Shown here piece by piece: positions 1 through 64,000 of a DNA stretch of 64,000 bases (its first letter is position 1; the number at the start of each line of letters is the position of its first letter). The stretch covers positions 389,805 to 453,804 of the forward strand of contig JBMOMC010000002.1 of assembly GCA_049325335.1 (NCBI GenBank), written 5' to 3'. The notes beneath the pieces are model-generated. The model was not told the DNA's origin, did not search any database, and worked only from the letters and a program-made list of their open reading frames with translations. The translations under genes and the position numbers were made by a program. Source of the stretch: Nitrospirota bacterium. GTDB lineage: Bacteria > Nitrospirota > Nitrospiria > 2-01-FULL-66-17.

Positions 1-85
1 CGTCCTTGTGCTAAGGTGTCGCCTCTAGTGATCCGTGTCCCGATGGTCGGAGTGTTTCCGTTCTCTGCTCGGAGAGGAGCCCTCC

Positions 86-565
86 ATGATGGCGATCCGC
101 GCCGCATTGGTCCCGATCGATTTCAGCGACGGCTCGTTGGCGGCGCTACAACATGCCGTCGGACACGTCTTGGCGCAACAGGGGACCGTGCATTTGCTCC
201 ACGTCGTTGATCCCGTGGCCGGCGGACTGTGGGCGGGAGACGTGGTCGCCTCGTCCGTGCTGACTCGATTTCAGGATCGCCTCAATCCCTTGGGGGAGCT
301 GGTGACCGCCAGGGGCGTGAAGGTCAAAAAACACGTGGTGGTCGGCTCCATCGCGGATGAAATACTGGCGACGGCGGATCGCTGTCGCGTTGATCTCATC
401 GTGATGGGGACGCACGGGCGATCCGGTTGGGGACATCCCCTGCTCGGCGGCGTCACGGAGCGGGTCGTGCGCCGCTCGGTTTGTCCGGTCTTGACCGTCA
501 AAGAGCGCCGGTCGGCGTCACGCGTTCAATCGCGTTCCGCCGTCGGCGTATCCGCGACTCGGTGA
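86..565 (+). CDS. Universal stress protein (UspA family)
   Basis: LVPIDFS N-terminus, LLHVV and DLIVMGTHGRSG...GGVTERVVRRSVCPVLTV motifs; GGAGAGGAG RBS before ATG 86. Confidence 0.9.
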   Translation: MMAIRAALVPIDFSDGSLAALQHAVGHVLAQQGTVHLLHVVDPVAGGLWAGDVVASSVLTRFQDRLNPLGELVTARGVKVKKHVVVGSIADEILATADRCRVDLIVMGTHGRSGWGHPLLGGVTERVVRRSVCPVLTVKERRSASRVQSRSAVGVSATR

Positions 566-593
566 GTCCGCGCGCCGGGACCTTGTCTGCGGC

Positions 594-1412
594 GTGATTC
601 GCGGCCTCACTGCGTTGGCGACCGCGCTGGTCTCGTGTCTTGCCGCGTCCCCCGCGATTGCGTGGGGCGACAAAGGCCACCGCATCGTCGCCGTGATCGC
701 GGACTCCAGGCTCACCCCCTCGGCTCGGGAGGGGGTGCGAGCGCTGATCGGCCCCGCCACGCTGCGTGACGCGGCTACCTGGGCCGACGACATCCGCCGG
801 CGCCGACCTGAGACCAAACCGTGGCACTACGTGGACATTCCGCTGGATCGAGACGAGTATCTCCCCGCGAAAGACTGCGCGCGTCCTCGATCAGGCGATT
901 GCGTGGTGGCGGCGATCACTCGGTTTCAACGCGTCGTGGCCGACCGGAGCCGGCCGCGCGCGGAACGGGGGGAGGCGCTTCGGTTTCTCACGCATTTTGT
1001 CGCCGACCTCCACCAGCCGCTGCATGCCGCCGACCATCGCGACCGCGGTGGGAACGACGTGAAAGTCGTCTTCTTTGGCGAGGCGCTCCATCCCGCCGGC
1101 CGCACGCCGTGGAACCTCCACACGGTGTGGGACAGCGGGTTGATCGAACGCCGGGGCGTGAGCGTCTCGAAGTACGCGCAGCGCCTGACCAGGCGCATTG
1201 CGCGTCAGTCGGTCGACGAACTCACTGGTGGTTCGGTGGTGGACTGGGCGCTGGAGGCGCATCAGGCCGCGATGGACACGGCCTACCGGTTGCCTCCTGA
1301 TCGGCATTTGGGGGACGACTACGCGGAGAGGGCGCTGCCGGTGATCGACGACATGCTGGCCAAGGCGGGCGCGCGGTTGGCCCAGATGCTCAACGATGCG
1401 TTGTCCCGATGA
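594..1412 (+). CDS. S1/P1 nuclease, secreted
   Basis: Signal peptide followed by WGDKGH; WADDIR, WHYVD, HFVADLHQPLH, NLHTVWD motifs. Confidence 0.92.
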   Translation: MIRGLTALATALVSCLAASPAIAWGDKGHRIVAVIADSRLTPSAREGVRALIGPATLRDAATWADDIRRRRPETKPWHYVDIPLDRDEYLPAKDCARPRSGDCVVAAITRFQRVVADRSRPRAERGEALRFLTHFVADLHQPLHAADHRDRGGNDVKVVFFGEALHPAGRTPWNLHTVWDSGLIERRGVSVSKYAQRLTRRIARQSVDELTGGSVVDWALEAHQAAMDTAYRLPPDRHLGDDYAERALPVIDDMLAKAGARLAQMLNDALSR

Positions 1413-1445
1413 CCGGGCGCCGGATCGTTTGCCGCGCGAGCCGTG

Positions 1446-1703
1446 CTACCAGACCACGACCGAGTCGGCCTCCCAGATCAGGTCCGCCAGCCGGTTATCA
1501 TCGATCAACGGATACGAGGAGTCGATTCCTCTGGCTTGGGCGTCGCGCTCGAGGACGAACGTAGGGCACGTCATGGGCGGCCGGGCGCCGACCGCGTCCT
1601 GGATCAACACGATCGAGCACGCATCGCTGGCCCCGCGCGGGCTGATTAGATCCCACGGATAGGTCGCGTCCGTGCGTTTGACCAGATGGAGTGTGTGAAC
1701 CAT
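1446..1703 (-). CDS. DsrH/TusB-like sulfur relay protein
   Basis: 85 aa, TLHLV start, VLIQDAV, D..ARG, ends VVVW; third gene of a dsrE/F/H-like trio. Confidence 0.7.
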   Translation of the reverse strand: MVHTLHLVKRTDATYPWDLISPRGASDACSIVLIQDAVGARPPMTCPTFVLERDAQARGIDSSYPLIDDNRLADLIWEADSVVVW

Positions 1704-1708
1704 GTGAG

Positions 1709-2062
1709 CTAAAACGCGATGACGCGATCAGCCTGCGCCATCAAGTCAGCGATCGCCGCGGCGTTAACCGGGATCATCCGAAAGTCGCTCTCACCCGCGT
1801 CGCGGCCCTTCAGGGCGTCTTGCTCCACGTAGAACCCCGGCTCCAGGGCCTCGGCCAGAGAGGGGAGGTACTTTTCGACCTCCTCGGCGGAAGCCGAGTC
1901 TTCGGCATCGGGAAACAGGAGTCCGATTGCCGGGCCGCGCAGCACCACCGTCACTGTGTGCGTGCCGCTCCCAAGGCCCAGGGCAATACGAATCGCTTCC
2001 CCGGGCCGTGCGCTGGTCATGGGGTCGCCCGTGACCAGGACCAGGATGCGCCGGCCTGCCAT
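1709..2062 (-). CDS. DsrF/TusC-like (DsrE family) protein
   Basis: EAIRIALGL, ADRVIAF C-terminus; operon context. Confidence 0.7.
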   Translation of the reverse strand: MAGRRILVLVTGDPMTSARPGEAIRIALGLGSGTHTVTVVLRGPAIGLLFPDAEDSASAEEVEKYLPSLAEALEPGFYVEQDALKGRDAGESDFRMIPVNAAAIADLMAQADRVIAF

Positions 2063-2379
2063 CAGTTAAACGCCAAGAACCGATCGCAGCCGGCAATGAT
2101 GTCGGAGAGAACGACCAGGCCGCAGAACGTGGCGCGCTGATCGATCGGCACACCCATCTTTTGCGCGCCGAACGCGCACACGAACAACTTGGCGCCCTGG
2201 CCCGGCAACCGCTGGATGGACGGCAGGTCCAGGCAGCGCGTGCCTTCGTCGATCAGATAAAGATACACGTCGTCTCCGCGTCGCAACGCGGCCTCGGACA
2301 CGCGCGAGACGGTGTCGATATTGGGATGATCCGGCCCCGTGGATAACATCAGGCCGAGTTTGCCGCGGGGAGTCATCAT
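2062..2379 (-). CDS. DsrE/TusD-like sulfur relay protein
   Basis: YLYLIDEG, FVCAFGA (conserved Cys), GLVVLSDII..CDRFLAF. Confidence 0.78.
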   Translation of the reverse strand: MMTPRGKLGLMLSTGPDHPNIDTVSRVSEAALRRGDDVYLYLIDEGTRCLDLPSIQRLPGQGAKLFVCAFGAQKMGVPIDQRATFCGLVVLSDIIAGCDRFLAFN

Positions 2380-2565
2380 GGCGGCGAATGCTAGCACCAT
2401 GGCCAACAGCCAGTCAATCGAGAAGGCGGAGAACCGGGGAAACGACTAAGTGACGAGCGGGAGAGCGGGCGAAAGGGCGAGGAAGGACACGAACAACGAA
2501 CACCCGAGAACACAGAACGATGTTGCCGTTACCGGCGAACCGGCCCACTGCTCGTTGCCGTCTCC

Positions 2566-2595
2566 TTGACAACCGCGGTCTTGAGTCGATATTCT
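2566..2595 (+). promoter_or_regulatory. Putative sigma70 promoter of tRNA-Ala
   Basis: TTGACA-18nt-TATTCT about 60 nt upstream of the tRNA. Confidence 0.45.
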
Positions 2596-2653
2596 CCGCA
2601 CGCACCGTGTGGCACGATCTCCACGCCCACGTGGTGCAACCCGCCGTCGAGAT

Positions 2654-2729
2654 GGGGCTGTAGCGCAGTTGGGAGCGCGTCAGACTGGCAGTCTGAAGGT
2701 CAGGGGTTCGATCCCCCTCAGCTCCACCA
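2654..2729 (+). tRNA. tRNA-Ala (GGC)
   Basis: GGGGCTG...CAGCTCC-A-CCA cloverleaf, G3:U70, anticodon loop CTGGCAG, GGTTCGATCC T-arm. Confidence 0.96.
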
Positions 2730-2840
2730 TCGGGTCCCTTCCAGACGCCTGCACGCGAGCCGGTCGCCCTCTACCAAGGAGCGGTCGCTCCCCATGTTCC
2801 TCATCTTCACCATGACGCGACCGAGGGAGGACGGGAAACG

Positions 2841-3206
2841 ATGACGAACGCGACGAAAGGGGCGCTGCTCTCGGCTCTGGGTTTTCCCGGTCTTGGGCAG
2901 ATCGCGCTCAAACGGTATCAGCGTGGAGTCGTGTGGATGCTGGCAAGCGTGGCCGGCCTGGTGCTGATGGTGGCCACGGCCGCACGGGAGGCCGGAAGAA
3001 TTCTTGAAACGATTGAAGCCGAAGGGGGTGTCGTTGACCAAGACGCGATGTCACGCGCCATTGCCCAGGCCACGGCCTGGTCCGGCAACCTCGACTTGAA
3101 TCTGCTCGTCTTGGCGATCACGCTCTGCTGGATCTACGCCGCGGTTGACGCCTACCGCATCGGCAAACAACAGGATCTGCACCAAACGGGGGGACGCGGG
3201 GACTGA
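2841..3206 (+). CDS. Small membrane protein, unknown function
   Basis: LSALGFPGLGQ motif, hydrophobic helices, W.YAAVDAY; GGAGGA RBS. Confidence 0.75.
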   Translation: MTNATKGALLSALGFPGLGQIALKRYQRGVVWMLASVAGLVLMVATAAREAGRILETIEAEGGVVDQDAMSRAIAQATAWSGNLDLNLLVLAITLCWIYAAVDAYRIGKQQDLHQTGGRGD

Positions 3207-3482
3207 CCCCCCCCCCGTTACCGGGTCTCCGCCGCTGGGGCTCCTTGGTGCTCTTTTGGCTTCAGACGGGTGGCTGCGAGCGCGGAGGATGGAGTGTAGG
3301 TGGTTCGGCCGATCGACGAGACCCAGGAGCAGCTCCGTTCATCACGCGAGCGTCATTCCATGATGGGGCGTTCGTCCCTGCCGTCTGGGTCCTCTGGGTC
3401 CTTGACACCACGACGAAAAATGGATTAGAACACACACTCTGTTGTCGGTTCTCCTGCTCTCTCAAAATCCAACACTAAGTGA

Positions 3483-5723
<2,241 letters not shown>

Positions 5724-5760
5724 CGGGATCAATCGTCGAATCGACGTGTCGTAGACAAAG

Positions 5761-5798
5761 GCCTGAGCCGGAATGTTCCATGCTGGCTCAGGCTTTTT
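5761..5798 (+). terminator. Intrinsic terminator after icd
   Basis: GCCTGAGCC...GGCTCAGGC stem followed by T-tract. Confidence 0.75.
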
Positions 5799-5816
5799 GT
5801 CATCGCCATGTTGTCG

Positions 5817-5996
5817 AGCCCGGATTATTCATGAACCTTCTACTGCAACCGCGGATACGCCGCTGCAACAGGCGGTCTCGCCACTCAGTCGGTCAGCGTA
5901 CCGCAGAGAGTACGTCTCCCTCCTTCGCGGCTCCGAGCGCCTATTTCGCTGGCGTCTGCGCGGTTTCGCGACGAACGTTCATGAATAATCCGGGCT
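5817..5996. repeat. MITE-like element with 20-bp terminal inverted repeats
   Basis: AGCCCGGATTATTCATGAAC ... GTTCATGAATAATCCGGGCT perfect TIR, non-coding interior. Confidence 0.7.
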
Positions 5997-6018
5997 AGGG
6001 AAATTCTTCCGGAGTGCC

Positions 6019-6786
6019 ATGTTCATTGACACCCACACACACGTTCACGGCGCTGAATTCGACGCTGACCGCGATCCGACGCTGACGCGCGCGCGCGCCG
6101 CGGGTGTCGATGTCTGCCTGGCGATCGGAACCGACGTGGCGGATAGCCGGCGGGCGGTGGCGCTGGCCGCTTCGCGGCCGGACGTATTCGCGTCGGTGGG
6201 GGTCCATCCGCACGAGACCTCGGGATTAACCGAGCACGGCCTGGAGGAGTTGGCTCGCCTGGCCGCGGGCGAGCGGGTGGCGGCGTTCGGCGAGGTGGGG
6301 TTGGACTATTACTACGAACATTCGCCGCCGGACGTGCAGCGGCAGCGGTTCGCGGATCAAATTGATCTTGCCGCAACGCGCGGCCTCCCATTGGTCATTC
6401 ATACGCGCGACGCATGGGACGACACGTTTCGGATCCTGGACGAACGTCCGCATCACGGCGGCGTGTTTCATTGTTTTACCGGGACGCGCGACCACGCGGA
6501 GCAGGCGATCCGCCGAGGATTTTTCGTGTCGTTCTCCGGGATCGTGACGTTCAACAAGGCCCAGGATCTCCAGACCGTGGCTCGCGAGGCGCCGCTCGAT
6601 CGCGTGTTGATCGAAACGGATTGCCCGTTTTTGTCGCCGGTCCCGTACCGCGGTAAGCGCAACGAGCCCGCGTTCGTCGCGCTCGTGGCCAAGAAAATTG
6701 CTGAGTTGCGCGGCCTGTCGGTGGAGGAGATGGCGCGCGCTTCGAGCGAGAATGCCCGCCGCTGTTTTCCCCGCATCACTCGCTGA
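6019..6786 (+). CDS. tatD: TatD family DNase
   Basis: DTHTH, GVHPH, GEVGLDY, IHTR, FHCF, IETDCP, GKRNEP. Confidence 0.95.
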   Translation: MFIDTHTHVHGAEFDADRDPTLTRARAAGVDVCLAIGTDVADSRRAVALAASRPDVFASVGVHPHETSGLTEHGLEELARLAAGERVAAFGEVGLDYYYEHSPPDVQRQRFADQIDLAATRGLPLVIHTRDAWDDTFRILDERPHHGGVFHCFTGTRDHAEQAIRRGFFVSFSGIVTFNKAQDLQTVAREAPLDRVLIETDCPFLSPVPYRGKRNEPAFVALVAKKIAELRGLSVEEMARASSENARRCFPRITR

Positions 6787-6895
6787 TCCACGTCGACCCG
6801 CGTTTTTGACACTCCATCCGTCGGGTGCTACCGTTCATGCGTCTATCTGATTGAAGTTTCAGTGTAATTTTTGAGTTCGGAGCACAAGACGTACC

Positions 6896-7462
6896 ATGAC
6901 GATCACTTGCGAAGCGTGCCGGACCATCTTTGACGCGCCCGAAGGATTCTCAGTCACCGCCTCCTGTCCGTGTTGTGAACATGTGAACCGTCCACGCGGC
7001 CGCGTGGAATCCGTCGAACCCATGCCCATGCCGTCGGAGAACACCGGAGATCAGGAGGATGCGCCGGTCAAGACCATGGTGTTCCCGGCCGACGGCGACG
7101 TCAGCGATACGGGCGTGACCGACGTGAAACGACTCCGCGCCGGAGCCACCCCCGGATTAGGCGCGAGGGTCGTGCGCCTCACGATCGTTGAGGCGGGGCA
7201 ACCGCCTCGCGACTACCGCCTCGAAAAACCCCGCGTGATTCTGGGACGGGGCAGGTGTGATGTCCAGCTTCGAGATCCCGAGGTCTCACGACAACACTGC
7301 GCGATCGAGGTGTACGACGGCGTGCCGATGGTCAAGGACTTACAGAGCGCGAACGGCACGTTGCTCAACGGGCATTTGGTCACCGAACACGTGCTCAAGC
7401 ACGGAGATCACGTCAAACTCGGCACCACCGAGGTCACGGTTTCACTCGCCAACGCCGCGTGA
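6896..7462 (+). CDS. Zinc-ribbon plus FHA domain protein
   Basis: CEAC...CPCC N-terminus; FHA motifs LGRG, VSRQHC, DLQSANGTLLNG. Confidence 0.85.
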   Translation: MTITCEACRTIFDAPEGFSVTASCPCCEHVNRPRGRVESVEPMPMPSENTGDQEDAPVKTMVFPADGDVSDTGVTDVKRLRAGATPGLGARVVRLTIVEAGQPPRDYRLEKPRVILGRGRCDVQLRDPEVSRQHCAIEVYDGVPMVKDLQSANGTLLNGHLVTEHVLKHGDHVKLGTTEVTVSLANAA

Positions 7463-7565
7463 TCCGCCGCGCTTGCTCACGGCCGCGGCGCTCCCGTATG
7501 ATGACGGCATGTCCATCGCCGCGTATCCGGCGCGCCAATCCGTGAACGGGTCACGGGGGTAGACG

Positions 7566-9269
7566 ATCTCCCTCGTTTCCGGCAATCTGTCCGGGCTCAA
7601 GCCCTCCCAGATCAAACGACTGCATGGCCTCGCCAAACGGCGCGTGTCGCCTGATCTGCTCGTCAGTCCCGAATTAGCCAAGAGTCTGCTGGAATCAACG
7701 GCTGATATGGGCCGCCAGGTCGGCGTGCTGCTCAGTCGCGGCGGCGCGGTCGAAGCGGTGATGGTGGGCACCGACCGCGAGATCATCGTCCCTGACTTGT
7801 CGGACTGGCGCCTCGGCCGCAAGCGGCTGCGGGGCCTTCGTCTGGTCCACACGCACGTGGGCGACGATACGTTGACGCAGGACGACTTGGCCGACTTGTC
7901 ATTGTTGCGTTTTGACGCGATGGTGGCGCTCGCCGAGCGCGCTCCGGGCGCCCCGCCCACGTGTTCGTGGGCGCACCTGCTGCCGCCGAATCCGGACAAT
8001 CGGGTGTACGAGATCCATCCGTCGCAGCCGCTGGCCCGCGCCCCCGCGGATCTGCGCGCGTTTCTGACCTCGCTGGACGCCCAACTGGCGGGCGCGGCCG
8101 GGTTGTACGACGTGCGCGATACCCGTGAGCGCGCGATTCTGGTCAGCGCGTCCACGCGTTCGCGCGGGGACCAGGAGGACGTGTTGACCGAGTTGCGCGA
8201 ACTGGCGCGTTCGGCCGGGCTCCTGGTGCTCGATGAGGTGGTCCAGCGCCCGAACGCGGTCAACCCCAGGTTCCTGCTCGGCAAAGGCAAATTGCGCGAG
8301 GTGGTCATCAAGGCGTTGCAGTACGGCGCGGACCTGCTGGTCTTTGCGCAGGACCTCACGCCGTTGCAGGTCAAAGCCATCGGGGAGTTGACCGAGATAC
8401 GCGTGATCGATCGCACGCAATTGATCTTGGATATTTTTGCTCGTCGGGCCCACTCGCGCGACGGACGCGTGCAGGTGGAACTCGCTCAGCTCAAATATCG
8501 CCTGCCGCGTCTGGCCGAGCGCAGCACCGCCTTGTCCCGGCTCACCGGCGGCATCGGCGGCCGCGGACCGGGCGAGACCCGATTGGAAGTGGATCGCCGC
8601 CGCGTGCGCGATCGGATCGCGCAGTTGGAGAAGGAACTCGACGCGCTCGGCCGCGCCCGGTCGCAGCGCCGAGGCCGGCGCGAGTCCGCGTGCATCCCGA
8701 TCGTGTCAATCGTCGGGTACACCAACGCGGGCAAGTCCACATTGCTCAACGCGCTCACCAAGAGCGACGTGTTCACGGAAAATCTCCTCTTCGCCACGCT
8801 GGACACCACTACGCGCCGACTGCGCACGCCACGCGAGCGGGACATCATCATCACCGACACCGTCGGCTTCATCCAATCGCTTCCCAAGGATCTGTTGGGC
8901 GCGTTTCGTCCCACCCTGGACGAACTCAAAGACGCGGACCTCTTGCTCCACGTGGTGGACGCATCGCACCCGCTCGTGGACGTGCATATCGAAGCCGTGG
9001 AGTCGATCCTGGAAGGCCTGGGCGTGGCGAACCTCCCGACGCTCTACGTGTTCAACAAGACGGACCAGGCCGATCCCGAGGTGACGCGCGGGTTGCTGGC
9101 GCGCTACGGCGGGGTCGCAATCTCCGCCCGCGACCCCGCGACGTTGGGCCCGTTGGTGGAGGAGCTGGACCACAGGATTCCCGGGCCGGCCGATCGAGAT
9201 GACTCGACGGAAGATGTCCCCGATGCCCACACCAACCCTGGGCTCGACCTGCTGCCTTCGAGGGATTGA
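7566..9269 (+). CDS. hflX: GTPase HflX (long form; probable ATC start at 7566, first canonical start GTG 7644)
   Basis: GYTNAGKS, LFATLD, DTVGF, NKTD, GPGET; N-terminal GNLSGLKPSQIKRL is in frame upstream of 7644. Confidence 0.93.
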   Translation: MSLVSGNLSGLKPSQIKRLHGLAKRRVSPDLLVSPELAKSLLESTADMGRQVGVLLSRGGAVEAVMVGTDREIIVPDLSDWRLGRKRLRGLRLVHTHVGDDTLTQDDLADLSLLRFDAMVALAERAPGAPPTCSWAHLLPPNPDNRVYEIHPSQPLARAPADLRAFLTSLDAQLAGAAGLYDVRDTRERAILVSASTRSRGDQEDVLTELRELARSAGLLVLDEVVQRPNAVNPRFLLGKGKLREVVIKALQYGADLLVFAQDLTPLQVKAIGELTEIRVIDRTQLILDIFARRAHSRDGRVQVELAQLKYRLPRLAERSTALSRLTGGIGGRGPGETRLEVDRRRVRDRIAQLEKELDALGRARSQRRGRRESACIPIVSIVGYTNAGKSTLLNALTKSDVFTENLLFATLDTTTRRLRTPRERDIIITDTVGFIQSLPKDLLGAFRPTLDELKDADLLLHVVDASHPLVDVHIEAVESILEGLGVANLPTLYVFNKTDQADPEVTRGLLARYGGVAISARDPATLGPLVEELDHRIPGPADRDDSTEDVPDAHTNPGLDLLPSRD

Positions 9270-9313
9270 GTTGTCATAGGGCTCGTCAGCGTCACGTCAG
9301 CGTCAGCGCGTCA

Positions 9314-10380
9314 GGGACGTTCTTTTAAGATTTAAACTCTTTACGCAGTGAGCGACTACATGGTATAGGAGGGGCCATGCCGCGATGCGCTCGACTCGAC
9401 GCTCCGGGATTGCTGCACCACGTAATTGCGCGGGGAATCGAGCGACGTGTCATCTTTAGTGATGACGGCGACCGGGCGAATTTCCTCCAGCGGTTGGCCC
9501 GCCTTCTCCCGGAGACGGGGACGACGTGCCTGGCGTGGTGCTTGTTATCGAATCATCTGCATCTGCTCGTTCGCTCGGGGCCGGATGGGTTGGCGTGGTT
9601 CATGCGACGGGTGCTCACGGGCTACGCGGTGTACTTCAATCGTCGATATGACCGGGCCGGACACCTGTTCCAGAATCGCTACCATTCCACGGTGTGTGAG
9701 GCCGAATCCTACCTGCTTGAGCTGGTTCGATACATCCACCTCAATCCCGTCCGGGCTGGGCTGGTCCCTGACATCCAGGCGTTGCGGCAGTATCCCGGGT
9801 GCGGGCACTCCGCCGTGATGGGAGTAATCCCGCGTTCCTGGCACGCCACCGACGAAGTGCTGGCGCAATTCGGCGCCAACGCGAAGATGGCCCGTCAACG
9901 ATATGAGGCCTTCCTACAAGACGGTCTCGAACGGGGAGACCTCGCGGCGCGCATCGACGAGTCTGGTACCGAACCCGAAATGAAGGGGACGCGCGATGCC
10001 GATGGGCCGGACCGAAGAATGAGTCAGGTGCTGGGACGTCCGGAATTCGTGGAAAGCGTGAGCAGGCGATCAAACGCGGCGGTCGCCGGTCGGCGCAAGA
10101 GCGGCCGAGCGCTTTTGCGGGAGGTTTGTCGGGTGTTGAATCTCGCCCCGGATGAGCTGCGGTCGGGGCGCCAGGAGCGGAGCCTGGCAAACGGGCGGGC
10201 GATCGTGGCCTATCTGGGCCGTAGTCGTTATCGACTGACGGGCGTGGAACTATCGGACGTGTTGGGATTGAGTCAGCCGGCGGTGAGCCTGGCGGCCCAG
10301 CGCGGGCAGCGCCTGTTGGCGGGGAACGCGGCTTTCCGCGAAGCGCTGGATGAGATATAAAATCTTTAAAGAACGTCCCC
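9314..10380 (+). mobile_element. RAYT-like element: Y1/HUH transposase bounded by about 20-bp inverted repeats
   Basis: GGGACGTTCTTTTAAGATTT (9314-9333) and AAATCTTTAAAGAACGTCCC (10360-10379), one mismatch; short tandem duplications outside both ends. Confidence 0.8.
9377..10360 (+). CDS. REP-associated tyrosine transposase-like protein (Y1_Tnp) with C-terminal HTH
   Basis: MPR.ARLDAPG..HHVIARG, HUH motif NHLHLL, GHLFQNRY, catalytic RYIHLNPVRAG, C-terminal LGLSQPAVS HTH. Confidence 0.9.
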   Translation: MPRCARLDAPGLLHHVIARGIERRVIFSDDGDRANFLQRLARLLPETGTTCLAWCLLSNHLHLLVRSGPDGLAWFMRRVLTGYAVYFNRRYDRAGHLFQNRYHSTVCEAESYLLELVRYIHLNPVRAGLVPDIQALRQYPGCGHSAVMGVIPRSWHATDEVLAQFGANAKMARQRYEAFLQDGLERGDLAARIDESGTEPEMKGTRDADGPDRRMSQVLGRPEFVESVSRRSNAAVAGRRKSGRALLREVCRVLNLAPDELRSGRQERSLANGRAIVAYLGRSRYRLTGVELSDVLGLSQPAVSLAAQRGQRLLAGNAAFREALDEI

Positions 10381-10645
10381 TGGTTTGTCACTGGTTTGTC
10401 ACGCGGACATCGACCTTCAGCCCGGCGTGCGCGAGCATTGTGATGAGCGCGTCCGCATGCAGGTGGGGTCAAATCTTTAATCTTTAGGCAAGAGGTGAGT
10501 ACGAGCCGAGCGGGTTTTGTCTTGTACCCGTCACTCGCGCGCATGGGCGGTGTGGAAACGCTGCAACAATGAGTTCAGAGCAGGAAGGGCCTCTTTCCTC
10601 GCCGCGCGTTGATCTTCCTCGCTGAGCTCCCTATAATGCCCCGCC

Positions 10646-11392
10646 GTGGCGCGCGTATCCGCTGATCGTCCTGCCAAACCCGCTGATCGACGTCGGGTCG
10701 GGCGCATTCTAGACCGGCTCGACGGGGTGTTTGCCGGGCGCGGGATTGAGTTGTCCGCGGCTTCGCCGTGGGAATTGTTGGTTGCCACGATCCTCTCGGC
10801 GCAGTGTACGGATCAACGGGTCAACCAGGTCACGCCTGGGCTCTTCAAGCGGTTCCGAACTCCCGTAGACTTTGCCTCAGCTGACCGCGAGGAATTGGAG
10901 CGCCTGATCAAGTCGACTGGATTCTTCCGGGCCAAGGCACAGAGCCTCACCAAATGCGGCCGCGAGCTGGTGGAACGGTTCGGCGGGGAAGTGCCCCGGA
11001 CCATGGACGACCTGGTGACGTTGCCTGGCGTGGGGCGCAAGACCGCCAACGTCATCCTCGGCGCGGCGTTCGGGCAGCCCTCGGTCGTTGTTGATACGCA
11101 CGTGAAGCGCGTGGCCAATCGTCTGGGGCTGTCCAAATCCGACGACCCGGTCAAGATTGAATTCGACCTGCGGCGGACGATTCCGGAAGCGTCCTGGACG
11201 TTGGGCTCGCAGCATCTGTTATTGCACGGTCGATATGTGTGCGTGGCGCGGCGTCCGCGCTGCGAGCAGTGCGCGCTCTATGACTTGTGCGCGTCGCGCG
11301 ACAAACGGCCGCGCCCAGAAGACACTGTGGCACCAAAGGTCGCGCGTCAACGCGCGAGGCGGACCGGCGCGGCGCGGAGTGCCACCAAATGA
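10646..11392 (+). CDS. nth: Endonuclease III
   Basis: LVATILSAQCTD, LPGVGRKTANV, VDTHV, C..RRPRC..C.L..LC Fe-S motif. Confidence 0.95.
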   Translation: MARVSADRPAKPADRRRVGRILDRLDGVFAGRGIELSAASPWELLVATILSAQCTDQRVNQVTPGLFKRFRTPVDFASADREELERLIKSTGFFRAKAQSLTKCGRELVERFGGEVPRTMDDLVTLPGVGRKTANVILGAAFGQPSVVVDTHVKRVANRLGLSKSDDPVKIEFDLRRTIPEASWTLGSQHLLLHGRYVCVARRPRCEQCALYDLCASRDKRPRPEDTVAPKVARQRARRTGAARSATK

Positions 11393-12024
11393 CCACGCCG
11401 CGTTCGTCTGATCAGGCCGTGGGCGCGACCCTGTGCGAGTTCCTCCGGCTGTTTTATGACAAGGGCTGGGTCGCGGGGACCGGCGGTGGCATTTGCGGGG
11501 CGCTGGGGGACGGGACCATGCTGATGGCGCCCACCGGGGTGCATAAGGAGCGTGTGACAATCGACGATCTGTTTCGCGTGGATCGCCAGGCGAACGTGCT
11601 GTCGCCACCCAAGACCCCCGGCCTGCGGTTGACCGAGTGCAGCACGATTTTCTGCACGATCGCTGAGCAGCGCAAGGCTGGCTCGGTGATGCACAGCCAC
11701 GGGTTATCCGCAGTCCTGGCCGCGGATCTGGCCCAAGGCGGCGATCGCGTGATGATTCGCGATCTGGAGATGCTCAAGGGCATTCGCGGATGCACCAACT
11801 CGGATGTGCATGCGGTGCCGGTGGTAGACAACACCGCGCGCGAGCCGGAGTTGGTCGCGGGGATTCGTCGCGCGCTCGATGCGTCGGAGTTTGCGCGCGT
11901 CGCGTGCGTGTTGGTCCGCCACCATGGCGCCTATATCTGGGGCGAGGATCTCTGGGAGGTCAAGCGGCACGCCGAGGTGTACCACTTCTTGTTTGAGGCC
12001 GTTGTTGCCCGCGCTGCGCGTTGA
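11389..12024 (+). CDS. mtnB: Methylthioribulose-1-phosphate dehydratase
   Basis: FY.KGW..GTGGGI, APTGVHKER, HSH, LVRHHG.YIWG; ATGA overlap with nth. Confidence 0.85.
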   Translation: MTTPRSSDQAVGATLCEFLRLFYDKGWVAGTGGGICGALGDGTMLMAPTGVHKERVTIDDLFRVDRQANVLSPPKTPGLRLTECSTIFCTIAEQRKAGSVMHSHGLSAVLAADLAQGGDRVMIRDLEMLKGIRGCTNSDVHAVPVVDNTAREPELVAGIRRALDASEFARVACVLVRHHGAYIWGEDLWEVKRHAEVYHFLFEAVVARAAR

Positions 12025-12050
12025 CTTGCCCTCCGGCGAGCCGATATAAT
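12021..12050 (+). promoter_or_regulatory. Putative sigma70 promoter of the yicC operon
   Basis: TTGACT-18nt-TATAAT upstream of yicC. Confidence 0.5.
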
Positions 12051-12076
12051 CCACCGATCATTTCGCCGTCGCTCAT

Positions 12077-12952
12077 ATGATCGCCAGCATGACCGGATTT
12101 GGTCGGGCGGAAGCGCCCTTTGGCGACATGCGGGTGGCGGTCGAAGTCCGGTCGGTCAATCACCGATTTTGTGAGGTGGCCGCGCGTCTTCCCAAATTCC
12201 TCACGGCGTATGAAACCCGTTTCCGCAAGGTGGTCCAAGGCCGGGTCGCCCGAGGGCGGGTCGATCTGTCGGTCAATACGGGCGGAGACCACCCGACGAG
12301 GCGTATCGCCGTGGACGTGGACCTCGCGCGGCAGTATCAGCAGGCGTTCCGGACGCTCAAGGACCAGTTGGGCGTGCCGGGCGAGGTGTCGTTGGATCTG
12401 CTGATTTCGGCGCGCGACGTGCTGACGACCGCGGAGCCGGAACCCGATGTGGCGGGATTGGCCGACCACGTGGAAGGTCTGATCGGACGGGCTCTGGACG
12501 GGCTGGACGCCATGCGGAGACAGGAAGGCGAGAGTATTGCGGGGGACGTGACCGCGCGGTTGGGGCAGGTGGCGGCGACGTTGGACCGGGTGGCGGTCCG
12601 GGCGCCGAAGATCGCGCAGGAATACGCCGTGAAGCTCCGCGCGCGCGTGGCGTCGCTGGCCGGCGGCGTGGAGGTGGATCCGGCGCGTTTGGCGCAGGAA
12701 GTGGCGTTGTACGCCGAACGGTGCGACTATTCGGAGGAGGTGACGCGGATTCGCAGTCACCTCGGCCAGTTTGCGCAATCGCTTCAAGGCGGGGGCGAGG
12801 TCGGACGGTCCTTGGATTTTCTGACGCAGGAATTGAATCGGGAGATCAATACCATCGGGTCCAAAGCCAACGACGCGGACGTGGCGGCGGCGGTGGTGTC
12901 TCTCAAGAGCGAGTTGGAAAAGGTCCGCGAGCAGATTCAAAATATCGAGTGA
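12077..12952 (+). CDS. yicC: YicC/YloC family endoribonuclease
   Basis: SMTGFG, RSVNHRF, DFL.QE.NRE.NTIGSK, EQIQNIE. Confidence 0.95.
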   Translation: MIASMTGFGRAEAPFGDMRVAVEVRSVNHRFCEVAARLPKFLTAYETRFRKVVQGRVARGRVDLSVNTGGDHPTRRIAVDVDLARQYQQAFRTLKDQLGVPGEVSLDLLISARDVLTTAEPEPDVAGLADHVEGLIGRALDGLDAMRRQEGESIAGDVTARLGQVAATLDRVAVRAPKIAQEYAVKLRARVASLAGGVEVDPARLAQEVALYAERCDYSEEVTRIRSHLGQFAQSLQGGGEVGRSLDFLTQELNREINTIGSKANDADVAAAVVSLKSELEKVREQIQNIE

Positions 12953-12962
12953 TCGTGGGGGG

Positions 12963-13616
12963 ATGGTGACCACGGGACCGGTCGGCTCCAGCGAAGGCAA
13001 AGGGTTGTTGTTCGTGGTCTCCGCGCCGTCGGGGGCGGGGAAAACCACGTTGTGCCGCGAAGTCGCGAACCTGGTCCCGGGGTTGCGGCACTCGGTGTCG
13101 TACACCACCCGTAAACCGCGTCCGGGTGAAACGGACGGTCGGGACTACTTCTTCCTGGACGAAGGCGGGTTTCGCAAAAAAGCGGAACGCGGGGAGTTCA
13201 TCGAGTGGGCGGAAGTGCACGGCAATCTGTACGGCACGCCGTGGGACCAAATCCTCATGCACGGCGAACAAGGCGTGGATTTGATCCTGGATATCGACGC
13301 GCAGGGCGCGATGCAGCTCAAAAAAAAGGAGGTCGAGGGGGTCTACATATATATCCTCCCTCCGTCGTTCGAGGTGCTCAAGGCCCGGTTGATGGAGCGT
13401 AAGTCGGACACGCCCGAGGAAATCGCGCGTCGGTTGCGCAAAGCGCGCGAGGAAATTTGGAGCTATCGCGAGTATTATTACCTCATCATCAACGACGACG
13501 TGAAACGCGCGATGCTCGAACTGCAGTCGATCATCATCTCGGAACGGATCAAGATGAAACGCATGAATTTTTCGTGGATCGAAGACTCATTCATCAAGAA
13601 TAAGGAGGTGTTCTGA
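12963..13616 (+). CDS. gmk: Guanylate kinase
   Basis: SAPSGAGKTT, SYTTRKPRPGE.DG.DY.F, EWAEVHGN.YGT. Confidence 0.96.
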   Translation: MVTTGPVGSSEGKGLLFVVSAPSGAGKTTLCREVANLVPGLRHSVSYTTRKPRPGETDGRDYFFLDEGGFRKKAERGEFIEWAEVHGNLYGTPWDQILMHGEQGVDLILDIDAQGAMQLKKKEVEGVYIYILPPSFEVLKARLMERKSDTPEEIARRLRKAREEIWSYREYYYLIINDDVKRAMLELQSIIISERIKMKRMNFSWIEDSFIKNKEVF

Positions 13617-13617
13617 C

Positions 13618-13983
13618 GTGGAAATCATCGAACTCCCGATTAAGCTGGACGAAACGGCCCTGGACTCCCGCTACCGCATGGTGGTGATCGGCGCGCAGCG
13701 CGCCCGGCAACTGATGGAAGGCGCGCGCGCCAGCGAGCATACCAAGTACGCCAAGGCCACGACCGTGGCGTTGGAAGAGTTTCTGGCCGGCGAGCTCAGG
13801 TTCGTCACGGGCAAGGAGGCGCGTTTGGCCCAACGCGACGCGCGCAAGAAACGCGAGGAACTGATGCGGCGTCGCGCGTTGTTGGAGCGCGAAGAGGAAA
13901 TCAGCGCCGAGATCAAGAAAGACCTGTCGGTGTACATCGACGATTCGGCGCGGCGAGCCTCCGAGACGCCGGGGCCGGCCTAA
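13618..13983 (+). CDS. rpoZ: RNA polymerase omega subunit
   Basis: DSRYRMVV..AQRARQL, K.TTVALEE; gmk-rpoZ-coaBC synteny. Confidence 0.9.
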   Translation: MEIIELPIKLDETALDSRYRMVVIGAQRARQLMEGARASEHTKYAKATTVALEEFLAGELRFVTGKEARLAQRDARKKREELMRRRALLEREEEISAEIKKDLSVYIDDSARRASETPGPA

Positions 13984-13992
13984 CGTCACGGC

Positions 13993-15195
13993 ATGTTGAG
14001 CGGGCGACGCATCCTGTTGGGGGTCACGGGGAGCATCGCCGCGTATAAAGCGGTCTCGCTGTTGCGGCGGCTGACCGCGCTGGGCGCGGAGGTCACGGTC
14101 GTCATGACCGAGTCGGCCACGCGTTTCGTGGGCCCCCTGACCTTCCAGACCCTGTCCGGCCGCCCGGTCTACTACAACCTGTTCGAACCACGCGAAGAAA
14201 TCCTCCACCTCACCTTGGCCGACACGGCCGACGTGTTTGTGATCGCGCCGGCCACCGCCAACACGATCGCGAAGTTGGCCGCCGGCGCCGCGGACGATTT
14301 GCTGTCGGCCCTCGCGCTCGCGGCGCGCGGGCCGGTGGTGTTGGCGCCCGCCATGGACGCGGTGATGTGGGAACACCGGTTGGTGCAGCGCAATCTGGCC
14401 GCGTTGCGTGACGGCGGGATGACGGTGGTGCCTCCCGAGTCCGGTTCGTTGGCCTCCGGCCTGGTGGGCCCCGGGCGGTTGGCGTCGGAGGAGGCGATCA
14501 TCGCGGCGGTGACGGCTCGGTTGGGCGCCGGTGGGAACTGGTCCCGCGAACGCGTGGTGGTGACCGCCGGCCCGACCAGCGAGCCGATCGACCCGGTGCG
14601 CACGATTACCAACCGATCATCGGGGAAAATGGGGTACGCCGTGGCCGCGGCCGCGTCCAAGCGCGGCGCCGCGGTCACGTTGATCAGCGGGCCGACCCGG
14701 ATGGCGCCGCCGCCCGGCATGTCGGTGGTGTGGGTGGAGACCGCGGAGGAGATGCGGCGCGCGGTGCTCGATCACGTGGGCAAGGCCACCACCCTGATCA
14801 TGGCCGCGGCCGTGGCGGACTTCCGTCCGAAAACGATTCATCCCGAAAAAATGAAGAAGCGGGCCGCGCCGGTGACGCTGGAACTCGTGCCCACTGAAGA
14901 TATCCTGGCGGCGGTGGCGAATCGCCGGGGCGAGTTGTTCGTGGTGGGGTTCGCGGCGGAAACGGACCGAGTCATCGAACACGCGTCCGAGAAACTCAAG
15001 GCGAAGCGGTTGGATCTGATCGTGGCCAACGACGTGTCGATTCCGGGGATTGGATTCGGGGCGGATGCCAACGAGGTGATCCTGATCGACCGAACCGGCG
15101 CGGTCACGCCCCTCCCACGCCTTCCCAAGTCCGAGGTGGCGGAGCGGATCTTGGATCGCGTGGAATCGCTCCGCGCCCCGTCACCGGAACCATAG
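13993..15195 (+). CDS. coaBC: Phosphopantothenoylcysteine decarboxylase/ligase
   Basis: GVTGSIAAYK, APATAN, TAGPT.E.IDPVR..TN.SSGKMG, GFAAET. Confidence 0.96.
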   Translation: MLSGRRILLGVTGSIAAYKAVSLLRRLTALGAEVTVVMTESATRFVGPLTFQTLSGRPVYYNLFEPREEILHLTLADTADVFVIAPATANTIAKLAAGAADDLLSALALAARGPVVLAPAMDAVMWEHRLVQRNLAALRDGGMTVVPPESGSLASGLVGPGRLASEEAIIAAVTARLGAGGNWSRERVVVTAGPTSEPIDPVRTITNRSSGKMGYAVAAAASKRGAAVTLISGPTRMAPPPGMSVVWVETAEEMRRAVLDHVGKATTLIMAAAVADFRPKTIHPEKMKKRAAPVTLELVPTEDILAAVANRRGELFVVGFAAETDRVIEHASEKLKAKRLDLIVANDVSIPGIGFGADANEVILIDRTGAVTPLPRLPKSEVAERILDRVESLRAPSPEP

Positions 15196-15333
15196 CCCGG
15201 CGGGGCGGGCGTGACCCGAGTCCGACCGATCTGGTTGACTTTCTTCATGAAGTTGGTAAGATGAGGGCCGTTTCCCGCGGTCTCTGACGCACGAACCGCT
15301 CGTCACGGGATCCGAAACGCCAGGGAGGGCCGT

Positions 15334-16542
15334 TTGTCGAACACGAACGAAACCCGGTCGCCGGAACTCCAGAAACTCGAAGAAAAGCTTCGTAAAGACC
15401 CGACGAGTAAGCTGTTCTTCCCGTTGGCGGAAGAATACGCCAAGATCGGCCGGGTGGACGAAGCCATCGCGCTGTTGCGAACCGGCGTGAAGGCGCACCC
15501 GGACTTCTTGGGGGCGCGGGTGGCGCTGGGAAAAGCCTTGTTCAGGAAAGGCCTGCACGTCGAGGCCCGACAGGAATTCGAGCAGGTCATTGCCGCGAAC
15601 CCCGACAATCTGATGGCCCACAAGAAGTTGGCCGCGATCTACCTCAAGGACGGCGAGAGGGACAAAGCCCTGGCTTCGTGTGAGATCATCTTGGCGGTCA
15701 ACCGGGTTGATGCCGAGGTGTTGCGGCTCAAGGAAGAGATCAACCGGTTGCCGGATCAGGCGGCTGACGTCGAGCCAACCGTGGTGGCGCACGCCCCGCC
15801 GTCCGTCGAGGAGGCCACGCCATTACTCGAGGAGGCGGTCGAACCCACGGTCATCATGGCGCCCGTCGCCAGTGACTCCGATATTGCGGACGCCACGGAG
15901 ATCGTGTCGCGACCGGATGAACCGCCCAGGGCGGTGATGGAACCCACGGCCGAGGTGAGGGGGGACGAGTCGTGGGTGGAGCCGACCGTGGTGATGGAAC
16001 CCGCGGCCGAGGCGAGGGGAGGCGAGTCGTGGGTGGAGCCGACCGTGGTGATGGCGCCCGTTGCGAACGACTCCGATATCGCGGAAGCGACCGACGTGCG
16101 GTCGGTGTCGGGTGAACCACCGGTGACATCCGGGGTGTCGGACGAACCCGATGGGCACATCGCCGGCGAGCCGGGTAGTGATGATCTGGCCACGGTATCG
16201 CTGGCGGATCTCTACGTGGCGCAGGGCCATTACGACCAAGGCATCGCCATCTATCGACGGTTGTTGGAGCGGACGCCCGCGGATCACGACATGGCCGCGA
16301 AACTGGACAACGCGCTGACCTTGGCGCGGCTGTTGTCGCCGACGCCGGTGGACGCCGACGAGGTCAAGTCTGAAATCGTGTCCCAGGTCTTGGGCGGGGG
16401 AGACGACATGGGAATGCCGGTCGCGGAGGAGGTCGCGCAGCCCTCGGTGGTGGGCGCCGCGGCCGGGCCGTTGCGCCATCAGGCCGCGATTCACCGTCTC
16501 GAGCTGTGGTTGGCTCGCATCGCAGAAAGGCGTCATCGATGA
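15334..16542 (+). CDS. TPR protein with acidic repeat-rich linker
   Basis: F.PLAEEY.K.G..DEAI TPRs, LADLYVAQG TPR, RLE.WL C-terminus. Confidence 0.8.
   Translation: MSNTNETRSPELQKLEEKLRKDPTSKLFFPLAEEYAKIGRVDEAIALLRTGVKAHPDFLGARVALGKALFRKGLHVEARQEFEQVIAANPDNLMAHKKLAAIYLKDGERDKALASCEIILAVNRVDAEVLRLKEEINRLPDQAADVEPTVVAHAPPSVEEATPLLEEAVEPTVIMAPVASDSDIADATEIVSRPDEPPRAVMEPTAEVRGDESWVEPTVVMEPAAEARGGESWVEPTVVMAPVANDSDIAEATDVRSVSGEPPVTSGVSDEPDGHIAGEPGSDDLATVSLADLYVAQGHYDQGIAIYRRLLERTPADHDMAAKLDNALTLARLLSPTPVDADEVKSEIVSQVLGGGDDMGMPVAEEVAQPSVVGAAAGPLRHQAAIHRLELWLARIAERRHR
15937..16050 (+). repeat. In-frame 57-bp tandem repeat (2 copies) in the TPR gene
   Basis: ATGGAACCC.CGGCCGAGG.GAGGGG.G.CGAGTCGTGGGTGGAGCCGACCGTGGTG at 15937 and 15994. 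Confidence 0.85.
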
Positions 16543-16895
16543 ATCTTGCCGCGTCGCTGCAGTCGATTCTGAACGATATCGATGACGCCGAGGGCATCGC
16601 GTTGATCGGGCTCGACGGCATCATCGTCAACGAAGTGAAACGAACGCCGGGAATAGACCTCAACACGCTCGCGGCCGAATACTGTGGGTTGTGGCGCGAG
16701 ATGGATCGCGTGTCGGGCGGATTGTCGTTCGGGGCGACCGAGGAGTGTTCGATCGCCAGCGAGGGGCGGACGTTGTTGTTTCGACGCGTGACCCCGGAAT
16801 ATTTTCTCGCCTTGTCGATGGGCCGAAACGCCAACGCCGGCAAGGGCCGGTTCCTGCTGCGATACGCCGCGCCCCAACTGGCCAGGGAACTGTGA
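16539..16895 (+). CDS. Roadblock/LC7 (MglB-like) protein
   Basis: IALIGLDGI, G.GRFLLR; ATGA overlap with the TPR gene. Confidence 0.8.
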   Translation: MNLAASLQSILNDIDDAEGIALIGLDGIIVNEVKRTPGIDLNTLAAEYCGLWREMDRVSGGLSFGATEECSIASEGRTLLFRRVTPEYFLALSMGRNANAGKGRFLLRYAAPQLAREL

Positions 16896-17383
16896 CCGCT
16901 CGCCTCGCGCGGAGGCGGCTGCCGCGGATTCTCGTGTTGCACGGCCCGAATCTCAATCTCCTCGGCGTTCGGGAGCCCGATCTCTACGGCGTTCGTTCGT
17001 TGAAGGACGTCAACGAGATGATCCGCGCGGCGGCCAAAAACGCGGGGGCCGAGGTGGAGATCCGCCAGTCCAACCATGAGGGGGAGTTGGTGGCGTGGAT
17101 TCAGGACGCCGGGGATCGGTTCGACGCCGTGGTGCTCAACGCCGCGGCCTACACCCATACTAGTATCGCGATCCGTGACGCGATCGCGGCGGTGCGTATC
17201 CCCACCGTCGACGTGCACCTGTCCAATATTCACGCCCGGGAACCGTTCCGCCGCCACTCGCACATTGCGGAAGTGGCGGTCGGTCAGGTCAGCGGCTTCG
17301 GCGCCCACAGCTACGCGCTCGGCATCGAGGCCGCGGTTCATTATCTCCGAAATCGTTCCAACGGCCCCGCGTCCGGGGTCTGA
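16892..17383 (+). CDS. aroQ: Type II 3-dehydroquinate dehydratase
   Basis: LHGPNLNLLG.REP..YG, QSNHEG, N.AAYTHTSIA, HLSNIHARE.FR. Confidence 0.95.
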   Translation: MTARLARRRLPRILVLHGPNLNLLGVREPDLYGVRSLKDVNEMIRAAAKNAGAEVEIRQSNHEGELVAWIQDAGDRFDAVVLNAAAYTHTSIAIRDAIAAVRIPTVDVHLSNIHAREPFRRHSHIAEVAVGQVSGFGAHSYALGIEAAVHYLRNRSNGPASGV

Positions 17384-17428
17384 CCGATTCGGTCGCATCA
17401 GCGCGTTGCGCATGAAGGAGACGAGTCA

Positions 17429-17995
17429 GTGATTGTCACAACCGATTTTCGCAATGGTTTGAAACTGGAAGTGGACGGCGAACCCATGGAAATCATCGAT
17501 TACCAGCACGTGAAACCGGGCAAGGGCGGGGCGTTCGTTCGCACCAAGATGCGCAATCTCAAAACCGGCAACGTGTTGGAGCGCACGTTTCGATCGGGCG
17601 AGAAATTCGAAGACCCGCAGGTCCAAGAGCGGAAAATGCAGTACCTCTATCTCCAAGACGGGAACTACCACTTCATGGACACGGATTCGTACGAACAGTT
17701 GTTTCTGTCCAAGGAGCAGATGGGAGACTCGTGGCAGTTTCTCAAGGAGAACATGGAGGTCGATATCCTGTTTTGCAAAGGCAAGCCGCTCGGCGTCAGC
17801 TTGCCATTGTTCGTGGAGTTGGCGATCGTAGACACGGCGCCGGGCATCCGGGGCGACACTGCAACCGGCGGCACCAAGCCCGCCACGCTCGAGTCCGGCG
17901 GGGTCGTGAAGGTGCCCTTTCACATCGGGCCGGGGACCGTCATCAAAGTCGATACCCGGACCAAAGCGTACGTCGAGCGGGTCAAGGGGCCATGA
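17429..17995 (+). CDS. efp: Elongation factor P
   Basis: [25 protein letters not shown]. Confidence 0.97.
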
Positions 17996-18450
17996 ATCTT
18001 CGCGAGATCAAAGAACTCATTGATTTGGTCAAAACCAGCGAGTTGACCGAACTGGAGTGGGAGCGATCCGGCGTGCGCGTCCGAATCTGCCGCGCGCCGG
18101 CGCCGATCGTGCGGCACTTGGCATCGGAGGGCGCGGTCGTCGCGGGGAATGTGCCGCAGGGCGCGCCGGCCGGGGAGGCGGGCGACGCCGCCTCCGCGAA
18201 GGAAGCGAGCGGAGTGGCCATCCGTTCGCCGATCGTCGGGACCTTCTACCGCGCCGCATCGCCCGAGGCCCCTCCCTACGTGGAAGTCGGCGACCGCGTT
18301 CGCCGAGGGCAGATCCTGTGCATCGTGGAGGCCATGAAGCTCCTGAATGAAATCGAGTCGGAGGTTGACGGCGTGGTCGCGGAGATTTTGATCGAAAACG
18401 CGCGGCCGGTCGAGTATGGCGAGGTCCTCTTCCGCATCGAGCCCACTTGA
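17992..18450 (+). CDS. accB: Acetyl-CoA carboxylase biotin carboxyl carrier protein
   Basis: [13 protein letters not shown] biotinylation motif. Confidence 0.95.
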
Positions 18451-18574
18451 GAGCCTGGCGATGAACGGTCATCTGCGGCGTTGTCGCTGCGCTTCGGGTG
18501 CTCACGTACACACGGAGTACGCTCCGATCCGGTGCTCGCTCCGCCTTGCATCTGACGCGTTCCTCACCAGGCTC
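18451..18574. repeat. Palindromic intergenic repeat (MITE-like), copy 1
   Basis: GAGCCTGG...CCAGGCTC ends; shares CATCTGCGGCGTTG and GCCTTGCATCTG with 19981-20117. Confidence 0.7.
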
Positions 18575-18613
18575 CGAGGGTAGTGCCCTCGGAACAGAAG
18601 AAAAAAGAGAAGA

Positions 18614-19978
18614 ATGGCGGGGCTATTTAAAAAGATATTGATTGCCAACCGCGGCGAGATTGCGCTGCGGATCATTCGTTCCTGTCGCGATCTCGGCATC
18701 CAGACCGTGGTGGCTTACTCCGAGGCCGACGCCGAGAGCCTGCCCGTTCAACTCGCCGACCAACGAGTGTGTATCGGCCCGCCGGACGCGGGGTTGAGTT
18801 ACCGAAACATTCCGAACATCTTGAGCGCGGCCGAGATCACGGGCGCCGAAGCGATCCATCCCGGGTATGGATTTTTGGCTGAAAACGCCCAGTTTGCCGA
18901 GGCGTGTGAAGCGGCCGGCCTCAAATTTATCGGGCCGTCGCCCGAGAGCATCGCGCTGATGGGCGACAAGGCCAAGGCGCGCGAGTTGATGATCAAGCAT
19001 GGGGTGCCCGTGATCCCCGGCAGCACGGGCGCGGTGCGCGACGAAGCGGACGCGCGCGAGACGGCCAAGCGCATCGGGTATCCCGTGATCGTCAAGGCCT
19101 CCGCGGGCGGCGGCGGGCGGGGGATGCGCGTGGTGAACCAGGAGGACGATCTCCTCAAGGCCCTACAGACCGCGCAGACCGAGGCCAAGTCCGCGTTCGG
19201 CGACGACTCGGTGTATCTGGAGAAGTATTTCATCGATCCGCGGCACATTGAAGTTCAGATCCTGGCCGACAAGAAGGGCCATACGATCGCGTTGGGCGAA
19301 CGGGATTGCTCCATCCAACGGCGGCATCAAAAGCTGCTCGAAGAGTCGCCCTCGCCGGCCGTCAGCCCGGAGTTGCGACGCGAGATGATGAAGGTGGCGA
19401 TCGACGCAGTTAAGGCCGCCAAGTACGTCAACACCGGAACGGTCGAGTTCTTGTTGGATAAACATCAGCGGTTCTACTTCATCGAAATGAACACCCGGAT
19501 TCAGGTGGAGCACCCCGTGACCGAAATGGTCGTGGATATGGACCTGATCAAAGAACAGATCATGGTCGCGTCGGGCCGCCCGCTCGCGATCAAACAGCGG
19601 GACGTGAAGCTGCGCGGCCACGCCATCGAATGCCGGATCAACGCAGAGGACCCGGAGCGCTTCACCCCGTCGCCCGGGACTATCTCGGTGTACCACGTGC
19701 CCGGCGGGCCCGGCGTGCGCGTGGATTCCGCGGCGTACCCAGGGTGCGTAATCTCGCCCCACTACGATTCCCTGGTAGCCAAGGTGATCGTCACCGGGGA
19801 GACGCGGTTGGAGGCCATTGCCCGGATGAAACGCGCGCTCGCGGAGTTTCGAATCGAAGGCATCAAAACCACGATCCCGCTGCAACGGCGGATTATGGAC
19901 GACCCGAATTTCATCAAGGGCAAGTTCTCCACGGGGTTTCTGGAACGGTTCCTGTCGGCCGACGAACCGGCCGCGTAG
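18614..19978 (+). CDS. accC: Acetyl-CoA carboxylase biotin carboxylase
   Basis: [38 protein letters not shown]. Confidence 0.97.
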
Positions 19979-19980
19979 CC

Positions 19981-20117
19981 GCCTGTCCATGAGCGGGCAT
20001 CTGCGGCGTTGTCCCTGCGCGTCCGCTCCTCACGGTTTTCGTAGGGGCGTACGGCCGTACGCCCCCTACACGTGCGGGCGCTCGGTCTGCCTTGCATCTG
20101 CCCGCTCCTGAACAGGC
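19981..20117. repeat. Palindromic intergenic repeat copy 2, with nested GTAG-type REP (20041-20069)
   Basis: GCCTGT...ACAGGC ends; GTAGGGGCGTACGGCCGTACGCCCCCTAC hairpin inside. Confidence 0.7.
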
Positions 20118-20157
20118 TTACTTGCCGCTGGGTTCAAATTGGTGAACGAGTCCTAGG

Positions 20158-20769
20158 GTGTTTACTTCGCCGCTGTACTGGATCGCCGACGCCTCGTTGG
20201 TCGGCGATCGGCCGCTCGTTGAATTGGCCGAATCAGCGATCGCGGCGGGTCTGCGCGTCGTGCAATATCGCGACAAGACGCGGTCACAACGCGACCGGTA
20301 CCCCATCGCCCTTACGCTCGCCGACGTGGCCCGCCGAACGGGTTCAACGTTGTTGATCAACGACGACATCGATCTGGCGCTGGCGGTCGAGGCCCACGGC
20401 GTACACCTGGGGCAAGACGATTTCCCGGTCGCCGAGGCCCGTCGGATCCTGGGCCGGAATATGCTCATCGGCTGCTCCGCGCACACTATTGAGCAAGCCG
20501 TTGCCGCGGAAGCGGACGGCGCGGATTATCTCGGGGTGGGGCCGATCTACGAGTCGACGACCAAGATGGCGCGCGCGCCCCTGGGGTGCGATCAGCTCCG
20601 AGACATCTGCCGCGCGGTGACGATTCCCGTCTACGCGATCGGAGGCATCACGGTGGAGCGGTGCGGCGACGTGCTGGCGGCCGGGGCCCGGGGCGTTGCC
20701 GTGGCGTCGGGGTTGCTCCCGCGCATCGACGAGCAATCCGCCGCCTTCCTGAAGGCGTTGGAAGCCTGA
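20158..20769 (+). CDS. thiE: Thiamine phosphate synthase
   Basis: QYRDK, INDDIDLA, GVHLGQDD, ADYLGVGPI..S.TK, AIGGI. Confidence 0.93.
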   Translation: MFTSPLYWIADASLVGDRPLVELAESAIAAGLRVVQYRDKTRSQRDRYPIALTLADVARRTGSTLLINDDIDLALAVEAHGVHLGQDDFPVAEARRILGRNMLIGCSAHTIEQAVAAEADGADYLGVGPIYESTTKMARAPLGCDQLRDICRAVTIPVYAIGGITVERCGDVLAAGARGVAVASGLLPRIDEQSAAFLKALEA

Positions 20770-20802
20770 CGGTCTTGACAACCCAGAACAGGCCCGCCTA
20801 GC

Positions 20803-22521
<1,719 letters not shown>

Positions 22522-23689
22522 GGGCCGACAACGCGAGGGTCAGGTCATCCGGCGCGTGCGTGGCGAGGACCGATGTCCTGAGGCGGGCCGTGCCCGCCGG
22601 AACCGTGGGCGGCCGGATCGCGGGCGCGTAGACGCCCTCATCCGCCAACGCCGCCGCCACGCGCAGGGCCAGGCGGTCGTCGCCGATTCGCAGCGGGACG
22701 ATGGGCGAGGCGCTGCCGAACGTGTCGAACCCCAGGCCCCGTACACCGTGACGCCAGTGACGCGTGTTGGCCCACAGGCGCTCGCGTCGGTCCGGCTCGT
22801 CGCGGAGCACGTCAATCGCTTCGAGCGCGGCGGCCGCGATTGCGGACGGGAGCGCGGTGGTGTAGATGAACGTGCGCGCGCGATTGAGCACGTAGTCGAT
22901 GAGCACTCGCGGTCCGGCCACGAACCCGCCCAGCGCGCCGAGCGCCTTGCTCAGGGTCCCCGTCTGGACGATGGGCCGATCGCGCAGGCTCCAGTGTTCC
23001 GACGATCCCGCGCCGCTCGATCCGAACACCCCGGTGGCGTGGGCGTCGTCCACCAGTAACAAGGCGTCGCGGCGTTCAGCCAAACTCGCCAGGTCGGGCA
23101 GGGGAGCGAGGTCTCCCTCCATGCTGAATACGCTGTCGGTGACGATCAGCGTGCGGCGGGCGGCCGTCCGTCGCGCCAGCACCGCGTCCACCTGATCCAG
23201 CCGGTCGCGCCGGTACACCCGAAATCGCGCGCCGCTTGCGCGGCAGCCGTCGATGAGGCTGGCGTGGCAATCTCGGTCCGCCAGGATCAGGTCGCCGCGT
23301 CCCACCAGCGACGCAATGACGCCCACGTTGGCCTGATACCCGGTGGGAAATACCAATGCGGCGTCGGTGCCTTTGAGCCGCGCCAATGCCGATTCGAGTT
23401 GGTCGTGGGTCGCGCGATCACCGGTCAGCAGGCGCGACGCGCCCGCGCCGACGCCGTCGCGTTCGATCGCGCGAATCGCCGCGGCTTTGACGCGCGGATG
23501 CTCCGCGAGTCCCAGATAGTTGTTCGAGCCGAAGTTGATCAAGGACCGGCCGGTACGAGTGAGGCGCGGTCCGGCTCCGCCTTCGGTCGGGTGGATTGTC
23601 CGGAGCCGGTCCGCGCAGCGGATCCGTTCAAGTTCCGCCCGGAACGGGGCGAACGGGTCCGGAACCGCGATGGGAGGGGATGGGCGCAT

Positions 23690-23995
23690 TCAGGCCGGTT
23701 CGATCACGCAGCGAAACGGGAATCCCGCGGCGTTCGCCGCGGCATGGACCTGGGCCTGCTTCAGCTCCGCTTGCTCGATCGGCAGGGTGGCGACGTGCGC
23801 CGCGCCGGTGGTGTGCACTTCCCACATCAGCCGCGCCGCCGTGGCCGAGTCCTTCTGGAACACATGCGTCAACACGTGCACGACGAACTCCATCGTGGTC
23901 ACCGGGTCGTTCAAGAAAATGACTTTATACGGCGGGATGAGCTCGACCGTCGAGTCAACCTCGCGTTCGGGCAGTACGGGCGCGGACGCGGCCAT
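23690..23995 (-). CDS. clpS: Clp protease adaptor ClpS
   Basis: YKVIFLND..TTMEFVV.VL, M.EVH..G, FP.RC.IE. Confidence 0.9.
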   Translation of the reverse strand: MAASAPVLPEREVDSTVELIPPYKVIFLNDPVTTMEFVVHVLTHVFQKDSATAARLMWEVHTTGAAHVATLPIEQAELKQAQVHAAANAAGFPFRCVIEPA

Positions 23996-24254
23996 ACGCA
24001 GGTGGTACCACAACCGCGAATCACCGGTCAAAGTAAATGTCCGGGTCCAACGGCGCCGCCGATCGTCCGATGTCGACGGCCGCGAGTTGATTCAGTCGAG
24101 GCGTTTCCTCGATAATACGCGTGTTCACGCGGCCGCGAGTGCGTGTCGCGGCTGACGTATGTGGAACGCGCGGTCGATGCGGTTGTATCCGTGAGGGATG
24201 GGAAGGGGCGCGGAGGCCTTTCCGTCCAGGTTGTGATTAACCAAGGGAGGCGTC

Positions 24255-24680
24255 ATGGCAAAGAATCTTCAGGGCAGTAAGACGTTGGCGAATTTAAAAG
24301 AAGGCTTCGCGGGGGAATCGCAGGCCAATCGGCGGTACCTGTATTTTGCGCGCAAGGCTGACATTGAGGGGTACCCGGACGTGGCGGGCGTGTTCCGCGA
24401 TACCGCGGAAGGCGAGACGGGCCACGCGTTCGGGCACTTTGACTTCATGGCTGTGATCGGCGATCCGGTGACCGGCGTGCCGGTCGGGGACACCGATAAG
24501 AACCTCAAATCCGCCATCGAAGGCGAAACCTACGAATACACGCAAATGTACCCGGGGTTCGCCAAAGCCGCCCGCGAGGAGGGGTTTGAGGAAATTTCCG
24601 AGTGGTTTGAAACCCTGGCGCGCGCGGAAAAATCCCACGCCGGTCGCTTCCAAAAAGCGCTCGATAGCCTGAAAAAATAA
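24255..24680 (+). CDS. Rubrerythrin (short form, no rubredoxin domain)
   Basis: [35 protein letters not shown]. Confidence 0.93.
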
Positions 24681-24768
24681 CGGGCTGACCGACAAGGACG
24701 TGTCTTGACGAGGGGGCGCGGACCGGAACCACGGTCCGCGCCGCCATCACGCGAGGGGCCATGGAGGC

Positions 24769-26031
24769 ATGGAGGCTCAGTTTACCGATCTGAAGTTTTG
24801 GGACGCCGACGCCATGCAGTCCGAGTGGCTGCGCGTCGCGGACATCTGCCACGGTTGCCGGCGCTGTTTCAACCTATGCCCGTCGTTTTCGATCTTGTTC
24901 AACGGGATCGACGCGCTGGACGGGGAGGTTGAGAAACTCGGCGCCGCGGTCACGCGCGACGTGGTGGATGCCTGTTACTACTGCAAGCTCTGTTACAACC
25001 ACTGCCCGTACACCCCGCCCCACGAGTTTCGGTTGGATTTTCCCCTGTTGATGGTGCGCGAAAAGGCGGTCCGGGCTAAAACCCAGCGGCCGCGGTTGCG
25101 CGATCGTCTGTTGGTCAAGACCGATCTCCTTGGACACACCGCGCGCTGGGTTGCCCCGATTCTGAACCGGTTGCTACGGACCGGGTGGTTTCGAACGGTA
25201 CTCCATCGCGTCGGGGGGATTCACAAGGACCGGCGGCTGGCGCCGATCGCGTCCGAGACGTTTCCGATGTGGTTGCGCAAGCAGAACCTGCGTCGAGACG
25301 GCGAGCGCAAAGTCGCCTTGTTCGCGGGCTGCCTGACCAACTACAACTACCCGTCCATCGGGCGCGCAACCGTGCAGGTGCTGGAGAAGAACGGGGTCGC
25401 GGTGGCGTGGCCCGAACAGCGTTGCTGCGGGATGCCCTACTTCGACACCGGGGACATCGCGGCCGCGACCGAACACGCGCGCCGCAACGTGACCTCGCTC
25501 AAGGCGATGGTGGATCAGGGGTACGCCGTGGTCTCGCCGATTCCGACGTGTAGCCTGATGTTGAAGAAGGAATACCCCACGTTGTTGAACACCGACGATG
25601 CGCGTCTGGTCGCCAAACATACCTTCGACCTTTGCGAATATCTGGTGGGCCTCCACAAGAAAGGCCAACTCTCCACCGATTTCCCGGGCCGCGTGGGCAC
25701 GGTCGCCTATCAAGCCGCCTGTCACATGCGCGACCAGAACATCGGGTACAAAGCCCGCGATCTCCTGCAACTCATCCCCGGGACCACGGTGGAGGTGATC
25801 GAACGCTGCTCCGGCCACGACGGCTCGTGGAGCGTGAAGACCGAATTCTTCGGCGCGTCGATGCAGGTCGGCCAAAAAGCGTTCCGGGCGGTCAACGCGG
25901 CCGAGGCCCAGACGCTCACGTCCGATTGCCCGTTGTCCGGGCTCCAATTGGAGCAAGCCACGGGCAAGACCAGTTGTCATCCCATTGAGTTGCTCAACCG
26001 GGCGTACGGGTTGCCCGACCCCCGGACCTGA
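24769..26031 (+). CDS. Fe-S oxidoreductase (GlpC/HdrD-like, CCG domains)
   Basis: CHGCRRC..LC, CYYCKLC...CPY, CCGMP, CSGHDG, SDCP. Confidence 0.88.
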
Positions 26032-26035
26032 CGCG

Positions 26036-26614
26036 ATGGAGCCGATTCAACGAACGGACATCAAAGCCCTTCCGGAGTATGAACCGGTCCGCGACGCCTC
26101 GCGACGCGAGGTGATTGCCTTGAAGAAGGCGCGCCGCGTGCTGCTTGGAGACTGCGTGTCATTGGTGTTCGAGAATCGCCGGACCGTCGCGCACCAGATC
26201 CAGGAGATGATGCGCGCCGAACATATCTACGACGAGGCGTTGATCTTCCATGAGATCGAGACCTATAACAAACTGATTCCCGGCGCGGGCGAGCTCTCGG
26301 CCACCGTGTTCATCGAGGTCGATGACCAGCAGGCGATCAAACCCACGCTCGATCGGCTGCGCGGGCTTGATGACGGTCGATCATTGGTGTTGCGTATCGA
26401 CGGCGTGCCGCCGATCTACGCGGCGTTTGAAGCCGGGCACAGTAACGAGGAAAAAATCAGCGCGGTCCACTACGTGCGATTCCGCCTGGACGCGGCCGCG
26501 CAGCGCGCGTTGCGTGACGGGGCGCGTGCGGCGCTGGCCATCGTTCACCCGCGGTATCAGGCCGAGACTCCGTTGTCCGATGACACCCGGCTGCAGTTGC
26601 TCAGCGATCTGTAA
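26036..26614 (+). CDS. DUF3501 family protein
   Basis: FENR.TV..QIQEM.R.E, YN.LIP, SAVHYVRF; rubrerythrin/Fe-S/DUF3501 synteny. Confidence 0.85.
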   Translation: MEPIQRTDIKALPEYEPVRDASRREVIALKKARRVLLGDCVSLVFENRRTVAHQIQEMMRAEHIYDEALIFHEIETYNKLIPGAGELSATVFIEVDDQQAIKPTLDRLRGLDDGRSLVLRIDGVPPIYAAFEAGHSNEEKISAVHYVRFRLDAAAQRALRDGARAALAIVHPRYQAETPLSDDTRLQLLSDL

Positions 26615-26619
26615 CTCAT

Positions 26620-28050
26620 ATGGACGCGACCCCATTTTTCGTTGACGGGCGGTGGGTGACGAGTCCCGCCGTCTCGCCGGTTCGCAATCCGCACACGGGC
26701 GAAGAGATCGCTCACGTGTGCCTGGCGGATCGCGCGCAGATGGACCACGCCGTTGCCGCGGCGGAGCGGGCGTTCCGCGAGACCCTCGGCGTGGCGCGGC
26801 ACGTACGCGCCGAGTGGTTGTCCAAGGCCGCGGCGGGCTTGACCAAACAGAAGGCGGAACTGGCCCGGCTGATCGCCACCGAGGCCGGCAAGCCGATGCA
26901 GTTTGCCTCGGGCGAGGTGGACCGCGCGGCGGCCACGTTTACCGTGGCGGCGGAAGAGGCCAAGCGGCTCGCGGGCGAATGGATTCCCACGGATTGGAGC
27001 CCGGCGGGCGAAGGCTACGCGGCGGTGACCAAACGCGTGCCGCTCGGTCCGATCGCGGCGTTTGCGCCGTTCAACTTTCCGCTCAACCTGGTGGCGCACA
27101 AGATCGCGCCGTGCCTGGCCTCCGGCAATACCCTGGTGCTCAAACCGCCGCCGCAAGCGCCGCTGACCGCGTTGCGCCTGGGTCGGATCCTGTTGGACGC
27201 GGGCGTGCCGCCCGGCGTGGTCAACATCCTTCCGTGCGATATCCCGGTGGCCGAAGCGCTGGTCGCCGACCCGCGTATCCAATTTGTCACGTTCACCGGG
27301 AGCGCCACGGTGGGCTGGCGGATTAAGTCGAACGCGGGCAAGAAAGGCGTGTTGCTCGAACTGGGCGGCAACGCCGCGGCCGTGATCCACGTGGATGCGG
27401 ATCTTGCGTGGGCCGCGAAACGGCTGGCCGTTGGCGCGTTCGCGTATGCGGGGCAGATTTGCATTTCCGTCCAACGGATCATGGTCCATGAGGCGGTGTA
27501 CGAACGATTCGTCGAGCAGTTCCTGGCCGAGGTCGAGGCGCTGCCGGTCGGCGATCCGTTGGATGCCAAGACCGTGGTGGGCCCGGTGATCGATCAAGCC
27601 GCAGCCGACCGCGTCGACCGGTGGACCGCGGACGCCCTCGCGGGCGGGGCCAAGGCCCTGACCACGATCTCGCGTCAAGGCAACCTGATCGCGCCGATCG
27701 TGTTGACCAATACGCAGCCGACCATGGCCGTGAGTTGCGAGGAAGTGTTCGGTCCGGTGGTCACGCTCGCGCCGTATCGCGCGTTCGACGAAGCCTTGGC
27801 CGCGGTGAACGATTCGCGGTACGGCCTGCAAGCCGGCGTGTTTACTCACGACCTGCGTCGCGCGTTTGAATCGTTCGACCGCCTCGACGTGGGCGGCGTC
27901 ATCATCAACGATTACCCTATGTTCCGTCTCGATCACACCCCTTATGGGGGCATGAAGGACTCCGGCCTGGGCCGCGAAGGCGTCAAATACGCCATGGACG
28001 CCATGACCCAGATCAAGACCGCGATCTTCCGAACGGGCATTACGTTATAA
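26620..28050 (+). CDS. Aldehyde dehydrogenase family protein
   Basis: PFNFP, FTGS, LELGGN, GQICIS, EEVFGPV. Confidence 0.93.
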   Translation: MDATPFFVDGRWVTSPAVSPVRNPHTGEEIAHVCLADRAQMDHAVAAAERAFRETLGVARHVRAEWLSKAAAGLTKQKAELARLIATEAGKPMQFASGEVDRAAATFTVAAEEAKRLAGEWIPTDWSPAGEGYAAVTKRVPLGPIAAFAPFNFPLNLVAHKIAPCLASGNTLVLKPPPQAPLTALRLGRILLDAGVPPGVVNILPCDIPVAEALVADPRIQFVTFTGSATVGWRIKSNAGKKGVLLELGGNAAAVIHVDADLAWAAKRLAVGAFAYAGQICISVQRIMVHEAVYERFVEQFLAEVEALPVGDPLDAKTVVGPVIDQAAADRVDRWTADALAGGAKALTTISRQGNLIAPIVLTNTQPTMAVSCEEVFGPVVTLAPYRAFDEALAAVNDSRYGLQAGVFTHDLRRAFESFDRLDVGGVIINDYPMFRLDHTPYGGMKDSGLGREGVKYAMDAMTQIKTAIFRTGITL

Positions 28051-28420
28051 CCGATCGCTTCCGACGTCTCCACCGGTCGGCGGGAATCCCGTTCGCGGCG
28101 GAAAGTGGAAGCCGCGCCCTCGGCGTTGAGGCGCATGACGCGCGGGACTTTCCAGCGCGGGATTTTCCGCTTGACACGGGACCCGGGAGTTCGCTACGCC
28201 CCGGCCCGAAGTACCCGGCCAAGTCCCCTTTCAACTTGTGGCCCGTTCTGGTCCGTTGGTGCCTTTCCAATCCTGGTGGTGCGATGTCGCATCTGCGGCG
28301 GAGGTTTCTGTCTTTACTCGAGGGAATCCCATCAACAGTTGTGGTCTGTCCGGCGTGAGGTAAACAGAGGCGAGGCAATGGGAACGATTCATTTCAAGTC
28401 AGAAGGCGCTACACCTTCCA

Positions 28421-28530
28421 TCAAGGCAAACTCCCGGTAACGGGAGGACGCGAAGCCGCGGATCTTTACCCGTGTCGGGGCGTACGGTCGTACGCGCTCT
28501 GCTCACGCGAAGACAGCCGGCTGCCGAGGT
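28421..28530 (+). ncRNA. c-di-GMP-I (GEMM) riboswitch with a REP-like insertion
   Basis: GGCAAAC-TCCC-GGTAAC-GGGA-GGACGCGAAGCC.CGG.TCT...AGACAGCCGGCTGCCGA fits the GEMM layout; T-tract at about 28572. Confidence 0.75.
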
Positions 28531-28641
28531 GACAATAATCGAGCGGAGATTATTGGCCTGTAGGCGCCCGGTTTTTTTGATGCGCAAGAAGACGGGCGTG
28601 AAGACGCCCGTGGAATTTTTGTCCGAACAGCGAGGTGTCTT

Positions 28642-29015
28642 ATGCGGCGAATCCCGGTGTTTCTCGGTGGGGTGGCGGTCGCAGGCGGGGCGGTTCTCCT
28701 AGTCAGCGCCGTCCAGCAAATCCAAGTCAGTGGGAATGCACGTGGCAGCGGTCAGGGTTTCGATCAATCAGCGGACGTTTCCGTATGGACGGGGTCAGTT
28801 ATACCGCCCAGGACGGCGACCACGTCGGTTTTCGCCTGAAGGTCGATCGGATCGAGGTCGCAAAACGAAAGTTTGGGATGGTTTACCTCAATCCGCTCAA
28901 GGAGGCCGTCCTCTCGAATCTGGAGATCAAAATTCACCAGCGCGACGGTGAACAGGCCCTCCGCAACATCCTGTCGGCGGAGACGGTCGGGCGACTCCTC
29001 ACAGAGAAACATTAG
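28642..29015 (+). pseudogene. Apparently frameshifted membrane-anchored hypothetical gene
   Basis: GAGGTG RBS and TM N-terminus (28642 frame, stops 28839); protein-like remainder in another frame ending 29015. Confidence 0.45.
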
Positions 29016-29026
29016 AGGGAAATCGC

Positions 29027-29597
29027 ATGATGATCCATAAGAACCGTCAGATCTCACAGGTGATAGGGCTGACAGGCCTTGTGTTCCTGCACGTCTCCCC
29101 GATCGCCTTGGCCGGTACTCTGCCTCCCGGTTTTGACCGCGGGGGGGAAGGTCGTGTGGGCCGAGGGGGATCGACAAGATGTGTTCGTCAGGAGTTCGAA
29201 CTACCAGTGTCCATCAGGTCTCGCGGACGTTGCGCCTGATGAAGATACGTGGCTCACGGTGGATATCCCTCTGCTCGATCACACCAAGGCCAAGGCCGCG
29301 ATCATCTTCGGTCACGCCTGGGCGGAGCAAGACGGGGTGGGCGAGAGCAATGGGGTCACGGTGCATGTGAGCCGAGACGGGCTCACCGACTCGTCGCCCT
29401 GGAATCAGGTTGCGCAGTCCAAGGTGAAGCTGGCGAACGACGGCGGGGATGAGCATTCGATGATGATTGTCGACCTGGATGAGAATAAGGATTTTAAGGC
29501 CCGTTATCACTTTGGGGAGATGTTTGAGACAGGTGTGGATGAAACCCAGTTGTGCTGGTGGGGAACGAGGGTTCAACTCCTTGGGTGGATAGAGTAA
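29027..29597 (+). pseudogene. Secreted hypothetical protein frameshifted at a G7 tract
   Basis: Signal peptide (...PIALA) in the 29027 frame joins the 29079-frame ORF if one G of 29141-29147 is removed. Confidence 0.6.
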
Positions 29598-29811
29598 GGC
29601 GAGGTGCAAGCGGCAAAAGGCGACGGAGATCACGAGCGTGAGAACGACTCGGAGTAGTCTGTTCGACTCCCGCCGTTCGGTCGGGTGTGATTCGTTCTCG
29701 GTTTTTTCAACCGACGTGTGTTTGGGCGGGGGTTACAGCCCTTGTGACCGGCCTTGACCTGCCGGCCCCAAAGCTGATAAGGTCCGCTCCGTTTCGTCAG
29801 GGCGCGAGCCT

Positions 29812-30636
29812 GTGACCGACACCCGCATGACGGATCAACCCGACGAATCGTCCGTGGCGTATCAGGTCAAGCTCCCCGTGTTCGAGGGGCCGCTTGATTT
29901 GCTGCTGCACCTCATTAGAGAACATCGGCTCGATATCTACGACATTCCGATCGCGTTGATCACCAAGCAGTACCTCGAATACCTCGATCTGCTGAAGGAG
30001 TTGAACCTCTCGGTCGCGGGCGAGTTTTTGGTCATGGCCGCCACGCTGGTGCAGATCAAATCCCGGATGTTGCTCCCGCGCGAGGAGCAACCCGAGTCCG
30101 CGGAGCCGGAGGAAGACCCGCGCGAAGAGTTGGTGCGGCGGCTCGTCGAGTATCAGCGCTTCAAGGATGCGGCCGAGGCGTTGGAAGACCGCGAAGCCGC
30201 GTGGCGCGACGTGTTTCGCCGCGAGCCCACGCCGCTGCCGCAGGCGGAGCCCGAAGAGTATGATTTGGGCGAGTTGTCGGTGTTCGACCTGCTCACCGCG
30301 CTGCGCGAGGTGCTCGATCGCGTGCCGGATCCCACAATCATGGAGGTCACGGTCGAGGCGTTGACCGTCCGCGATCGGATGACCGCGCTCATCGAGCGTT
30401 TCGATGCCTTGGCCGAGGGCGAGCGGGTGCGGTTTCACGATTTGTTTGAGCAGGCCGCGTCTCGCACCGCCGTGATCGTGACGTTTCTGGCGCTGTTGGA
30501 GTTGGTCAAGATGCACGTGCTCGGTCTCCGGCAGAGCGGTCCGAGTGAGGAAATCGAGGTGTTGCGGATGGAGTCCGTAGCGGCCGAGGTCGGCGACGCC
30601 GAAAACGGGCCGGGGGGGGATGCGCCCAATGGATGA
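29812..30636 (+). CDS. scpA: Segregation and condensation protein A
   Basis: FEGPLDLLLHLI, EFLVMAATL..IKSRMLLP, TFLALLEL. Confidence 0.95.
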   Translation: MTDTRMTDQPDESSVAYQVKLPVFEGPLDLLLHLIREHRLDIYDIPIALITKQYLEYLDLLKELNLSVAGEFLVMAATLVQIKSRMLLPREEQPESAEPEEDPREELVRRLVEYQRFKDAAEALEDREAAWRDVFRREPTPLPQAEPEEYDLGELSVFDLLTALREVLDRVPDPTIMEVTVEALTVRDRMTALIERFDALAEGERVRFHDLFEQAASRTAVIVTFLALLELVKMHVLGLRQSGPSEEIEVLRMESVAAEVGDAENGPGGDAPNG

Positions 30637-31300
30637 CCGCGAACTCAAACCGATTGTGGAAGCCTTGTTGTTTGTCGCGGCCGAACCCATGTCGATGAAC
30701 AAGTTGTGCGAGATTCTCGACGGGGTGGAGCGCGAACGCGTGGCCGCGTGCCTCGACGATCTACGGGAACAATATCGCCAAGGCGACCACGGGTTGACCG
30801 TGGCGGAGGTCGGGGGCGGGTACCAACTCGTCACGGTGCCTGAAGCGGCGCCGTGGCTTCGCAAGCTGTCTACAGCCAAAGCCCCGCTGCGGCTTTCCAA
30901 GCCCGCGTTGGAAACCCTGGCGATCATCGCGTACAAGCAGCCGCTGACCAGACCGGAAGTCGAGTCGATTCGCGGCGTGGACGTGGCCGGGGTCGTCAAG
31001 ACGCTCATGGACCGCCGACTCGTCAAAATCGTGGGTCGCAAGGACCTCCCGGGTCGCCCCATGATGTTCGGCACCACCAAGGAATTTCTGCACGCGTTCG
31101 GCCTCAAGGACCTGGCGGATCTCCCGACGCTCAAGGACTTCGCGGAGATCGCGCGTGCCACGGACGTTTCCGTGGGAGATCAGGACGTCGCGGCAGGGAA
31201 CGAGTCGCCCACGTCCGACCGTGTGCCGGACGAATCGGAGATCGTGGAGGCCGCCGACTCTCCGGTCTCGGACGCGCCGACCGAACCGTCGCTCGCCTGA
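30629..31300 (+). CDS. scpB: Segregation and condensation protein B
   Basis: EALLF, LS..ALETLAIIAYKQP.TR, IRGV, PGRP...GTT..FL. Confidence 0.95.
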   Translation: MDDRELKPIVEALLFVAAEPMSMNKLCEILDGVERERVAACLDDLREQYRQGDHGLTVAEVGGGYQLVTVPEAAPWLRKLSTAKAPLRLSKPALETLAIIAYKQPLTRPEVESIRGVDVAGVVKTLMDRRLVKIVGRKDLPGRPMMFGTTKEFLHAFGLKDLADLPTLKDFAEIARATDVSVGDQDVAAGNESPTSDRVPDESEIVEAADSPVSDAPTEPSLA

Positions 31301-31352
31301 TCTAGGATCGGAGCCCGAGAGCGTCTGCTTCCGACACAGTCAGGGTGTAGTG

Positions 31353-31530
31353 GAGGCTGCTCAAAAAGCTCCATCTGCCCCCTTCGGGGACTTCCGTCAT
31401 TCCTAATTCTTGGAGGTGGATCGCAAGGCCACCGACGAGAATCTGCACCGCGCCGAAGGTGCGGGATGAAAATGGTCGCCTCCTTCCAGATGGCGAAGTA
31501 ACGCCGCAGATGGACTTTTGCAGCAGCCTC
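31353..31530. repeat. Palindromic intergenic repeat, related copy 3
   Basis: GAGGCTGCT...AGCAGCCTC ends; AACGCCGCAGATG is the reverse complement of the CATCTGCGGCGTT core of copies 1 and 2. Confidence 0.6.
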
Positions 31531-31544
31531 ATGGGTATCCCGCC

Positions 31545-34500
31545 GTGTTGAGCATCACCTGCGGCCCCTACCATCCCCACCTCGAAGCCGCGCTCGCGGA
31601 CGACGTCATCGCCGCGAAGACGGCTGATCCGCTCTCGTCCATCATCATCGTGGTTCCGTCGGACTCGCTCCGTCGGCGCATCGTCCGTCTGTTCGCGGGG
31701 GAGTGGCGACGCACGTTCCTGAACCTGTCGGTCCTGACGTTTCACCAACTGTCGCGACGCCTGGTCGAGGAAGCCAACGGGATGTCCCTCCCGCCGCTCG
31801 TGGACGATCAAGGGTTCGAGGAGCTGATGCGCTTGTTGCTGGATCGCAAGCCCGCGGGGCACGCGTTCGCCGGGGTTGCGGCGACGCGGGGCGGGGGCGC
31901 GGCCCTCTGGCAAACGCTGCGCGACTTAAAGGACGCCAAGGTGCCGCCTCGGGCGTTGGCCGAGGCCGTGGCGGAATCCCTGTTTCCGGCGGACGACGCG
32001 CCGCGGCTCGCGGCGTTGGCCGGTCTGTACGGCGAGGTCTTGTCCGCGGCGGAGACGGCCGGGTGGGTCGACTACACCGACCTCGACGCCATGGCGTCCG
32101 CGGCCGCGCCGTCATCGGCCATGCTGAAAAATCAGCGTCTCGTCGCCTACTACGGATTTTATGACGTGACCCAGGCGCAATACGACGTGTTGCGCGCCGT
32201 CTCCGGCGCCGCGGAGGCCGCGGTGTATTTCCCGTTCGCGTCCGGCGACCCGTCGTGGGCGTTCGCGGACCGGTTCCTCACCAGATACCTTACCGGGTTA
32301 TCGACGCGTCCGGTGCGGGTCCTCGACGGCCCGGCGCCGCCTCGGCGGTCGGTCACGCTCATGTCCTGTTCCGGCACGCAAGACGAAGTCCGGGCGTGCG
32401 CCAAGACGATTCTGGCATTGGTCGAGGACGAGGGCTTCGCGTTCGAGGACATCGGCGTGGTGGCCCGGAGTCTTGAGCCTTACGCGGACGCGATCACGCG
32501 CGAGTTCGCCCGCCATCATCTCCCCTTGGTCACCACCGCGACCCGTCCGCTCGCGCGTCATCCGCTGGCCCAAGCCGCGTTGCGGCTCGCGCGGATTGCG
32601 GAGGGTGTTCCGACGCGGGAGGACGTGATCGACTTCGTGGCGTCGCCCTGGTGTCGCGTGGAGCGTTTGGCACCGCACGTCCGAGCCGAAATCTCTCTCT
32701 GGGACGAGTTGGCGCGTTCCGTCGGCGTGACGAACGGGTATGAGGCGTGGGCGCGGCTGGGAACCCTTGTCGGCCCCGACAGCGGTTCCGAGGCGGGGTC
32801 ATCCGCGCGAGGCGCGCAGGCCGCCGCCTTGCTTCGCGTGGTGGATGGTCTGCGGCGAACGTGCGAGGCGTTACCGGAGGCCGCCTCGGGCGCGGCGCAC
32901 GCCGGCGCGTGGCGCGGGCTGCTCGCGTCGTTGCTGGGAATCGAGGGTGAGGCGGACGCCCAGGACGAATCGCCGGACGATGTTGACGAGGCGGCGGCCG
33001 CGGTGCTGGCCGCGTTCACCGCGCCCGCGCGACTTGACGCCTTCACGTCGACCATGACGAAGACCGCCTATCTCGACATGGTGCGTCGCCGGATCGACTC
33101 GACTACGATGCCGACCACGGACCCGAATGCCCGCGGTGTTCTGGCGATGGACGCCGCGTCCGCGCGCGGCATCTCGGTCCGGGCCGTGGTCCTCTTGGGG
33201 TTAAACGAAGGCGTGTTCCCGCGCGTGATTCGGGAAGACGCGTTTTTACGGGATCAGGAGCGGCGTCTGATCGAAACCACGCTCGGGTACAAGATTCCGG
33301 AAAAACTCGCGGGGTACGAAGAGGAACGCTTGCTCTTTGCCGCGCTCACCGGGGCGGGCCGGGACCGGGTCGTGCTCTCGACGCAGCGGGCTGACGACGC
33401 GGGACGGGCGCTGGCACCGTCCTGGTACCTGACCTCCTGGCGCGACGCGGGGGCCAACGCGGTGCGCGTCGATGTCCCGCGCCGGATGCGCGAGAAGCCC
33501 CGCGTGGCGCCGTTCGATCGGGTCGACCGACTGACGCCGCATGAAGCACTGGTGCTGGCGCAACTGGTTGGTGGACTCACCGCTGCGGTGGCTGACGCGA
33601 GAACCCACGAACGGCTTACCCGCGCCGCGTCCTGTCGCGCCGCGATCGACGCGTGGGCGACAACGCTGTCGGCGTTCGACGGCGACGTCGGTCCCCCGCT
33701 GGAGTGGCTCGTGGGACAGCGGGAAGCGGGATACTCGGCCACGGGACTCGCGACGTATACGACGTGTCCATGGCAATTCTTCGTGGCCAAGGTGTTGGGC
33801 GTTGTCCAGCCGGCCGACGCCGAGGCAAACGCGGAGCCCACGGCGCGTGACTGGGGCGTGTTGGCTCACGAGGCGGTTGCGCGGGCGGCGCGGGACTCGG
33901 CGTCGGACATCAACGCGATCTGGCGAGAGGTCTGCGCGCGGTACGCGCGGCGTGCCGGCATCGGGTATCCCTTGGCCTGGGACCTGGCCGTCGAGCGGAT
34001 CGGCCGCGTGGTGGCCCGGGTCGCGGCGGATGACGCGACGGAGCGGGCGCGGACCGGGTATGCGGTGATCGAGACCGAAGTGGCGTTGCGCGGAGAGTTG
34101 GGCGCGGACCCGGCCGTGCCGATCCAGGGCCGTTTAGACCGCATCGATCAGGCGCCTGACAAGGGCCTGCGTGTCGTTGACTGGAAGTTCCGCGCCGCGC
34201 GCGGGGCGAACCGCCGGAGCGATCTCGCGGCCGCGGCGCTTCGCGGCCGGGGTTTGCAGCCGCCGATCTACGAAGCCTTGGCCCAACGGTACGCCCTCAC
34301 CCATCTTGGCCGGACGACCGGAAACACCGAGGCGGTGGTCTACGAGGTCGGGCTGAACGAGCGCGACGCGGGCATAGACCGCGCGCCGTACGCGCCTGAT
34401 CCGGACGCGCGCACCCGCATCCTCGGGACGGTGCGCGCGCTGGTGGACGGGATCGAACAGGGGGTCTTTCCGATGAACCCCGACACGCACTGCGCGTGGT

Positions 34501-34628
34501 GCGACGTGGCGGCGTCGTGCCGCCTCCGGCACGCGCCGTCGCGCGCGCGCGCGGAGCGCGATCCGCGATCCGCGGGTCTCGATCGTATCCGCCGCGCGCC
34601 GGTGCGGCCGCCGAAGGAGCCGGGATGA
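31545..34628 (+). CDS. AddB/RexB-like helicase-nuclease subunit
   Basis: Inactive helicase fold, CPWQFF, GRLDRID, DWK, LQ..IY, C.WC....SC Fe-S staple. Confidence 0.85.
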   Translation: MLSITCGPYHPHLEAALADDVIAAKTADPLSSIIIVVPSDSLRRRIVRLFAGEWRRTFLNLSVLTFHQLSRRLVEEANGMSLPPLVDDQGFEELMRLLLDRKPAGHAFAGVAATRGGGAALWQTLRDLKDAKVPPRALAEAVAESLFPADDAPRLAALAGLYGEVLSAAETAGWVDYTDLDAMASAAAPSSAMLKNQRLVAYYGFYDVTQAQYDVLRAVSGAAEAAVYFPFASGDPSWAFADRFLTRYLTGLSTRPVRVLDGPAPPRRSVTLMSCSGTQDEVRACAKTILALVEDEGFAFEDIGVVARSLEPYADAITREFARHHLPLVTTATRPLARHPLAQAALRLARIAEGVPTREDVIDFVASPWCRVERLAPHVRAEISLWDELARSVGVTNGYEAWARLGTLVGPDSGSEAGSSARGAQAAALLRVVDGLRRTCEALPEAASGAAHAGAWRGLLASLLGIEGEADAQDESPDDVDEAAAAVLAAFTAPARLDAFTSTMTKTAYLDMVRRRIDSTTMPTTDPNARGVLAMDAASARGISVRAVVLLGLNEGVFPRVIREDAFLRDQERRLIETTLGYKIPEKLAGYEEERLLFAALTGAGRDRVVLSTQRADDAGRALAPSWYLTSWRDAGANAVRVDVPRRMREKPRVAPFDRVDRLTPHEALVLAQLVGGLTAAVADARTHERLTRAASCRAAIDAWATTLSAFDGDVGPPLEWLVGQREAGYSATGLATYTTCPWQFFVAKVLGVVQPADAEANAEPTARDWGVLAHEAVARAARDSASDINAIWREVCARYARRAGIGYPLAWDLAVERIGRVVARVAADDATERARTGYAVIETEVALRGELGADPAVPIQGRLDRIDQAPDKGLRVVDWKFRAARGANRRSDLAAAALRGRGLQPPIYEALAQRYALTHLGRTTGNTEAVVYEVGLNERDAGIDRAPYAPDPDARTRILGTVRALVDGIEQGVFPMNPDTHCAWCDVAASCRLRHAPSRARAERDPRSAGLDRIRRAPVRPPKEPG

Positions 34629-37600
34629 TTCCTCCGAGCGACGCGCTCGAACGCGAACGCGCGATCCGCACGTTTGACGCCAACGTGGTCGTGACCGCGG
34701 GCGCGGGGACCGGGAAGACCACGCTTCTGGTTGAACGGCTCGTCCATCTGGTGGTCCGCGACCCCGATCCGGTTCCGGTCACGGAGATCGTGGCCCTCAC
34801 GTTTACGAACAAGGCCGCGGCGGAACTGCTGGTGCGATTTCGCGAGCGCATCGAGGCGCTCGCCCGCGCGTCCGAGTATTCGGACGCGGAGGGCGAGCCT
34901 CGGGACGCGCTCGCAACGCTGGTTGCGTGGACGGGCAGGTCAATGGACTGGGTGGGCAAGCGTCTGCAGGCGGCGCTCGTTCATCTCGATCGCGCGCACA
35001 TCGGCACCATCCACTCGTTCGCGGCCACGCTGCTGCGGTTGTTTCCCATCGAAGCGGGGGTGGACCCCAAATTCCGAGAAGCCGACGAGGCTGCGCGCCG
35101 CGACCACGCGGCGGAGGCCTGGCGCGCGTGGCTCGATCATGAATTGGCGCGCGCGGCGCCGCGCGCGGCGTTGTGGCGACGGCTGTTGGAGCGGCTGACG
35201 CTCGAGGATCTCTATGATCTGGCCGCGGGGCTGAGCGCGGAGTTCATCCCGCTCGATGCGCTGGGTCGTCTGACCGCGGCGCCGGCTCAGGTCGGGGAGT
35301 GGCTTGCAGGGGCCGGTGATGAGGCAGACCGACTGCTGGCCGCGCACCCCCACACGCGCGTGATCGAGCAACGCCTGGCCGCGGCGCGTCGCGTGATCGC
35401 CGGTGCGGCCGAGGGGCGCGCCGCGGAGGCGTCGGATTGCGAGGCGGTCGCGGCCGAGGTCACGTCCGTTCCCAAGGGGTGGGATGCACGTGATGCGGAC
35501 CGCGCCAAGGGCCTCATCAAGCTGGCCCGCCGGTTGTCCGCGGTGGACCCGGAGACCGTGCGGCTGGTCGGCGACGCGCTCGCGCCGTTCGTGCGCGAGT
35601 GCCGGGCGTCGTTTGCGCGGGCCGGGTGGTTGCCGTTTGACGGACTACTCGCGCGGGCTCGCGATCTGGTGCGGGATCACCCCGCGGTCAGAGAGACGCT
35701 CAAACGTCGTTTCCGCGCGCTGTTGGTCGACGAGTGCCAGGACACGGACCCGGCGCAATACGAAATCATGTTGTATCTGGCCGAAGCGCCCGGCGGCGTG
35801 GCGACGCAGTGGCGGAATGTCCGGCTTGATCGAGGCAAACTGTTCCTGGTCGGTGACCCGAAACAATCGATCTACGGGTTTCGCGGCGCGGATTTGGAAG
35901 CGTATCAGGACGTGGCGCGGCTGGTGCTCGATCAGGGAGGCGTGGAGTGTCGGTTGACCACCAATTTTCGGAGTCGTGGCGCGATCCTCGACGCGGTTAA
36001 CGCAGTGGGTGGACGGTTGCTGGCGTATCGGCCCGGCCTACAGGCGGGGTACGAACCGATCGGATCCACGTCGGAGGCCGCGGGAGGCCTCAAACCGATC
36101 GTGCGGGTCGTGCGCGCCCGACACGGCGCGTTCGACGCCGGAACGGGCCGCGAGGCCGAGGCGGAGAGCCTGGCACGCTGGTTTCGCGCGTCGGTGTTCG
36201 GGACCGTGGAGGTCCGCGGCAGGCAGGGACGCGTGAGCCGCGCGGAGCCCGGCGACGTGGCCGTCTTGTTCCGCGCGCTCAGCGACGTGCAGGTGTACCT
36301 GGAAGCGTTTCGCCGCCACGGTATTGCTTATGTGGTGGAAGGGGAGCGACGCTTCTTTGCGGCGCAGGAAGTGGTGGACGCGATCAACGTGTTTCGCGCG
36401 TTGGCATCCCCCTATGATGAGCCCGCGTTGGTGGGCGTGCTCCGGTCGCCGTTGGGCGGCATGACGGACCGCGAGATCTACGCGCTCGCGCGCGCGGGGT
36501 GGCTCGACTACCGCGTGACGGAAGCCGGGGATGCGCCGGGCCCGTGGGCGCCGGTTGCGCTCTACCGGGACCTCGCGGCGTTGTCCCGAGAAGCGCCCCG
36601 CATGCCGGTCGACGAGGCCGTGACCGCGGTGTTCGAGCGGTTTGCGCTCCAGGCGATTGCGGCCGGCGGTCCGCACGGGGATCAGGCTGCGGCCAATGTC
36701 GAGAAATTGGAGCGGATCGCGCGCGACCTGGCGGGGGAAGGTCTGTCGTTCGCCGCGCTGTCCGCGCGTCTGGATCGCCGGGTGCGGGACGAAGTCGAGG
36801 AAGGGGAAAGCCCGCTGGTGGATGAGGCGGTGAACGCGGTGAAGGTGCTCAGCGTGCACAAGGCCAAAGGTCTGGAATTCCCGATCGTGGTGTTGGCGGG
36901 CTCGCACGGCGGGCGGCGCGTGGGAACAGGGCCGCCGGTGGCCAAACACTGGAGCAGCGGGATGGTCGGGGTGGCGGCGGGGGGTGTGGCGTCGCTGACC
37001 GGCGTGTATCTCGCGGAGCGGACGGTCGAGAAAGACGCGGAGGAGAGTCGGCGCGTCTTCTACGTGGCAATGACGCGGGCGCGGGATCTGCTCGTGATCT
37101 CGGGCGCGGAAACCGAACGCGGCCCGGCTCGGGACGGTCCCGCGGCGCTGATTGAAGACGCCATGGGGGCCGCGTGGGGCGAGGTCCCGCGCGACTCGCC
37201 CGCGAAGGACCTCTTCGCGTGGACCGCGGTGGAGGCCGAATCCGATCGCGGCACAGCCGCGTCTCGAACGCCCGTTGATCTTGCGTGGCCGGATCAACGG
37301 GCGTTCGCCTCGCAATGGGACGCGCGCGCGGTACGCGCGAAACGGACCGCGCGATCGGCGATGTACATGACGCCCACCAGATTGGCCGCGCGACGATCCG
37401 GTTCCCCTCCCGCGGCCGGTCGACGACGTGGACCAGCCGATGCCGAACGCGCGCGGCGCGTCGGCACGCTGGTCCACGCGTTTCTGCAGCGATGGGACTT
37501 TGGGGCGGATGTTCGCGCGTGGTCGTCGGCGCTGGACGCGTTCGCGGCCGGTCAACTTGGGGCGTTTCCGGACGTGACCGTCGACGATCTCCGAGCCGCG

Positions 37601-37936
37601 CTTGGGACATTTTTCACGTCGCCGATGTATGCCGAACTTGCGCGCGCCGCGATCATCGGCCGCGAGGTCCCGTTGCTAATGCCGTGGGAAGGTGCGATGA
37701 TGGAAGGCGTGATCGACCTGATCTACGAACAGGGCGGGCGGCTCTATGTGGCGGATTACAAGACCGATTCCATCACCGCGACGGCTGCGCCCGCGGCCGC
37801 GGAACGCTACCGCGTCCAAGCCGAGATCTACACGCGTGCGGTGCGAGCGAGTCTGGGACGGGAGGTGACCGCGTTTCGGTGCCTGTTCGTGCGGCCCGGC
37901 GTGGCGGTGGATCTGGTGCCGGATGCCGACCGCTGA
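34625..37936 (+). CDS. AddA/RexA-like UvrD helicase-nuclease
   Basis: AGAGTGKT, TFTNKAA, VDECQD, VGDPKQSIY.FRGAD, H.AKGLEF, YVAMTRA, G.IDL...DYK. Confidence 0.9.
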   Translation: MIPPSDALERERAIRTFDANVVVTAGAGTGKTTLLVERLVHLVVRDPDPVPVTEIVALTFTNKAAAELLVRFRERIEALARASEYSDAEGEPRDALATLVAWTGRSMDWVGKRLQAALVHLDRAHIGTIHSFAATLLRLFPIEAGVDPKFREADEAARRDHAAEAWRAWLDHELARAAPRAALWRRLLERLTLEDLYDLAAGLSAEFIPLDALGRLTAAPAQVGEWLAGAGDEADRLLAAHPHTRVIEQRLAAARRVIAGAAEGRAAEASDCEAVAAEVTSVPKGWDARDADRAKGLIKLARRLSAVDPETVRLVGDALAPFVRECRASFARAGWLPFDGLLARARDLVRDHPAVRETLKRRFRALLVDECQDTDPAQYEIMLYLAEAPGGVATQWRNVRLDRGKLFLVGDPKQSIYGFRGADLEAYQDVARLVLDQGGVECRLTTNFRSRGAILDAVNAVGGRLLAYRPGLQAGYEPIGSTSEAAGGLKPIVRVVRARHGAFDAGTGREAEAESLARWFRASVFGTVEVRGRQGRVSRAEPGDVAVLFRALSDVQVYLEAFRRHGIAYVVEGERRFFAAQEVVDAINVFRALASPYDEPALVGVLRSPLGGMTDREIYALARAGWLDYRVTEAGDAPGPWAPVALYRDLAALSREAPRMPVDEAVTAVFERFALQAIAAGGPHGDQAAANVEKLERIARDLAGEGLSFAALSARLDRRVRDEVEEGESPLVDEAVNAVKVLSVHKAKGLEFPIVVLAGSHGGRRVGTGPPVAKHWSSGMVGVAAGGVASLTGVYLAERTVEKDAEESRRVFYVAMTRARDLLVISGAETERGPARDGPAALIEDAMGAAWGEVPRDSPAKDLFAWTAVEAESDRGTAASRTPVDLAWPDQRAFASQWDARAVRAKRTARSAMYMTPTRLAARRSGSPPAAGRRRGPADAERARRVGTLVHAFLQRWDFGADVRAWSSALDAFAAGQLGAFPDVTVDDLRAALGTFFTSPMYAELARAAIIGREVPLLMPWEGAMMEGVIDLIYEQGGRLYVADYKTDSITATAAPAAAERYRVQAEIYTRAVRASLGREVTAFRCLFVRPGVAVDLVPDADR

Positions 37937-37949
37937 TCAGGGGGGAGCC

Positions 37950-38180
37950 ATGTTCATCAAACGCGAGGACTATCAATATTTAGAAGGGCTATGCAAGTCG
38001 TTGTCCGAGGCCCAGCAGGAACGGTTGATGACCGCCTTGCTGGGGAAAGACCACGGCGGGTCGTTGGGAGAGCGCGTCCGGATCGTGGGTGAGGAGATCT
38101 ACGACTCCCAGGGCGTGGAGCAAAAAGATTGGATCACGCGGACCATGATCAAAAAGGCGTTCAAGGACGCCAAGGCGTAA
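37950..38180 (+). CDS. Small hypothetical protein
   Basis: GGGGGAG RBS, host-like codon usage, tight operon spacing. Confidence 0.65.
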
Positions 38181-38182
38181 CC

Positions 38183-38854
38183 GTGGCCGCGTTAATCTCG
38201 GTCGAGGGGGTCCGGAAAACGTTTCGCCGCGGCGGATTCGACGTCAAGGTGTTGGACGGCGTGGACCTTGCCATCGAGCGAGGCTCGTTCCTCGCGCTGA
38301 TGGGGCCGTCAGGGTCGGGCAAGACCACGTTGTTGAATTTGATCGCGGGGATCGATCGGCCGACCGCGGGCCGCATCGCGGTGGACGGCACGGACATCGC
38401 CGCGCTGTCCGAACGCGACCTCACCGCGTGGCGTGCAAGGCACGTCGGCTTCATCTTCCAGCTCTACCATTTAATTCCGGTGCTGACCGCGCTCCAGAAC
38501 GTGGAGCTCCCGTTGACGTTGACGCATCTGCCGCGCCGCGAGCGCCGGGAGCACGCGTTGACCGCACTCAACGTCGTGGGCCTCGCGGACCGGGCCGATC
38601 ACTACCCGCGTCAACTCTCAGGTGGACAAGAGCAGCGCGTGGCGATCGCGCGGGCGGTCGTGACCGATCCCACGGTGATCGTGGCGGACGAGCCCACCGG
38701 GGACCTTGACGCGCAGTCGGCCGAAGAAATCCTGGGCCTCCTGGGCCGACTGCACCGGGAGTTTCACAAAACGATCGTGATGGTCACGCACGACCCGCAC
38801 GCGGCGGAACGGGCGCAGGTGGTCCGTCGGCTGGAGAAGGGGGTGTTGGTATAG
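38183..38854 (+). CDS. ABC transporter ATP-binding protein (LolD/MacB-like)
   Basis: [26 protein letters not shown]. Confidence 0.93.
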
Positions 38855-38863
38855 CTCTCCGGC

Positions 38864-39271
38864 TCAGTGTTCTTCCTTCACCAGGTTCTTGTTCCACTCT
38901 GGGATTTCCACGACGAGGTCCATCGTGCCGTTCGGAACGGTCTGGCACGCGAGGCGGGATTGCAGCGTGGTGGCGGGCGCTTCGTCGAGTTGATCTAACT
39001 CGTCGTCCGTGGCTTGGTTGCAGGATTCGAGACCTTGTTTCACGATGACGTGGCAGGTCGAGCACGCGCACACGCCCCCGCACACGTGTTCGATCTCCAT
39101 GCCGGAGGCCAACGCGATGTCCAGGATGCTGCCCGGCTGTCCGGTGTGACCGTAGGGAATCTTGGTCGGATCGACCTGGATCGCCACGTTCTTGTGCGTG
39201 AACGTGATCGTGTACGGTTTTTGAGGCAGCTCGACCTTCGGCCGCTCGATATAGGGATTGGTCCCGCCCAT
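38864..39271 (-). CDS. fdx: 2Fe-2S ferredoxin (ISC/adrenodoxin type)
   Basis: HVCGGVCACSTCHV, SRLACQ. Confidence 0.9.
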   Translation of the reverse strand: MGGTNPYIERPKVELPQKPYTITFTHKNVAIQVDPTKIPYGHTGQPGSILDIALASGMEIEHVCGGVCACSTCHVIVKQGLESCNQATDDELDQLDEAPATTLQSRLACQTVPNGTMDLVVEIPEWNKNLVKEEH

Positions 39272-39424
39272 GCCGTCCTCCGAGGTGGTTCCGTCAAGCG
39301 GTCCAATCTACCACATGGGGCTTGGCCCCGCCAAGGTGAATAACCGGCGCCACGGCACGTCTCAGGAACCGATGGCGTGGTTTATACTCATCCTCGTCGT
39401 TCACAAGACGGGGGAAGGATTCAT

Positions 39425-40285
39425 ATGACCAGACAGCGGAGACCGGCTGTGATGACCGCGCGCAAGCGCGCGCCAACCCCGACGCGCGGCTCCTCGGCGT
39501 TGTGGACTGAGGCAAGGATTGTTCCCGCGCCGCTGGACCGCCTGCCGGGGACACGGGTGCTGGTCCTGGCTCCGCACATGGACGATGAGACCTTGGGGTG
39601 CGGGGGCAGCCTGCATCGTCATGTCCTGGCGGGGGAAGCGGTCACGGTTGCGTACATGACCGACGGCCGTAAAGGTGATCCCGCGCTCAATGCCAGTGAT
39701 GTGCCGACGGCCGAGCGCGAGCGTCGGGAGGATGCGTTGGCCGCTTCGCGCCGTGACGAGGCGCGCCGGAGCGCCGCGATCCTCGGCGTGGGGGACCTGC
39801 GATTTCTCGGGAACCGCGACCAGGAGTTGCGCGTGTCGCCGCAGACGCGTCGACAAGTGCGCGAGCTGTTAGAGGAACTCGCGCCGGACTTGGTGTACCT
39901 TCCGTTTCCGACCGATCACCATCCGGATCACCAAGCGACGAACCGAATTTTCCTTGCCGCCTTGTCCGCAACAAGGAGGATCGAGCCGCCGTTGTGCGCG
40001 GGCTACGAAGTGTGGGCCCCGCTCGATCCGAATTGCCTGGTGGACATCACGGCGATCGCACAGGTCAAACAACGGGCGCTGGCGGAGTTTGCCAGTCAGA
40101 TGGCCGTCATTGACTACGGCCGGTGTATCATGGGATTGCACGCGTACCGTTCCATCACGCACCTACAGGGCCGAGGATTCGCGGAGGCGTTCGTGCTGCT
40201 TCCGGCCGCCGAATACCGCCGCGAGGCGTTGCGCGTCCTGGGCCGATCCGCGCGCGGCTTGCATTCGCAAAACAGGGCGCGGTAG
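39425..40285 (+). CDS. PIG-L family deacetylase
   Basis: APHMDDE..G.GG, R..E, D.HPDH, AEAF; start uncertain. Confidence 0.85.
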   Translation: MTRQRRPAVMTARKRAPTPTRGSSALWTEARIVPAPLDRLPGTRVLVLAPHMDDETLGCGGSLHRHVLAGEAVTVAYMTDGRKGDPALNASDVPTAERERREDALAASRRDEARRSAAILGVGDLRFLGNRDQELRVSPQTRRQVRELLEELAPDLVYLPFPTDHHPDHQATNRIFLAALSATRRIEPPLCAGYEVWAPLDPNCLVDITAIAQVKQRALAEFASQMAVIDYGRCIMGLHAYRSITHLQGRGFAEAFVLLPAAEYRREALRVLGRSARGLHSQNRAR

Positions 40286-40326
40286 CATACCGCCAACTTG
40301 TCAGGGAGGGGAAGGAGGTGATCGAG

Positions 40327-40611
40327 TTGAAGCGACTGATTTTAGCGGTAGCCGCGGTGTCGTTCATTTGGGCCGGGACGGCCCTGGCCGATGCCATGGG
40401 CAACGTGATGGGCGAAGTCACCAAGGTGGACGGGGAGATGGTTACGATCAAGACGGCCGACGGAAGTTCCAAGTCGGTCCACGTTGATCCCAAGGGCACC
40501 AAGAAAGAGGGCGACATCAAAGTCGGTGTGCACGTGACGGCGGACGTGACGCCGGGCAATCACGCGAATTGGATCAAGGAAATGAAGGGAGATCATGCGG
40601 GGATGAAGTGA
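40327..40611 (+). CDS. Small secreted OB-fold-like protein
   Basis: GGAGGTG RBS, TTG start, signal peptide ending ALA, GEV.KVDG..VTIK, IKVG..V. Confidence 0.7.
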   Translation: MKRLILAVAAVSFIWAGTALADAMGNVMGEVTKVDGEMVTIKTADGSSKSVHVDPKGTKKEGDIKVGVHVTADVTPGNHANWIKEMKGDHAGMK

Positions 40612-40699
40612 GTATCGGTCGCATGAATGGCGTGACCGCGGCGCCCGGCGAACGTGATTCGACGGGCGCCGTGTTGTTTCAGGCGCGGGACCGACGCGG

Positions 40700-41119
40700 A
40701 TGACCCGATTCGTGGCGGCGGGCCTGGCCGCGATCGCCGCGGGGATCGCGCTGGCGTGGTGGTTCGGCGAGCCCACGCGGAGCGTGGCGGGCGCCCTGTT
40801 GTTGGTGGGGCCGTCGGCCAAGGCGGACGCCTATGGCGTGGCCCAAGGCGCGGTGACGCACGGGGAGGCCGTGCTCATAGACTTTGGGGACGGAGACGTC
40901 GCGTTTTTCGTCAATCGCGCCGAGGAGATCCTCGCATTGGTCAACGGCTGCGGCGAGCGCGTGAGTCCGACGCGACAACAACAACTCCCGGTCCTGATCG
41001 AAGCGTGGTTTCGCGTTCGGAACGTCCCTCCGTATACCGTGGAGGCCCGCTCCACCCGTTATCGGTTCGAGACGACGACGGCTGCGGCGACCGGAGGGGA
41101 GCCGTCGTCTTGCCCGTAG
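40700..41119 (+). CDS. Hypothetical membrane-anchored protein
   Basis: N-terminal hydrophobic helix; fills the intergenic gap. Confidence 0.55.
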   Translation: MTRFVAAGLAAIAAGIALAWWFGEPTRSVAGALLLVGPSAKADAYGVAQGAVTHGEAVLIDFGDGDVAFFVNRAEEILALVNGCGERVSPTRQQQLPVLIEAWFRVRNVPPYTVEARSTRYRFETTTAAATGGEPSSCP

Positions 41120-41266
41120 CGCATTCGCGGGAGAGATGAACCCGACGGCATGTTCCGAGCAACCCTAATGTCCGCGCCGGCATGGATGGGGGAGGGTCCG
41201 GGGTAGGATGTCATCCGGTTCCCGACACGGAGATGCCATCACTCACGATGAGTTCGGAGGTCTGCC

Positions 41267-42172
41267 ATGAAAGTGTTTGTGACGGGCGGGACGGGGTACA
41301 TCGGGAACGCGGTGGTGGCGGCGCTCTGTCGCGCCGGGCACGATGTGGCGGCCACGGTGCGCTCACGCGAGAAGGCCGGGTGGGTGGAGCGGTACGGGGC
41401 GCGGGTGGTGGACGGCGACATCTCGCGTCCGGCGTCGCTGGCGGAGGCGGTGAAACGCGCGGATGCCGTGGTGCACACCGCGTCCGCGTCGTCGGACTCC
41501 GGTCGGATCGACCGCGCGGTGGTGGAATGGTTGCTCGACGCGGTGGCGGAGTCCGATGGGTTGCGTCGCTTCGTCTACACCAGCGGCGTGTGGGTGTTGG
41601 GGGATACCGGGAATAAATTCGCAGACGAATCCTCTTCAACGACGCGCGCCGCGGCGATCGTCGGATGGCGACCCGCGGTGGAGGAACTGATTGACAATGG
41701 GATGGCGCGCGGCATTACGGCCTGGGTCATCCGTCCCGGCATCGTGTACGGCGGTTCGGGCGGCATCACCGGGATGCTGTTCGCTTCGGCCGAGAAGGAG
41801 GGCGCGGTGCGGATCATCGGCGAGGGCAAGAACCACTGGGCCGTGGTGCACCGCGATGACCTGGCGGATCTGTACGTCCGGGTGGTGGAGCAGGCGCCCG
41901 CGGGGCATATTTTCCACGCCACGGACGGTTCGCGTCTAACCGTGCGGGTCATGGCCGAGGCTTTAAGCCGCGCCGCCGGATGCCGAGGGACCGTGACCGC
42001 GACGCCGCTTGATGAAGCCCGCAAGGGGATGGGCGCGTTCGCCGACGCTCTGGCGTTGGATCAACACGTCTCCGGCGTGCTCGCCGAACGGTTGTTGGGC
42101 TGGGAGCCCAGGCACCGGTCGTTGGTGGGCGAAGCCGAGGCGTTGTGGCGATCCTACAAAGCGGGCGCGTAG
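41267..42172 (+). CDS. NAD-dependent epimerase/dehydratase family protein
   Basis: VFVTGGTGYIG, YTSG.W..G, VH.DDLA.LY. Confidence 0.9.
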   Translation: MKVFVTGGTGYIGNAVVAALCRAGHDVAATVRSREKAGWVERYGARVVDGDISRPASLAEAVKRADAVVHTASASSDSGRIDRAVVEWLLDAVAESDGLRRFVYTSGVWVLGDTGNKFADESSSTTRAAAIVGWRPAVEELIDNGMARGITAWVIRPGIVYGGSGGITGMLFASAEKEGAVRIIGEGKNHWAVVHRDDLADLYVRVVEQAPAGHIFHATDGSRLTVRVMAEALSRAAGCRGTVTATPLDEARKGMGAFADALALDQHVSGVLAERLLGWEPRHRSLVGEAEALWRSYKAGA

Positions 42173-42298
42173 CGCCCGCCGCCTGAACAGGTGCACTTCC
42201 GATGGCCTACCTGCGCGGGCGTGGCAGCCGTTGTCGTCATTGCTTCGCCATGTGTCATGTGTCAAAGAGCCTTTTGGTGCGCCGGTGGCGCGAGGCAC

Positions 42299-42322
42299 AT
42301 TCCCGCGGAGGCGGGAATCCAG
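42299..42322. repeat. ATTCCC-N8-GGGAAT palindrome (dRS3/REP-like)
   Basis: ATTCCCGCGGAGGCGGGAATCCAG between convergent genes. Confidence 0.55.
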
Positions 42323-42333
42323 ACTACGTCGGA

Positions 42334-43578
42334 CTAGTCGGCCGTTGCTAACAGCGATTTCAAGTTGAATGTGGGGTCGGCCAGTTGTTCGCGGGCAGCG
42401 TCGATGCGGATGGTTTGTTTGATCAGTTGGCCGACCGTGACGTGGTCTTTGGGCGCGTTGAGGACCGCGGCGCCTTTGATGACGCCGTCGCGGACGATCA
42501 GCCGGGCGTAGCTCCCGCGATCGGGCGATCCTCGGAGGATGACCTCAGCCCCGGGCGGCATGGACGGATCGCCGGTGAGGCCGACCGGCATGCCGAAGAT
42601 GGTGATGACGTAGCCGCCCACGAACCGGTACGGCGTGGCGTCCCCAACCATATTCAGCGCCGCGACTTTGCCTTGCTCCATTGCGTTGGACCAGTTTCCG
42701 AGTTGGTTGCTCCGGCCCGAGGTGAGGTCGAAAAATTCGGCGATGTCTCCGGCGGCGAACACGTGCGGCACGCTGGTCCGGAAGTATTCGTCGGTTACGA
42801 TCCCTTTCCGGACGGCGAGCCCGGCGTCTGTGACGAACGGGTGGAGCGTGCTGATCCCGATGCCCACGCCCATGATGTCGCAGGGGAAGACGCTCCCGCT
42901 CGCCATCACCGCCTGTCGGTTCGTTCCCGCGCCGCGAATCTCGTGGAGCTGTTCGGAGTACCGCACGTCGATCCCGCGGGCGCGGAGGGTGCGGTCGATC
43001 CAGGCGCTGGCCGTCTCGTCGAGGAACGCGGGCCAGAACCGCGGCTCCATGAGGACCAACGTGGTGGGGCGGCCGTGGTGGGAAAAACCGCGCGCCAATT
43101 CCAATCCGATGAACCCGCCGCCCACGACAACGGCCCGCGTGGCGGCGGGCATGGACGCCAAGATTCTGTCCGCGTCGTCGATGGTCCGCAAGTAATGCAC
43201 CCCGGGCCAGTCCGCGCCCGCGCACGAGAGTCGCCGTGCGGCGCCGCCCATCGCGAGCAGCAGCGCGCCGTACCGGACCGCCGAACCGTCGTCGAGGCGT
43301 ACGGACTGGTCGGCGACGGACAGGGACCGCACGGCGCATCCGCGCGTCAGATCAATGCCGCGCTCGCGATACCACGCCTCGTCTTTCAGAAACACCCGGT
43401 CGCGCGGAATCTGCGCGGCGAGATAGTCCGGCAGTCGGACCCTGGAGTAGAGGGTATGCGGCTCCTCCGTGACGAGCATCACGGACCGGTCGGAGTATTT
43501 CCGGATGGTGTCCGCCGCCGTGGTTCCGGCGATCCCCCCGCCGATGATCAGATACTCAACTGTCCGTGGTTCCGGCAT
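42334..43578 (-). CDS. FAD-dependent pyridine nucleotide-disulfide oxidoreductase (ferredoxin/rubredoxin reductase-like)
   Basis: IIGGGIAG, VVGGGFIGLE, TS.PHVFAAGD, A..QG..AA.NM. Confidence 0.9.
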   Translation of the reverse strand: MPEPRTVEYLIIGGGIAGTTAADTIRKYSDRSVMLVTEEPHTLYSRVRLPDYLAAQIPRDRVFLKDEAWYRERGIDLTRGCAVRSLSVADQSVRLDDGSAVRYGALLLAMGGAARRLSCAGADWPGVHYLRTIDDADRILASMPAATRAVVVGGGFIGLELARGFSHHGRPTTLVLMEPRFWPAFLDETASAWIDRTLRARGIDVRYSEQLHEIRGAGTNRQAVMASGSVFPCDIMGVGIGISTLHPFVTDAGLAVRKGIVTDEYFRTSVPHVFAAGDIAEFFDLTSGRSNQLGNWSNAMEQGKVAALNMVGDATPYRFVGGYVITIFGMPVGLTGDPSMPPGAEVILRGSPDRGSYARLIVRDGVIKGAAVLNAPKDHVTVGQLIKQTIRIDAAREQLADPTFNLKSLLATAD

Positions 43579-43688
43579 GGCATTCTCGGTTTGCTGAGTC
43601 GGAAACGATTCGGAAGAGTATAACGCATCGTCGCGTCGGCGGCTGGGCGCAACGTGGTATGCTCGGGCATTAACCGCGAGTCGTTCAC

Positions 43689-44126
43689 GTGTCTGAATCC
43701 GTTCGGTCGGATCCATCCGATCTCCCAGCGCCGCTGGTGTTGTACGACGGCCGGTGCGGGTTGTGTTCGGGAACCGTGATGTGGGTGGTCAGGCGGGATC
43801 GGCGCGCGCGCGTTCGATTCGCGGCGATGCAGTCGAGGATCGGCCAAACCCTGCTGCGGCGATTCGGTTTGCCGACGGATCAATTCACCACGTTCGTGTT
43901 AGTGGAGGCGGACGGGCATTTCACCAAGTCCACCGCGGCCTTACGCGTTGTTCGGTATCTGGACCCGCCGTGGTCCTGGCTCTATACGCTGATCGTAGCG
44001 CCGCGTTTCCTCCGCGACCGGCTCTATGATTGGGTCGCCCGCAATCGATACGGCTGGTTCGGCCGGCGGGACCAGTGTTTCATCCCGGATTCGCGATTCC
44101 GTGACCGGTTCGTCGATCCGGGCTGA
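43689..44126 (+). CDS. DCC1-like thiol-disulfide oxidoreductase (DUF393)
   Basis: YDG.CGLC, FAAMQS..G, RD.LY..VARNRY.WFG. Confidence 0.9.
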   Translation: MSESVRSDPSDLPAPLVLYDGRCGLCSGTVMWVVRRDRRARVRFAAMQSRIGQTLLRRFGLPTDQFTTFVLVEADGHFTKSTAALRVVRYLDPPWSWLYTLIVAPRFLRDRLYDWVARNRYGWFGRRDQCFIPDSRFRDRFVDPG

Positions 44127-44219
44127 CGCCGCGGCGTTCCCATCGATGCTCGGTCCGGGTTGGCCACTTTGCGTTTTTACAGTACATTTAGGTGGTCACG
44201 CGTGCGAGTGGGGCGACGG

Positions 44220-45803
44220 GTGGGTCAACTCAGCGACTACACGGTGGTCGACAAGATCGGGGAAGGCGGCATGGCCTCGGTGTTCCGGGGCGTGCAGACG
44301 TCGCTCAACCGGCCGGTGGCGATCAAGGTCCTGTCCAAGAAACTCATCCAGCACCCGGAGATCGTGGAGCGTTTTAATCACGAGTCCTTGATCATCGCGC
44401 GCCTCAATCATCCGAACATCATCCACGTGATCGACCGCGGCATCGCGGACGGCGGGCCGTATTTTGTCATGGATTTCGTGGAAGGAACCGACCTGGCGCG
44501 GATCATCCGGGCGGGCTCATACGATTTTACGCGCAAGGTGGAGGTGATCCTCCAGGTGTGTAAGGCGTTGGCCTACGCGCATAAGAACGGGGTGATCCAC
44601 CGGGACATCAAGCCCGCCAACATTTTGATCGACGGAGAAGGTAACGCGTTGGTGTCGGACTTCGGCATCGCGCAATTGTTCGAGGGCGCGGCGGGCGCGG
44701 GTGGGGAGTCCGGGCGGCGTATCGTGATGGGCACGCCTAGTTATATGTCCCCGGAACAGAAGGCGGATTCTTCCCGCGTAACGGCGGCGAGCGACCTCTT
44801 TTCCTTGGGCGTGGTGATGTACGAGCTGTTCGCGGGGACAAAACCTCCGCAGCCGATCCGGGCGCCGTCCACGATCAAACCGGAGATTCCGGAAGCGCTT
44901 GACTGCATCATCCTCCGGTGTGTGGAGCCGGATCCGGCTGATCGGTTCGCCTCCGCGGACGAACTCAAGGATCGCCTGCTGGATGTGGCGCAGGGCGCGC
45001 ACATTCAGCAGGCGCAGCGTGACCAGGCGCTGCAGGGCATCCGGAGTCTGGCCGAAAAGTTTGTCCTGCGCGACGTGATCAAGGAGCACCGGTACGGCGC
45101 GGTGTACGTACTCGAAGACCGCCGGACGCACCAGTTGATGGTGCTCAAGAAGGTCACCAACAAAACCGGCGGTTTGGAAGAATCGCGTCGGCTCTCCAAG
45201 CTGGACCACCCGCACCTTGCCGGCGTGTACGGCACGTCCAGCAACGACAAGGCGTTTATCATCGTGATGGAGTACGTGAGCAGCGGCAGCCTCAAAGACC
45301 GGATGGCCCAAGTGCGTCCGTGGCGCGAGGCGCTGGGGACGCTGCGGGAGATTTGCGACGGGATGGCGTTTGCGCACCGGCACCAGATCGTGCACGGCAA
45401 CTTGCGGCCGACGAATATTCTCATCTCGCGGGACGGCAGGGTCAAGTTGGCGGATTTCGGGTTGGACGAGCACTACGCCGAAGGCGACGGCCAGACCAAC
45501 TGGTACAGCCGCCCCGGTGAACCGTACTCCGCGCGGGGCGATATCTTTTCGGTCGGCGTCATTCTGTACGAAATGCTCACTGGGTCGATTCCGGTGGAAC
45601 GCGGGGGGCGCTATATCCATCACGATTCGTTCCGACGATTGCCGCGTCCGCTGCAGGCCGTGGTCAACAAAATGATTGCCCTGGAACCGGCCGACCGGTA
45701 CCCCAGCTTCGACGACGTGCTCGTCTCGGTGGACGGCCTGTTGTCCGACGCGACCCTGGGCGATCGGCCCGTGGAACCGACCCCGGTTCCCTCCGCGACC
45801 TAA
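44220..45803 (+). CDS. Ser/Thr protein kinase with a second, degenerate kinase domain
   Basis: IGEGGM, VAIK, HRDIKPAN, DFG, GTPSYMSPEQ; second domain HGNLRP.N, DFG. Confidence 0.9.
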   Translation: MGQLSDYTVVDKIGEGGMASVFRGVQTSLNRPVAIKVLSKKLIQHPEIVERFNHESLIIARLNHPNIIHVIDRGIADGGPYFVMDFVEGTDLARIIRAGSYDFTRKVEVILQVCKALAYAHKNGVIHRDIKPANILIDGEGNALVSDFGIAQLFEGAAGAGGESGRRIVMGTPSYMSPEQKADSSRVTAASDLFSLGVVMYELFAGTKPPQPIRAPSTIKPEIPEALDCIILRCVEPDPADRFASADELKDRLLDVAQGAHIQQAQRDQALQGIRSLAEKFVLRDVIKEHRYGAVYVLEDRRTHQLMVLKKVTNKTGGLEESRRLSKLDHPHLAGVYGTSSNDKAFIIVMEYVSSGSLKDRMAQVRPWREALGTLREICDGMAFAHRHQIVHGNLRPTNILISRDGRVKLADFGLDEHYAEGDGQTNWYSRPGEPYSARGDIFSVGVILYEMLTGSIPVERGGRYIHHDSFRRLPRPLQAVVNKMIALEPADRYPSFDDVLVSVDGLLSDATLGDRPVEPTPVPSAT

Positions 45804-45864
45804 TCCCGACGCGTACGCTCCGCGCGTGTTGACCCTCCGTTGACCACGGGGGTACGATCCGCGT

Positions 45865-47607
45865 ATGACCAACGCCGAGGTCGTCCGCATCATGCGCGAG
45901 ATCGCCCTGTTCCTCGACATGGAGGGCGACCGGTTCCGGCCGCGGGCCTACGAGAAGATCGCACACGCCATCGAGGCGCTCGCCGAGCCGCTCGCCGAGG
46001 TGTACCGACGCGGCGGGGTCAAGGCGCTCGGCAAGATTCCTGGGATTGGGACGCACACCGCGGATAAAATCGCCACATTGCTCGACACGGGACGACTCCC
46101 GTATTACGACGAGCTCCGACGCAAAACGCCGGTGGACGTTACGGGATTGTCCGCAATCGAGGGCCTCGGCCCCAAGATGATCAAAGCGCTCTACGACCAC
46201 CTCGGCGTACAAACCGTGGATGATTTAGAGGCCGCGGCCAGGGCCGGCAAAGTCCGCCCGCTCCCGCACTTCGGGGAAAAGAGCGAACAGAAGATTCTCA
46301 AGGGCATCGCGTTTCTCAGAAAGAGCAGCGGGCGCATTCCGTTGGGCGAGGCGTGGCCGCTGATGCAGGCCTTGGCCGAGCGGCTGCGCGCGGTACCGGG
46401 TGTGGAACGCATCGAGGTCGCGGGTTCGATCCGGCGGCGCAAGGAGACCATCGGGGACGGCGATCTGCTGGTGGTCTCCCGCGACCCCGCGCGCGTCATG
46501 GCCGCGCTGGTGGAGTCACGCGACGTGGCGGACGTCATCGCGCACGGTCCGACCAAGACCAGCGTGAAATTGCGATCGGGGATGGACGTGGACATGCGCG
46601 TGGTCCCGGCGGAAAGTTTCGGCGCCGCCCTGGTGTATTTTACCGGCAGCAAGGCGCACAACATCGCGCTGCGCAAATTGGCGATCGCTAAGGGATTGAA
46701 ACTGTCCGAATACGGGGTGTTTCGCGGCGAGCGGTCGGTGGCGGGGCTGACCGAGGACGCCGTGTACGCGGCGCTCGGTTTGCCCTACATTCATCCGGAG
46801 CTGCGCGAAGACACCGGCGAGATTGAGGCGGGACTGGCGGGCGCGTTGCCGGATCTGATCGGCTACAACGACCTGCGCGGCGACTTGCAAACGCAGACCA
46901 ATTGGACCGACGGCGCGCATACGATCGAGGAGATGGCGCGCGAAGCCAAACGTCGAGGACTCGAATACATCGCGATTACGGATCACACCAAGAGCCTGGC
47001 CATGACCGGGGGATCGGATGAGAAAAAACTCCGCAAACAGATGGCCGCGATCAACGAGCTCAACGCGAAGGGACCGGGGATCACGATCCTCACGGGCGCG
47101 GAGGTCAATATCAATAAAGATGGCACGCTGGACATTGACGACGAGACATTGGCCCAGCTCGACGTGGTGGGCGTGGCCGTCCACGCGCATTTTCATCTCT
47201 CGCGCGAGGCGCAAACTCGCCGCGTCATCCGCGCGATGGAGAACCCGCACGCGGACATCCTCTTCCATCCCACCGGCCGACTGATCGGCAAACGCGAGGC
47301 GTACGAGATCGACATCGACGCGGTGATCGCCGCGGCCAAACGTACGGGGACCGTGTTGGAGATCGACGCGTTTCCCGAGCGGCTGGACCTCAAAGACGAA
47401 CACGCGCGCAAGGCCGCGGCCGCGGGCGTGAACCTCGTCATCGACTCCGACGCGCACCACATGAGCCATTTCGACGTCCTGCATTACGGCATTGCGACCG
47501 CGCGGCGGGGGTGGGTGCGCAAGGACGACGTGATCAACACGCGTTCCCTGGGGAAGTTTCTTCTGGCGCTCAAGGGCGCGAAGCGAGCGACGCATACCTC
47601 GCGATAA
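45865..47607 (+). CDS. polX: DNA polymerase X with PHP domain
   Basis: IPGIG, AGS.RR.KETIGD.D, YFTGSK.HN, PELRE, ITDH, DSDAH. Confidence 0.95.
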   Translation: MTNAEVVRIMREIALFLDMEGDRFRPRAYEKIAHAIEALAEPLAEVYRRGGVKALGKIPGIGTHTADKIATLLDTGRLPYYDELRRKTPVDVTGLSAIEGLGPKMIKALYDHLGVQTVDDLEAAARAGKVRPLPHFGEKSEQKILKGIAFLRKSSGRIPLGEAWPLMQALAERLRAVPGVERIEVAGSIRRRKETIGDGDLLVVSRDPARVMAALVESRDVADVIAHGPTKTSVKLRSGMDVDMRVVPAESFGAALVYFTGSKAHNIALRKLAIAKGLKLSEYGVFRGERSVAGLTEDAVYAALGLPYIHPELREDTGEIEAGLAGALPDLIGYNDLRGDLQTQTNWTDGAHTIEEMAREAKRRGLEYIAITDHTKSLAMTGGSDEKKLRKQMAAINELNAKGPGITILTGAEVNINKDGTLDIDDETLAQLDVVGVAVHAHFHLSREAQTRRVIRAMENPHADILFHPTGRLIGKREAYEIDIDAVIAAAKRTGTVLEIDAFPERLDLKDEHARKAAAAGVNLVIDSDAHHMSHFDVLHYGIATARRGWVRKDDVINTRSLGKFLLALKGAKRATHTSR

Positions 47608-47636
47608 CTCGACCGTTACGCTTGCGTGAGCGCCGA

Positions 47637-48422
47637 CTATCCCGACGGTCTCTCCGTGTCAGGCACGACGAACGGCAACGATGCGGGCGGCAGTTCGCGG
47701 CACGCGACCAGTACGTATGTGTGCCGATGGTCGGACCACTGCAGCACGTGGCGACCTTCGACGCGGGCCGCGTGAAACAACACGTTTTTGAACGCCAGGG
47801 CCTCGCCGCCGTTGAACGGACTCGTCCGCGTGGGGGCGATCAGCAGCGAGACCGGTGTGCCCTCCCACGTGTAGGTCAAGATCGCGGATACGGTCGGCCC
47901 CGCCCGCACGGCGGCGCCGACCAGGCGCACCTCGGCGGGGTCGTGAGTCGGGATGCGGAGCGGGAAGGGCGTCCGTTGGCGCAACCAGTGTTCCACCTCG
48001 CGATGATCGGCGGCGTGGAACTGAAGCCGATCAGGATCCGTGAGATAGATGCGGTGTTCGGTCAAGGCCACGTTTACCAGTTCGGGCACGTGCGCGCGAG
48101 GGATCACGAAGAAGACCGCTAAGGCCGCGACGGCCGCGCCCATGCCGGGGGAGACGAGCGCCCACCGACGGCGTTGCGTGCCCCGAACCCGGGTGACTTC
48201 GTTGGAGAGCGCTTCGCGGACCGCCAGGCGCGTGTGTTCGGGCACTGGATTGGGTTCGAGGACAGTTGTCGTCAGGGAGACAAACGTTTGCTCGTTGATC
48301 AACACCTCGCGGCAGGATTCGCACTCCGCAACATGGGCGTGGACGCGCAGGGATTCTTTGACGTCCAACTCTCGGTCGACCGTGGCGTGGACGAGCTGTC
48401 GGATCGTCGAACAATCGTACAC
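47637..48422 (-). CDS. Anti-sigma factor (zf-HC2, RsiW-like)
   Basis: C......L..VD.EL, H...C..C zinc motif, TM helix, periplasmic domain; GGGAGGG RBS before GTG 48422. Confidence 0.8.
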   Translation of the reverse strand: MYDCSTIRQLVHATVDRELDVKESLRVHAHVAECESCREVLINEQTFVSLTTTVLEPNPVPEHTRLAVREALSNEVTRVRGTQRRRWALVSPGMGAAVAALAVFFVIPRAHVPELVNVALTEHRIYLTDPDRLQFHAADHREVEHWLRQRTPFPLRIPTHDPAEVRLVGAAVRAGPTVSAILTYTWEGTPVSLLIAPTRTSPFNGGEALAFKNVLFHAARVEGRHVLQWSDHRHTYVLVACRELPPASLPFVVPDTERPSG

Positions 48423-48904
48423 CGCGAGCCACCCTCCCGAGATGCCGAATGTGGACGCCGACACGACACAGCCGGGCGTCCGACATGCCAATAATCAACG
48501 TGGATTATTGTCACCTCGGCGGCCCGGCTGTCTTCGATGATCAAAGATCCGGTGCTTTGCGTCCTGCCGTCGCCGGCAGTTTGCCCTGATGGAAGGTGTG
48601 TTAGCGTCTACGTCTTACGCGTCAGTCCTTTCGGTTCGCCACGCGGCGAATAATTGTTCACGGTCATACCACGCGGTTCCCGCGCCCGTCAAGAGGGGGG
48701 CGGACGCCCTTGCGATGGGCCGTCCGCCGAGAGGTATGCCGAGTCGGTCATGCCGCGATCGCACGTCCATCGTGTCGCCGCTGCGGCGCATGATCCTCCC
48801 GCGAGATATCTTCCGAACGGTTTACAGAAATCCCGACCTCAGCTATGCTGAAGCGCTGTTGTCTTCAGACGACAGTCACCCACGTTCCGATCGTAGGAGG
48901 AAGC

Positions 48905-49852
48905 ATGGCCAGGACGCAGACAGGGATGTCTCGGTGCGGGATTGTGTTGGCCGGCGGCGACGGCAGCCGTTTGGAATCGTTCGTGCGGCGTCTGCGCGGT
49001 GATGCGTTGCCGAAGCAATACGTGGATTTTACCGGCCGCGGGTCGTTGCTGGAGCAGACGTTCCACCGCGCCGAACGGTTGATTCCCGCGCGGCGGCTCT
49101 TTACCGTGGTCAGCCGCCATCATTTTGTGTTTCCCGACGTGTGGCGACAACTCGCGGACCGTCCGGGCGGCCGGGTGGTGGTTCAGCCGGAGAACAAGGA
49201 CACCGCGCCGGGCCTCCTGCTCCCTTTGGTTCGCGTGTTGGGGGAGTACGGAGACGGCACGGTGGTGGTGTTTCCATCGGACCACTCGATTGATGACGAC
49301 GAGGCGTTTATGGCGTACGTGGAGCGGGCCTGCGAGGCCGTCGAGCATCGGCCGTCGCGCATGGTGTTGCTGGGGGTGGCGCCCACCACGCCCGAGGCGG
49401 ATTACGGATACGTGGTGCCCGGAGGGTCCGGGCCCGGCGGGCTGCGTCCGGTGACGCGGTTCGTGGAAAAGCCCGGCGCCGTTCGCGCGGCCGAACTCAT
49501 CGCGCGCGGCGCGCTCTGGAACAGCTTCGTGATGGTGTTCCGCGCGAAAACGCTCTGGGAGTATGTGGAGTCATTGACGCCGTCGCTGGCCGCGGCGTTT
49601 CGACGTTTGGCATTGGCCGAGACCCCCAAGGCGGAACGTGCGGACATCGACGAGGTGTACCGGTGTATCCAACCGGTCAATTTTTCCTCCGCGTTTCTGC
49701 GACGGTTGCCCGGTCTCGTGCGGCCCGCGCTCACCGTGCTGGAGATGGGCGGCGTCGGGTGGACCGATTGCGGGGTCGAGGCGCGCCTGCCGGAAGCGGT
49801 TCGCGAAGCGGCGCGCGCGCCGATCGCCGACCCGGTGCCGCTCTGCGCGTGA
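48905..49852 (+). CDS. Mannose-1-phosphate guanylyltransferase-like nucleotidyltransferase
   Basis: VLAGGDGSRL, PKQY, QPENKDTAPG, FPSDH, YGY, FVEKP, LWNSF, GWTD.G. Confidence 0.85.
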   Translation: MARTQTGMSRCGIVLAGGDGSRLESFVRRLRGDALPKQYVDFTGRGSLLEQTFHRAERLIPARRLFTVVSRHHFVFPDVWRQLADRPGGRVVVQPENKDTAPGLLLPLVRVLGEYGDGTVVVFPSDHSIDDDEAFMAYVERACEAVEHRPSRMVLLGVAPTTPEADYGYVVPGGSGPGGLRPVTRFVEKPGAVRAAELIARGALWNSFVMVFRAKTLWEYVESLTPSLAAAFRRLALAETPKAERADIDEVYRCIQPVNFSSAFLRRLPGLVRPALTVLEMGGVGWTDCGVEARLPEAVREAARAPIADPVPLCA

Positions 49853-49965
49853 CCGGTTCGCGCTGATCGTCCGGCGTCCCGCCGCCGACCCCGTGGCCGG
49901 GCGCAGAGTTCCGTCCGGTCGTCTTGACTTCGCACCACCCGTTGCCTAAGATGCACTGCGATTTC

Positions 49966-50038
49966 GCGGGCGTAGCTCAGCTGGTAGAGTCCCAGCTTCC
50001 CAAGCTGGTTGTCGCGGGTTCAAATCCCGTCGCCCGCT
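49966..50038 (+). tRNA. tRNA-Gly (CCC), CCA not encoded
   Basis: GCGGGCG...CGCCCGC-T, anticodon arm CCAGC-TTCCCAA-GCTGG, GGTTCAAATCC. Confidence 0.93.
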
Positions 50039-50177
50039 CATTCGGACGGATCCTTCACGCGCTTGGTTCGGCTTGACGCACGATTGGTAGCCCGCTCGAT
50101 CGACCCTCCGGGGCGCCGTGACTCGGCGCCCCACGTGTTCTCTCAGGCCGCGTCCGGTGACTGAGCCGGACGGCCGG

Positions 50178-50843
50178 ATGGCGCCGCTGCCCCGCGCCGT
50201 GACCGCGCGATTCGGCGCCGCGGCCACGCGGCTATATCTGATTCGTCACGGCGAAGTGGTGAAGGCGCGTCCCAACACGTACCACGGGCACCGGGACGTG
50301 GATCTCACGGAGGCGGGCGTCGCGCAACTGGATCGGGTGGCGGAGCGTCTGGCCTCCGCGCCCCTGCGCGCGGTGTATTCGAGCACGCTGCAGCGAAGCC
50401 GCCGGGGGGCGTTGCAAGTGGCCAAACCGCACGGGTTGGAGGTGCGCTCGCTCCCGGAGTTTCGAGAAAAACACTTCGGCGCGTGGGAAGGCCTGACGTA
50501 CGACGAGGTGGCGCAGCGCTATCCCGAGGCTTGGGCGCAATGGCTCGTTGATCCGCCCAGCGTGCGGCCGGAGGGGGGCGAGTCGTACGCCGAGATGCAG
50601 GCGCGCGTGCTCATCGCGCTCGCCGAGGTCATGGCCGCGCACTCCGGGGAGACGATTGCGTTGGTGGCGCACGGCGGGGTCAACCGCGCGATCCTCTGCC
50701 ACGCGTTGGGTCTGGATCTGACGTACGTGTTTCGGATCGAGCAGGACTACGGCGCAACCAACATCATCGACTTTTTCCCCGAGGGGCCCGCAGTGGTCAA
50801 GGGCATGAACGTGTTGTACTGGGATCAATCCGCCGGAGGATAA
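50178..50843 (+). CDS. Histidine phosphatase (CobC/phosphoglycerate mutase family)
   Basis: LIRHGE, SS.L.R, E..FG.WEG, GGES, VAHGG. Confidence 0.88.
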   Translation: MAPLPRAVTARFGAAATRLYLIRHGEVVKARPNTYHGHRDVDLTEAGVAQLDRVAERLASAPLRAVYSSTLQRSRRGALQVAKPHGLEVRSLPEFREKHFGAWEGLTYDEVAQRYPEAWAQWLVDPPSVRPEGGESYAEMQARVLIALAEVMAAHSGETIALVAHGGVNRAILCHALGLDLTYVFRIEQDYGATNIIDFFPEGPAVVKGMNVLYWDQSAGG

Positions 50844-50855
50844 CAGGGAGAGGCC

Positions 50856-51866
50856 ATGCGGTTAACCACGATCGACCAACACATCATCGCGCAGCAACGC
50901 AAGTTTCCCGGCGTGTCGGGTGAGTTCTCCGGCCTGCTGTATGACATTGCGCTGGCGGCTAAGCTGGTCTCCAAAGAAGTGAACCGCGCCGGGTTGGGCG
51001 ATCTGCTCGGGTCCATGGGCGAGATGAACGTCCAGGGCGAAATCGTGCAGAAGATGGATAAGTTCACCAACGACCTGTTCATCCGGATTCTGAGCGGCGG
51101 CGGCCGGGTGTGCGCGATCGCCACCGAGGAAAACGAGCGCATCGTCGAGATTCGAGACGACGGGTTCGAGGGAAAATACGCGATCAATATGGACCCGCTC
51201 GACGGCTCGTCCAATATCGACGTGAACGTCAGCGTGGGGACGATCTTCTCGCTGCACCGCAAACGCAGCCCGGGCCGGCACGGCGCGGAAGAGGACTGTT
51301 TGCAGATCGGGTCCAAACAGGTCGGCGCGGGGTACGTGATCTACGGGTCCTCGACCATGCTCGTGTATACCACCGGTCTCGGAGTGCATGGGTTTACGCT
51401 GGAGCCCACGTTGGGGGAATTCATCCTCTCGCACCCGGACATCAAGATGCCCGCGCGCTGTTCGATGTACAGCGTGAACGAGGGGAATGCCCCCTATTGG
51501 GACGCGGGCACGCGCGCGTACGTGGACTCGCTCAAGGTGGTTGATGCCGGGTCGGGTCGTCCGTACAGTTCGCGCTACATCGGATCGTTGGTATCGGACG
51601 TTCACCGCAACCTCCTCAAGGGCGGAATTTTCCTATACCCCGCGGATCATAAAGATCCGAAGAAGCCCAGCGGGAAACTGCGTCTGCTGTTTGAAGCCGC
51701 GCCCATGGCGTTCATCGCGGAACAGGCCGGTGGTGCGGCCACCACCGGAAGCCAACGCATTTTGGATATCGAGCCCACGCACCTTCACCAGCGCGTGCCG
51801 CTCATCATCGGCCCGCGGGACGAGGTGGCGCGGTACGAAGACATGGTCAAGCGAGGGGGCGGCTGA
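50856..51866 (+). CDS. fbp: Class 1 fructose-1,6-bisphosphatase
   Basis: N.QGE...K.D, DPLDGSSNIDVN.SVGTIF, RYIGSLV.D.HR.L..GG.F.YP, GKLRLL.E. Confidence 0.96.
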   Translation: MRLTTIDQHIIAQQRKFPGVSGEFSGLLYDIALAAKLVSKEVNRAGLGDLLGSMGEMNVQGEIVQKMDKFTNDLFIRILSGGGRVCAIATEENERIVEIRDDGFEGKYAINMDPLDGSSNIDVNVSVGTIFSLHRKRSPGRHGAEEDCLQIGSKQVGAGYVIYGSSTMLVYTTGLGVHGFTLEPTLGEFILSHPDIKMPARCSMYSVNEGNAPYWDAGTRAYVDSLKVVDAGSGRPYSSRYIGSLVSDVHRNLLKGGIFLYPADHKDPKKPSGKLRLLFEAAPMAFIAEQAGGAATTGSQRILDIEPTHLHQRVPLIIGPRDEVARYEDMVKRGGG

Positions 51867-51924
51867 TTGTGGATGACGGAGGCATCGACCGCGCTCCGGA
51901 TAGAGACGGACCCGTAGACGCCCC

Positions 51925-53403
51925 GTGATCGTGAGCGCTGCCGGTTTTCGGCTGGGCGCCGTCCTCGCCGCCGTCGCGGTGTTTCTCGCCTGCACCCGCC
52001 AGGGCGGCGGACCCTATTCATCCAGGCCCCACCTCACCGACGCGCGACAGATCGACGCCGGTCGGTCCGTGTTTCGGTTCGAAACGTTCGGGAACGAGCG
52101 GTTTTTCAGCGACATCCTGGGTCTGGATGACGGGCTGACCGCGCACGCCGTCACGCCGAACGACTTGCTCGCGGCGGGGGTGCAATTGGACGGCGATAAA
52201 CTGCCGTCCGACTTTCGCCGCGTGGACGTGGGCAACGGGTCGTACACCGATCCGCTGGCCACGTCGCGTCTGATCGAAGCCAACGCCGTGATCGGACTCG
52301 TGGCGCGGCAAGGCCGCATCGGGGTGACCTGCGCCTTGTGCCATGCGCGCGCCGACGACCGGATCGACGCCGGCGTGGGTCGCCGAATGGACGGGGTCCC
52401 GAACGCGCGTCTGGCCGTCGGGGAGGTGTTGGCGTGGGGCGTGCGGTCTCGTGCGTATGTGCCGTTCGTGAACGTGTCGGGGGTGGGATCAGGGCCGCGC
52501 GTGGCCTTGGAAACCGCGGAGGCCCCGGCGGTGATCGAGACCGCGATGGACGCGGCGCTGCGGGCCTGGCCGCGGGGCCAGGCCGACGTGCTGCCGGACG
52601 GGGCCGGGAACCCCACCGATATCCCCGCCCTGTTCGCGTTGCGCCCGCACGGGCCGTACTTGTGGGACGGGGCGTTCGCCACGGTCACCGACGCGTCCCA
52701 GTATTTCGCGACCGTCGTCTCCGATCCCACCACGTTGGCGACGCGCTGGGGGCAGGGCTTTCTGACGGACGGTCCGTTCTGGCCGGTGGGCGAAGCATTG
52801 AGCGCGTCGTATCAGTCCATCCTGCAATCCATCGACCCCGGCGCGTCATGGCCTCGCGCCGCCATCGGTCGCGCGAGCATCTTCAAGCTGTTTCACGACG
52901 CCATGGACGCGGGGTTTCGGGTCAACCGGGACGATATCGCGGCGCTGAGCGCGTACCTCGGACTGCTCTTGCCGGCCGACGCTCCCCCGGCCGACGCGCA
53001 CACCATCGACGCCGGCCGCCGCCTGTTCCGCACCGCGGCTTGTGACGCCTGTCACTTGGAAGCCGTGGGCTCGGGCGGGGCGGTGGTGCCGCTGGCGACG
53101 CTGGTGTCCGGGTACCCCGCGACGCCGGGCGGGGGCGAGGACCCGGCCAGGGGGTACGATGACCGGCTGGCGCTCACCGCCGGTGAAGACGCGATCGAGC
53201 GCCGCGGCTACAAAGTCCCGTCGTTGGTGGGGCTGTGGTTGTCGGCCCCGTACCTGCACGACGGCTCGGTCTCCACGCTCAACGCCCTATTCGACCCCGC
53301 GCGCGGCGCCGGCTCGCCGCACCCGTACTTCGTGGACTCACCTCCGGACCGAGACGCCTTGGCCGCGTACCTGAACGCGTGGGACGGGCGGACGTACCCG
53401 TAA
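51925..53403 (+). CDS. Diheme c-type cytochrome lipoprotein (peroxidase/MauG/RoxA-like superfamily)
   Basis: Lipobox-like FLAC, CALCH and CDACH, YKVPSL.G....APYLHDGS. Confidence 0.75.
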   Translation: MIVSAAGFRLGAVLAAVAVFLACTRQGGGPYSSRPHLTDARQIDAGRSVFRFETFGNERFFSDILGLDDGLTAHAVTPNDLLAAGVQLDGDKLPSDFRRVDVGNGSYTDPLATSRLIEANAVIGLVARQGRIGVTCALCHARADDRIDAGVGRRMDGVPNARLAVGEVLAWGVRSRAYVPFVNVSGVGSGPRVALETAEAPAVIETAMDAALRAWPRGQADVLPDGAGNPTDIPALFALRPHGPYLWDGAFATVTDASQYFATVVSDPTTLATRWGQGFLTDGPFWPVGEALSASYQSILQSIDPGASWPRAAIGRASIFKLFHDAMDAGFRVNRDDIAALSAYLGLLLPADAPPADAHTIDAGRRLFRTAACDACHLEAVGSGGAVVPLATLVSGYPATPGGGEDPARGYDDRLALTAGEDAIERRGYKVPSLVGLWLSAPYLHDGSVSTLNALFDPARGAGSPHPYFVDSPPDRDALAAYLNAWDGRTYP

Positions 53404-53584
53404 CACCCGTGGCAGGACCATCGGGCATGGTACGGACCGGCCTGGTTCGGGCTCCGGCCCCCAATCGGCTCCCAGTCTTGAGTGTTTCGCTTGTGTCAGG
53501 TTCCGAGCCTGTGCTATACGTAGTCCCATTCTGCAAGACGCACGCAGCTCCACCCTTGGTTCTGCTTCAGCATCTTTATAATAA

Positions 53585-53603
53585 AAGTACTCTGACCCTG
53601 ATT
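53585..53603. repeat. Solitary right arm of a GGGTCAG-type hairpin preceding Rhs module 1
   Basis: AAGTACTCTGACCCTGATT shares CTGACCCTGATT with the hairpins at 58068 and 60621. Confidence 0.6.
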
Positions 53604-53609
53604 ATTCCT

Positions 53610-54533
53610 ACGTGACGGATATCCGATACGATGCCTTCAGCAAACGCACGCGCCTGGTCTTGGGCAACGGGACGCAGACCGACTACACCTATGACGCGGA
53701 CACGTTCCGCCTGCAACAACTCCGCACCCTCGGGCCGGGCGGCGTCCTGCAACACCTCAACTATACGTATGACGCGGTGGGCAACGTCCAGACGATTCGA
53801 GACGGCCTCAGCGCGGGGTACAGCGAGTCGTTCGATTACGACGACCTGCACCGACTCACCGGGGCGTTTGGGGCCTACGGCTCCCTCACCTACGCTTACG
53901 ATCCCATCGGCAACATGACGTGCAACAGCCAGATCAGCCCCTGCTCCGCCACGAGCCCCAACTACGCCTACCCGCCCAGCGGCGCCACCAGCGTGCGGCC
54001 GCACGCGGTGAACCAAGCGGGGCCGTACACGTACACCTACGACGCCAACGGCAACATGACCAGCGGGGCGGGGCGCAGCCTCACCTACGACGTGGACAAC
54101 CGGCCGACCAGCATGACGGTGGGGAGCAGCACGGTCACGTTCGCCTACGACTACAGCGGCGAGCGGGTGCGAAAGCAGGTGGCCGGCGGCGCGATGACCA
54201 CCTACGTCGGCGCGATCTATGAGTGCGCGGCAAGCTGCACCAAATACCTCTTTGCCGGCAGCACCCGCGTAGCGCAGAAGACGTCCGACGGCACCGTGGT
54301 GTACTTCCACGGCAATCACCTGGGCAGCACGCACATCGTGACCAACGCCGCCGGCGCCGCCGTGGAGGAGATCCACTACTACCCCTACGGCGGGACCTTC
54401 TCGGACACCAACGGCGAAGCCGGCGGCGTGAACCGCCGCTACACCGGCCAAGAGATGGACAGTGAAACGGGCTTGTATTACTACCACGCGCGGTACTATG
54501 ATCCGGTCCTGGGGCGATTTATCTCGGCGGATA
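53610..54533 (+). repeat. About 920-bp direct repeat of the Rhs core (second copy 60950-61873; partial copy about 58152-58575)
   Basis: Near-identical DNA at a constant offset of 7340 bp. Confidence 0.92.
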
Positions 54534-55345
54534 TTGCTGGAGTGACTCTTTCTGTTCCACAGAGCCTGAATCGGTACAGCTACGTGCTGAACAACCCATT
54601 GCGCTTTACCGACCCGACGGGGTTTCAGGTCTGTAACGGCGACGCTGCGGGGAATACGATCTGTATGGGGACCAACGGGCCGATTATTTTCCCTAAGGAT
54701 CCCATGGCGTCAGCGATCATGGGCACCTCCGATGGGACGTTCAACGTGGGGCGCGCCAATGCCAACCGAGATTTTCAGCAGGCCTTGGAGCGGGAGGCCA
54801 ATCCGACAACCCGAAACCAGTGGCTCCCCTCGTGGCAGCAGCCCGCCACGACAGGCGGGGGCGGTGGATGTGGGGGGCTGAGTGCGATTGCGTGTTTCGG
54901 GAGGGGCCCGAATAGCGCCGCCGCGCAACAGACCATTGATACCGGGATTGCACTCGTGGGCGATACTAGGTGGAGCAAGGGACAGGGGTCAGACATTTTT
55001 GGAGTTTTGTCAGAGGCGAATAGGACTGGGCGCTTGCTTGATGGGCCGGTGGAGCCTCCCCGCCGTGCTCAGTGGGACCCCGGCTCACGGACCATCACGT
55101 TCGATTTGTCACAGTTCGAGAGCAACCCCGGAGGGGTTTTCCATTACCTCCCAGGAGTGATGGTTCATGAAGGCACCCATTTATATCTCGGACACGGATT
55201 TGGAGACACGTTTTCTGAGGAGCGACCGGCCTTCAATAACCAGTTTTACTTTGAATCTGAATACTTGCAAAGATTCGGAGAAAAAGCCCGCTACAGAACG
55301 GATACTGAAATAAGGCGTCAATATAATATTCCCGGACTTCCATAG
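53612..55345 (+). CDS. 5'-truncated Rhs/YD-repeat module 1 with C-terminal HExxH zincin-like toxin tip
   Basis: YD repeats, YTGQE.D.ETGLYYYHARYYDP.LGRFIS.D, NRYSY..NNP....DPTG, then VHEGTH...EE..AF. Confidence 0.88.
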   Translation: MTDIRYDAFSKRTRLVLGNGTQTDYTYDADTFRLQQLRTLGPGGVLQHLNYTYDAVGNVQTIRDGLSAGYSESFDYDDLHRLTGAFGAYGSLTYAYDPIGNMTCNSQISPCSATSPNYAYPPSGATSVRPHAVNQAGPYTYTYDANGNMTSGAGRSLTYDVDNRPTSMTVGSSTVTFAYDYSGERVRKQVAGGAMTTYVGAIYECAASCTKYLFAGSTRVAQKTSDGTVVYFHGNHLGSTHIVTNAAGAAVEEIHYYPYGGTFSDTNGEAGGVNRRYTGQEMDSETGLYYYHARYYDPVLGRFISADIAGVTLSVPQSLNRYSYVLNNPLRFTDPTGFQVCNGDAAGNTICMGTNGPIIFPKDPMASAIMGTSDGTFNVGRANANRDFQQALEREANPTTRNQWLPSWQQPATTGGGGGCGGLSAIACFGRGPNSAAAQQTIDTGIALVGDTRWSKGQGSDIFGVLSEANRTGRLLDGPVEPPRRAQWDPGSRTITFDLSQFESNPGGVFHYLPGVMVHEGTHLYLGHGFGDTFSEERPAFNNQFYFESEYLQRFGEKARYRTDTEIRRQYNIPGLP

Positions 55346-55500
55346 GCAGTCGCAGGTCAAATCCAGGCGGGGGGAGAGGTAATCTGTCGTCGATCCTGCA
55401 GGTGAGGGACAGGGCAAATGCTAAGCGGCTGGGTTGAAGCATCACTCTATCGATCGTTTGTATTAGGCCATCAACAGGGCCAGGCTTGACTTGTTGACGC

Positions 55501-56427
55501 ATGGTTACCTCCGACACATTTAGAATGTGTTTCAGAAGGCACAGACGCTGGTACCTTTACCCGCTCGCAGTTATTACTTTGTTCTTTCTGCAAAGTGCCG
55601 TCTTCGCTAGTAGTGTCATTCCAGATGACTTCAAGGTCATCGCTGGGTATGGCCCTGGCTTCAGTGATTGGAAACCATGGGATGTAACGATCACGCGAGA
55701 CGGCAAGGTCTCTCAGAAGGCATACATTTTCGGGAACAACGGTGAAGAAACTGAAATCAGCAAAACATTCTCGCTGTCAGAGCGCGACGTGGCTGACCTG
55801 GTAGAGATAATTACCGGATCAGACTTCTTCAACATTAGTAAAAATCTGTCCTACCCAGTTACTGACAATGAGACTCTGTCTCTTGCTATCACGATGGGCC
55901 GAGTGTCACATCAAGTACGGGTCTATGCTCCCGTTCATCTTAAGGAACGGGCAGAGGTTAAGCGGTTCTTGCAGGTGTGGGGTGAAGTTATGAAGAAGGT
56001 GCCTTCACCGAACGACAAGGCGACGGTGCAGCGTCCGCCCACAGTGATAGCGAGCGCAGAAGACACTCCAGAGGAGATGATACGCAAGACAGGCTGTTCC
56101 GCATGCCACAAAGTTCCGACCGTCTTTGGAGGCGTGGGTGGCACGCTAGGGCCGGTGCTCAGTGCAAAAACGACTGCCCATGAGCGGATCGAAGCACCCG
56201 AATATATCGCAAGGATCAAAACCGGCAAAGCACGCGCAAGGACGCCGAAAGAGTACGTGGTTGAATCGATTCTCGATCCAAGCGCGTTCATTGTTCCGGG
56301 TTTCGAACTAAAATCCGCACCGGGAGCTTCAATGATGCCGAGCGACTATGGAGATAAGTTTACGTATCAAGCCCTTGACAAGCTTGCCGACTTCCTCCTG
56401 TCGCTTGATGAATCTGCAGCGAGATAA
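55501..56427 (+). CDS. Exported protein in immunity position with a C-terminal cytochrome c domain
   Basis: Signal peptide, lower GC, CSACH heme motif, GTLGP.L, EY..ESI.DP.A.IV.G, MP. Confidence 0.7.
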   Translation: MVTSDTFRMCFRRHRRWYLYPLAVITLFFLQSAVFASSVIPDDFKVIAGYGPGFSDWKPWDVTITRDGKVSQKAYIFGNNGEETEISKTFSLSERDVADLVEIITGSDFFNISKNLSYPVTDNETLSLAITMGRVSHQVRVYAPVHLKERAEVKRFLQVWGEVMKKVPSPNDKATVQRPPTVIASAEDTPEEMIRKTGCSACHKVPTVFGGVGGTLGPVLSAKTTAHERIEAPEYIARIKTGKARARTPKEYVVESILDPSAFIVPGFELKSAPGASMMPSDYGDKFTYQALDKLADFLLSLDESAAR

Positions 56428-56439
56428 CTTGCCCCGAGT

Positions 56440-56539
56440 GGGGACGTTCTTCACTTATTCACTTTCTTTACAGGCGATCGGTCATCGTGCTATAGACGCT
56501 GGCATGCCGCGCGGCCCGCGTTTAGACGCTCCGGGAGTA
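56440..56539 (+). mobile_element. Left-end stub of a RAYT-like element (arm, promoter, first 12 codons)
   Basis: GGGGACGTTCTT arm, TTTACA-18-TATAGA, ATG 56504 MPRGPRLDAPGV versus MPRCARLDAPGL at 9377. Confidence 0.8.
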
Positions 56540-56565
56540 TGGGCCCCGCGGAACTTAAAGGGGAC

Positions 56566-57407
<842 letters not shown>

Positions 57408-57452
57408 TTTCGAGTCCCCTTTCGATCCTTTACTGGACTTTCAATGCCCCAT

Positions 57453-57507
57453 CCGTTTGTCCTGAGCTTGTCGAAGGACTTCAAGAGGGTTTTTCAGCAC
57501 CCTGCTA
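57453..57507. repeat. REP-like motif CCGTTTGTCCTGAGCTTGTCGAAGGA plus MITE-like end TTTTTCAGCACCCTGCTA
   Basis: Resembles widespread intergenic palindromic repeats; single copy in the window. Confidence 0.45.
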
Positions 57508-57560
57508 AGCAGGTGAGTTTCTTGCCGGGGGCTCGGAAGAAGCGGTTCGGGGCGTGGGGA

Positions 57561-58064
57561 TTACAGAATCAAGCGCTCGCCAAGGTGTCGAAGTTCCCGC
57601 ACGAAGTCATCCGGCGTTGGTGACGTGATCCAGCGCACCGCCGCCCAGTCGGCCGGCGTGGCGGCGCACAACACGCGGGCCAGATCTGCCGGAAACAGAC
57701 CGGCCGCTTTGCTGTGCGCATCGGTCAGCGCGTGGTCGAGCGACAATCCCATGAGGCTGCAGAAGCCCCAAATGTCGGCCAAGTCCTTGGGCTCGCGCCG
57801 ATCAATCACGGCCGTGACCTTGTTGGCAAGGATGTTCTCCGGGCTGTCCATCCGGCCCAAGACCGGATGTGGGCGGATGTCGCCGATTCGCGACGGGACA
57901 TCATTGACCAGTTCGATTTTGAGGGTGGCGTCTGGTGTTTGGAGCGACAGGCGAGCGAACTGGGCGTCTCGTTGGATCACGTCGATGGTCCAGTCAGGGG
58001 CGTCCGCCAGTCCGTGGACAACCCGGTCGGTCCATCGGGCGAATCGCGGATCATCATTCACGAA
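57561..58064 (-). pseudogene. 5'-truncated AbiEii/AbiGii-like nucleotidyltransferase
   Basis: LKIELVND, DS.ENILANK.TA...R.EPKD..D; begins at FVNDD, lacks the N-terminal GGT/S.DLD motifs, cut at a hairpin. Confidence 0.7.
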
Positions 58065-58067
58065 GCC

Positions 58068-58151
58068 GCATCAGGGTCAGGTCTTGCAATCAAACATTGG
58101 CGACCACCGCTTTGAAGTGTGTTAATGCAAGACCTGACCCTGATTGGATTG
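58068..58151 (+). repeat. 84-bp GGGTCAG-armed hairpin, copy A
   Basis: 19-bp perfect IR ATCAGGGTCAGGTCTTGCA / TGCAAGACCTGACCCTGAT; identical to 60621-60704. Confidence 0.93.
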
Positions 58152-59268
58152 TACCTATGTGAGCGCGATCTACGAGTACACGGCGAGCGGCACCAAATAC
58201 CTCTTTGCCGGCAGCACCCGCGTGGCGCAGAAGACATCGGATGGAACGGTCTCGTACTTCCACGGCAATCACCTCGGCAGCACGCACATCGTGACCAACG
58301 CCGGCGGCGCCGCCGTGGAGGAGATCCACTACTATCCCTACGGCGGGACGTACACCGATTCGAACGGGGAGGCGGGGGGCGTCAGTTACCGCTACACCAG
58401 CCAGCAGCTCGACGTGGAGACGAGCTTGTATTATTACCACGCCCGGTACTATGATCCGGTCCTGGGGCGGTTTGTGTCGGCGGATAATATGGGGGTGACA
58501 TCAATGCTTCCCCAGTCGTTGAACCGTTATAGTTATGTGCTGAATAATCCGCTACGATTTGTCGATCCAACCGGTCACTATGTGCAGGCTGACGCTGCGG
58601 GGAACATTGTGGGTATCGACCAAGACGGACAATTAGTCGTCTGGACGAACCCCGGTCCCACCATGGATCAGGGGAAGGTTTACATAGCGAATCCCAGCGA
58701 TCCATATAGCGACGGGTGGCGATCCTTTAACGACGCGTTTTCCTCACCGGATTACAATGGATTATTTACGGCGAGCCCTGGGGAGATCGAGCAACGTCGT
58801 ATTGAGCAGGAGCGGTGGACCAGGGCCTACCAAGCTACTGGGCGAACGTCGCGAAAGGAAGTATCGACGGCAAGCTCGAGACGCCCAATGACCCTAGAGG
58901 TGACGAGCGAGGCGGAGTGGGAGTCCTCACTCCGGGGGGACAACCTATATGAAAATCAGTTCTCGGTCGGCAGTCCCAGCTGGTGTACTGGAGCGACCTG
59001 CACAGATACAAGCTGGCAGTCATACTCATTATATGGCTTTGAGATCGGAGTAGATGCACTAGATCTTCGTTACGGGCCGCCTCCAGAACAAATGTGGGGC
59101 GAACCGACTAAAGAGGTATTCGTTGATCTGCCTTATGTTGGTGTCGGGTTTGATAATGCGGGTGGTGCACACCTTCATTTGGGAAGAACGCTTGGGGTCG
59201 GGGCTGGTATTTCGACCAAACTCCCGGCGACTAAACCGTTTAACCCGGATGATCTGAATAAATGGTAA
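58144..59268 (+). CDS. 5'-truncated Rhs module 2 with unknown C-terminal toxin tip
   Basis: HLGSTH, YYPYG, ARYYDP.LGRF.SAD, NRYSY..NNP....DPTG then divergent tail. Confidence 0.85.
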   Translation: MDCTYVSAIYEYTASGTKYLFAGSTRVAQKTSDGTVSYFHGNHLGSTHIVTNAGGAAVEEIHYYPYGGTYTDSNGEAGGVSYRYTSQQLDVETSLYYYHARYYDPVLGRFVSADNMGVTSMLPQSLNRYSYVLNNPLRFVDPTGHYVQADAAGNIVGIDQDGQLVVWTNPGPTMDQGKVYIANPSDPYSDGWRSFNDAFSSPDYNGLFTASPGEIEQRRIEQERWTRAYQATGRTSRKEVSTASSRRPMTLEVTSEAEWESSLRGDNLYENQFSVGSPSWCTGATCTDTSWQSYSLYGFEIGVDALDLRYGPPPEQMWGEPTKEVFVDLPYVGVGFDNAGGAHLHLGRTLGVGAGISTKLPATKPFNPDDLNKW

Positions 59269-59375
59269 CCAGCCGACTCCTACTAACTGGCGCGGACGAA
59301 GTAACTATCATCCGGTCTCGATGCTCATGCATCAGAAATTTGATATCTCCTGTTGGCTCGCAAAATGGTAAATAA

Positions 59376-59729
59376 ATGCGACGAGGGACAAAGCTACTCC
59401 TTGGTACTTTAACGATTTGGCCACTGATTGCTTATTTGCTCGCCGTTTTGCTACAGCAAAACGTATCACTGGTAGACAACAAGCACTATTTCACGGAACA
59501 TCGTATTCAGGGGCTCATGTACACCGTTAGCGGCGCGAGTTTCGTCTTAGTATCAATAGCCATGGATATTTTCTATGTGCGACACGTCAGGAAAAATTCT
59601 AATAGCCTAGGGTTCTCGTCTAGAAGAAAGCTCGGATGGATTGCCGCAATTATAGCGCTTGGTCCAATTACTACGCCGATTTATTTCTATAATTACTTTT
59701 GGAGAGATCCTCCTAAAGGGAGCCATTGA
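59376..59729 (+). CDS. Membrane protein, candidate immunity for Rhs module 2
   Basis: Low GC, three hydrophobic helices, K..W...I.......PIYF motif; directly downstream of the toxin tip. Confidence 0.65.
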   Translation: MRRGTKLLLGTLTIWPLIAYLLAVLLQQNVSLVDNKHYFTEHRIQGLMYTVSGASFVLVSIAMDIFYVRHVRKNSNSLGFSSRRKLGWIAAIIALGPITTPIYFYNYFWRDPPKGSH

Positions 59730-59742
59730 GTTTTGAGTGGAG

Positions 59743-59779
59743 TTTTCATGAGCCGCCGGCTCACCCCGCGGCATGAAAA
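59743..59779. repeat. Small palindrome TTTTCATG...CATGAAAA
   Basis: Inverted repeat with an inner GAGCC/GGCTC stem. Confidence 0.5.
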
Positions 59780-59790
59780 GGGAACCCACA

Positions 59791-59837
59791 GGGTCAGACA
59801 TTGATCTCTTGACATTGGGAGTCGGGCGGCGTAGGCT
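59791..59837 (+). promoter_or_regulatory. GGGTCAG half-arm followed by a promoter-like sequence (probable RAYT-type left end)
   Basis: GGGTCAGACATTGATCTC, TTGACA-17nt-TAGGCT. Confidence 0.45.
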
Positions 59838-59850
59838 GCGAATCACTGGT

Positions 59851-59922
59851 TGGGGTCAGGTCTTGCATTAACACACTTCAAATCGTCGGTTGGCTAATGT
59901 TTGATTGCAAGACCTGACCCCA
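59851..59922 (-). repeat. GGGTCAG-armed hairpin, copy B (loop inverted relative to A)
   Basis: TGGGGTCAGGTCTTGCA...TGCAAGACCTGACCCCA; loop resembles the reverse complement of A; flanked by CACTGGTT direct repeats. Confidence 0.9.
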
Positions 59923-59984
59923 CTGGTTTTCTCCGCCGGGTCGAAGACGACCAGCGCGCGTAAAAGACTTTGGGAAAAGACTTT

Positions 59985-60064
59985 GGGGTCAGGCATGAGT
60001 ATTGACTTATTGTCTGTTTCCTCCGTCGACGGCGTTTCAATAGTCAATACTCATGCCTGACCCC
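59985..60064. repeat. Variant hairpin with a 23-bp perfect IR
   Basis: GGGGTCAGGCATGAGTATTGACT ... AGTCAATACTCATGCCTGACCCC; preceded by AAAAGACTTTGGG x2. Confidence 0.9.
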
Positions 60065-60069
60065 GTCTG

Positions 60070-60175
60070 GTCTCGATTGGTTGTACTGACGGATATAGCG
60101 CATGAGCTTTCTCTTTAGATCCGCGACCGAAGTAAACACCCCGCGCGCGATGACGTCGCGTTCGATCTTGCCGAA
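60070..60175 (-). mobile_element. IS630 family transposase C-terminal fragment
   Basis: Minus-strand translation FGKIERDVIARGVFTSVADLKRKLMRYIRQYNQ, between two hairpins. Confidence 0.7.
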
Positions 60176-60188
60176 CCCGGCGATCTCC

Positions 60189-60253
60189 GGGGTCAGGTCT
60201 TGCATTAACACACTTCAAATCGTCGGTTGACTAATAGTTTGATTGCAAGACCT
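60189..60253 (-). repeat. GGGTCAG-armed hairpin, copy C (inverted loop, right arm shortened)
   Basis: GGGGTCAGGTCTTGCATTAACACACTTCAAA...TGCAAGACCT followed by CGTATCTTGACTC. Confidence 0.88.
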
Positions 60254-60278
60254 CGTATCTTGACTCAGAGGAGGTAGA

Positions 60279-60616
<338 letters not shown>

Positions 60617-60620
60617 TCAG

Positions 60621-60704
60621 GCATCAGGGTCAGGTCTTGCAATCAAACATTGGCGACCACCGCTTTGAAGTGTGTTAATGCAAGACCTGACCCTGATTGG
60701 ATTG
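60621..60704 (+). repeat. 84-bp GGGTCAG-armed hairpin, copy D
   Basis: Identical to 58068-58151; GCATCAG duplicated on the left. Confidence 0.93.
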
Positions 60705-62694
60705 CGAAGGGGGGACGACGGTCGTGCGCAGCGCGAGCTTCGACTACGACGTGCGCGGCAACATCACCCGCACCGTCCGCGTCCTGGACGGGGCCACCTA
60801 CACCACCGACCAGACCTACGACTCGCTCAATCGGATCGAGACCGTGACCTATCCCGACACGCCCACGCGCGAAGTCGTGACCCAGACCTACAACAGTGCC
60901 GGTAGCCTGGCGACCGTCACCGGGGTCGATGGGGGCGTGACCACGAATGACGTGACGGATATCCAATACGATGCCTTCAGCAAACGCACGCGCCTGGTCT
61001 TGGGCAACGGGACGCAGACCGACTACACCTATGACGCGGACACGTTCCGCCTGCAACAACTCCGCACCCTCGGGCCGGGCGGCGTCCTGCAACACCTCAA
61101 CTATACGTATGACGCGGTGGGCAACGTCCAGACGATTCGAGACGGCCTCAGCGCGGGGTACAACGAGTCGTTCGATTACGACGACCTGCACCGACTCACC
61201 GGGGCGTTTGGGGCCTACGGCTCCCTGACCTATGCCTACAATCAAATCGGCAACATGACGTGCAACAGCCAACTCGGCCCCTGCTCCGCCACCAGCGCCA
61301 ACTACGCCTACCCGCCGAGCGGCGTGACCAGCGTGCGCCCGCACGCGGTGAACCAAGCGGGGCCGTACACGTACACCTACGACGCCAACGGCAACATGAC
61401 CAGCGGGGCGGGGCGCAGCCTCACCTACGACGTGAACAACCGGCCCACCAGCATGACGGTGGGCGGCAGCACCGTCGCGTTCGCCTACGACTACAGCGGC
61501 GAGCGGGTGAGAAAACAGGTGGTCGGCGGCGCCATGACCACCTACGTGGGCGCCATCTACGAGTGCGCGGCGAGCTGTACCAAATACCTCTTTGCCGGCA
61601 GCACGCGGGTGGCTCAGAAGACATCGGATGGTACCGTGGCGTACTTCCACGGTAATCACCTCGGGAGCACGCACGTCGTGACCAATAGTAGCGGAACAGC
61701 GGTGGAGGAAATCCACTACTACCCCTATGGAGGAACCTACTCCGACTCCAACGGCGAAGCGGGGGGCGTGAATCGTCGCTACACCGGGCAGGAGATCGAT
61801 ATCGAAACGGGCTTGTATTACTACCACGCCCGGTACTATGATCCGGTCCTGGGGCGGTTTATCTCGGCGGATACGGGCGGGATTCGGATTGACGATCCTC
61901 AGACACTCAACCGATACAGCTACGTGTTAAACAACCCACTACGGTTTATCGATCCGAATGGACAAGATGCGATTCAGGTCGATGAAGGGGGGAGTGTGGT
62001 CGCTCCGGTTCCCTGTTCGACGGGTGTCGGATTCTGCGGCGTGTCGGTGACGAGTCCGAGTTACGGCATCCAGGTTACGGGAACCTATGAACCGGGCCGT
62101 GGTCAGCGTTTTGAGGCAAATCCGTGGGTATCGCCATGGACACTTCCGGGACACCGTCCCCTCGCTTCGGTGAACCTCGGCATCATGGAGGCGAAGATTG
62201 CGGCCTATCAGGGAATTGAATGTAGTGGCTGCAGTGCCTTTGAGCGCTTTGGACGAGCTATCTCCGGGAACGTAACTTCTTTTAAGGAAATGGATAAAAA
62301 GCAGGCGAGGGTGGGTCCGATCGGTATCGAGACAACAACTTCAGTGGGTCTTCAGGTTGGGAGACGGGACAGTCTGATTTCCACAGAAGTGAGTGAACAG
62401 AGCGCAAAGATTTCCATGTTTGGGGTTGGCGTCAGTTGGCCTCTGGCATTTTCTGGATCAATCCCAGGGACAAATCAGTCGTTTTCCCTTGGACTGAATC
62501 AAGGCACAACATTTAGCATGAGTTCGACCTTCTCCGGTGGGGATGGTGCCCAAGGTGGTGTCATAAAGCAAACAGTCACATATAGTATTAAGCCGTTCAT
62601 CAACGATGTTCAAGAGGCCGTGAGTGCGGTAAAACCTCCAATGTTTGTCCCGCTTCGGGGTCCATCGCGAGCCGATTGGGACGCTCTTCCATAA
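60697..62694 (+). CDS. 5'-truncated Rhs module 3 with unknown C-terminal toxin tip
   Basis: YD repeats, Rhs core motifs, DPNG cleavage motif, divergent lower-GC tail. Confidence 0.88.
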   Translation: MDCEGGTTVVRSASFDYDVRGNITRTVRVLDGATYTTDQTYDSLNRIETVTYPDTPTREVVTQTYNSAGSLATVTGVDGGVTTNDVTDIQYDAFSKRTRLVLGNGTQTDYTYDADTFRLQQLRTLGPGGVLQHLNYTYDAVGNVQTIRDGLSAGYNESFDYDDLHRLTGAFGAYGSLTYAYNQIGNMTCNSQLGPCSATSANYAYPPSGVTSVRPHAVNQAGPYTYTYDANGNMTSGAGRSLTYDVNNRPTSMTVGGSTVAFAYDYSGERVRKQVVGGAMTTYVGAIYECAASCTKYLFAGSTRVAQKTSDGTVAYFHGNHLGSTHVVTNSSGTAVEEIHYYPYGGTYSDSNGEAGGVNRRYTGQEIDIETGLYYYHARYYDPVLGRFISADTGGIRIDDPQTLNRYSYVLNNPLRFIDPNGQDAIQVDEGGSVVAPVPCSTGVGFCGVSVTSPSYGIQVTGTYEPGRGQRFEANPWVSPWTLPGHRPLASVNLGIMEAKIAAYQGIECSGCSAFERFGRAISGNVTSFKEMDKKQARVGPIGIETTTSVGLQVGRRDSLISTEVSEQSAKISMFGVGVSWPLAFSGSIPGTNQSFSLGLNQGTTFSMSSTFSGGDGAQGGVIKQTVTYSIKPFINDVQEAVSAVKPPMFVPLRGPSRADWDALP

Positions 62695-63487
62695 ATTGGT
62701 TTCGAAACGGTTGAGAAATTATTTCCAGCGCGGCACTGCGGAAGACGTGCGAGCTAGGGAGAGGGTTGCGACTGGTCTCATCGTCCTTGCGATCGTTGTG
62801 GGATTTGTCGGGCTCTTGCTGGTATTAACAAAGCTTAACTATCCATTTAATTTTGGTATGCCAGTCATTGATACTCGTGGGATGGAGGAAATTATCCATG
62901 ACCTCGGGGTAAACACAATTGATCAATATAGGTTAGTCCGAGTTGATAAGGGTGAGCGTGGAGAGAACCGAATAGCCGTATTCGCCAACCGGGAGAATGG
63001 GCAGAAGATCGTGGCCACTCTTATCCGGGAACACCTCGGTGATCGCTTGGAGCGAATCGCTCTCTTGGATCGGACATCAGTTGAAGAAACATTTTATCAG
63101 TCAGATTTTGAAATGCTTCAGGTTCCTTCGTTTCGATTTACCTACTTCCTCCCTTTAATGCATCGCAACGATGATTTGACAGGCATTGGGGACGAGGCCG
63201 TGGTGAGAGGCATTTCAATTGCTTCGCAAGAGCGCCTTGAGACGGACCACGCGGAAATATTTTATGTTCAAGGCGAATTTACCAGGATCGGTCTCTTCAA
63301 GGAGGCGCGGGGAGAGTGGGTCTACCCGACGCCGGCCTTCGATTTCGTGAGCCGGCACGAGGGGGCACTGGCGTTTCTCAAATCCAGAGCATCGGGGCGA
63401 GTTGTCATTTATGTGGGGGTCAATAGTATTGGTCAATTTATCGAACAAGAATTTCGGGAATTTGTGACCAAAGCCACCCCAAAGTAG
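62645..63487 (+). CDS. Membrane-anchored protein, candidate immunity for Rhs module 3 (start uncertain, probably further downstream)
   Basis: Low GC, single TM helix, adjoins the Rhs stop. Confidence 0.65.
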   Translation: MSRFGVHREPIGTLFHKLVSKRLRNYFQRGTAEDVRARERVATGLIVLAIVVGFVGLLLVLTKLNYPFNFGMPVIDTRGMEEIIHDLGVNTIDQYRLVRVDKGERGENRIAVFANRENGQKIVATLIREHLGDRLERIALLDRTSVEETFYQSDFEMLQVPSFRFTYFLPLMHRNDDLTGIGDEAVVRGISIASQERLETDHAEIFYVQGEFTRIGLFKEARGEWVYPTPAFDFVSRHEGALAFLKSRASGRVVIYVGVNSIGQFIEQEFREFVTKATPK

Positions 63488-63535
63488 TTACAGTCAATGA
63501 TCAGCAGCGGCGATCTCCGCAGGCGATCTCCGGGG

Positions 63536-63730
63536 TCAGATACCGTCTTGGAAATCAAGGTGCGGGGTGGCCAGGCGGGCATCGAAGACCTGCCCGGACT
63601 TGATCACGCCGTAGATTAGATGTGCCAACTTCCGCATCACGGCGCCGACCACGGCCTTCGGGGCCAGCCCCGTGGCTCGCAGGCGATCGCCGAACACGCG
63701 CAGGACGGGATTATGGCGCCGGGCCACCAC
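63536..63730 (-). mobile_element. IS110 family transposase remnant 3 (5'-truncated)
   Basis: NPVL..F..RL...G..PK.VVGAVMRKL.H.IYGV.KSG..FD, LDFQDGI end. Confidence 0.85.
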
Positions 63731-63748
63731 GCATCAGGGTCACACCAC

Positions 63749-63816
63749 GCATCAGGGTCAGGTCTTGCAATCAAACATTGGCGACCGCCGCTTTGAAGTG
63801 TGTTAATGCAAGACCT
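63749..63816 (+). repeat. GGGTCAG-armed hairpin, copy E (A-type loop, right arm shortened)
   Basis: One substitution versus copy A; followed by CGTATCTTGACTC as in copy C; 18-bp tandem duplication on the left. Confidence 0.9.
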
Positions 63817-63873
63817 CGTATCTTGACTCTGGCGATCAAACAATCTGTAGTAACGACGTGGAAGTGGCTGAGC

Positions 63874-64000
63874 GAGTCAATCCCATTTTTAGTTGAGATT
63901 CGATCGCGGCTCCTGTGTGATCCCTATGCTGCGTGCACGGTGGTCTCGGTGGCCGAGGCCGCTCGCCGGAGCAAGGCGGCCCGCAACTGGGGCAAGGCCC
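63874..64000 (-). mobile_element. Probable IS256-like element 3' end (continues beyond the window)
   Basis: Minus-strand ...ALPQLRAALLRRAASATETTVHAA* followed by TIR-like TCAACTAAAAATGGGATTGACTC. Confidence 0.5.

What the first reader, a model, noticed from the sequence alone, without database searches (positions are those of the whole stretch)
53585..63830. Hairpin-delimited Rhs toxin cassette array: candidate HUH/RAYT-driven capture and shuffling system
Seen in sequence: three Rhs toxin plus candidate-immunity modules, three IS110 remnants, an AbiEii-like fragment, an IS630 fragment and a RAYT stub. All three Rhs modules begin within about 10 bp after the same arm sequence CTGACCCTGATT (53592, 58134, 60687). 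All minus-strand fragments are cut at their 5' side right at a hairpin edge (57320, 58064, 60613, 63730). The hairpins form two arm families, GGGGTCAG and GGGGACGTTC; the second matches the ends of the intact Y1 transposase at 9314-10380. Established: orphan Rhs-CT/immunity arrays are usually explained by homologous recombination in the core, and RAYTs nick ssDNA at REP hairpins. Inference: here hairpins act as portable recombination sites that let a HUH tyrosine transposase splice arbitrary DNA pieces into an integron-like toxin library.
Basis: partly seen in the sequence, partly recalled or inferred. Interest (0 to 1): 0.92.

Follow-up and report, generated by a model that had tools for sequence, protein, structure and literature searches.

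The report
Rhs toxin remnants riddled with transposon hairpins
Three leftover toxin-gene tails lie in a patch of genome crowded with small hairpin copies of a little-studied transposon and broken insertion sequences; the breaks sit at the hairpin edges, which points to hairpin-linked DNA breakage rather than a purpose-built toxin-collecting device.

Summary
Window 53.6-64.0 kb carries three 5'-truncated Rhs core ends with unrelated C-terminal domains. It also holds three IS110 remnants, an AbiEii fragment, a Y1-transposase stub and about eight palindromic elements. Eight gene fragments stop at a hairpin edge. One label was wrong: the "IS630" scrap is an rve (IS3-type) integrase piece.

The hairpins are not classical REP/RAYT. 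They are head-to-head end copies of TIRtrons, a class named in 2013 and never tested. TIRtrons are elements of HUH Y1 "TIRYT" transposases with an HTH or DnaA_C tail and GGGGWSAS ends. Four TIRYT genes with matching ends lie in this genome.

The same hairpin ends occur in at least 246 places across many phyla. There they sit in ordinary intergenic DNA: 0 of 38 testable neighbours were truncated and 0 of 246 loci had Rhs. An integron-like toxin library is therefore not supported.

What is unusual here and in two same-genus genomes is a local nest with precise joints at the end motif GGGGTCA, small tandem duplications at the edges, and a 750-nt fragment copied from elsewhere.

Best reading (0.58): an orphan Rhs array overrun by mobile DNA and rearranged at the hairpins. 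The scan has met TIRYT elements before in other genomes.

The parts
9314..10381 (+). Intact B-family TIRtron: TIRYT gene 9377-10360 (Y1_Tnp + Bac_DnaA_C) between inverted GGGACGTTCTT arms. Small tandem duplications lie outside both arms.
53592..53603 (.). Relic of the right end of an A-fwd hairpin (CTGACCCTGATT), with no hairpin attached, 6 nt before Rhs1 homology begins.
53612..55345 (+). Rhs1: 5'-truncated Rhs core end plus a 241-aa C-terminal domain with an HEGTH motif at 55166-55180. The Atlas lead to SprT-like or metallopeptidase proteins is weak.
55501..56427 (+). ORF of 308 aa with DUF6438 below cutoff and a weak cytochrome c match. Its immunity role is unproven.
56434..56565 (+). Single B-type arm (GGGGACGTTC at 56440), a TIRYT stub of about 15 codons (56504-56548), then AAAGGGGAC abutting the IS110_1 right end.
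56566..57311 (-). IS110_1 remnant, lacking the first 74 residues and the left end.
57312..57419 (.). B-family palindrome (TIR dimer) with 12-nt edge duplications.
57313..58065 (-). Segment duplicated from the C44 locus (1 mismatch plus a 12-nt indel). It comprises the B palindrome, the 3' UTR and the 3' 166 codons of AbiEii (57561-58061).
58068..58151 (.). A-fwd hairpin, 84 nt, 100% identical to 60621-60704.
58144..59268 (+). Rhs2: shortest Rhs core end (homology from about 58153) plus a 229-aa C-terminal domain of no known family.
59376..59729 (+). ORF of 117 aa, candidate immunity protein, no family.
59852..59921 (.). A hairpin in reverse orientation, flanked by a 7-nt direct repeat ACTGGTT. 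This is atypical for the family.
59985..60064 (.). A' palindrome with 23-nt perfect arms (GGGGTCAGGCATGAG...). A 13-nt edge duplication lies to its left.
60065..60188 (-). rve (IS3-type) integrase scrap, bounded by hairpins on both sides.
60189..60253 (.). A hairpin (reverse) that has lost the outer 7 nt of one arm. The junction reads GCAAGACC|TCGTATCTTGACTC.
60279..60617 (-). IS110_2 remnant: right end plus about the last 99 codons. It is preceded by 25 nt of unknown origin (60254-60278).
60621..60704 (.). A-fwd hairpin, identical to 58068-58151.
60697..62694 (+). Rhs3: longest Rhs core end plus a 245-aa C-terminal domain of no known family.
62645..63487 (+). ORF of 280 aa, candidate immunity protein, no family.
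63522..63539 (.). Relic GGCGATCTCCGGGGTCAG, identical to 60179-60196 (rve flank plus the start of an A arm). It abuts the IS110_3 right end.
63536..63730 (-). IS110_3 remnant: C-terminal 64 codons and its natural right end.
63725..63816 (.). 18-nt tandem duplication (CACCACGCATCAGGGTCA, two copies) followed by an A-fwd hairpin lacking the outer 7 nt of its right arm.
63870..64000 (.). End of a multi-copy IS with inverted-repeat ends, at which the contig stops. The same end lies at 7 contig ends.

Best explanation
This is an orphan Rhs C-terminal-toxin/immunity array: three 5'-truncated Rhs tails at the end of a chromosomal contig of an uncultured Nitrospirota. It has become a nest for mobile DNA.

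The hairpins are gene-less, head-to-head end copies of TIRtrons. TIRtrons are elements of HUH Y1 'TIRYT' transposases with an HTH or DnaA_C tail and GGGGWSAS ends.

The junctions fall at hairpin edges for three reasons:
(a) Hairpin copies spread locally.
(b) IS110 elements of one clade insert at the GGGGWC end of these arms.
(c) DNA is broken and rejoined at or next to the arms. This happens through recombination between near-identical hairpin copies and through cleavage at the outer GGGGTCA motif, most simply by the TIRYT. It deletes or duplicates what lies between and leaves 5'-truncated, silent fragments.

The Rhs tails also exchange sequence with each other by ordinary homologous recombination in the conserved core.

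Shown: the parts, the junction positions, the duplication from contig C44, and the family-wide behaviour of the hairpin. Inferred: the order of events, TIRYT cleavage at GGGGTCA, and the absence of any dedicated function.
For: TIRYT identity:
- Y1_Tnp + Bac_DnaA_C or HTH_23 in 3 intact genes, plus one gene with an in-frame stop. All four are flanked by inverted GGGG(T/A)C... arms.
- The class is described in PMC3733652 and PMC6006769 (passages).

The hairpin family behaves as an ordinary intergenic repeat elsewhere:
- Of 251 flanks, 120 had a frame open from the edge, 38 of those had Pfam hits, and 0 of 38 lacked their N-terminus.
- 0 of 246 loci had Rhs homologues.
- 1 of 241 had flanking direct repeats of 5 nt or more.

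Local nest:
- 7 of about 16 hairpin dimers of the genome lie in these 10 kb.

Break point:
- Joints lie at or within 1 nt of GGGGTCA|GGTC at 60253, 63816, 63539, 53592, 63742 and C1:467990.
- In other genomes 44 of 482 edges carry tandem duplications, against 6 of 284 control segments.
- 12 of 37 tracts end exactly after GGGGTCA.

Recent copying:
- 57313-58065 equals C44 at 98.3% (1 mismatch plus a 12-nt indel), while the C44 gene runs on intact.
- Read depth is 703 on this segment against 326-364 around it.

IS110 targeting:
- IS110_1 and IS110_3 share the end TTGAYNTCCAAGACRGTWKCT, followed by GTCCCC or GACCCC.

Core recombination:
- Rhs1 and Rhs3 are 96-100% identical over the first 250 nt, falling to 68-86%.

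No expression signals:
- 5 promoter-like sites were found against 4.4 expected, none at a junction.
Against: - All 8 truncated fragments in the array, and one more at a B hairpin on contig C45, have lost their 5' part. Random deletion should give a mixture. Selection against expressed fragments may explain it, but a polar mechanism also could.
- The A-fwd sub-variant (AGGGTCAGG...CCTGACCCT) is found only here. In 3 of 3 readable cases its right end abuts an Rhs tail cut at a different position. Insertion plus deletion would need about six insertions of a low-copy element within 10 kb.
- TIR clusters lie next to Rhs loci in two other species of the genus as well. This hints at more than chance co-location.
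- TIRYT cleavage has never been shown. Relic 63539 is equally well explained by IS110 insertion.
Confidence: 0.58

Rival explanations
1. TIRYT-driven one-ended (rolling-circle-like) copying. The enzyme nicks at GGGGTCA. A strand that starts at the nick and runs through the hairpin into neighbouring DNA for a variable distance is copied and joined elsewhere, so flanking DNA (Rhs tails, AbiEii, IS pieces) is carried along. This resembles IS91/ISCR or Helitron capture. No selected 'library' function is implied.
For: - Nick-anchored partial copies that include flanking DNA occur at C1:467965-468530: an arm lacking GGGGTCA, the hairpin and about 70 nt of flank, in 2-3 copies.
- G003 has five co-oriented arms, each with a different length of the downstream TIRYT gene, next to a full Rhs.
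- The 750-nt B-hairpin + AbiEii piece ends at one side on the hairpin edge and at the other side inside a gene.
- Both reciprocal products are present: flank + GGGGTCA joined to foreign DNA, and foreign DNA joined to GGTCTTGCA....
- All 9 fragments abutting hairpins lost their 5' part.
Against: - Y1 (single-tyrosine) IS200/IS605-type enzymes are known for excision and insertion of single-stranded circles, not rolling-circle copying (recalled).
- 0 of 38 testable neighbours in other genomes were truncated, so such events are rare at best.
- Most array junctions lie 6-9 nt outside the arm, not at the proposed nick.
- IS110 insertion explains at least one 'reciprocal product'.
Confidence: 0.2
2. 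IS110 bridge-type recombinases are the main agent. This IS110 clade targets the GGGGWC end of TIRtron arms, and recombination between IS110 ends and the many arm copies produced the deletions, inversions and duplications.
For: - IS110_1 and IS110_3 ends abut GTCCCC or GACCCC.
- 3 of 5 compared right ends are followed by GWCYCC.
- IS110-family elements insert into REP-like palindromes and are linked to large rearrangements: PMC1525189, PMC12288879, PMC11208160 and 10.64898/2026.03.19.712850 (search listing and start of abstracts only).
Against: - The 5' cuts of the IS110 genes lie inside coding sequence, not at natural left ends.
- The Rhs and AbiEii junctions involve no IS110 end.
- No intact IS110 of this clade is in the assembly.
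- Edge duplications occur in 246 loci of which only 1 has even a weak IS110 hit.
Confidence: 0.1
3. One reading: a dedicated, integron-like system in which hairpins serve as portable recombination sites, so that a HUH transposase collects and shuffles toxin cassettes for the cell's benefit.
For: - Three Rhs tails with intact reading frames each start right after the same arm end.
- The association with Rhs loci recurs in the genus.
Against: - There is no promoter or fixed entry site.
- The units differ in content and hold dead transposase pieces.
- No full-length Rhs is available to receive a tail.
- 0 of 246 hairpin loci elsewhere have Rhs.
- TIRYT genes are not linked to the array. The nearest lies 43 kb away and belongs to the B family.
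Confidence: 0.04
4. Assembly artefact: the mosaic is a chimera built at repeats in a metagenome bin.
For: - The genome is a 45-contig MAG. The window ends in a repeat.
- The 750-nt repeat 57313-58065 exceeds read length, so the link between IS110_1 + B hairpin and AbiEii' + A hairpin could be swapped with the C44 version.
Against: - Contigs (k=31) of the probable source run bridge 54241-57342, 59863-60218, 60200-60650 and 61831-63777 without a difference. Their depth equals that of the chromosome.
- The A repeats are only 84 nt.
- A run from a second study holds identical 151-nt pieces, including 60485-60635.
Confidence: 0.05

Closest known systems
TIRtron / TIRYT (Di Nocera, De Gregorio & Rocco 2013, PMC3733652). 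This equals TnpA_REP subclass 2.1 (Quentin et al. 2018, PMC6006769).
   Same: - HUH Y1 transposase with a Bac_DnaA_C or HTH_23 tail.
- Gene flanked by inverted arms fitting GGGGWSAS (GGGGTCAG fits fully; GGGGACGT and GGGGTCAA fit in part).
- Gene-less arm copies occur as singles, dimers and clusters in moderate number.
   Different: - Here the dimers sit at junctions of truncated genes in one 10-kb nest.
- They show precise joints at the outer heptamer and edge tandem duplications.
- Neither feature appears in the passages I read.
REPIN/RAYT systems (Bertels & Rainey 2011, PMC3116915; search listing and abstract only).
   Same: - Hairpin made of two inverted end copies.
- A cognate Y1 gene flanked by the same sequence.
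- No target duplication.
   Different: - No GTAG tag.
- Low copy number (about 16 dimers, not hundreds).
- Several TIRYT genes per genome.
- The protein scores below the NCBIfam RAYT cutoff and carries an extra HTH domain.
Orphan Rhs-CT/immunity arrays of Enterobacteria
   Same: - 5'-truncated core ends with a diverse C-terminal domain and a small downstream ORF.
- An identity gradient showing recombination in the core.
- IS debris is common at Rhs loci.
   Different: - No main Rhs gene is seen upstream.
- The truncation points abut one hairpin sub-variant.
- The host is a Nitrospirota.
REP-targeting IS110-family elements such as ISPpu9, ISPpu10 and IS621 (PMC12288879, PMC11208160, PMC1525189; search listing and abstracts only).
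   Same: IS110 ends lie at a fixed position within a repeated palindrome.
   Different: - The target here is a TIRtron arm end (GGGGWC).
- All three copies are dead remnants, so the bridge RNA cannot be read.
Integron (IntI, attI, attC cassettes).
   Same: Imperfect palindromes lie between promoter-less gene units.
   Different: - No IntI, attI or Pc.
- The units are not single ORFs.
- The palindromes belong to a transposon family that is intergenic elsewhere.

Membership tests
TIRtron / TIRYT | Y1 HUH transposase domain with HUH motif and catalytic tyrosine | tested here: met
   PF01797 hits in 4 genes. The motifs NHLHLL / NHYHLV and RYIHLNP / RYVVLNP were read in the translations.
TIRtron / TIRYT | C-terminal HTH (Bac_DnaA_C, HTH_23 or HTH_28) | tested here: met
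   Bac_DnaA_C in the window gene and the C43 gene; HTH_23 in the C40 gene. The C11 gene is interrupted by a stop.
TIRtron / TIRYT | Gene flanked by terminal inverted repeats sharing GGGGWSAS | tested here: met
   Both inverted arms were read for three genes: window GGGACGTTCTT.../...AAGAACGTCCCC, C43 GGGGACGTTCC on both sides, and C40 GGGGTCAGGTCTTGCA on both sides. For C11 only the upstream GGGGTCAAATC arm was seen.
TIRtron / TIRYT | Enzyme cuts or moves its arms | not testable with these tools
   Only footprints are available: joints at GGGGTCA and 100% identical copies.
Classical REP/RAYT | GTAG-tagged short REP; protein reaches the RAYT model cutoff | tested here: not met
   The arms start with GGGG, not GTAG. 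NF047646 scores 63.7 bits against a cutoff of 80.
Orphan Rhs-CT/immunity array | Core-end fragment (Rhs_assc_core, PxxxxDPxGL region) followed by a variable C-terminal domain and a small downstream ORF | tested here: met
   TIGR03696 in 3 of 3 fragments. The C-terminal domains are unrelated to each other. Downstream ORFs are present. Immunity function was not tested.
Orphan Rhs-CT/immunity array | Lies downstream of a full-length main Rhs gene | tested here: not met
   A cytochrome c gene and housekeeping genes lie upstream. No other Rhs was found in the assembly by tblastn. The assembly is 99% complete by marker genes but fragmented.
Integron-like cassette array | Dedicated recombinase gene, entry site and promoter next to the array; one ORF per cassette | tested here: not met
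   No recombinase gene was found next to the array. No promoter-like site lies at any junction. The units hold several ORFs and debris.
IS110 family | DEDD domain plus Transposase_20 domain | tested here: met
   IS110_1 has PF01548 (partial) and PF02371 and NF033542 positions 75-343. IS110_2 and IS110_3 were assigned by homology only.

The most novel reading that the evidence does not exclude
TIRYT enzymes nick their arms right after GGGGTCA. They can then copy or join the strand that starts there, together with whatever DNA lies beyond the hairpin, to new places. That would be a bacterial Y1-type counterpart of Helitron/ISCR gene capture. In this genus it would have assembled mosaic arrays that include ready-made Rhs toxin/immunity modules.
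Probability: 0.17. Interest if true: 0.78.

Novelty: new variant of a known kind. Interest (0 to 1): 0.45.

Why it matters
TIRYTs are a large branch of the HUH transposases that no one has tested. In the library searched, the term occurs in 3 records, the two papers cited here plus a duplicate copy of one of them.

This locus, together with the 246 hairpins from other phyla, yields a concrete and testable prediction. The conserved outer heptamer GGGGTCA marks the cleavage or joining point. Activity there leaves short tandem duplications and, rarely, chimeric junctions.

The locus also suggests that one IS110 clade uses TIRtron ends as its landing site.

For Rhs biology the message is sobering. 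A tidy-looking 'cassette array' can be produced by mobile-element traffic and core recombination, without any dedicated capture system.

Tried and rejected
- DDE-type MITE. One copy (59852-59921) has 7-nt direct repeats. Only 1 of 241 copies elsewhere has flanking repeats of 5 nt or more, and the arms flank Y1 genes only. Rejected.
- Exact 26-mer of the A hairpin loop in genome contigs and metagenome contigs: 0 matches in each. No other strain could therefore be compared for cassette order.
- Synteny with G001. Its Rhs/IS110/AbiE island looked similar in gene order, but the island is a mosaic of different elements and its flanks map to other G000 contigs. It gave no usable outgroup.
- The multi-copy repeat at the window's end as an IS110. 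Rejected: it has imperfect inverted ends and no IS110 similarity.
- Reads. Runs X3 and X4 held only short Rhs-repeat look-alikes. The 'joints' 54055>60737 and 53104>57647 had sides of 22-24 nt and come from YD-repeat similarity, so they are no evidence for circles or alternative junctions. Contigs cannot show rare variants.
- Naming the C-terminal domains. Pfam at E up to 1 gave nothing. Atlas gave only a weak SprT-like lead for CT1 (0.90) and nothing for CT3.
- Protein alignment. The rows for IS110_2, L004 and L006 were taken in wrong frames, so I used only IS110_1, IS110_3 and L005. One search failed on a coordinate slip.
- The open-frame test for truncation is noisy in GC-rich DNA. Only the 38 of 120 frames with Pfam hits were counted; 82 were left unjudged. 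Genes that run towards the hairpins were not tested.

Full report
WHERE THE WINDOW LIES

The window is G000:C2:389805-453804, and its last base is the end of contig C2. The assembly has 3.25 Mb in 45 contigs and is 99% complete by marker genes.

Upstream of 53.4 kb lie ordinary chromosomal genes: isocitrate dehydrogenase, ScpA/B, AddAB, FBPase and others. Directly before the array lies a RoxA-like cytochrome c gene, 51925-53403. G+C falls from about 0.63-0.70 to 0.48-0.62 inside the array.

THE OBSERVATION

There are three Rhs fragments: 53612-55345, 58144-59268 and 60697-62694. Each holds the Rhs-associated core domain and matches only the last 110 or so positions of the 1261-position RHS core model. 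Each continues into 229-245 residues without any Pfam family. The first carries HEGTH at 55166-55180 and gives a weak Atlas lead to SprT-like or metallopeptidase proteins, score 0.90. Each is followed by an ORF of 308, 117 or 280 aa with no convincing family.

On the minus strand lie four kinds of fragment:
- IS110_1, covering positions 75-343 of 343 of the IS110 model.
- IS110_2 and IS110_3, C-terminal pieces only.
- A 166-codon AbiEii piece.

A B-type arm at 56440 is followed by the first 15 or so codons of a Y1 gene.

CTGACCCTGATT occurs three times in the whole assembly, each time just before an Rhs fragment. Four complete palindromes fold as single strands with z -7.0 to -10.4.

WHAT THE HAIRPINS ARE

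The gene 9377-10360 is Y1_Tnp + Bac_DnaA_C. It lies between inverted GGGACGTTCTT arms.

tblastn finds three more such genes:
- C43: B arms on both sides, Bac_DnaA_C.
- C40: GGGGTCAGGTCTTGCA arms on both sides, HTH_23.
- C11: a GGGGTCAAATC arm upstream (only that side was seen) and an in-frame stop after 146 codons.

This architecture is the TIRYT/TIRtron class of Di Nocera et al. 2013. In that class Y1 genes are flanked by inverted repeats sharing GGGGWSAS, and the repeats occur as singles, dimers or clusters (passages). Quentin et al. 2018 equate it with TnpA_REP subclass 2.1, which has Bac_DnaA_C, HTH_23 or HTH_28 tails (passages).

The protein scores below NCBIfam's RAYT cutoff, 63.7 against 80 bits. 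The term TIRYT occurs in only 3 records of the library, and the 2 works listed are these two papers. I saw no biochemical test of the class.

The hairpins in the array are head-to-head pairs of such arms. I assign the A hairpins to the C40-type enzyme only on the shared terminal 15-16 nt. The inner parts differ.

HOW THE SAME HAIRPIN BEHAVES ELSEWHERE

A pattern of the two 14-nt arm ends with a 25-55-nt loop found at least 125 stretches in genome contigs and at least 121 in metagenome contigs. That gives 246 distinct copies from many phyla.

Neighbouring genes are intact:
- 251 flanks had at least 900 nt.
- 120 of these had a frame of at least 90 codons open from the hairpin edge and pointing away.
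- 38 of the 120 had Pfam hits at E up to 1e-5.
- In all 38 the first domain began at or near profile position 1. Examples are GAPDH, TIM, aspartokinase, MnmE and Pol I 5'-3' exonuclease.
- So 0 of 38 were N-terminally truncated. The other 82 could not be judged.

Other results:
- 0 of the 246 loci (909 kb) had an Rhs homologue, 5 had a TIRYT and 1 had a weak IS110 hit.
- Flanking direct repeats of 5 nt or more occurred in 1 of 241 copies. This fits a HUH enzyme and argues against a DDE-type MITE.

The family at large is therefore an ordinary intergenic repeat.

WHAT IS SPECIAL HERE

1. Crowding. About 7 of about 16 hairpin dimers of the genome lie in these 10 kb.

2. A recent copy. Window 57313-58065 (B hairpin, 3' UTR and 3' part of AbiEii) equals C44:221515-220775, with one mismatch and a 12-nt tandem unit present twice here and once there.
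   - On C44 the AbiEii gene continues intact.
   - The shared segment starts at the B hairpin's outer edge and stops, inside the gene, at the A hairpin.
   - Contig depth is 703 on this segment against 326-364 around it. One contig of the run goes on past 58065 with the intact-gene sequence.

3. Precise joints at the outer heptamer.
   - Two A copies (60189-60253, 63743-63816) lack exactly the outer 7 nt of one arm and continue with TCGTATCTTGACTC.
   - C1:467990 and C1:468217 show the same cut.
   - The converse products, flank + GGG(G)TCA(G) followed by unrelated DNA, stand at 63522-63539 (an 18-mer identical to 60179-60196) and, on the other strand, at 53592-53603.

4. Edge tandem duplications of 'flank + GGGGTCA'.
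   - Here they occur at 63725-63760, 57400-57423, 59963-59988, C11:52745, C40:64240 and C1:468380.
   - In the other genomes 44 of 482 edges carry them, against 6 of 284 control segments 350 nt away.
   - Of 37 tracts near an edge, 12 end exactly after GGGGTCA and 7 end at the arm's outer boundary.

5. Polarity. All eight truncated fragments in the array have lost their 5' part next to a hairpin. A ninth, an rve piece at a B hairpin on C45, shows the same.

IS110 REMNANTS

Alignment of the remnants with full-length relatives from other genomes shows a conserved right end, TTGAYNTCCAAGACRGTWKCT. In IS110_1 it is followed by GTCCCC and in IS110_3 by GACCCC. These are the outer ends of a B-type and an A-type arm. 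IS110_2 is followed by other sequence.

This clade therefore probably inserts at GGGGWC of TIRtron arms. That matches the known habit of IS110-family elements of landing in REP-like palindromes (search listing and abstracts only). It explains the arm next to the 3' side of two remnants, and one of the 'relics'. It does not explain the 5' cuts.

CLASSICAL Rhs DYNAMICS

Rhs1 and Rhs3 are 96-100% identical over the first 250 nt of Rhs1, then 68-92%, then unrelated. Rhs2 is about 80% identical to both. This gradient is what recombination within the conserved core produces.

No full-length Rhs is in the assembly.

RELATIVES

Of 41 genomes searched with the array DNA (G000 included), 20 gave some match, mostly to IS110 or Rhs core.

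- G003, same genus. A 2071-aa Rhs (SpvB, FG-GAP, TcdB_midN, RHS) and a TPR ORF are followed by five co-oriented A-like arms. Each arm carries a different length of the downstream TIRYT gene, and the series runs to the contig end.
- G001. One Rhs has a TIRYT element two genes upstream. Arm-like sequences with 17-18-nt edge repeats lie downstream of another Rhs tail.
- GGGGTCASRTCT occurs 8, 9 and 12 times in G000, G001 and G003. The copies are clustered, with one cluster beside an Rhs locus in each genome.

These genomes are close kin and the counts are small. I take this as a hint that Rhs loci and TIRtron nests share hot spots in this genus, not as a test.

IS THE ASSEMBLY REAL?

Contigs (k=31) of the probable source run cover the array at chromosomal depth. 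They bridge 54241-57342, 59863-60218, 60200-60650 and 61831-63777 without a difference.

A run from another study holds identical 151-nt pieces.

These are contigs, not reads, and the first run is not independent of the assembly. The link across the 750-nt repeat could be swapped with the C44 version. In that case unit 1 would continue into the intact AbiE pair, and units 2-3 would sit behind a copy of the multi-copy IS.

VERDICT

The parts are known kinds: an orphan Rhs array, TIRtron hairpins and IS110. The claim that breakpoints sit at hairpin edges is also right.

The leap to an integron-like toxin library is not supported, for four reasons:
- No entry site or promoter was found.
- The units have mixed contents.
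- No recipient gene is present.
- The hairpin family is intergenic and Rhs-free elsewhere.

I read the locus as a mobile-DNA nest in which hairpin copies, IS110 insertions at arm ends, breakage and rejoining at GGGGTCA, and core recombination together produced the mosaic (0.58). A one-ended, nick-anchored copying mechanism that carries flanking DNA along remains possible (about 0.2). It is the interesting alternative.

Noticed in passing
window 63725-63760, 57400-57423, 59963-59988, 9290-9314, 10382-10403; loci L017-L262: Short tandem duplications (7-24 nt) of 'local flank + GGGGTCA' sit at the outer edges of these hairpins in many phyla. They occur at 44 of 482 edges against 6 of 284 controls, and 12 of 37 tracts end exactly after GGGGTCA. 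One is polymorphic between the two near-identical copies in this genome.
   Followed up: partly
window 56545-56600 and 63522-63560: IS110_1 and IS110_3 share a conserved right end. Both abut G(T/A)CCCC, the outer end of a TIRtron arm, so this IS110 clade seems to target TIRtron ends.
   Followed up: partly
G000 contig C1:467965-468530: Two or three tandem partial copies, each made of an A arm lacking its outer 7 nt, the hairpin and about 70 nt of right flank. They lie across a scaffold gap.
   Followed up: partly
L013 (G003:C4) 12131-13720: Five co-oriented A-like arms carry nested, differently truncated TIRYT 5' parts. They lie directly downstream of a full-length 2071-aa Rhs with SpvB/TcdB_midN domains and a TPR ORF.
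   Followed up: partly
window 63870-64000 and 13 contig ends of G000: A multi-copy IS with imperfect inverted ends (GAGTCAATCCCATTTTTAGTTGAG... / ...GGACGATCTC) breaks the assembly at 7 + 6 contig ends. Its interior is not in the bin.
   Followed up: partly
G000 contig C45:145859-146186: An 80-aa C-terminal rve fragment is cut at its 5' side exactly at a B-family hairpin. This is the same geometry as in the array.
   Followed up: yes
window 10465-10488 and G000 contig C11:2960-2985: A third arm family (GGGGTCAAATCTTTAATCTTTAGG) stands upstream of the C11 TIRYT gene, which has an in-frame stop after 146 codons. One copy lies 100 nt downstream of the window's TIRtron.
   Followed up: no
window 59852-59921: This A hairpin is flanked by a 7-nt direct repeat (ACTGGTT). 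Only 1 of 241 copies elsewhere has flanking repeats of 5 nt or more.
   Followed up: partly
window 55501-56427: The ORF after Rhs1 combines a weak DUF6438 match with a CxxCH cytochrome c-like C-terminal part. It has paralogues at C2:126601 and C2:53045 (49% identity), so it may not be an immunity gene.
   Followed up: no
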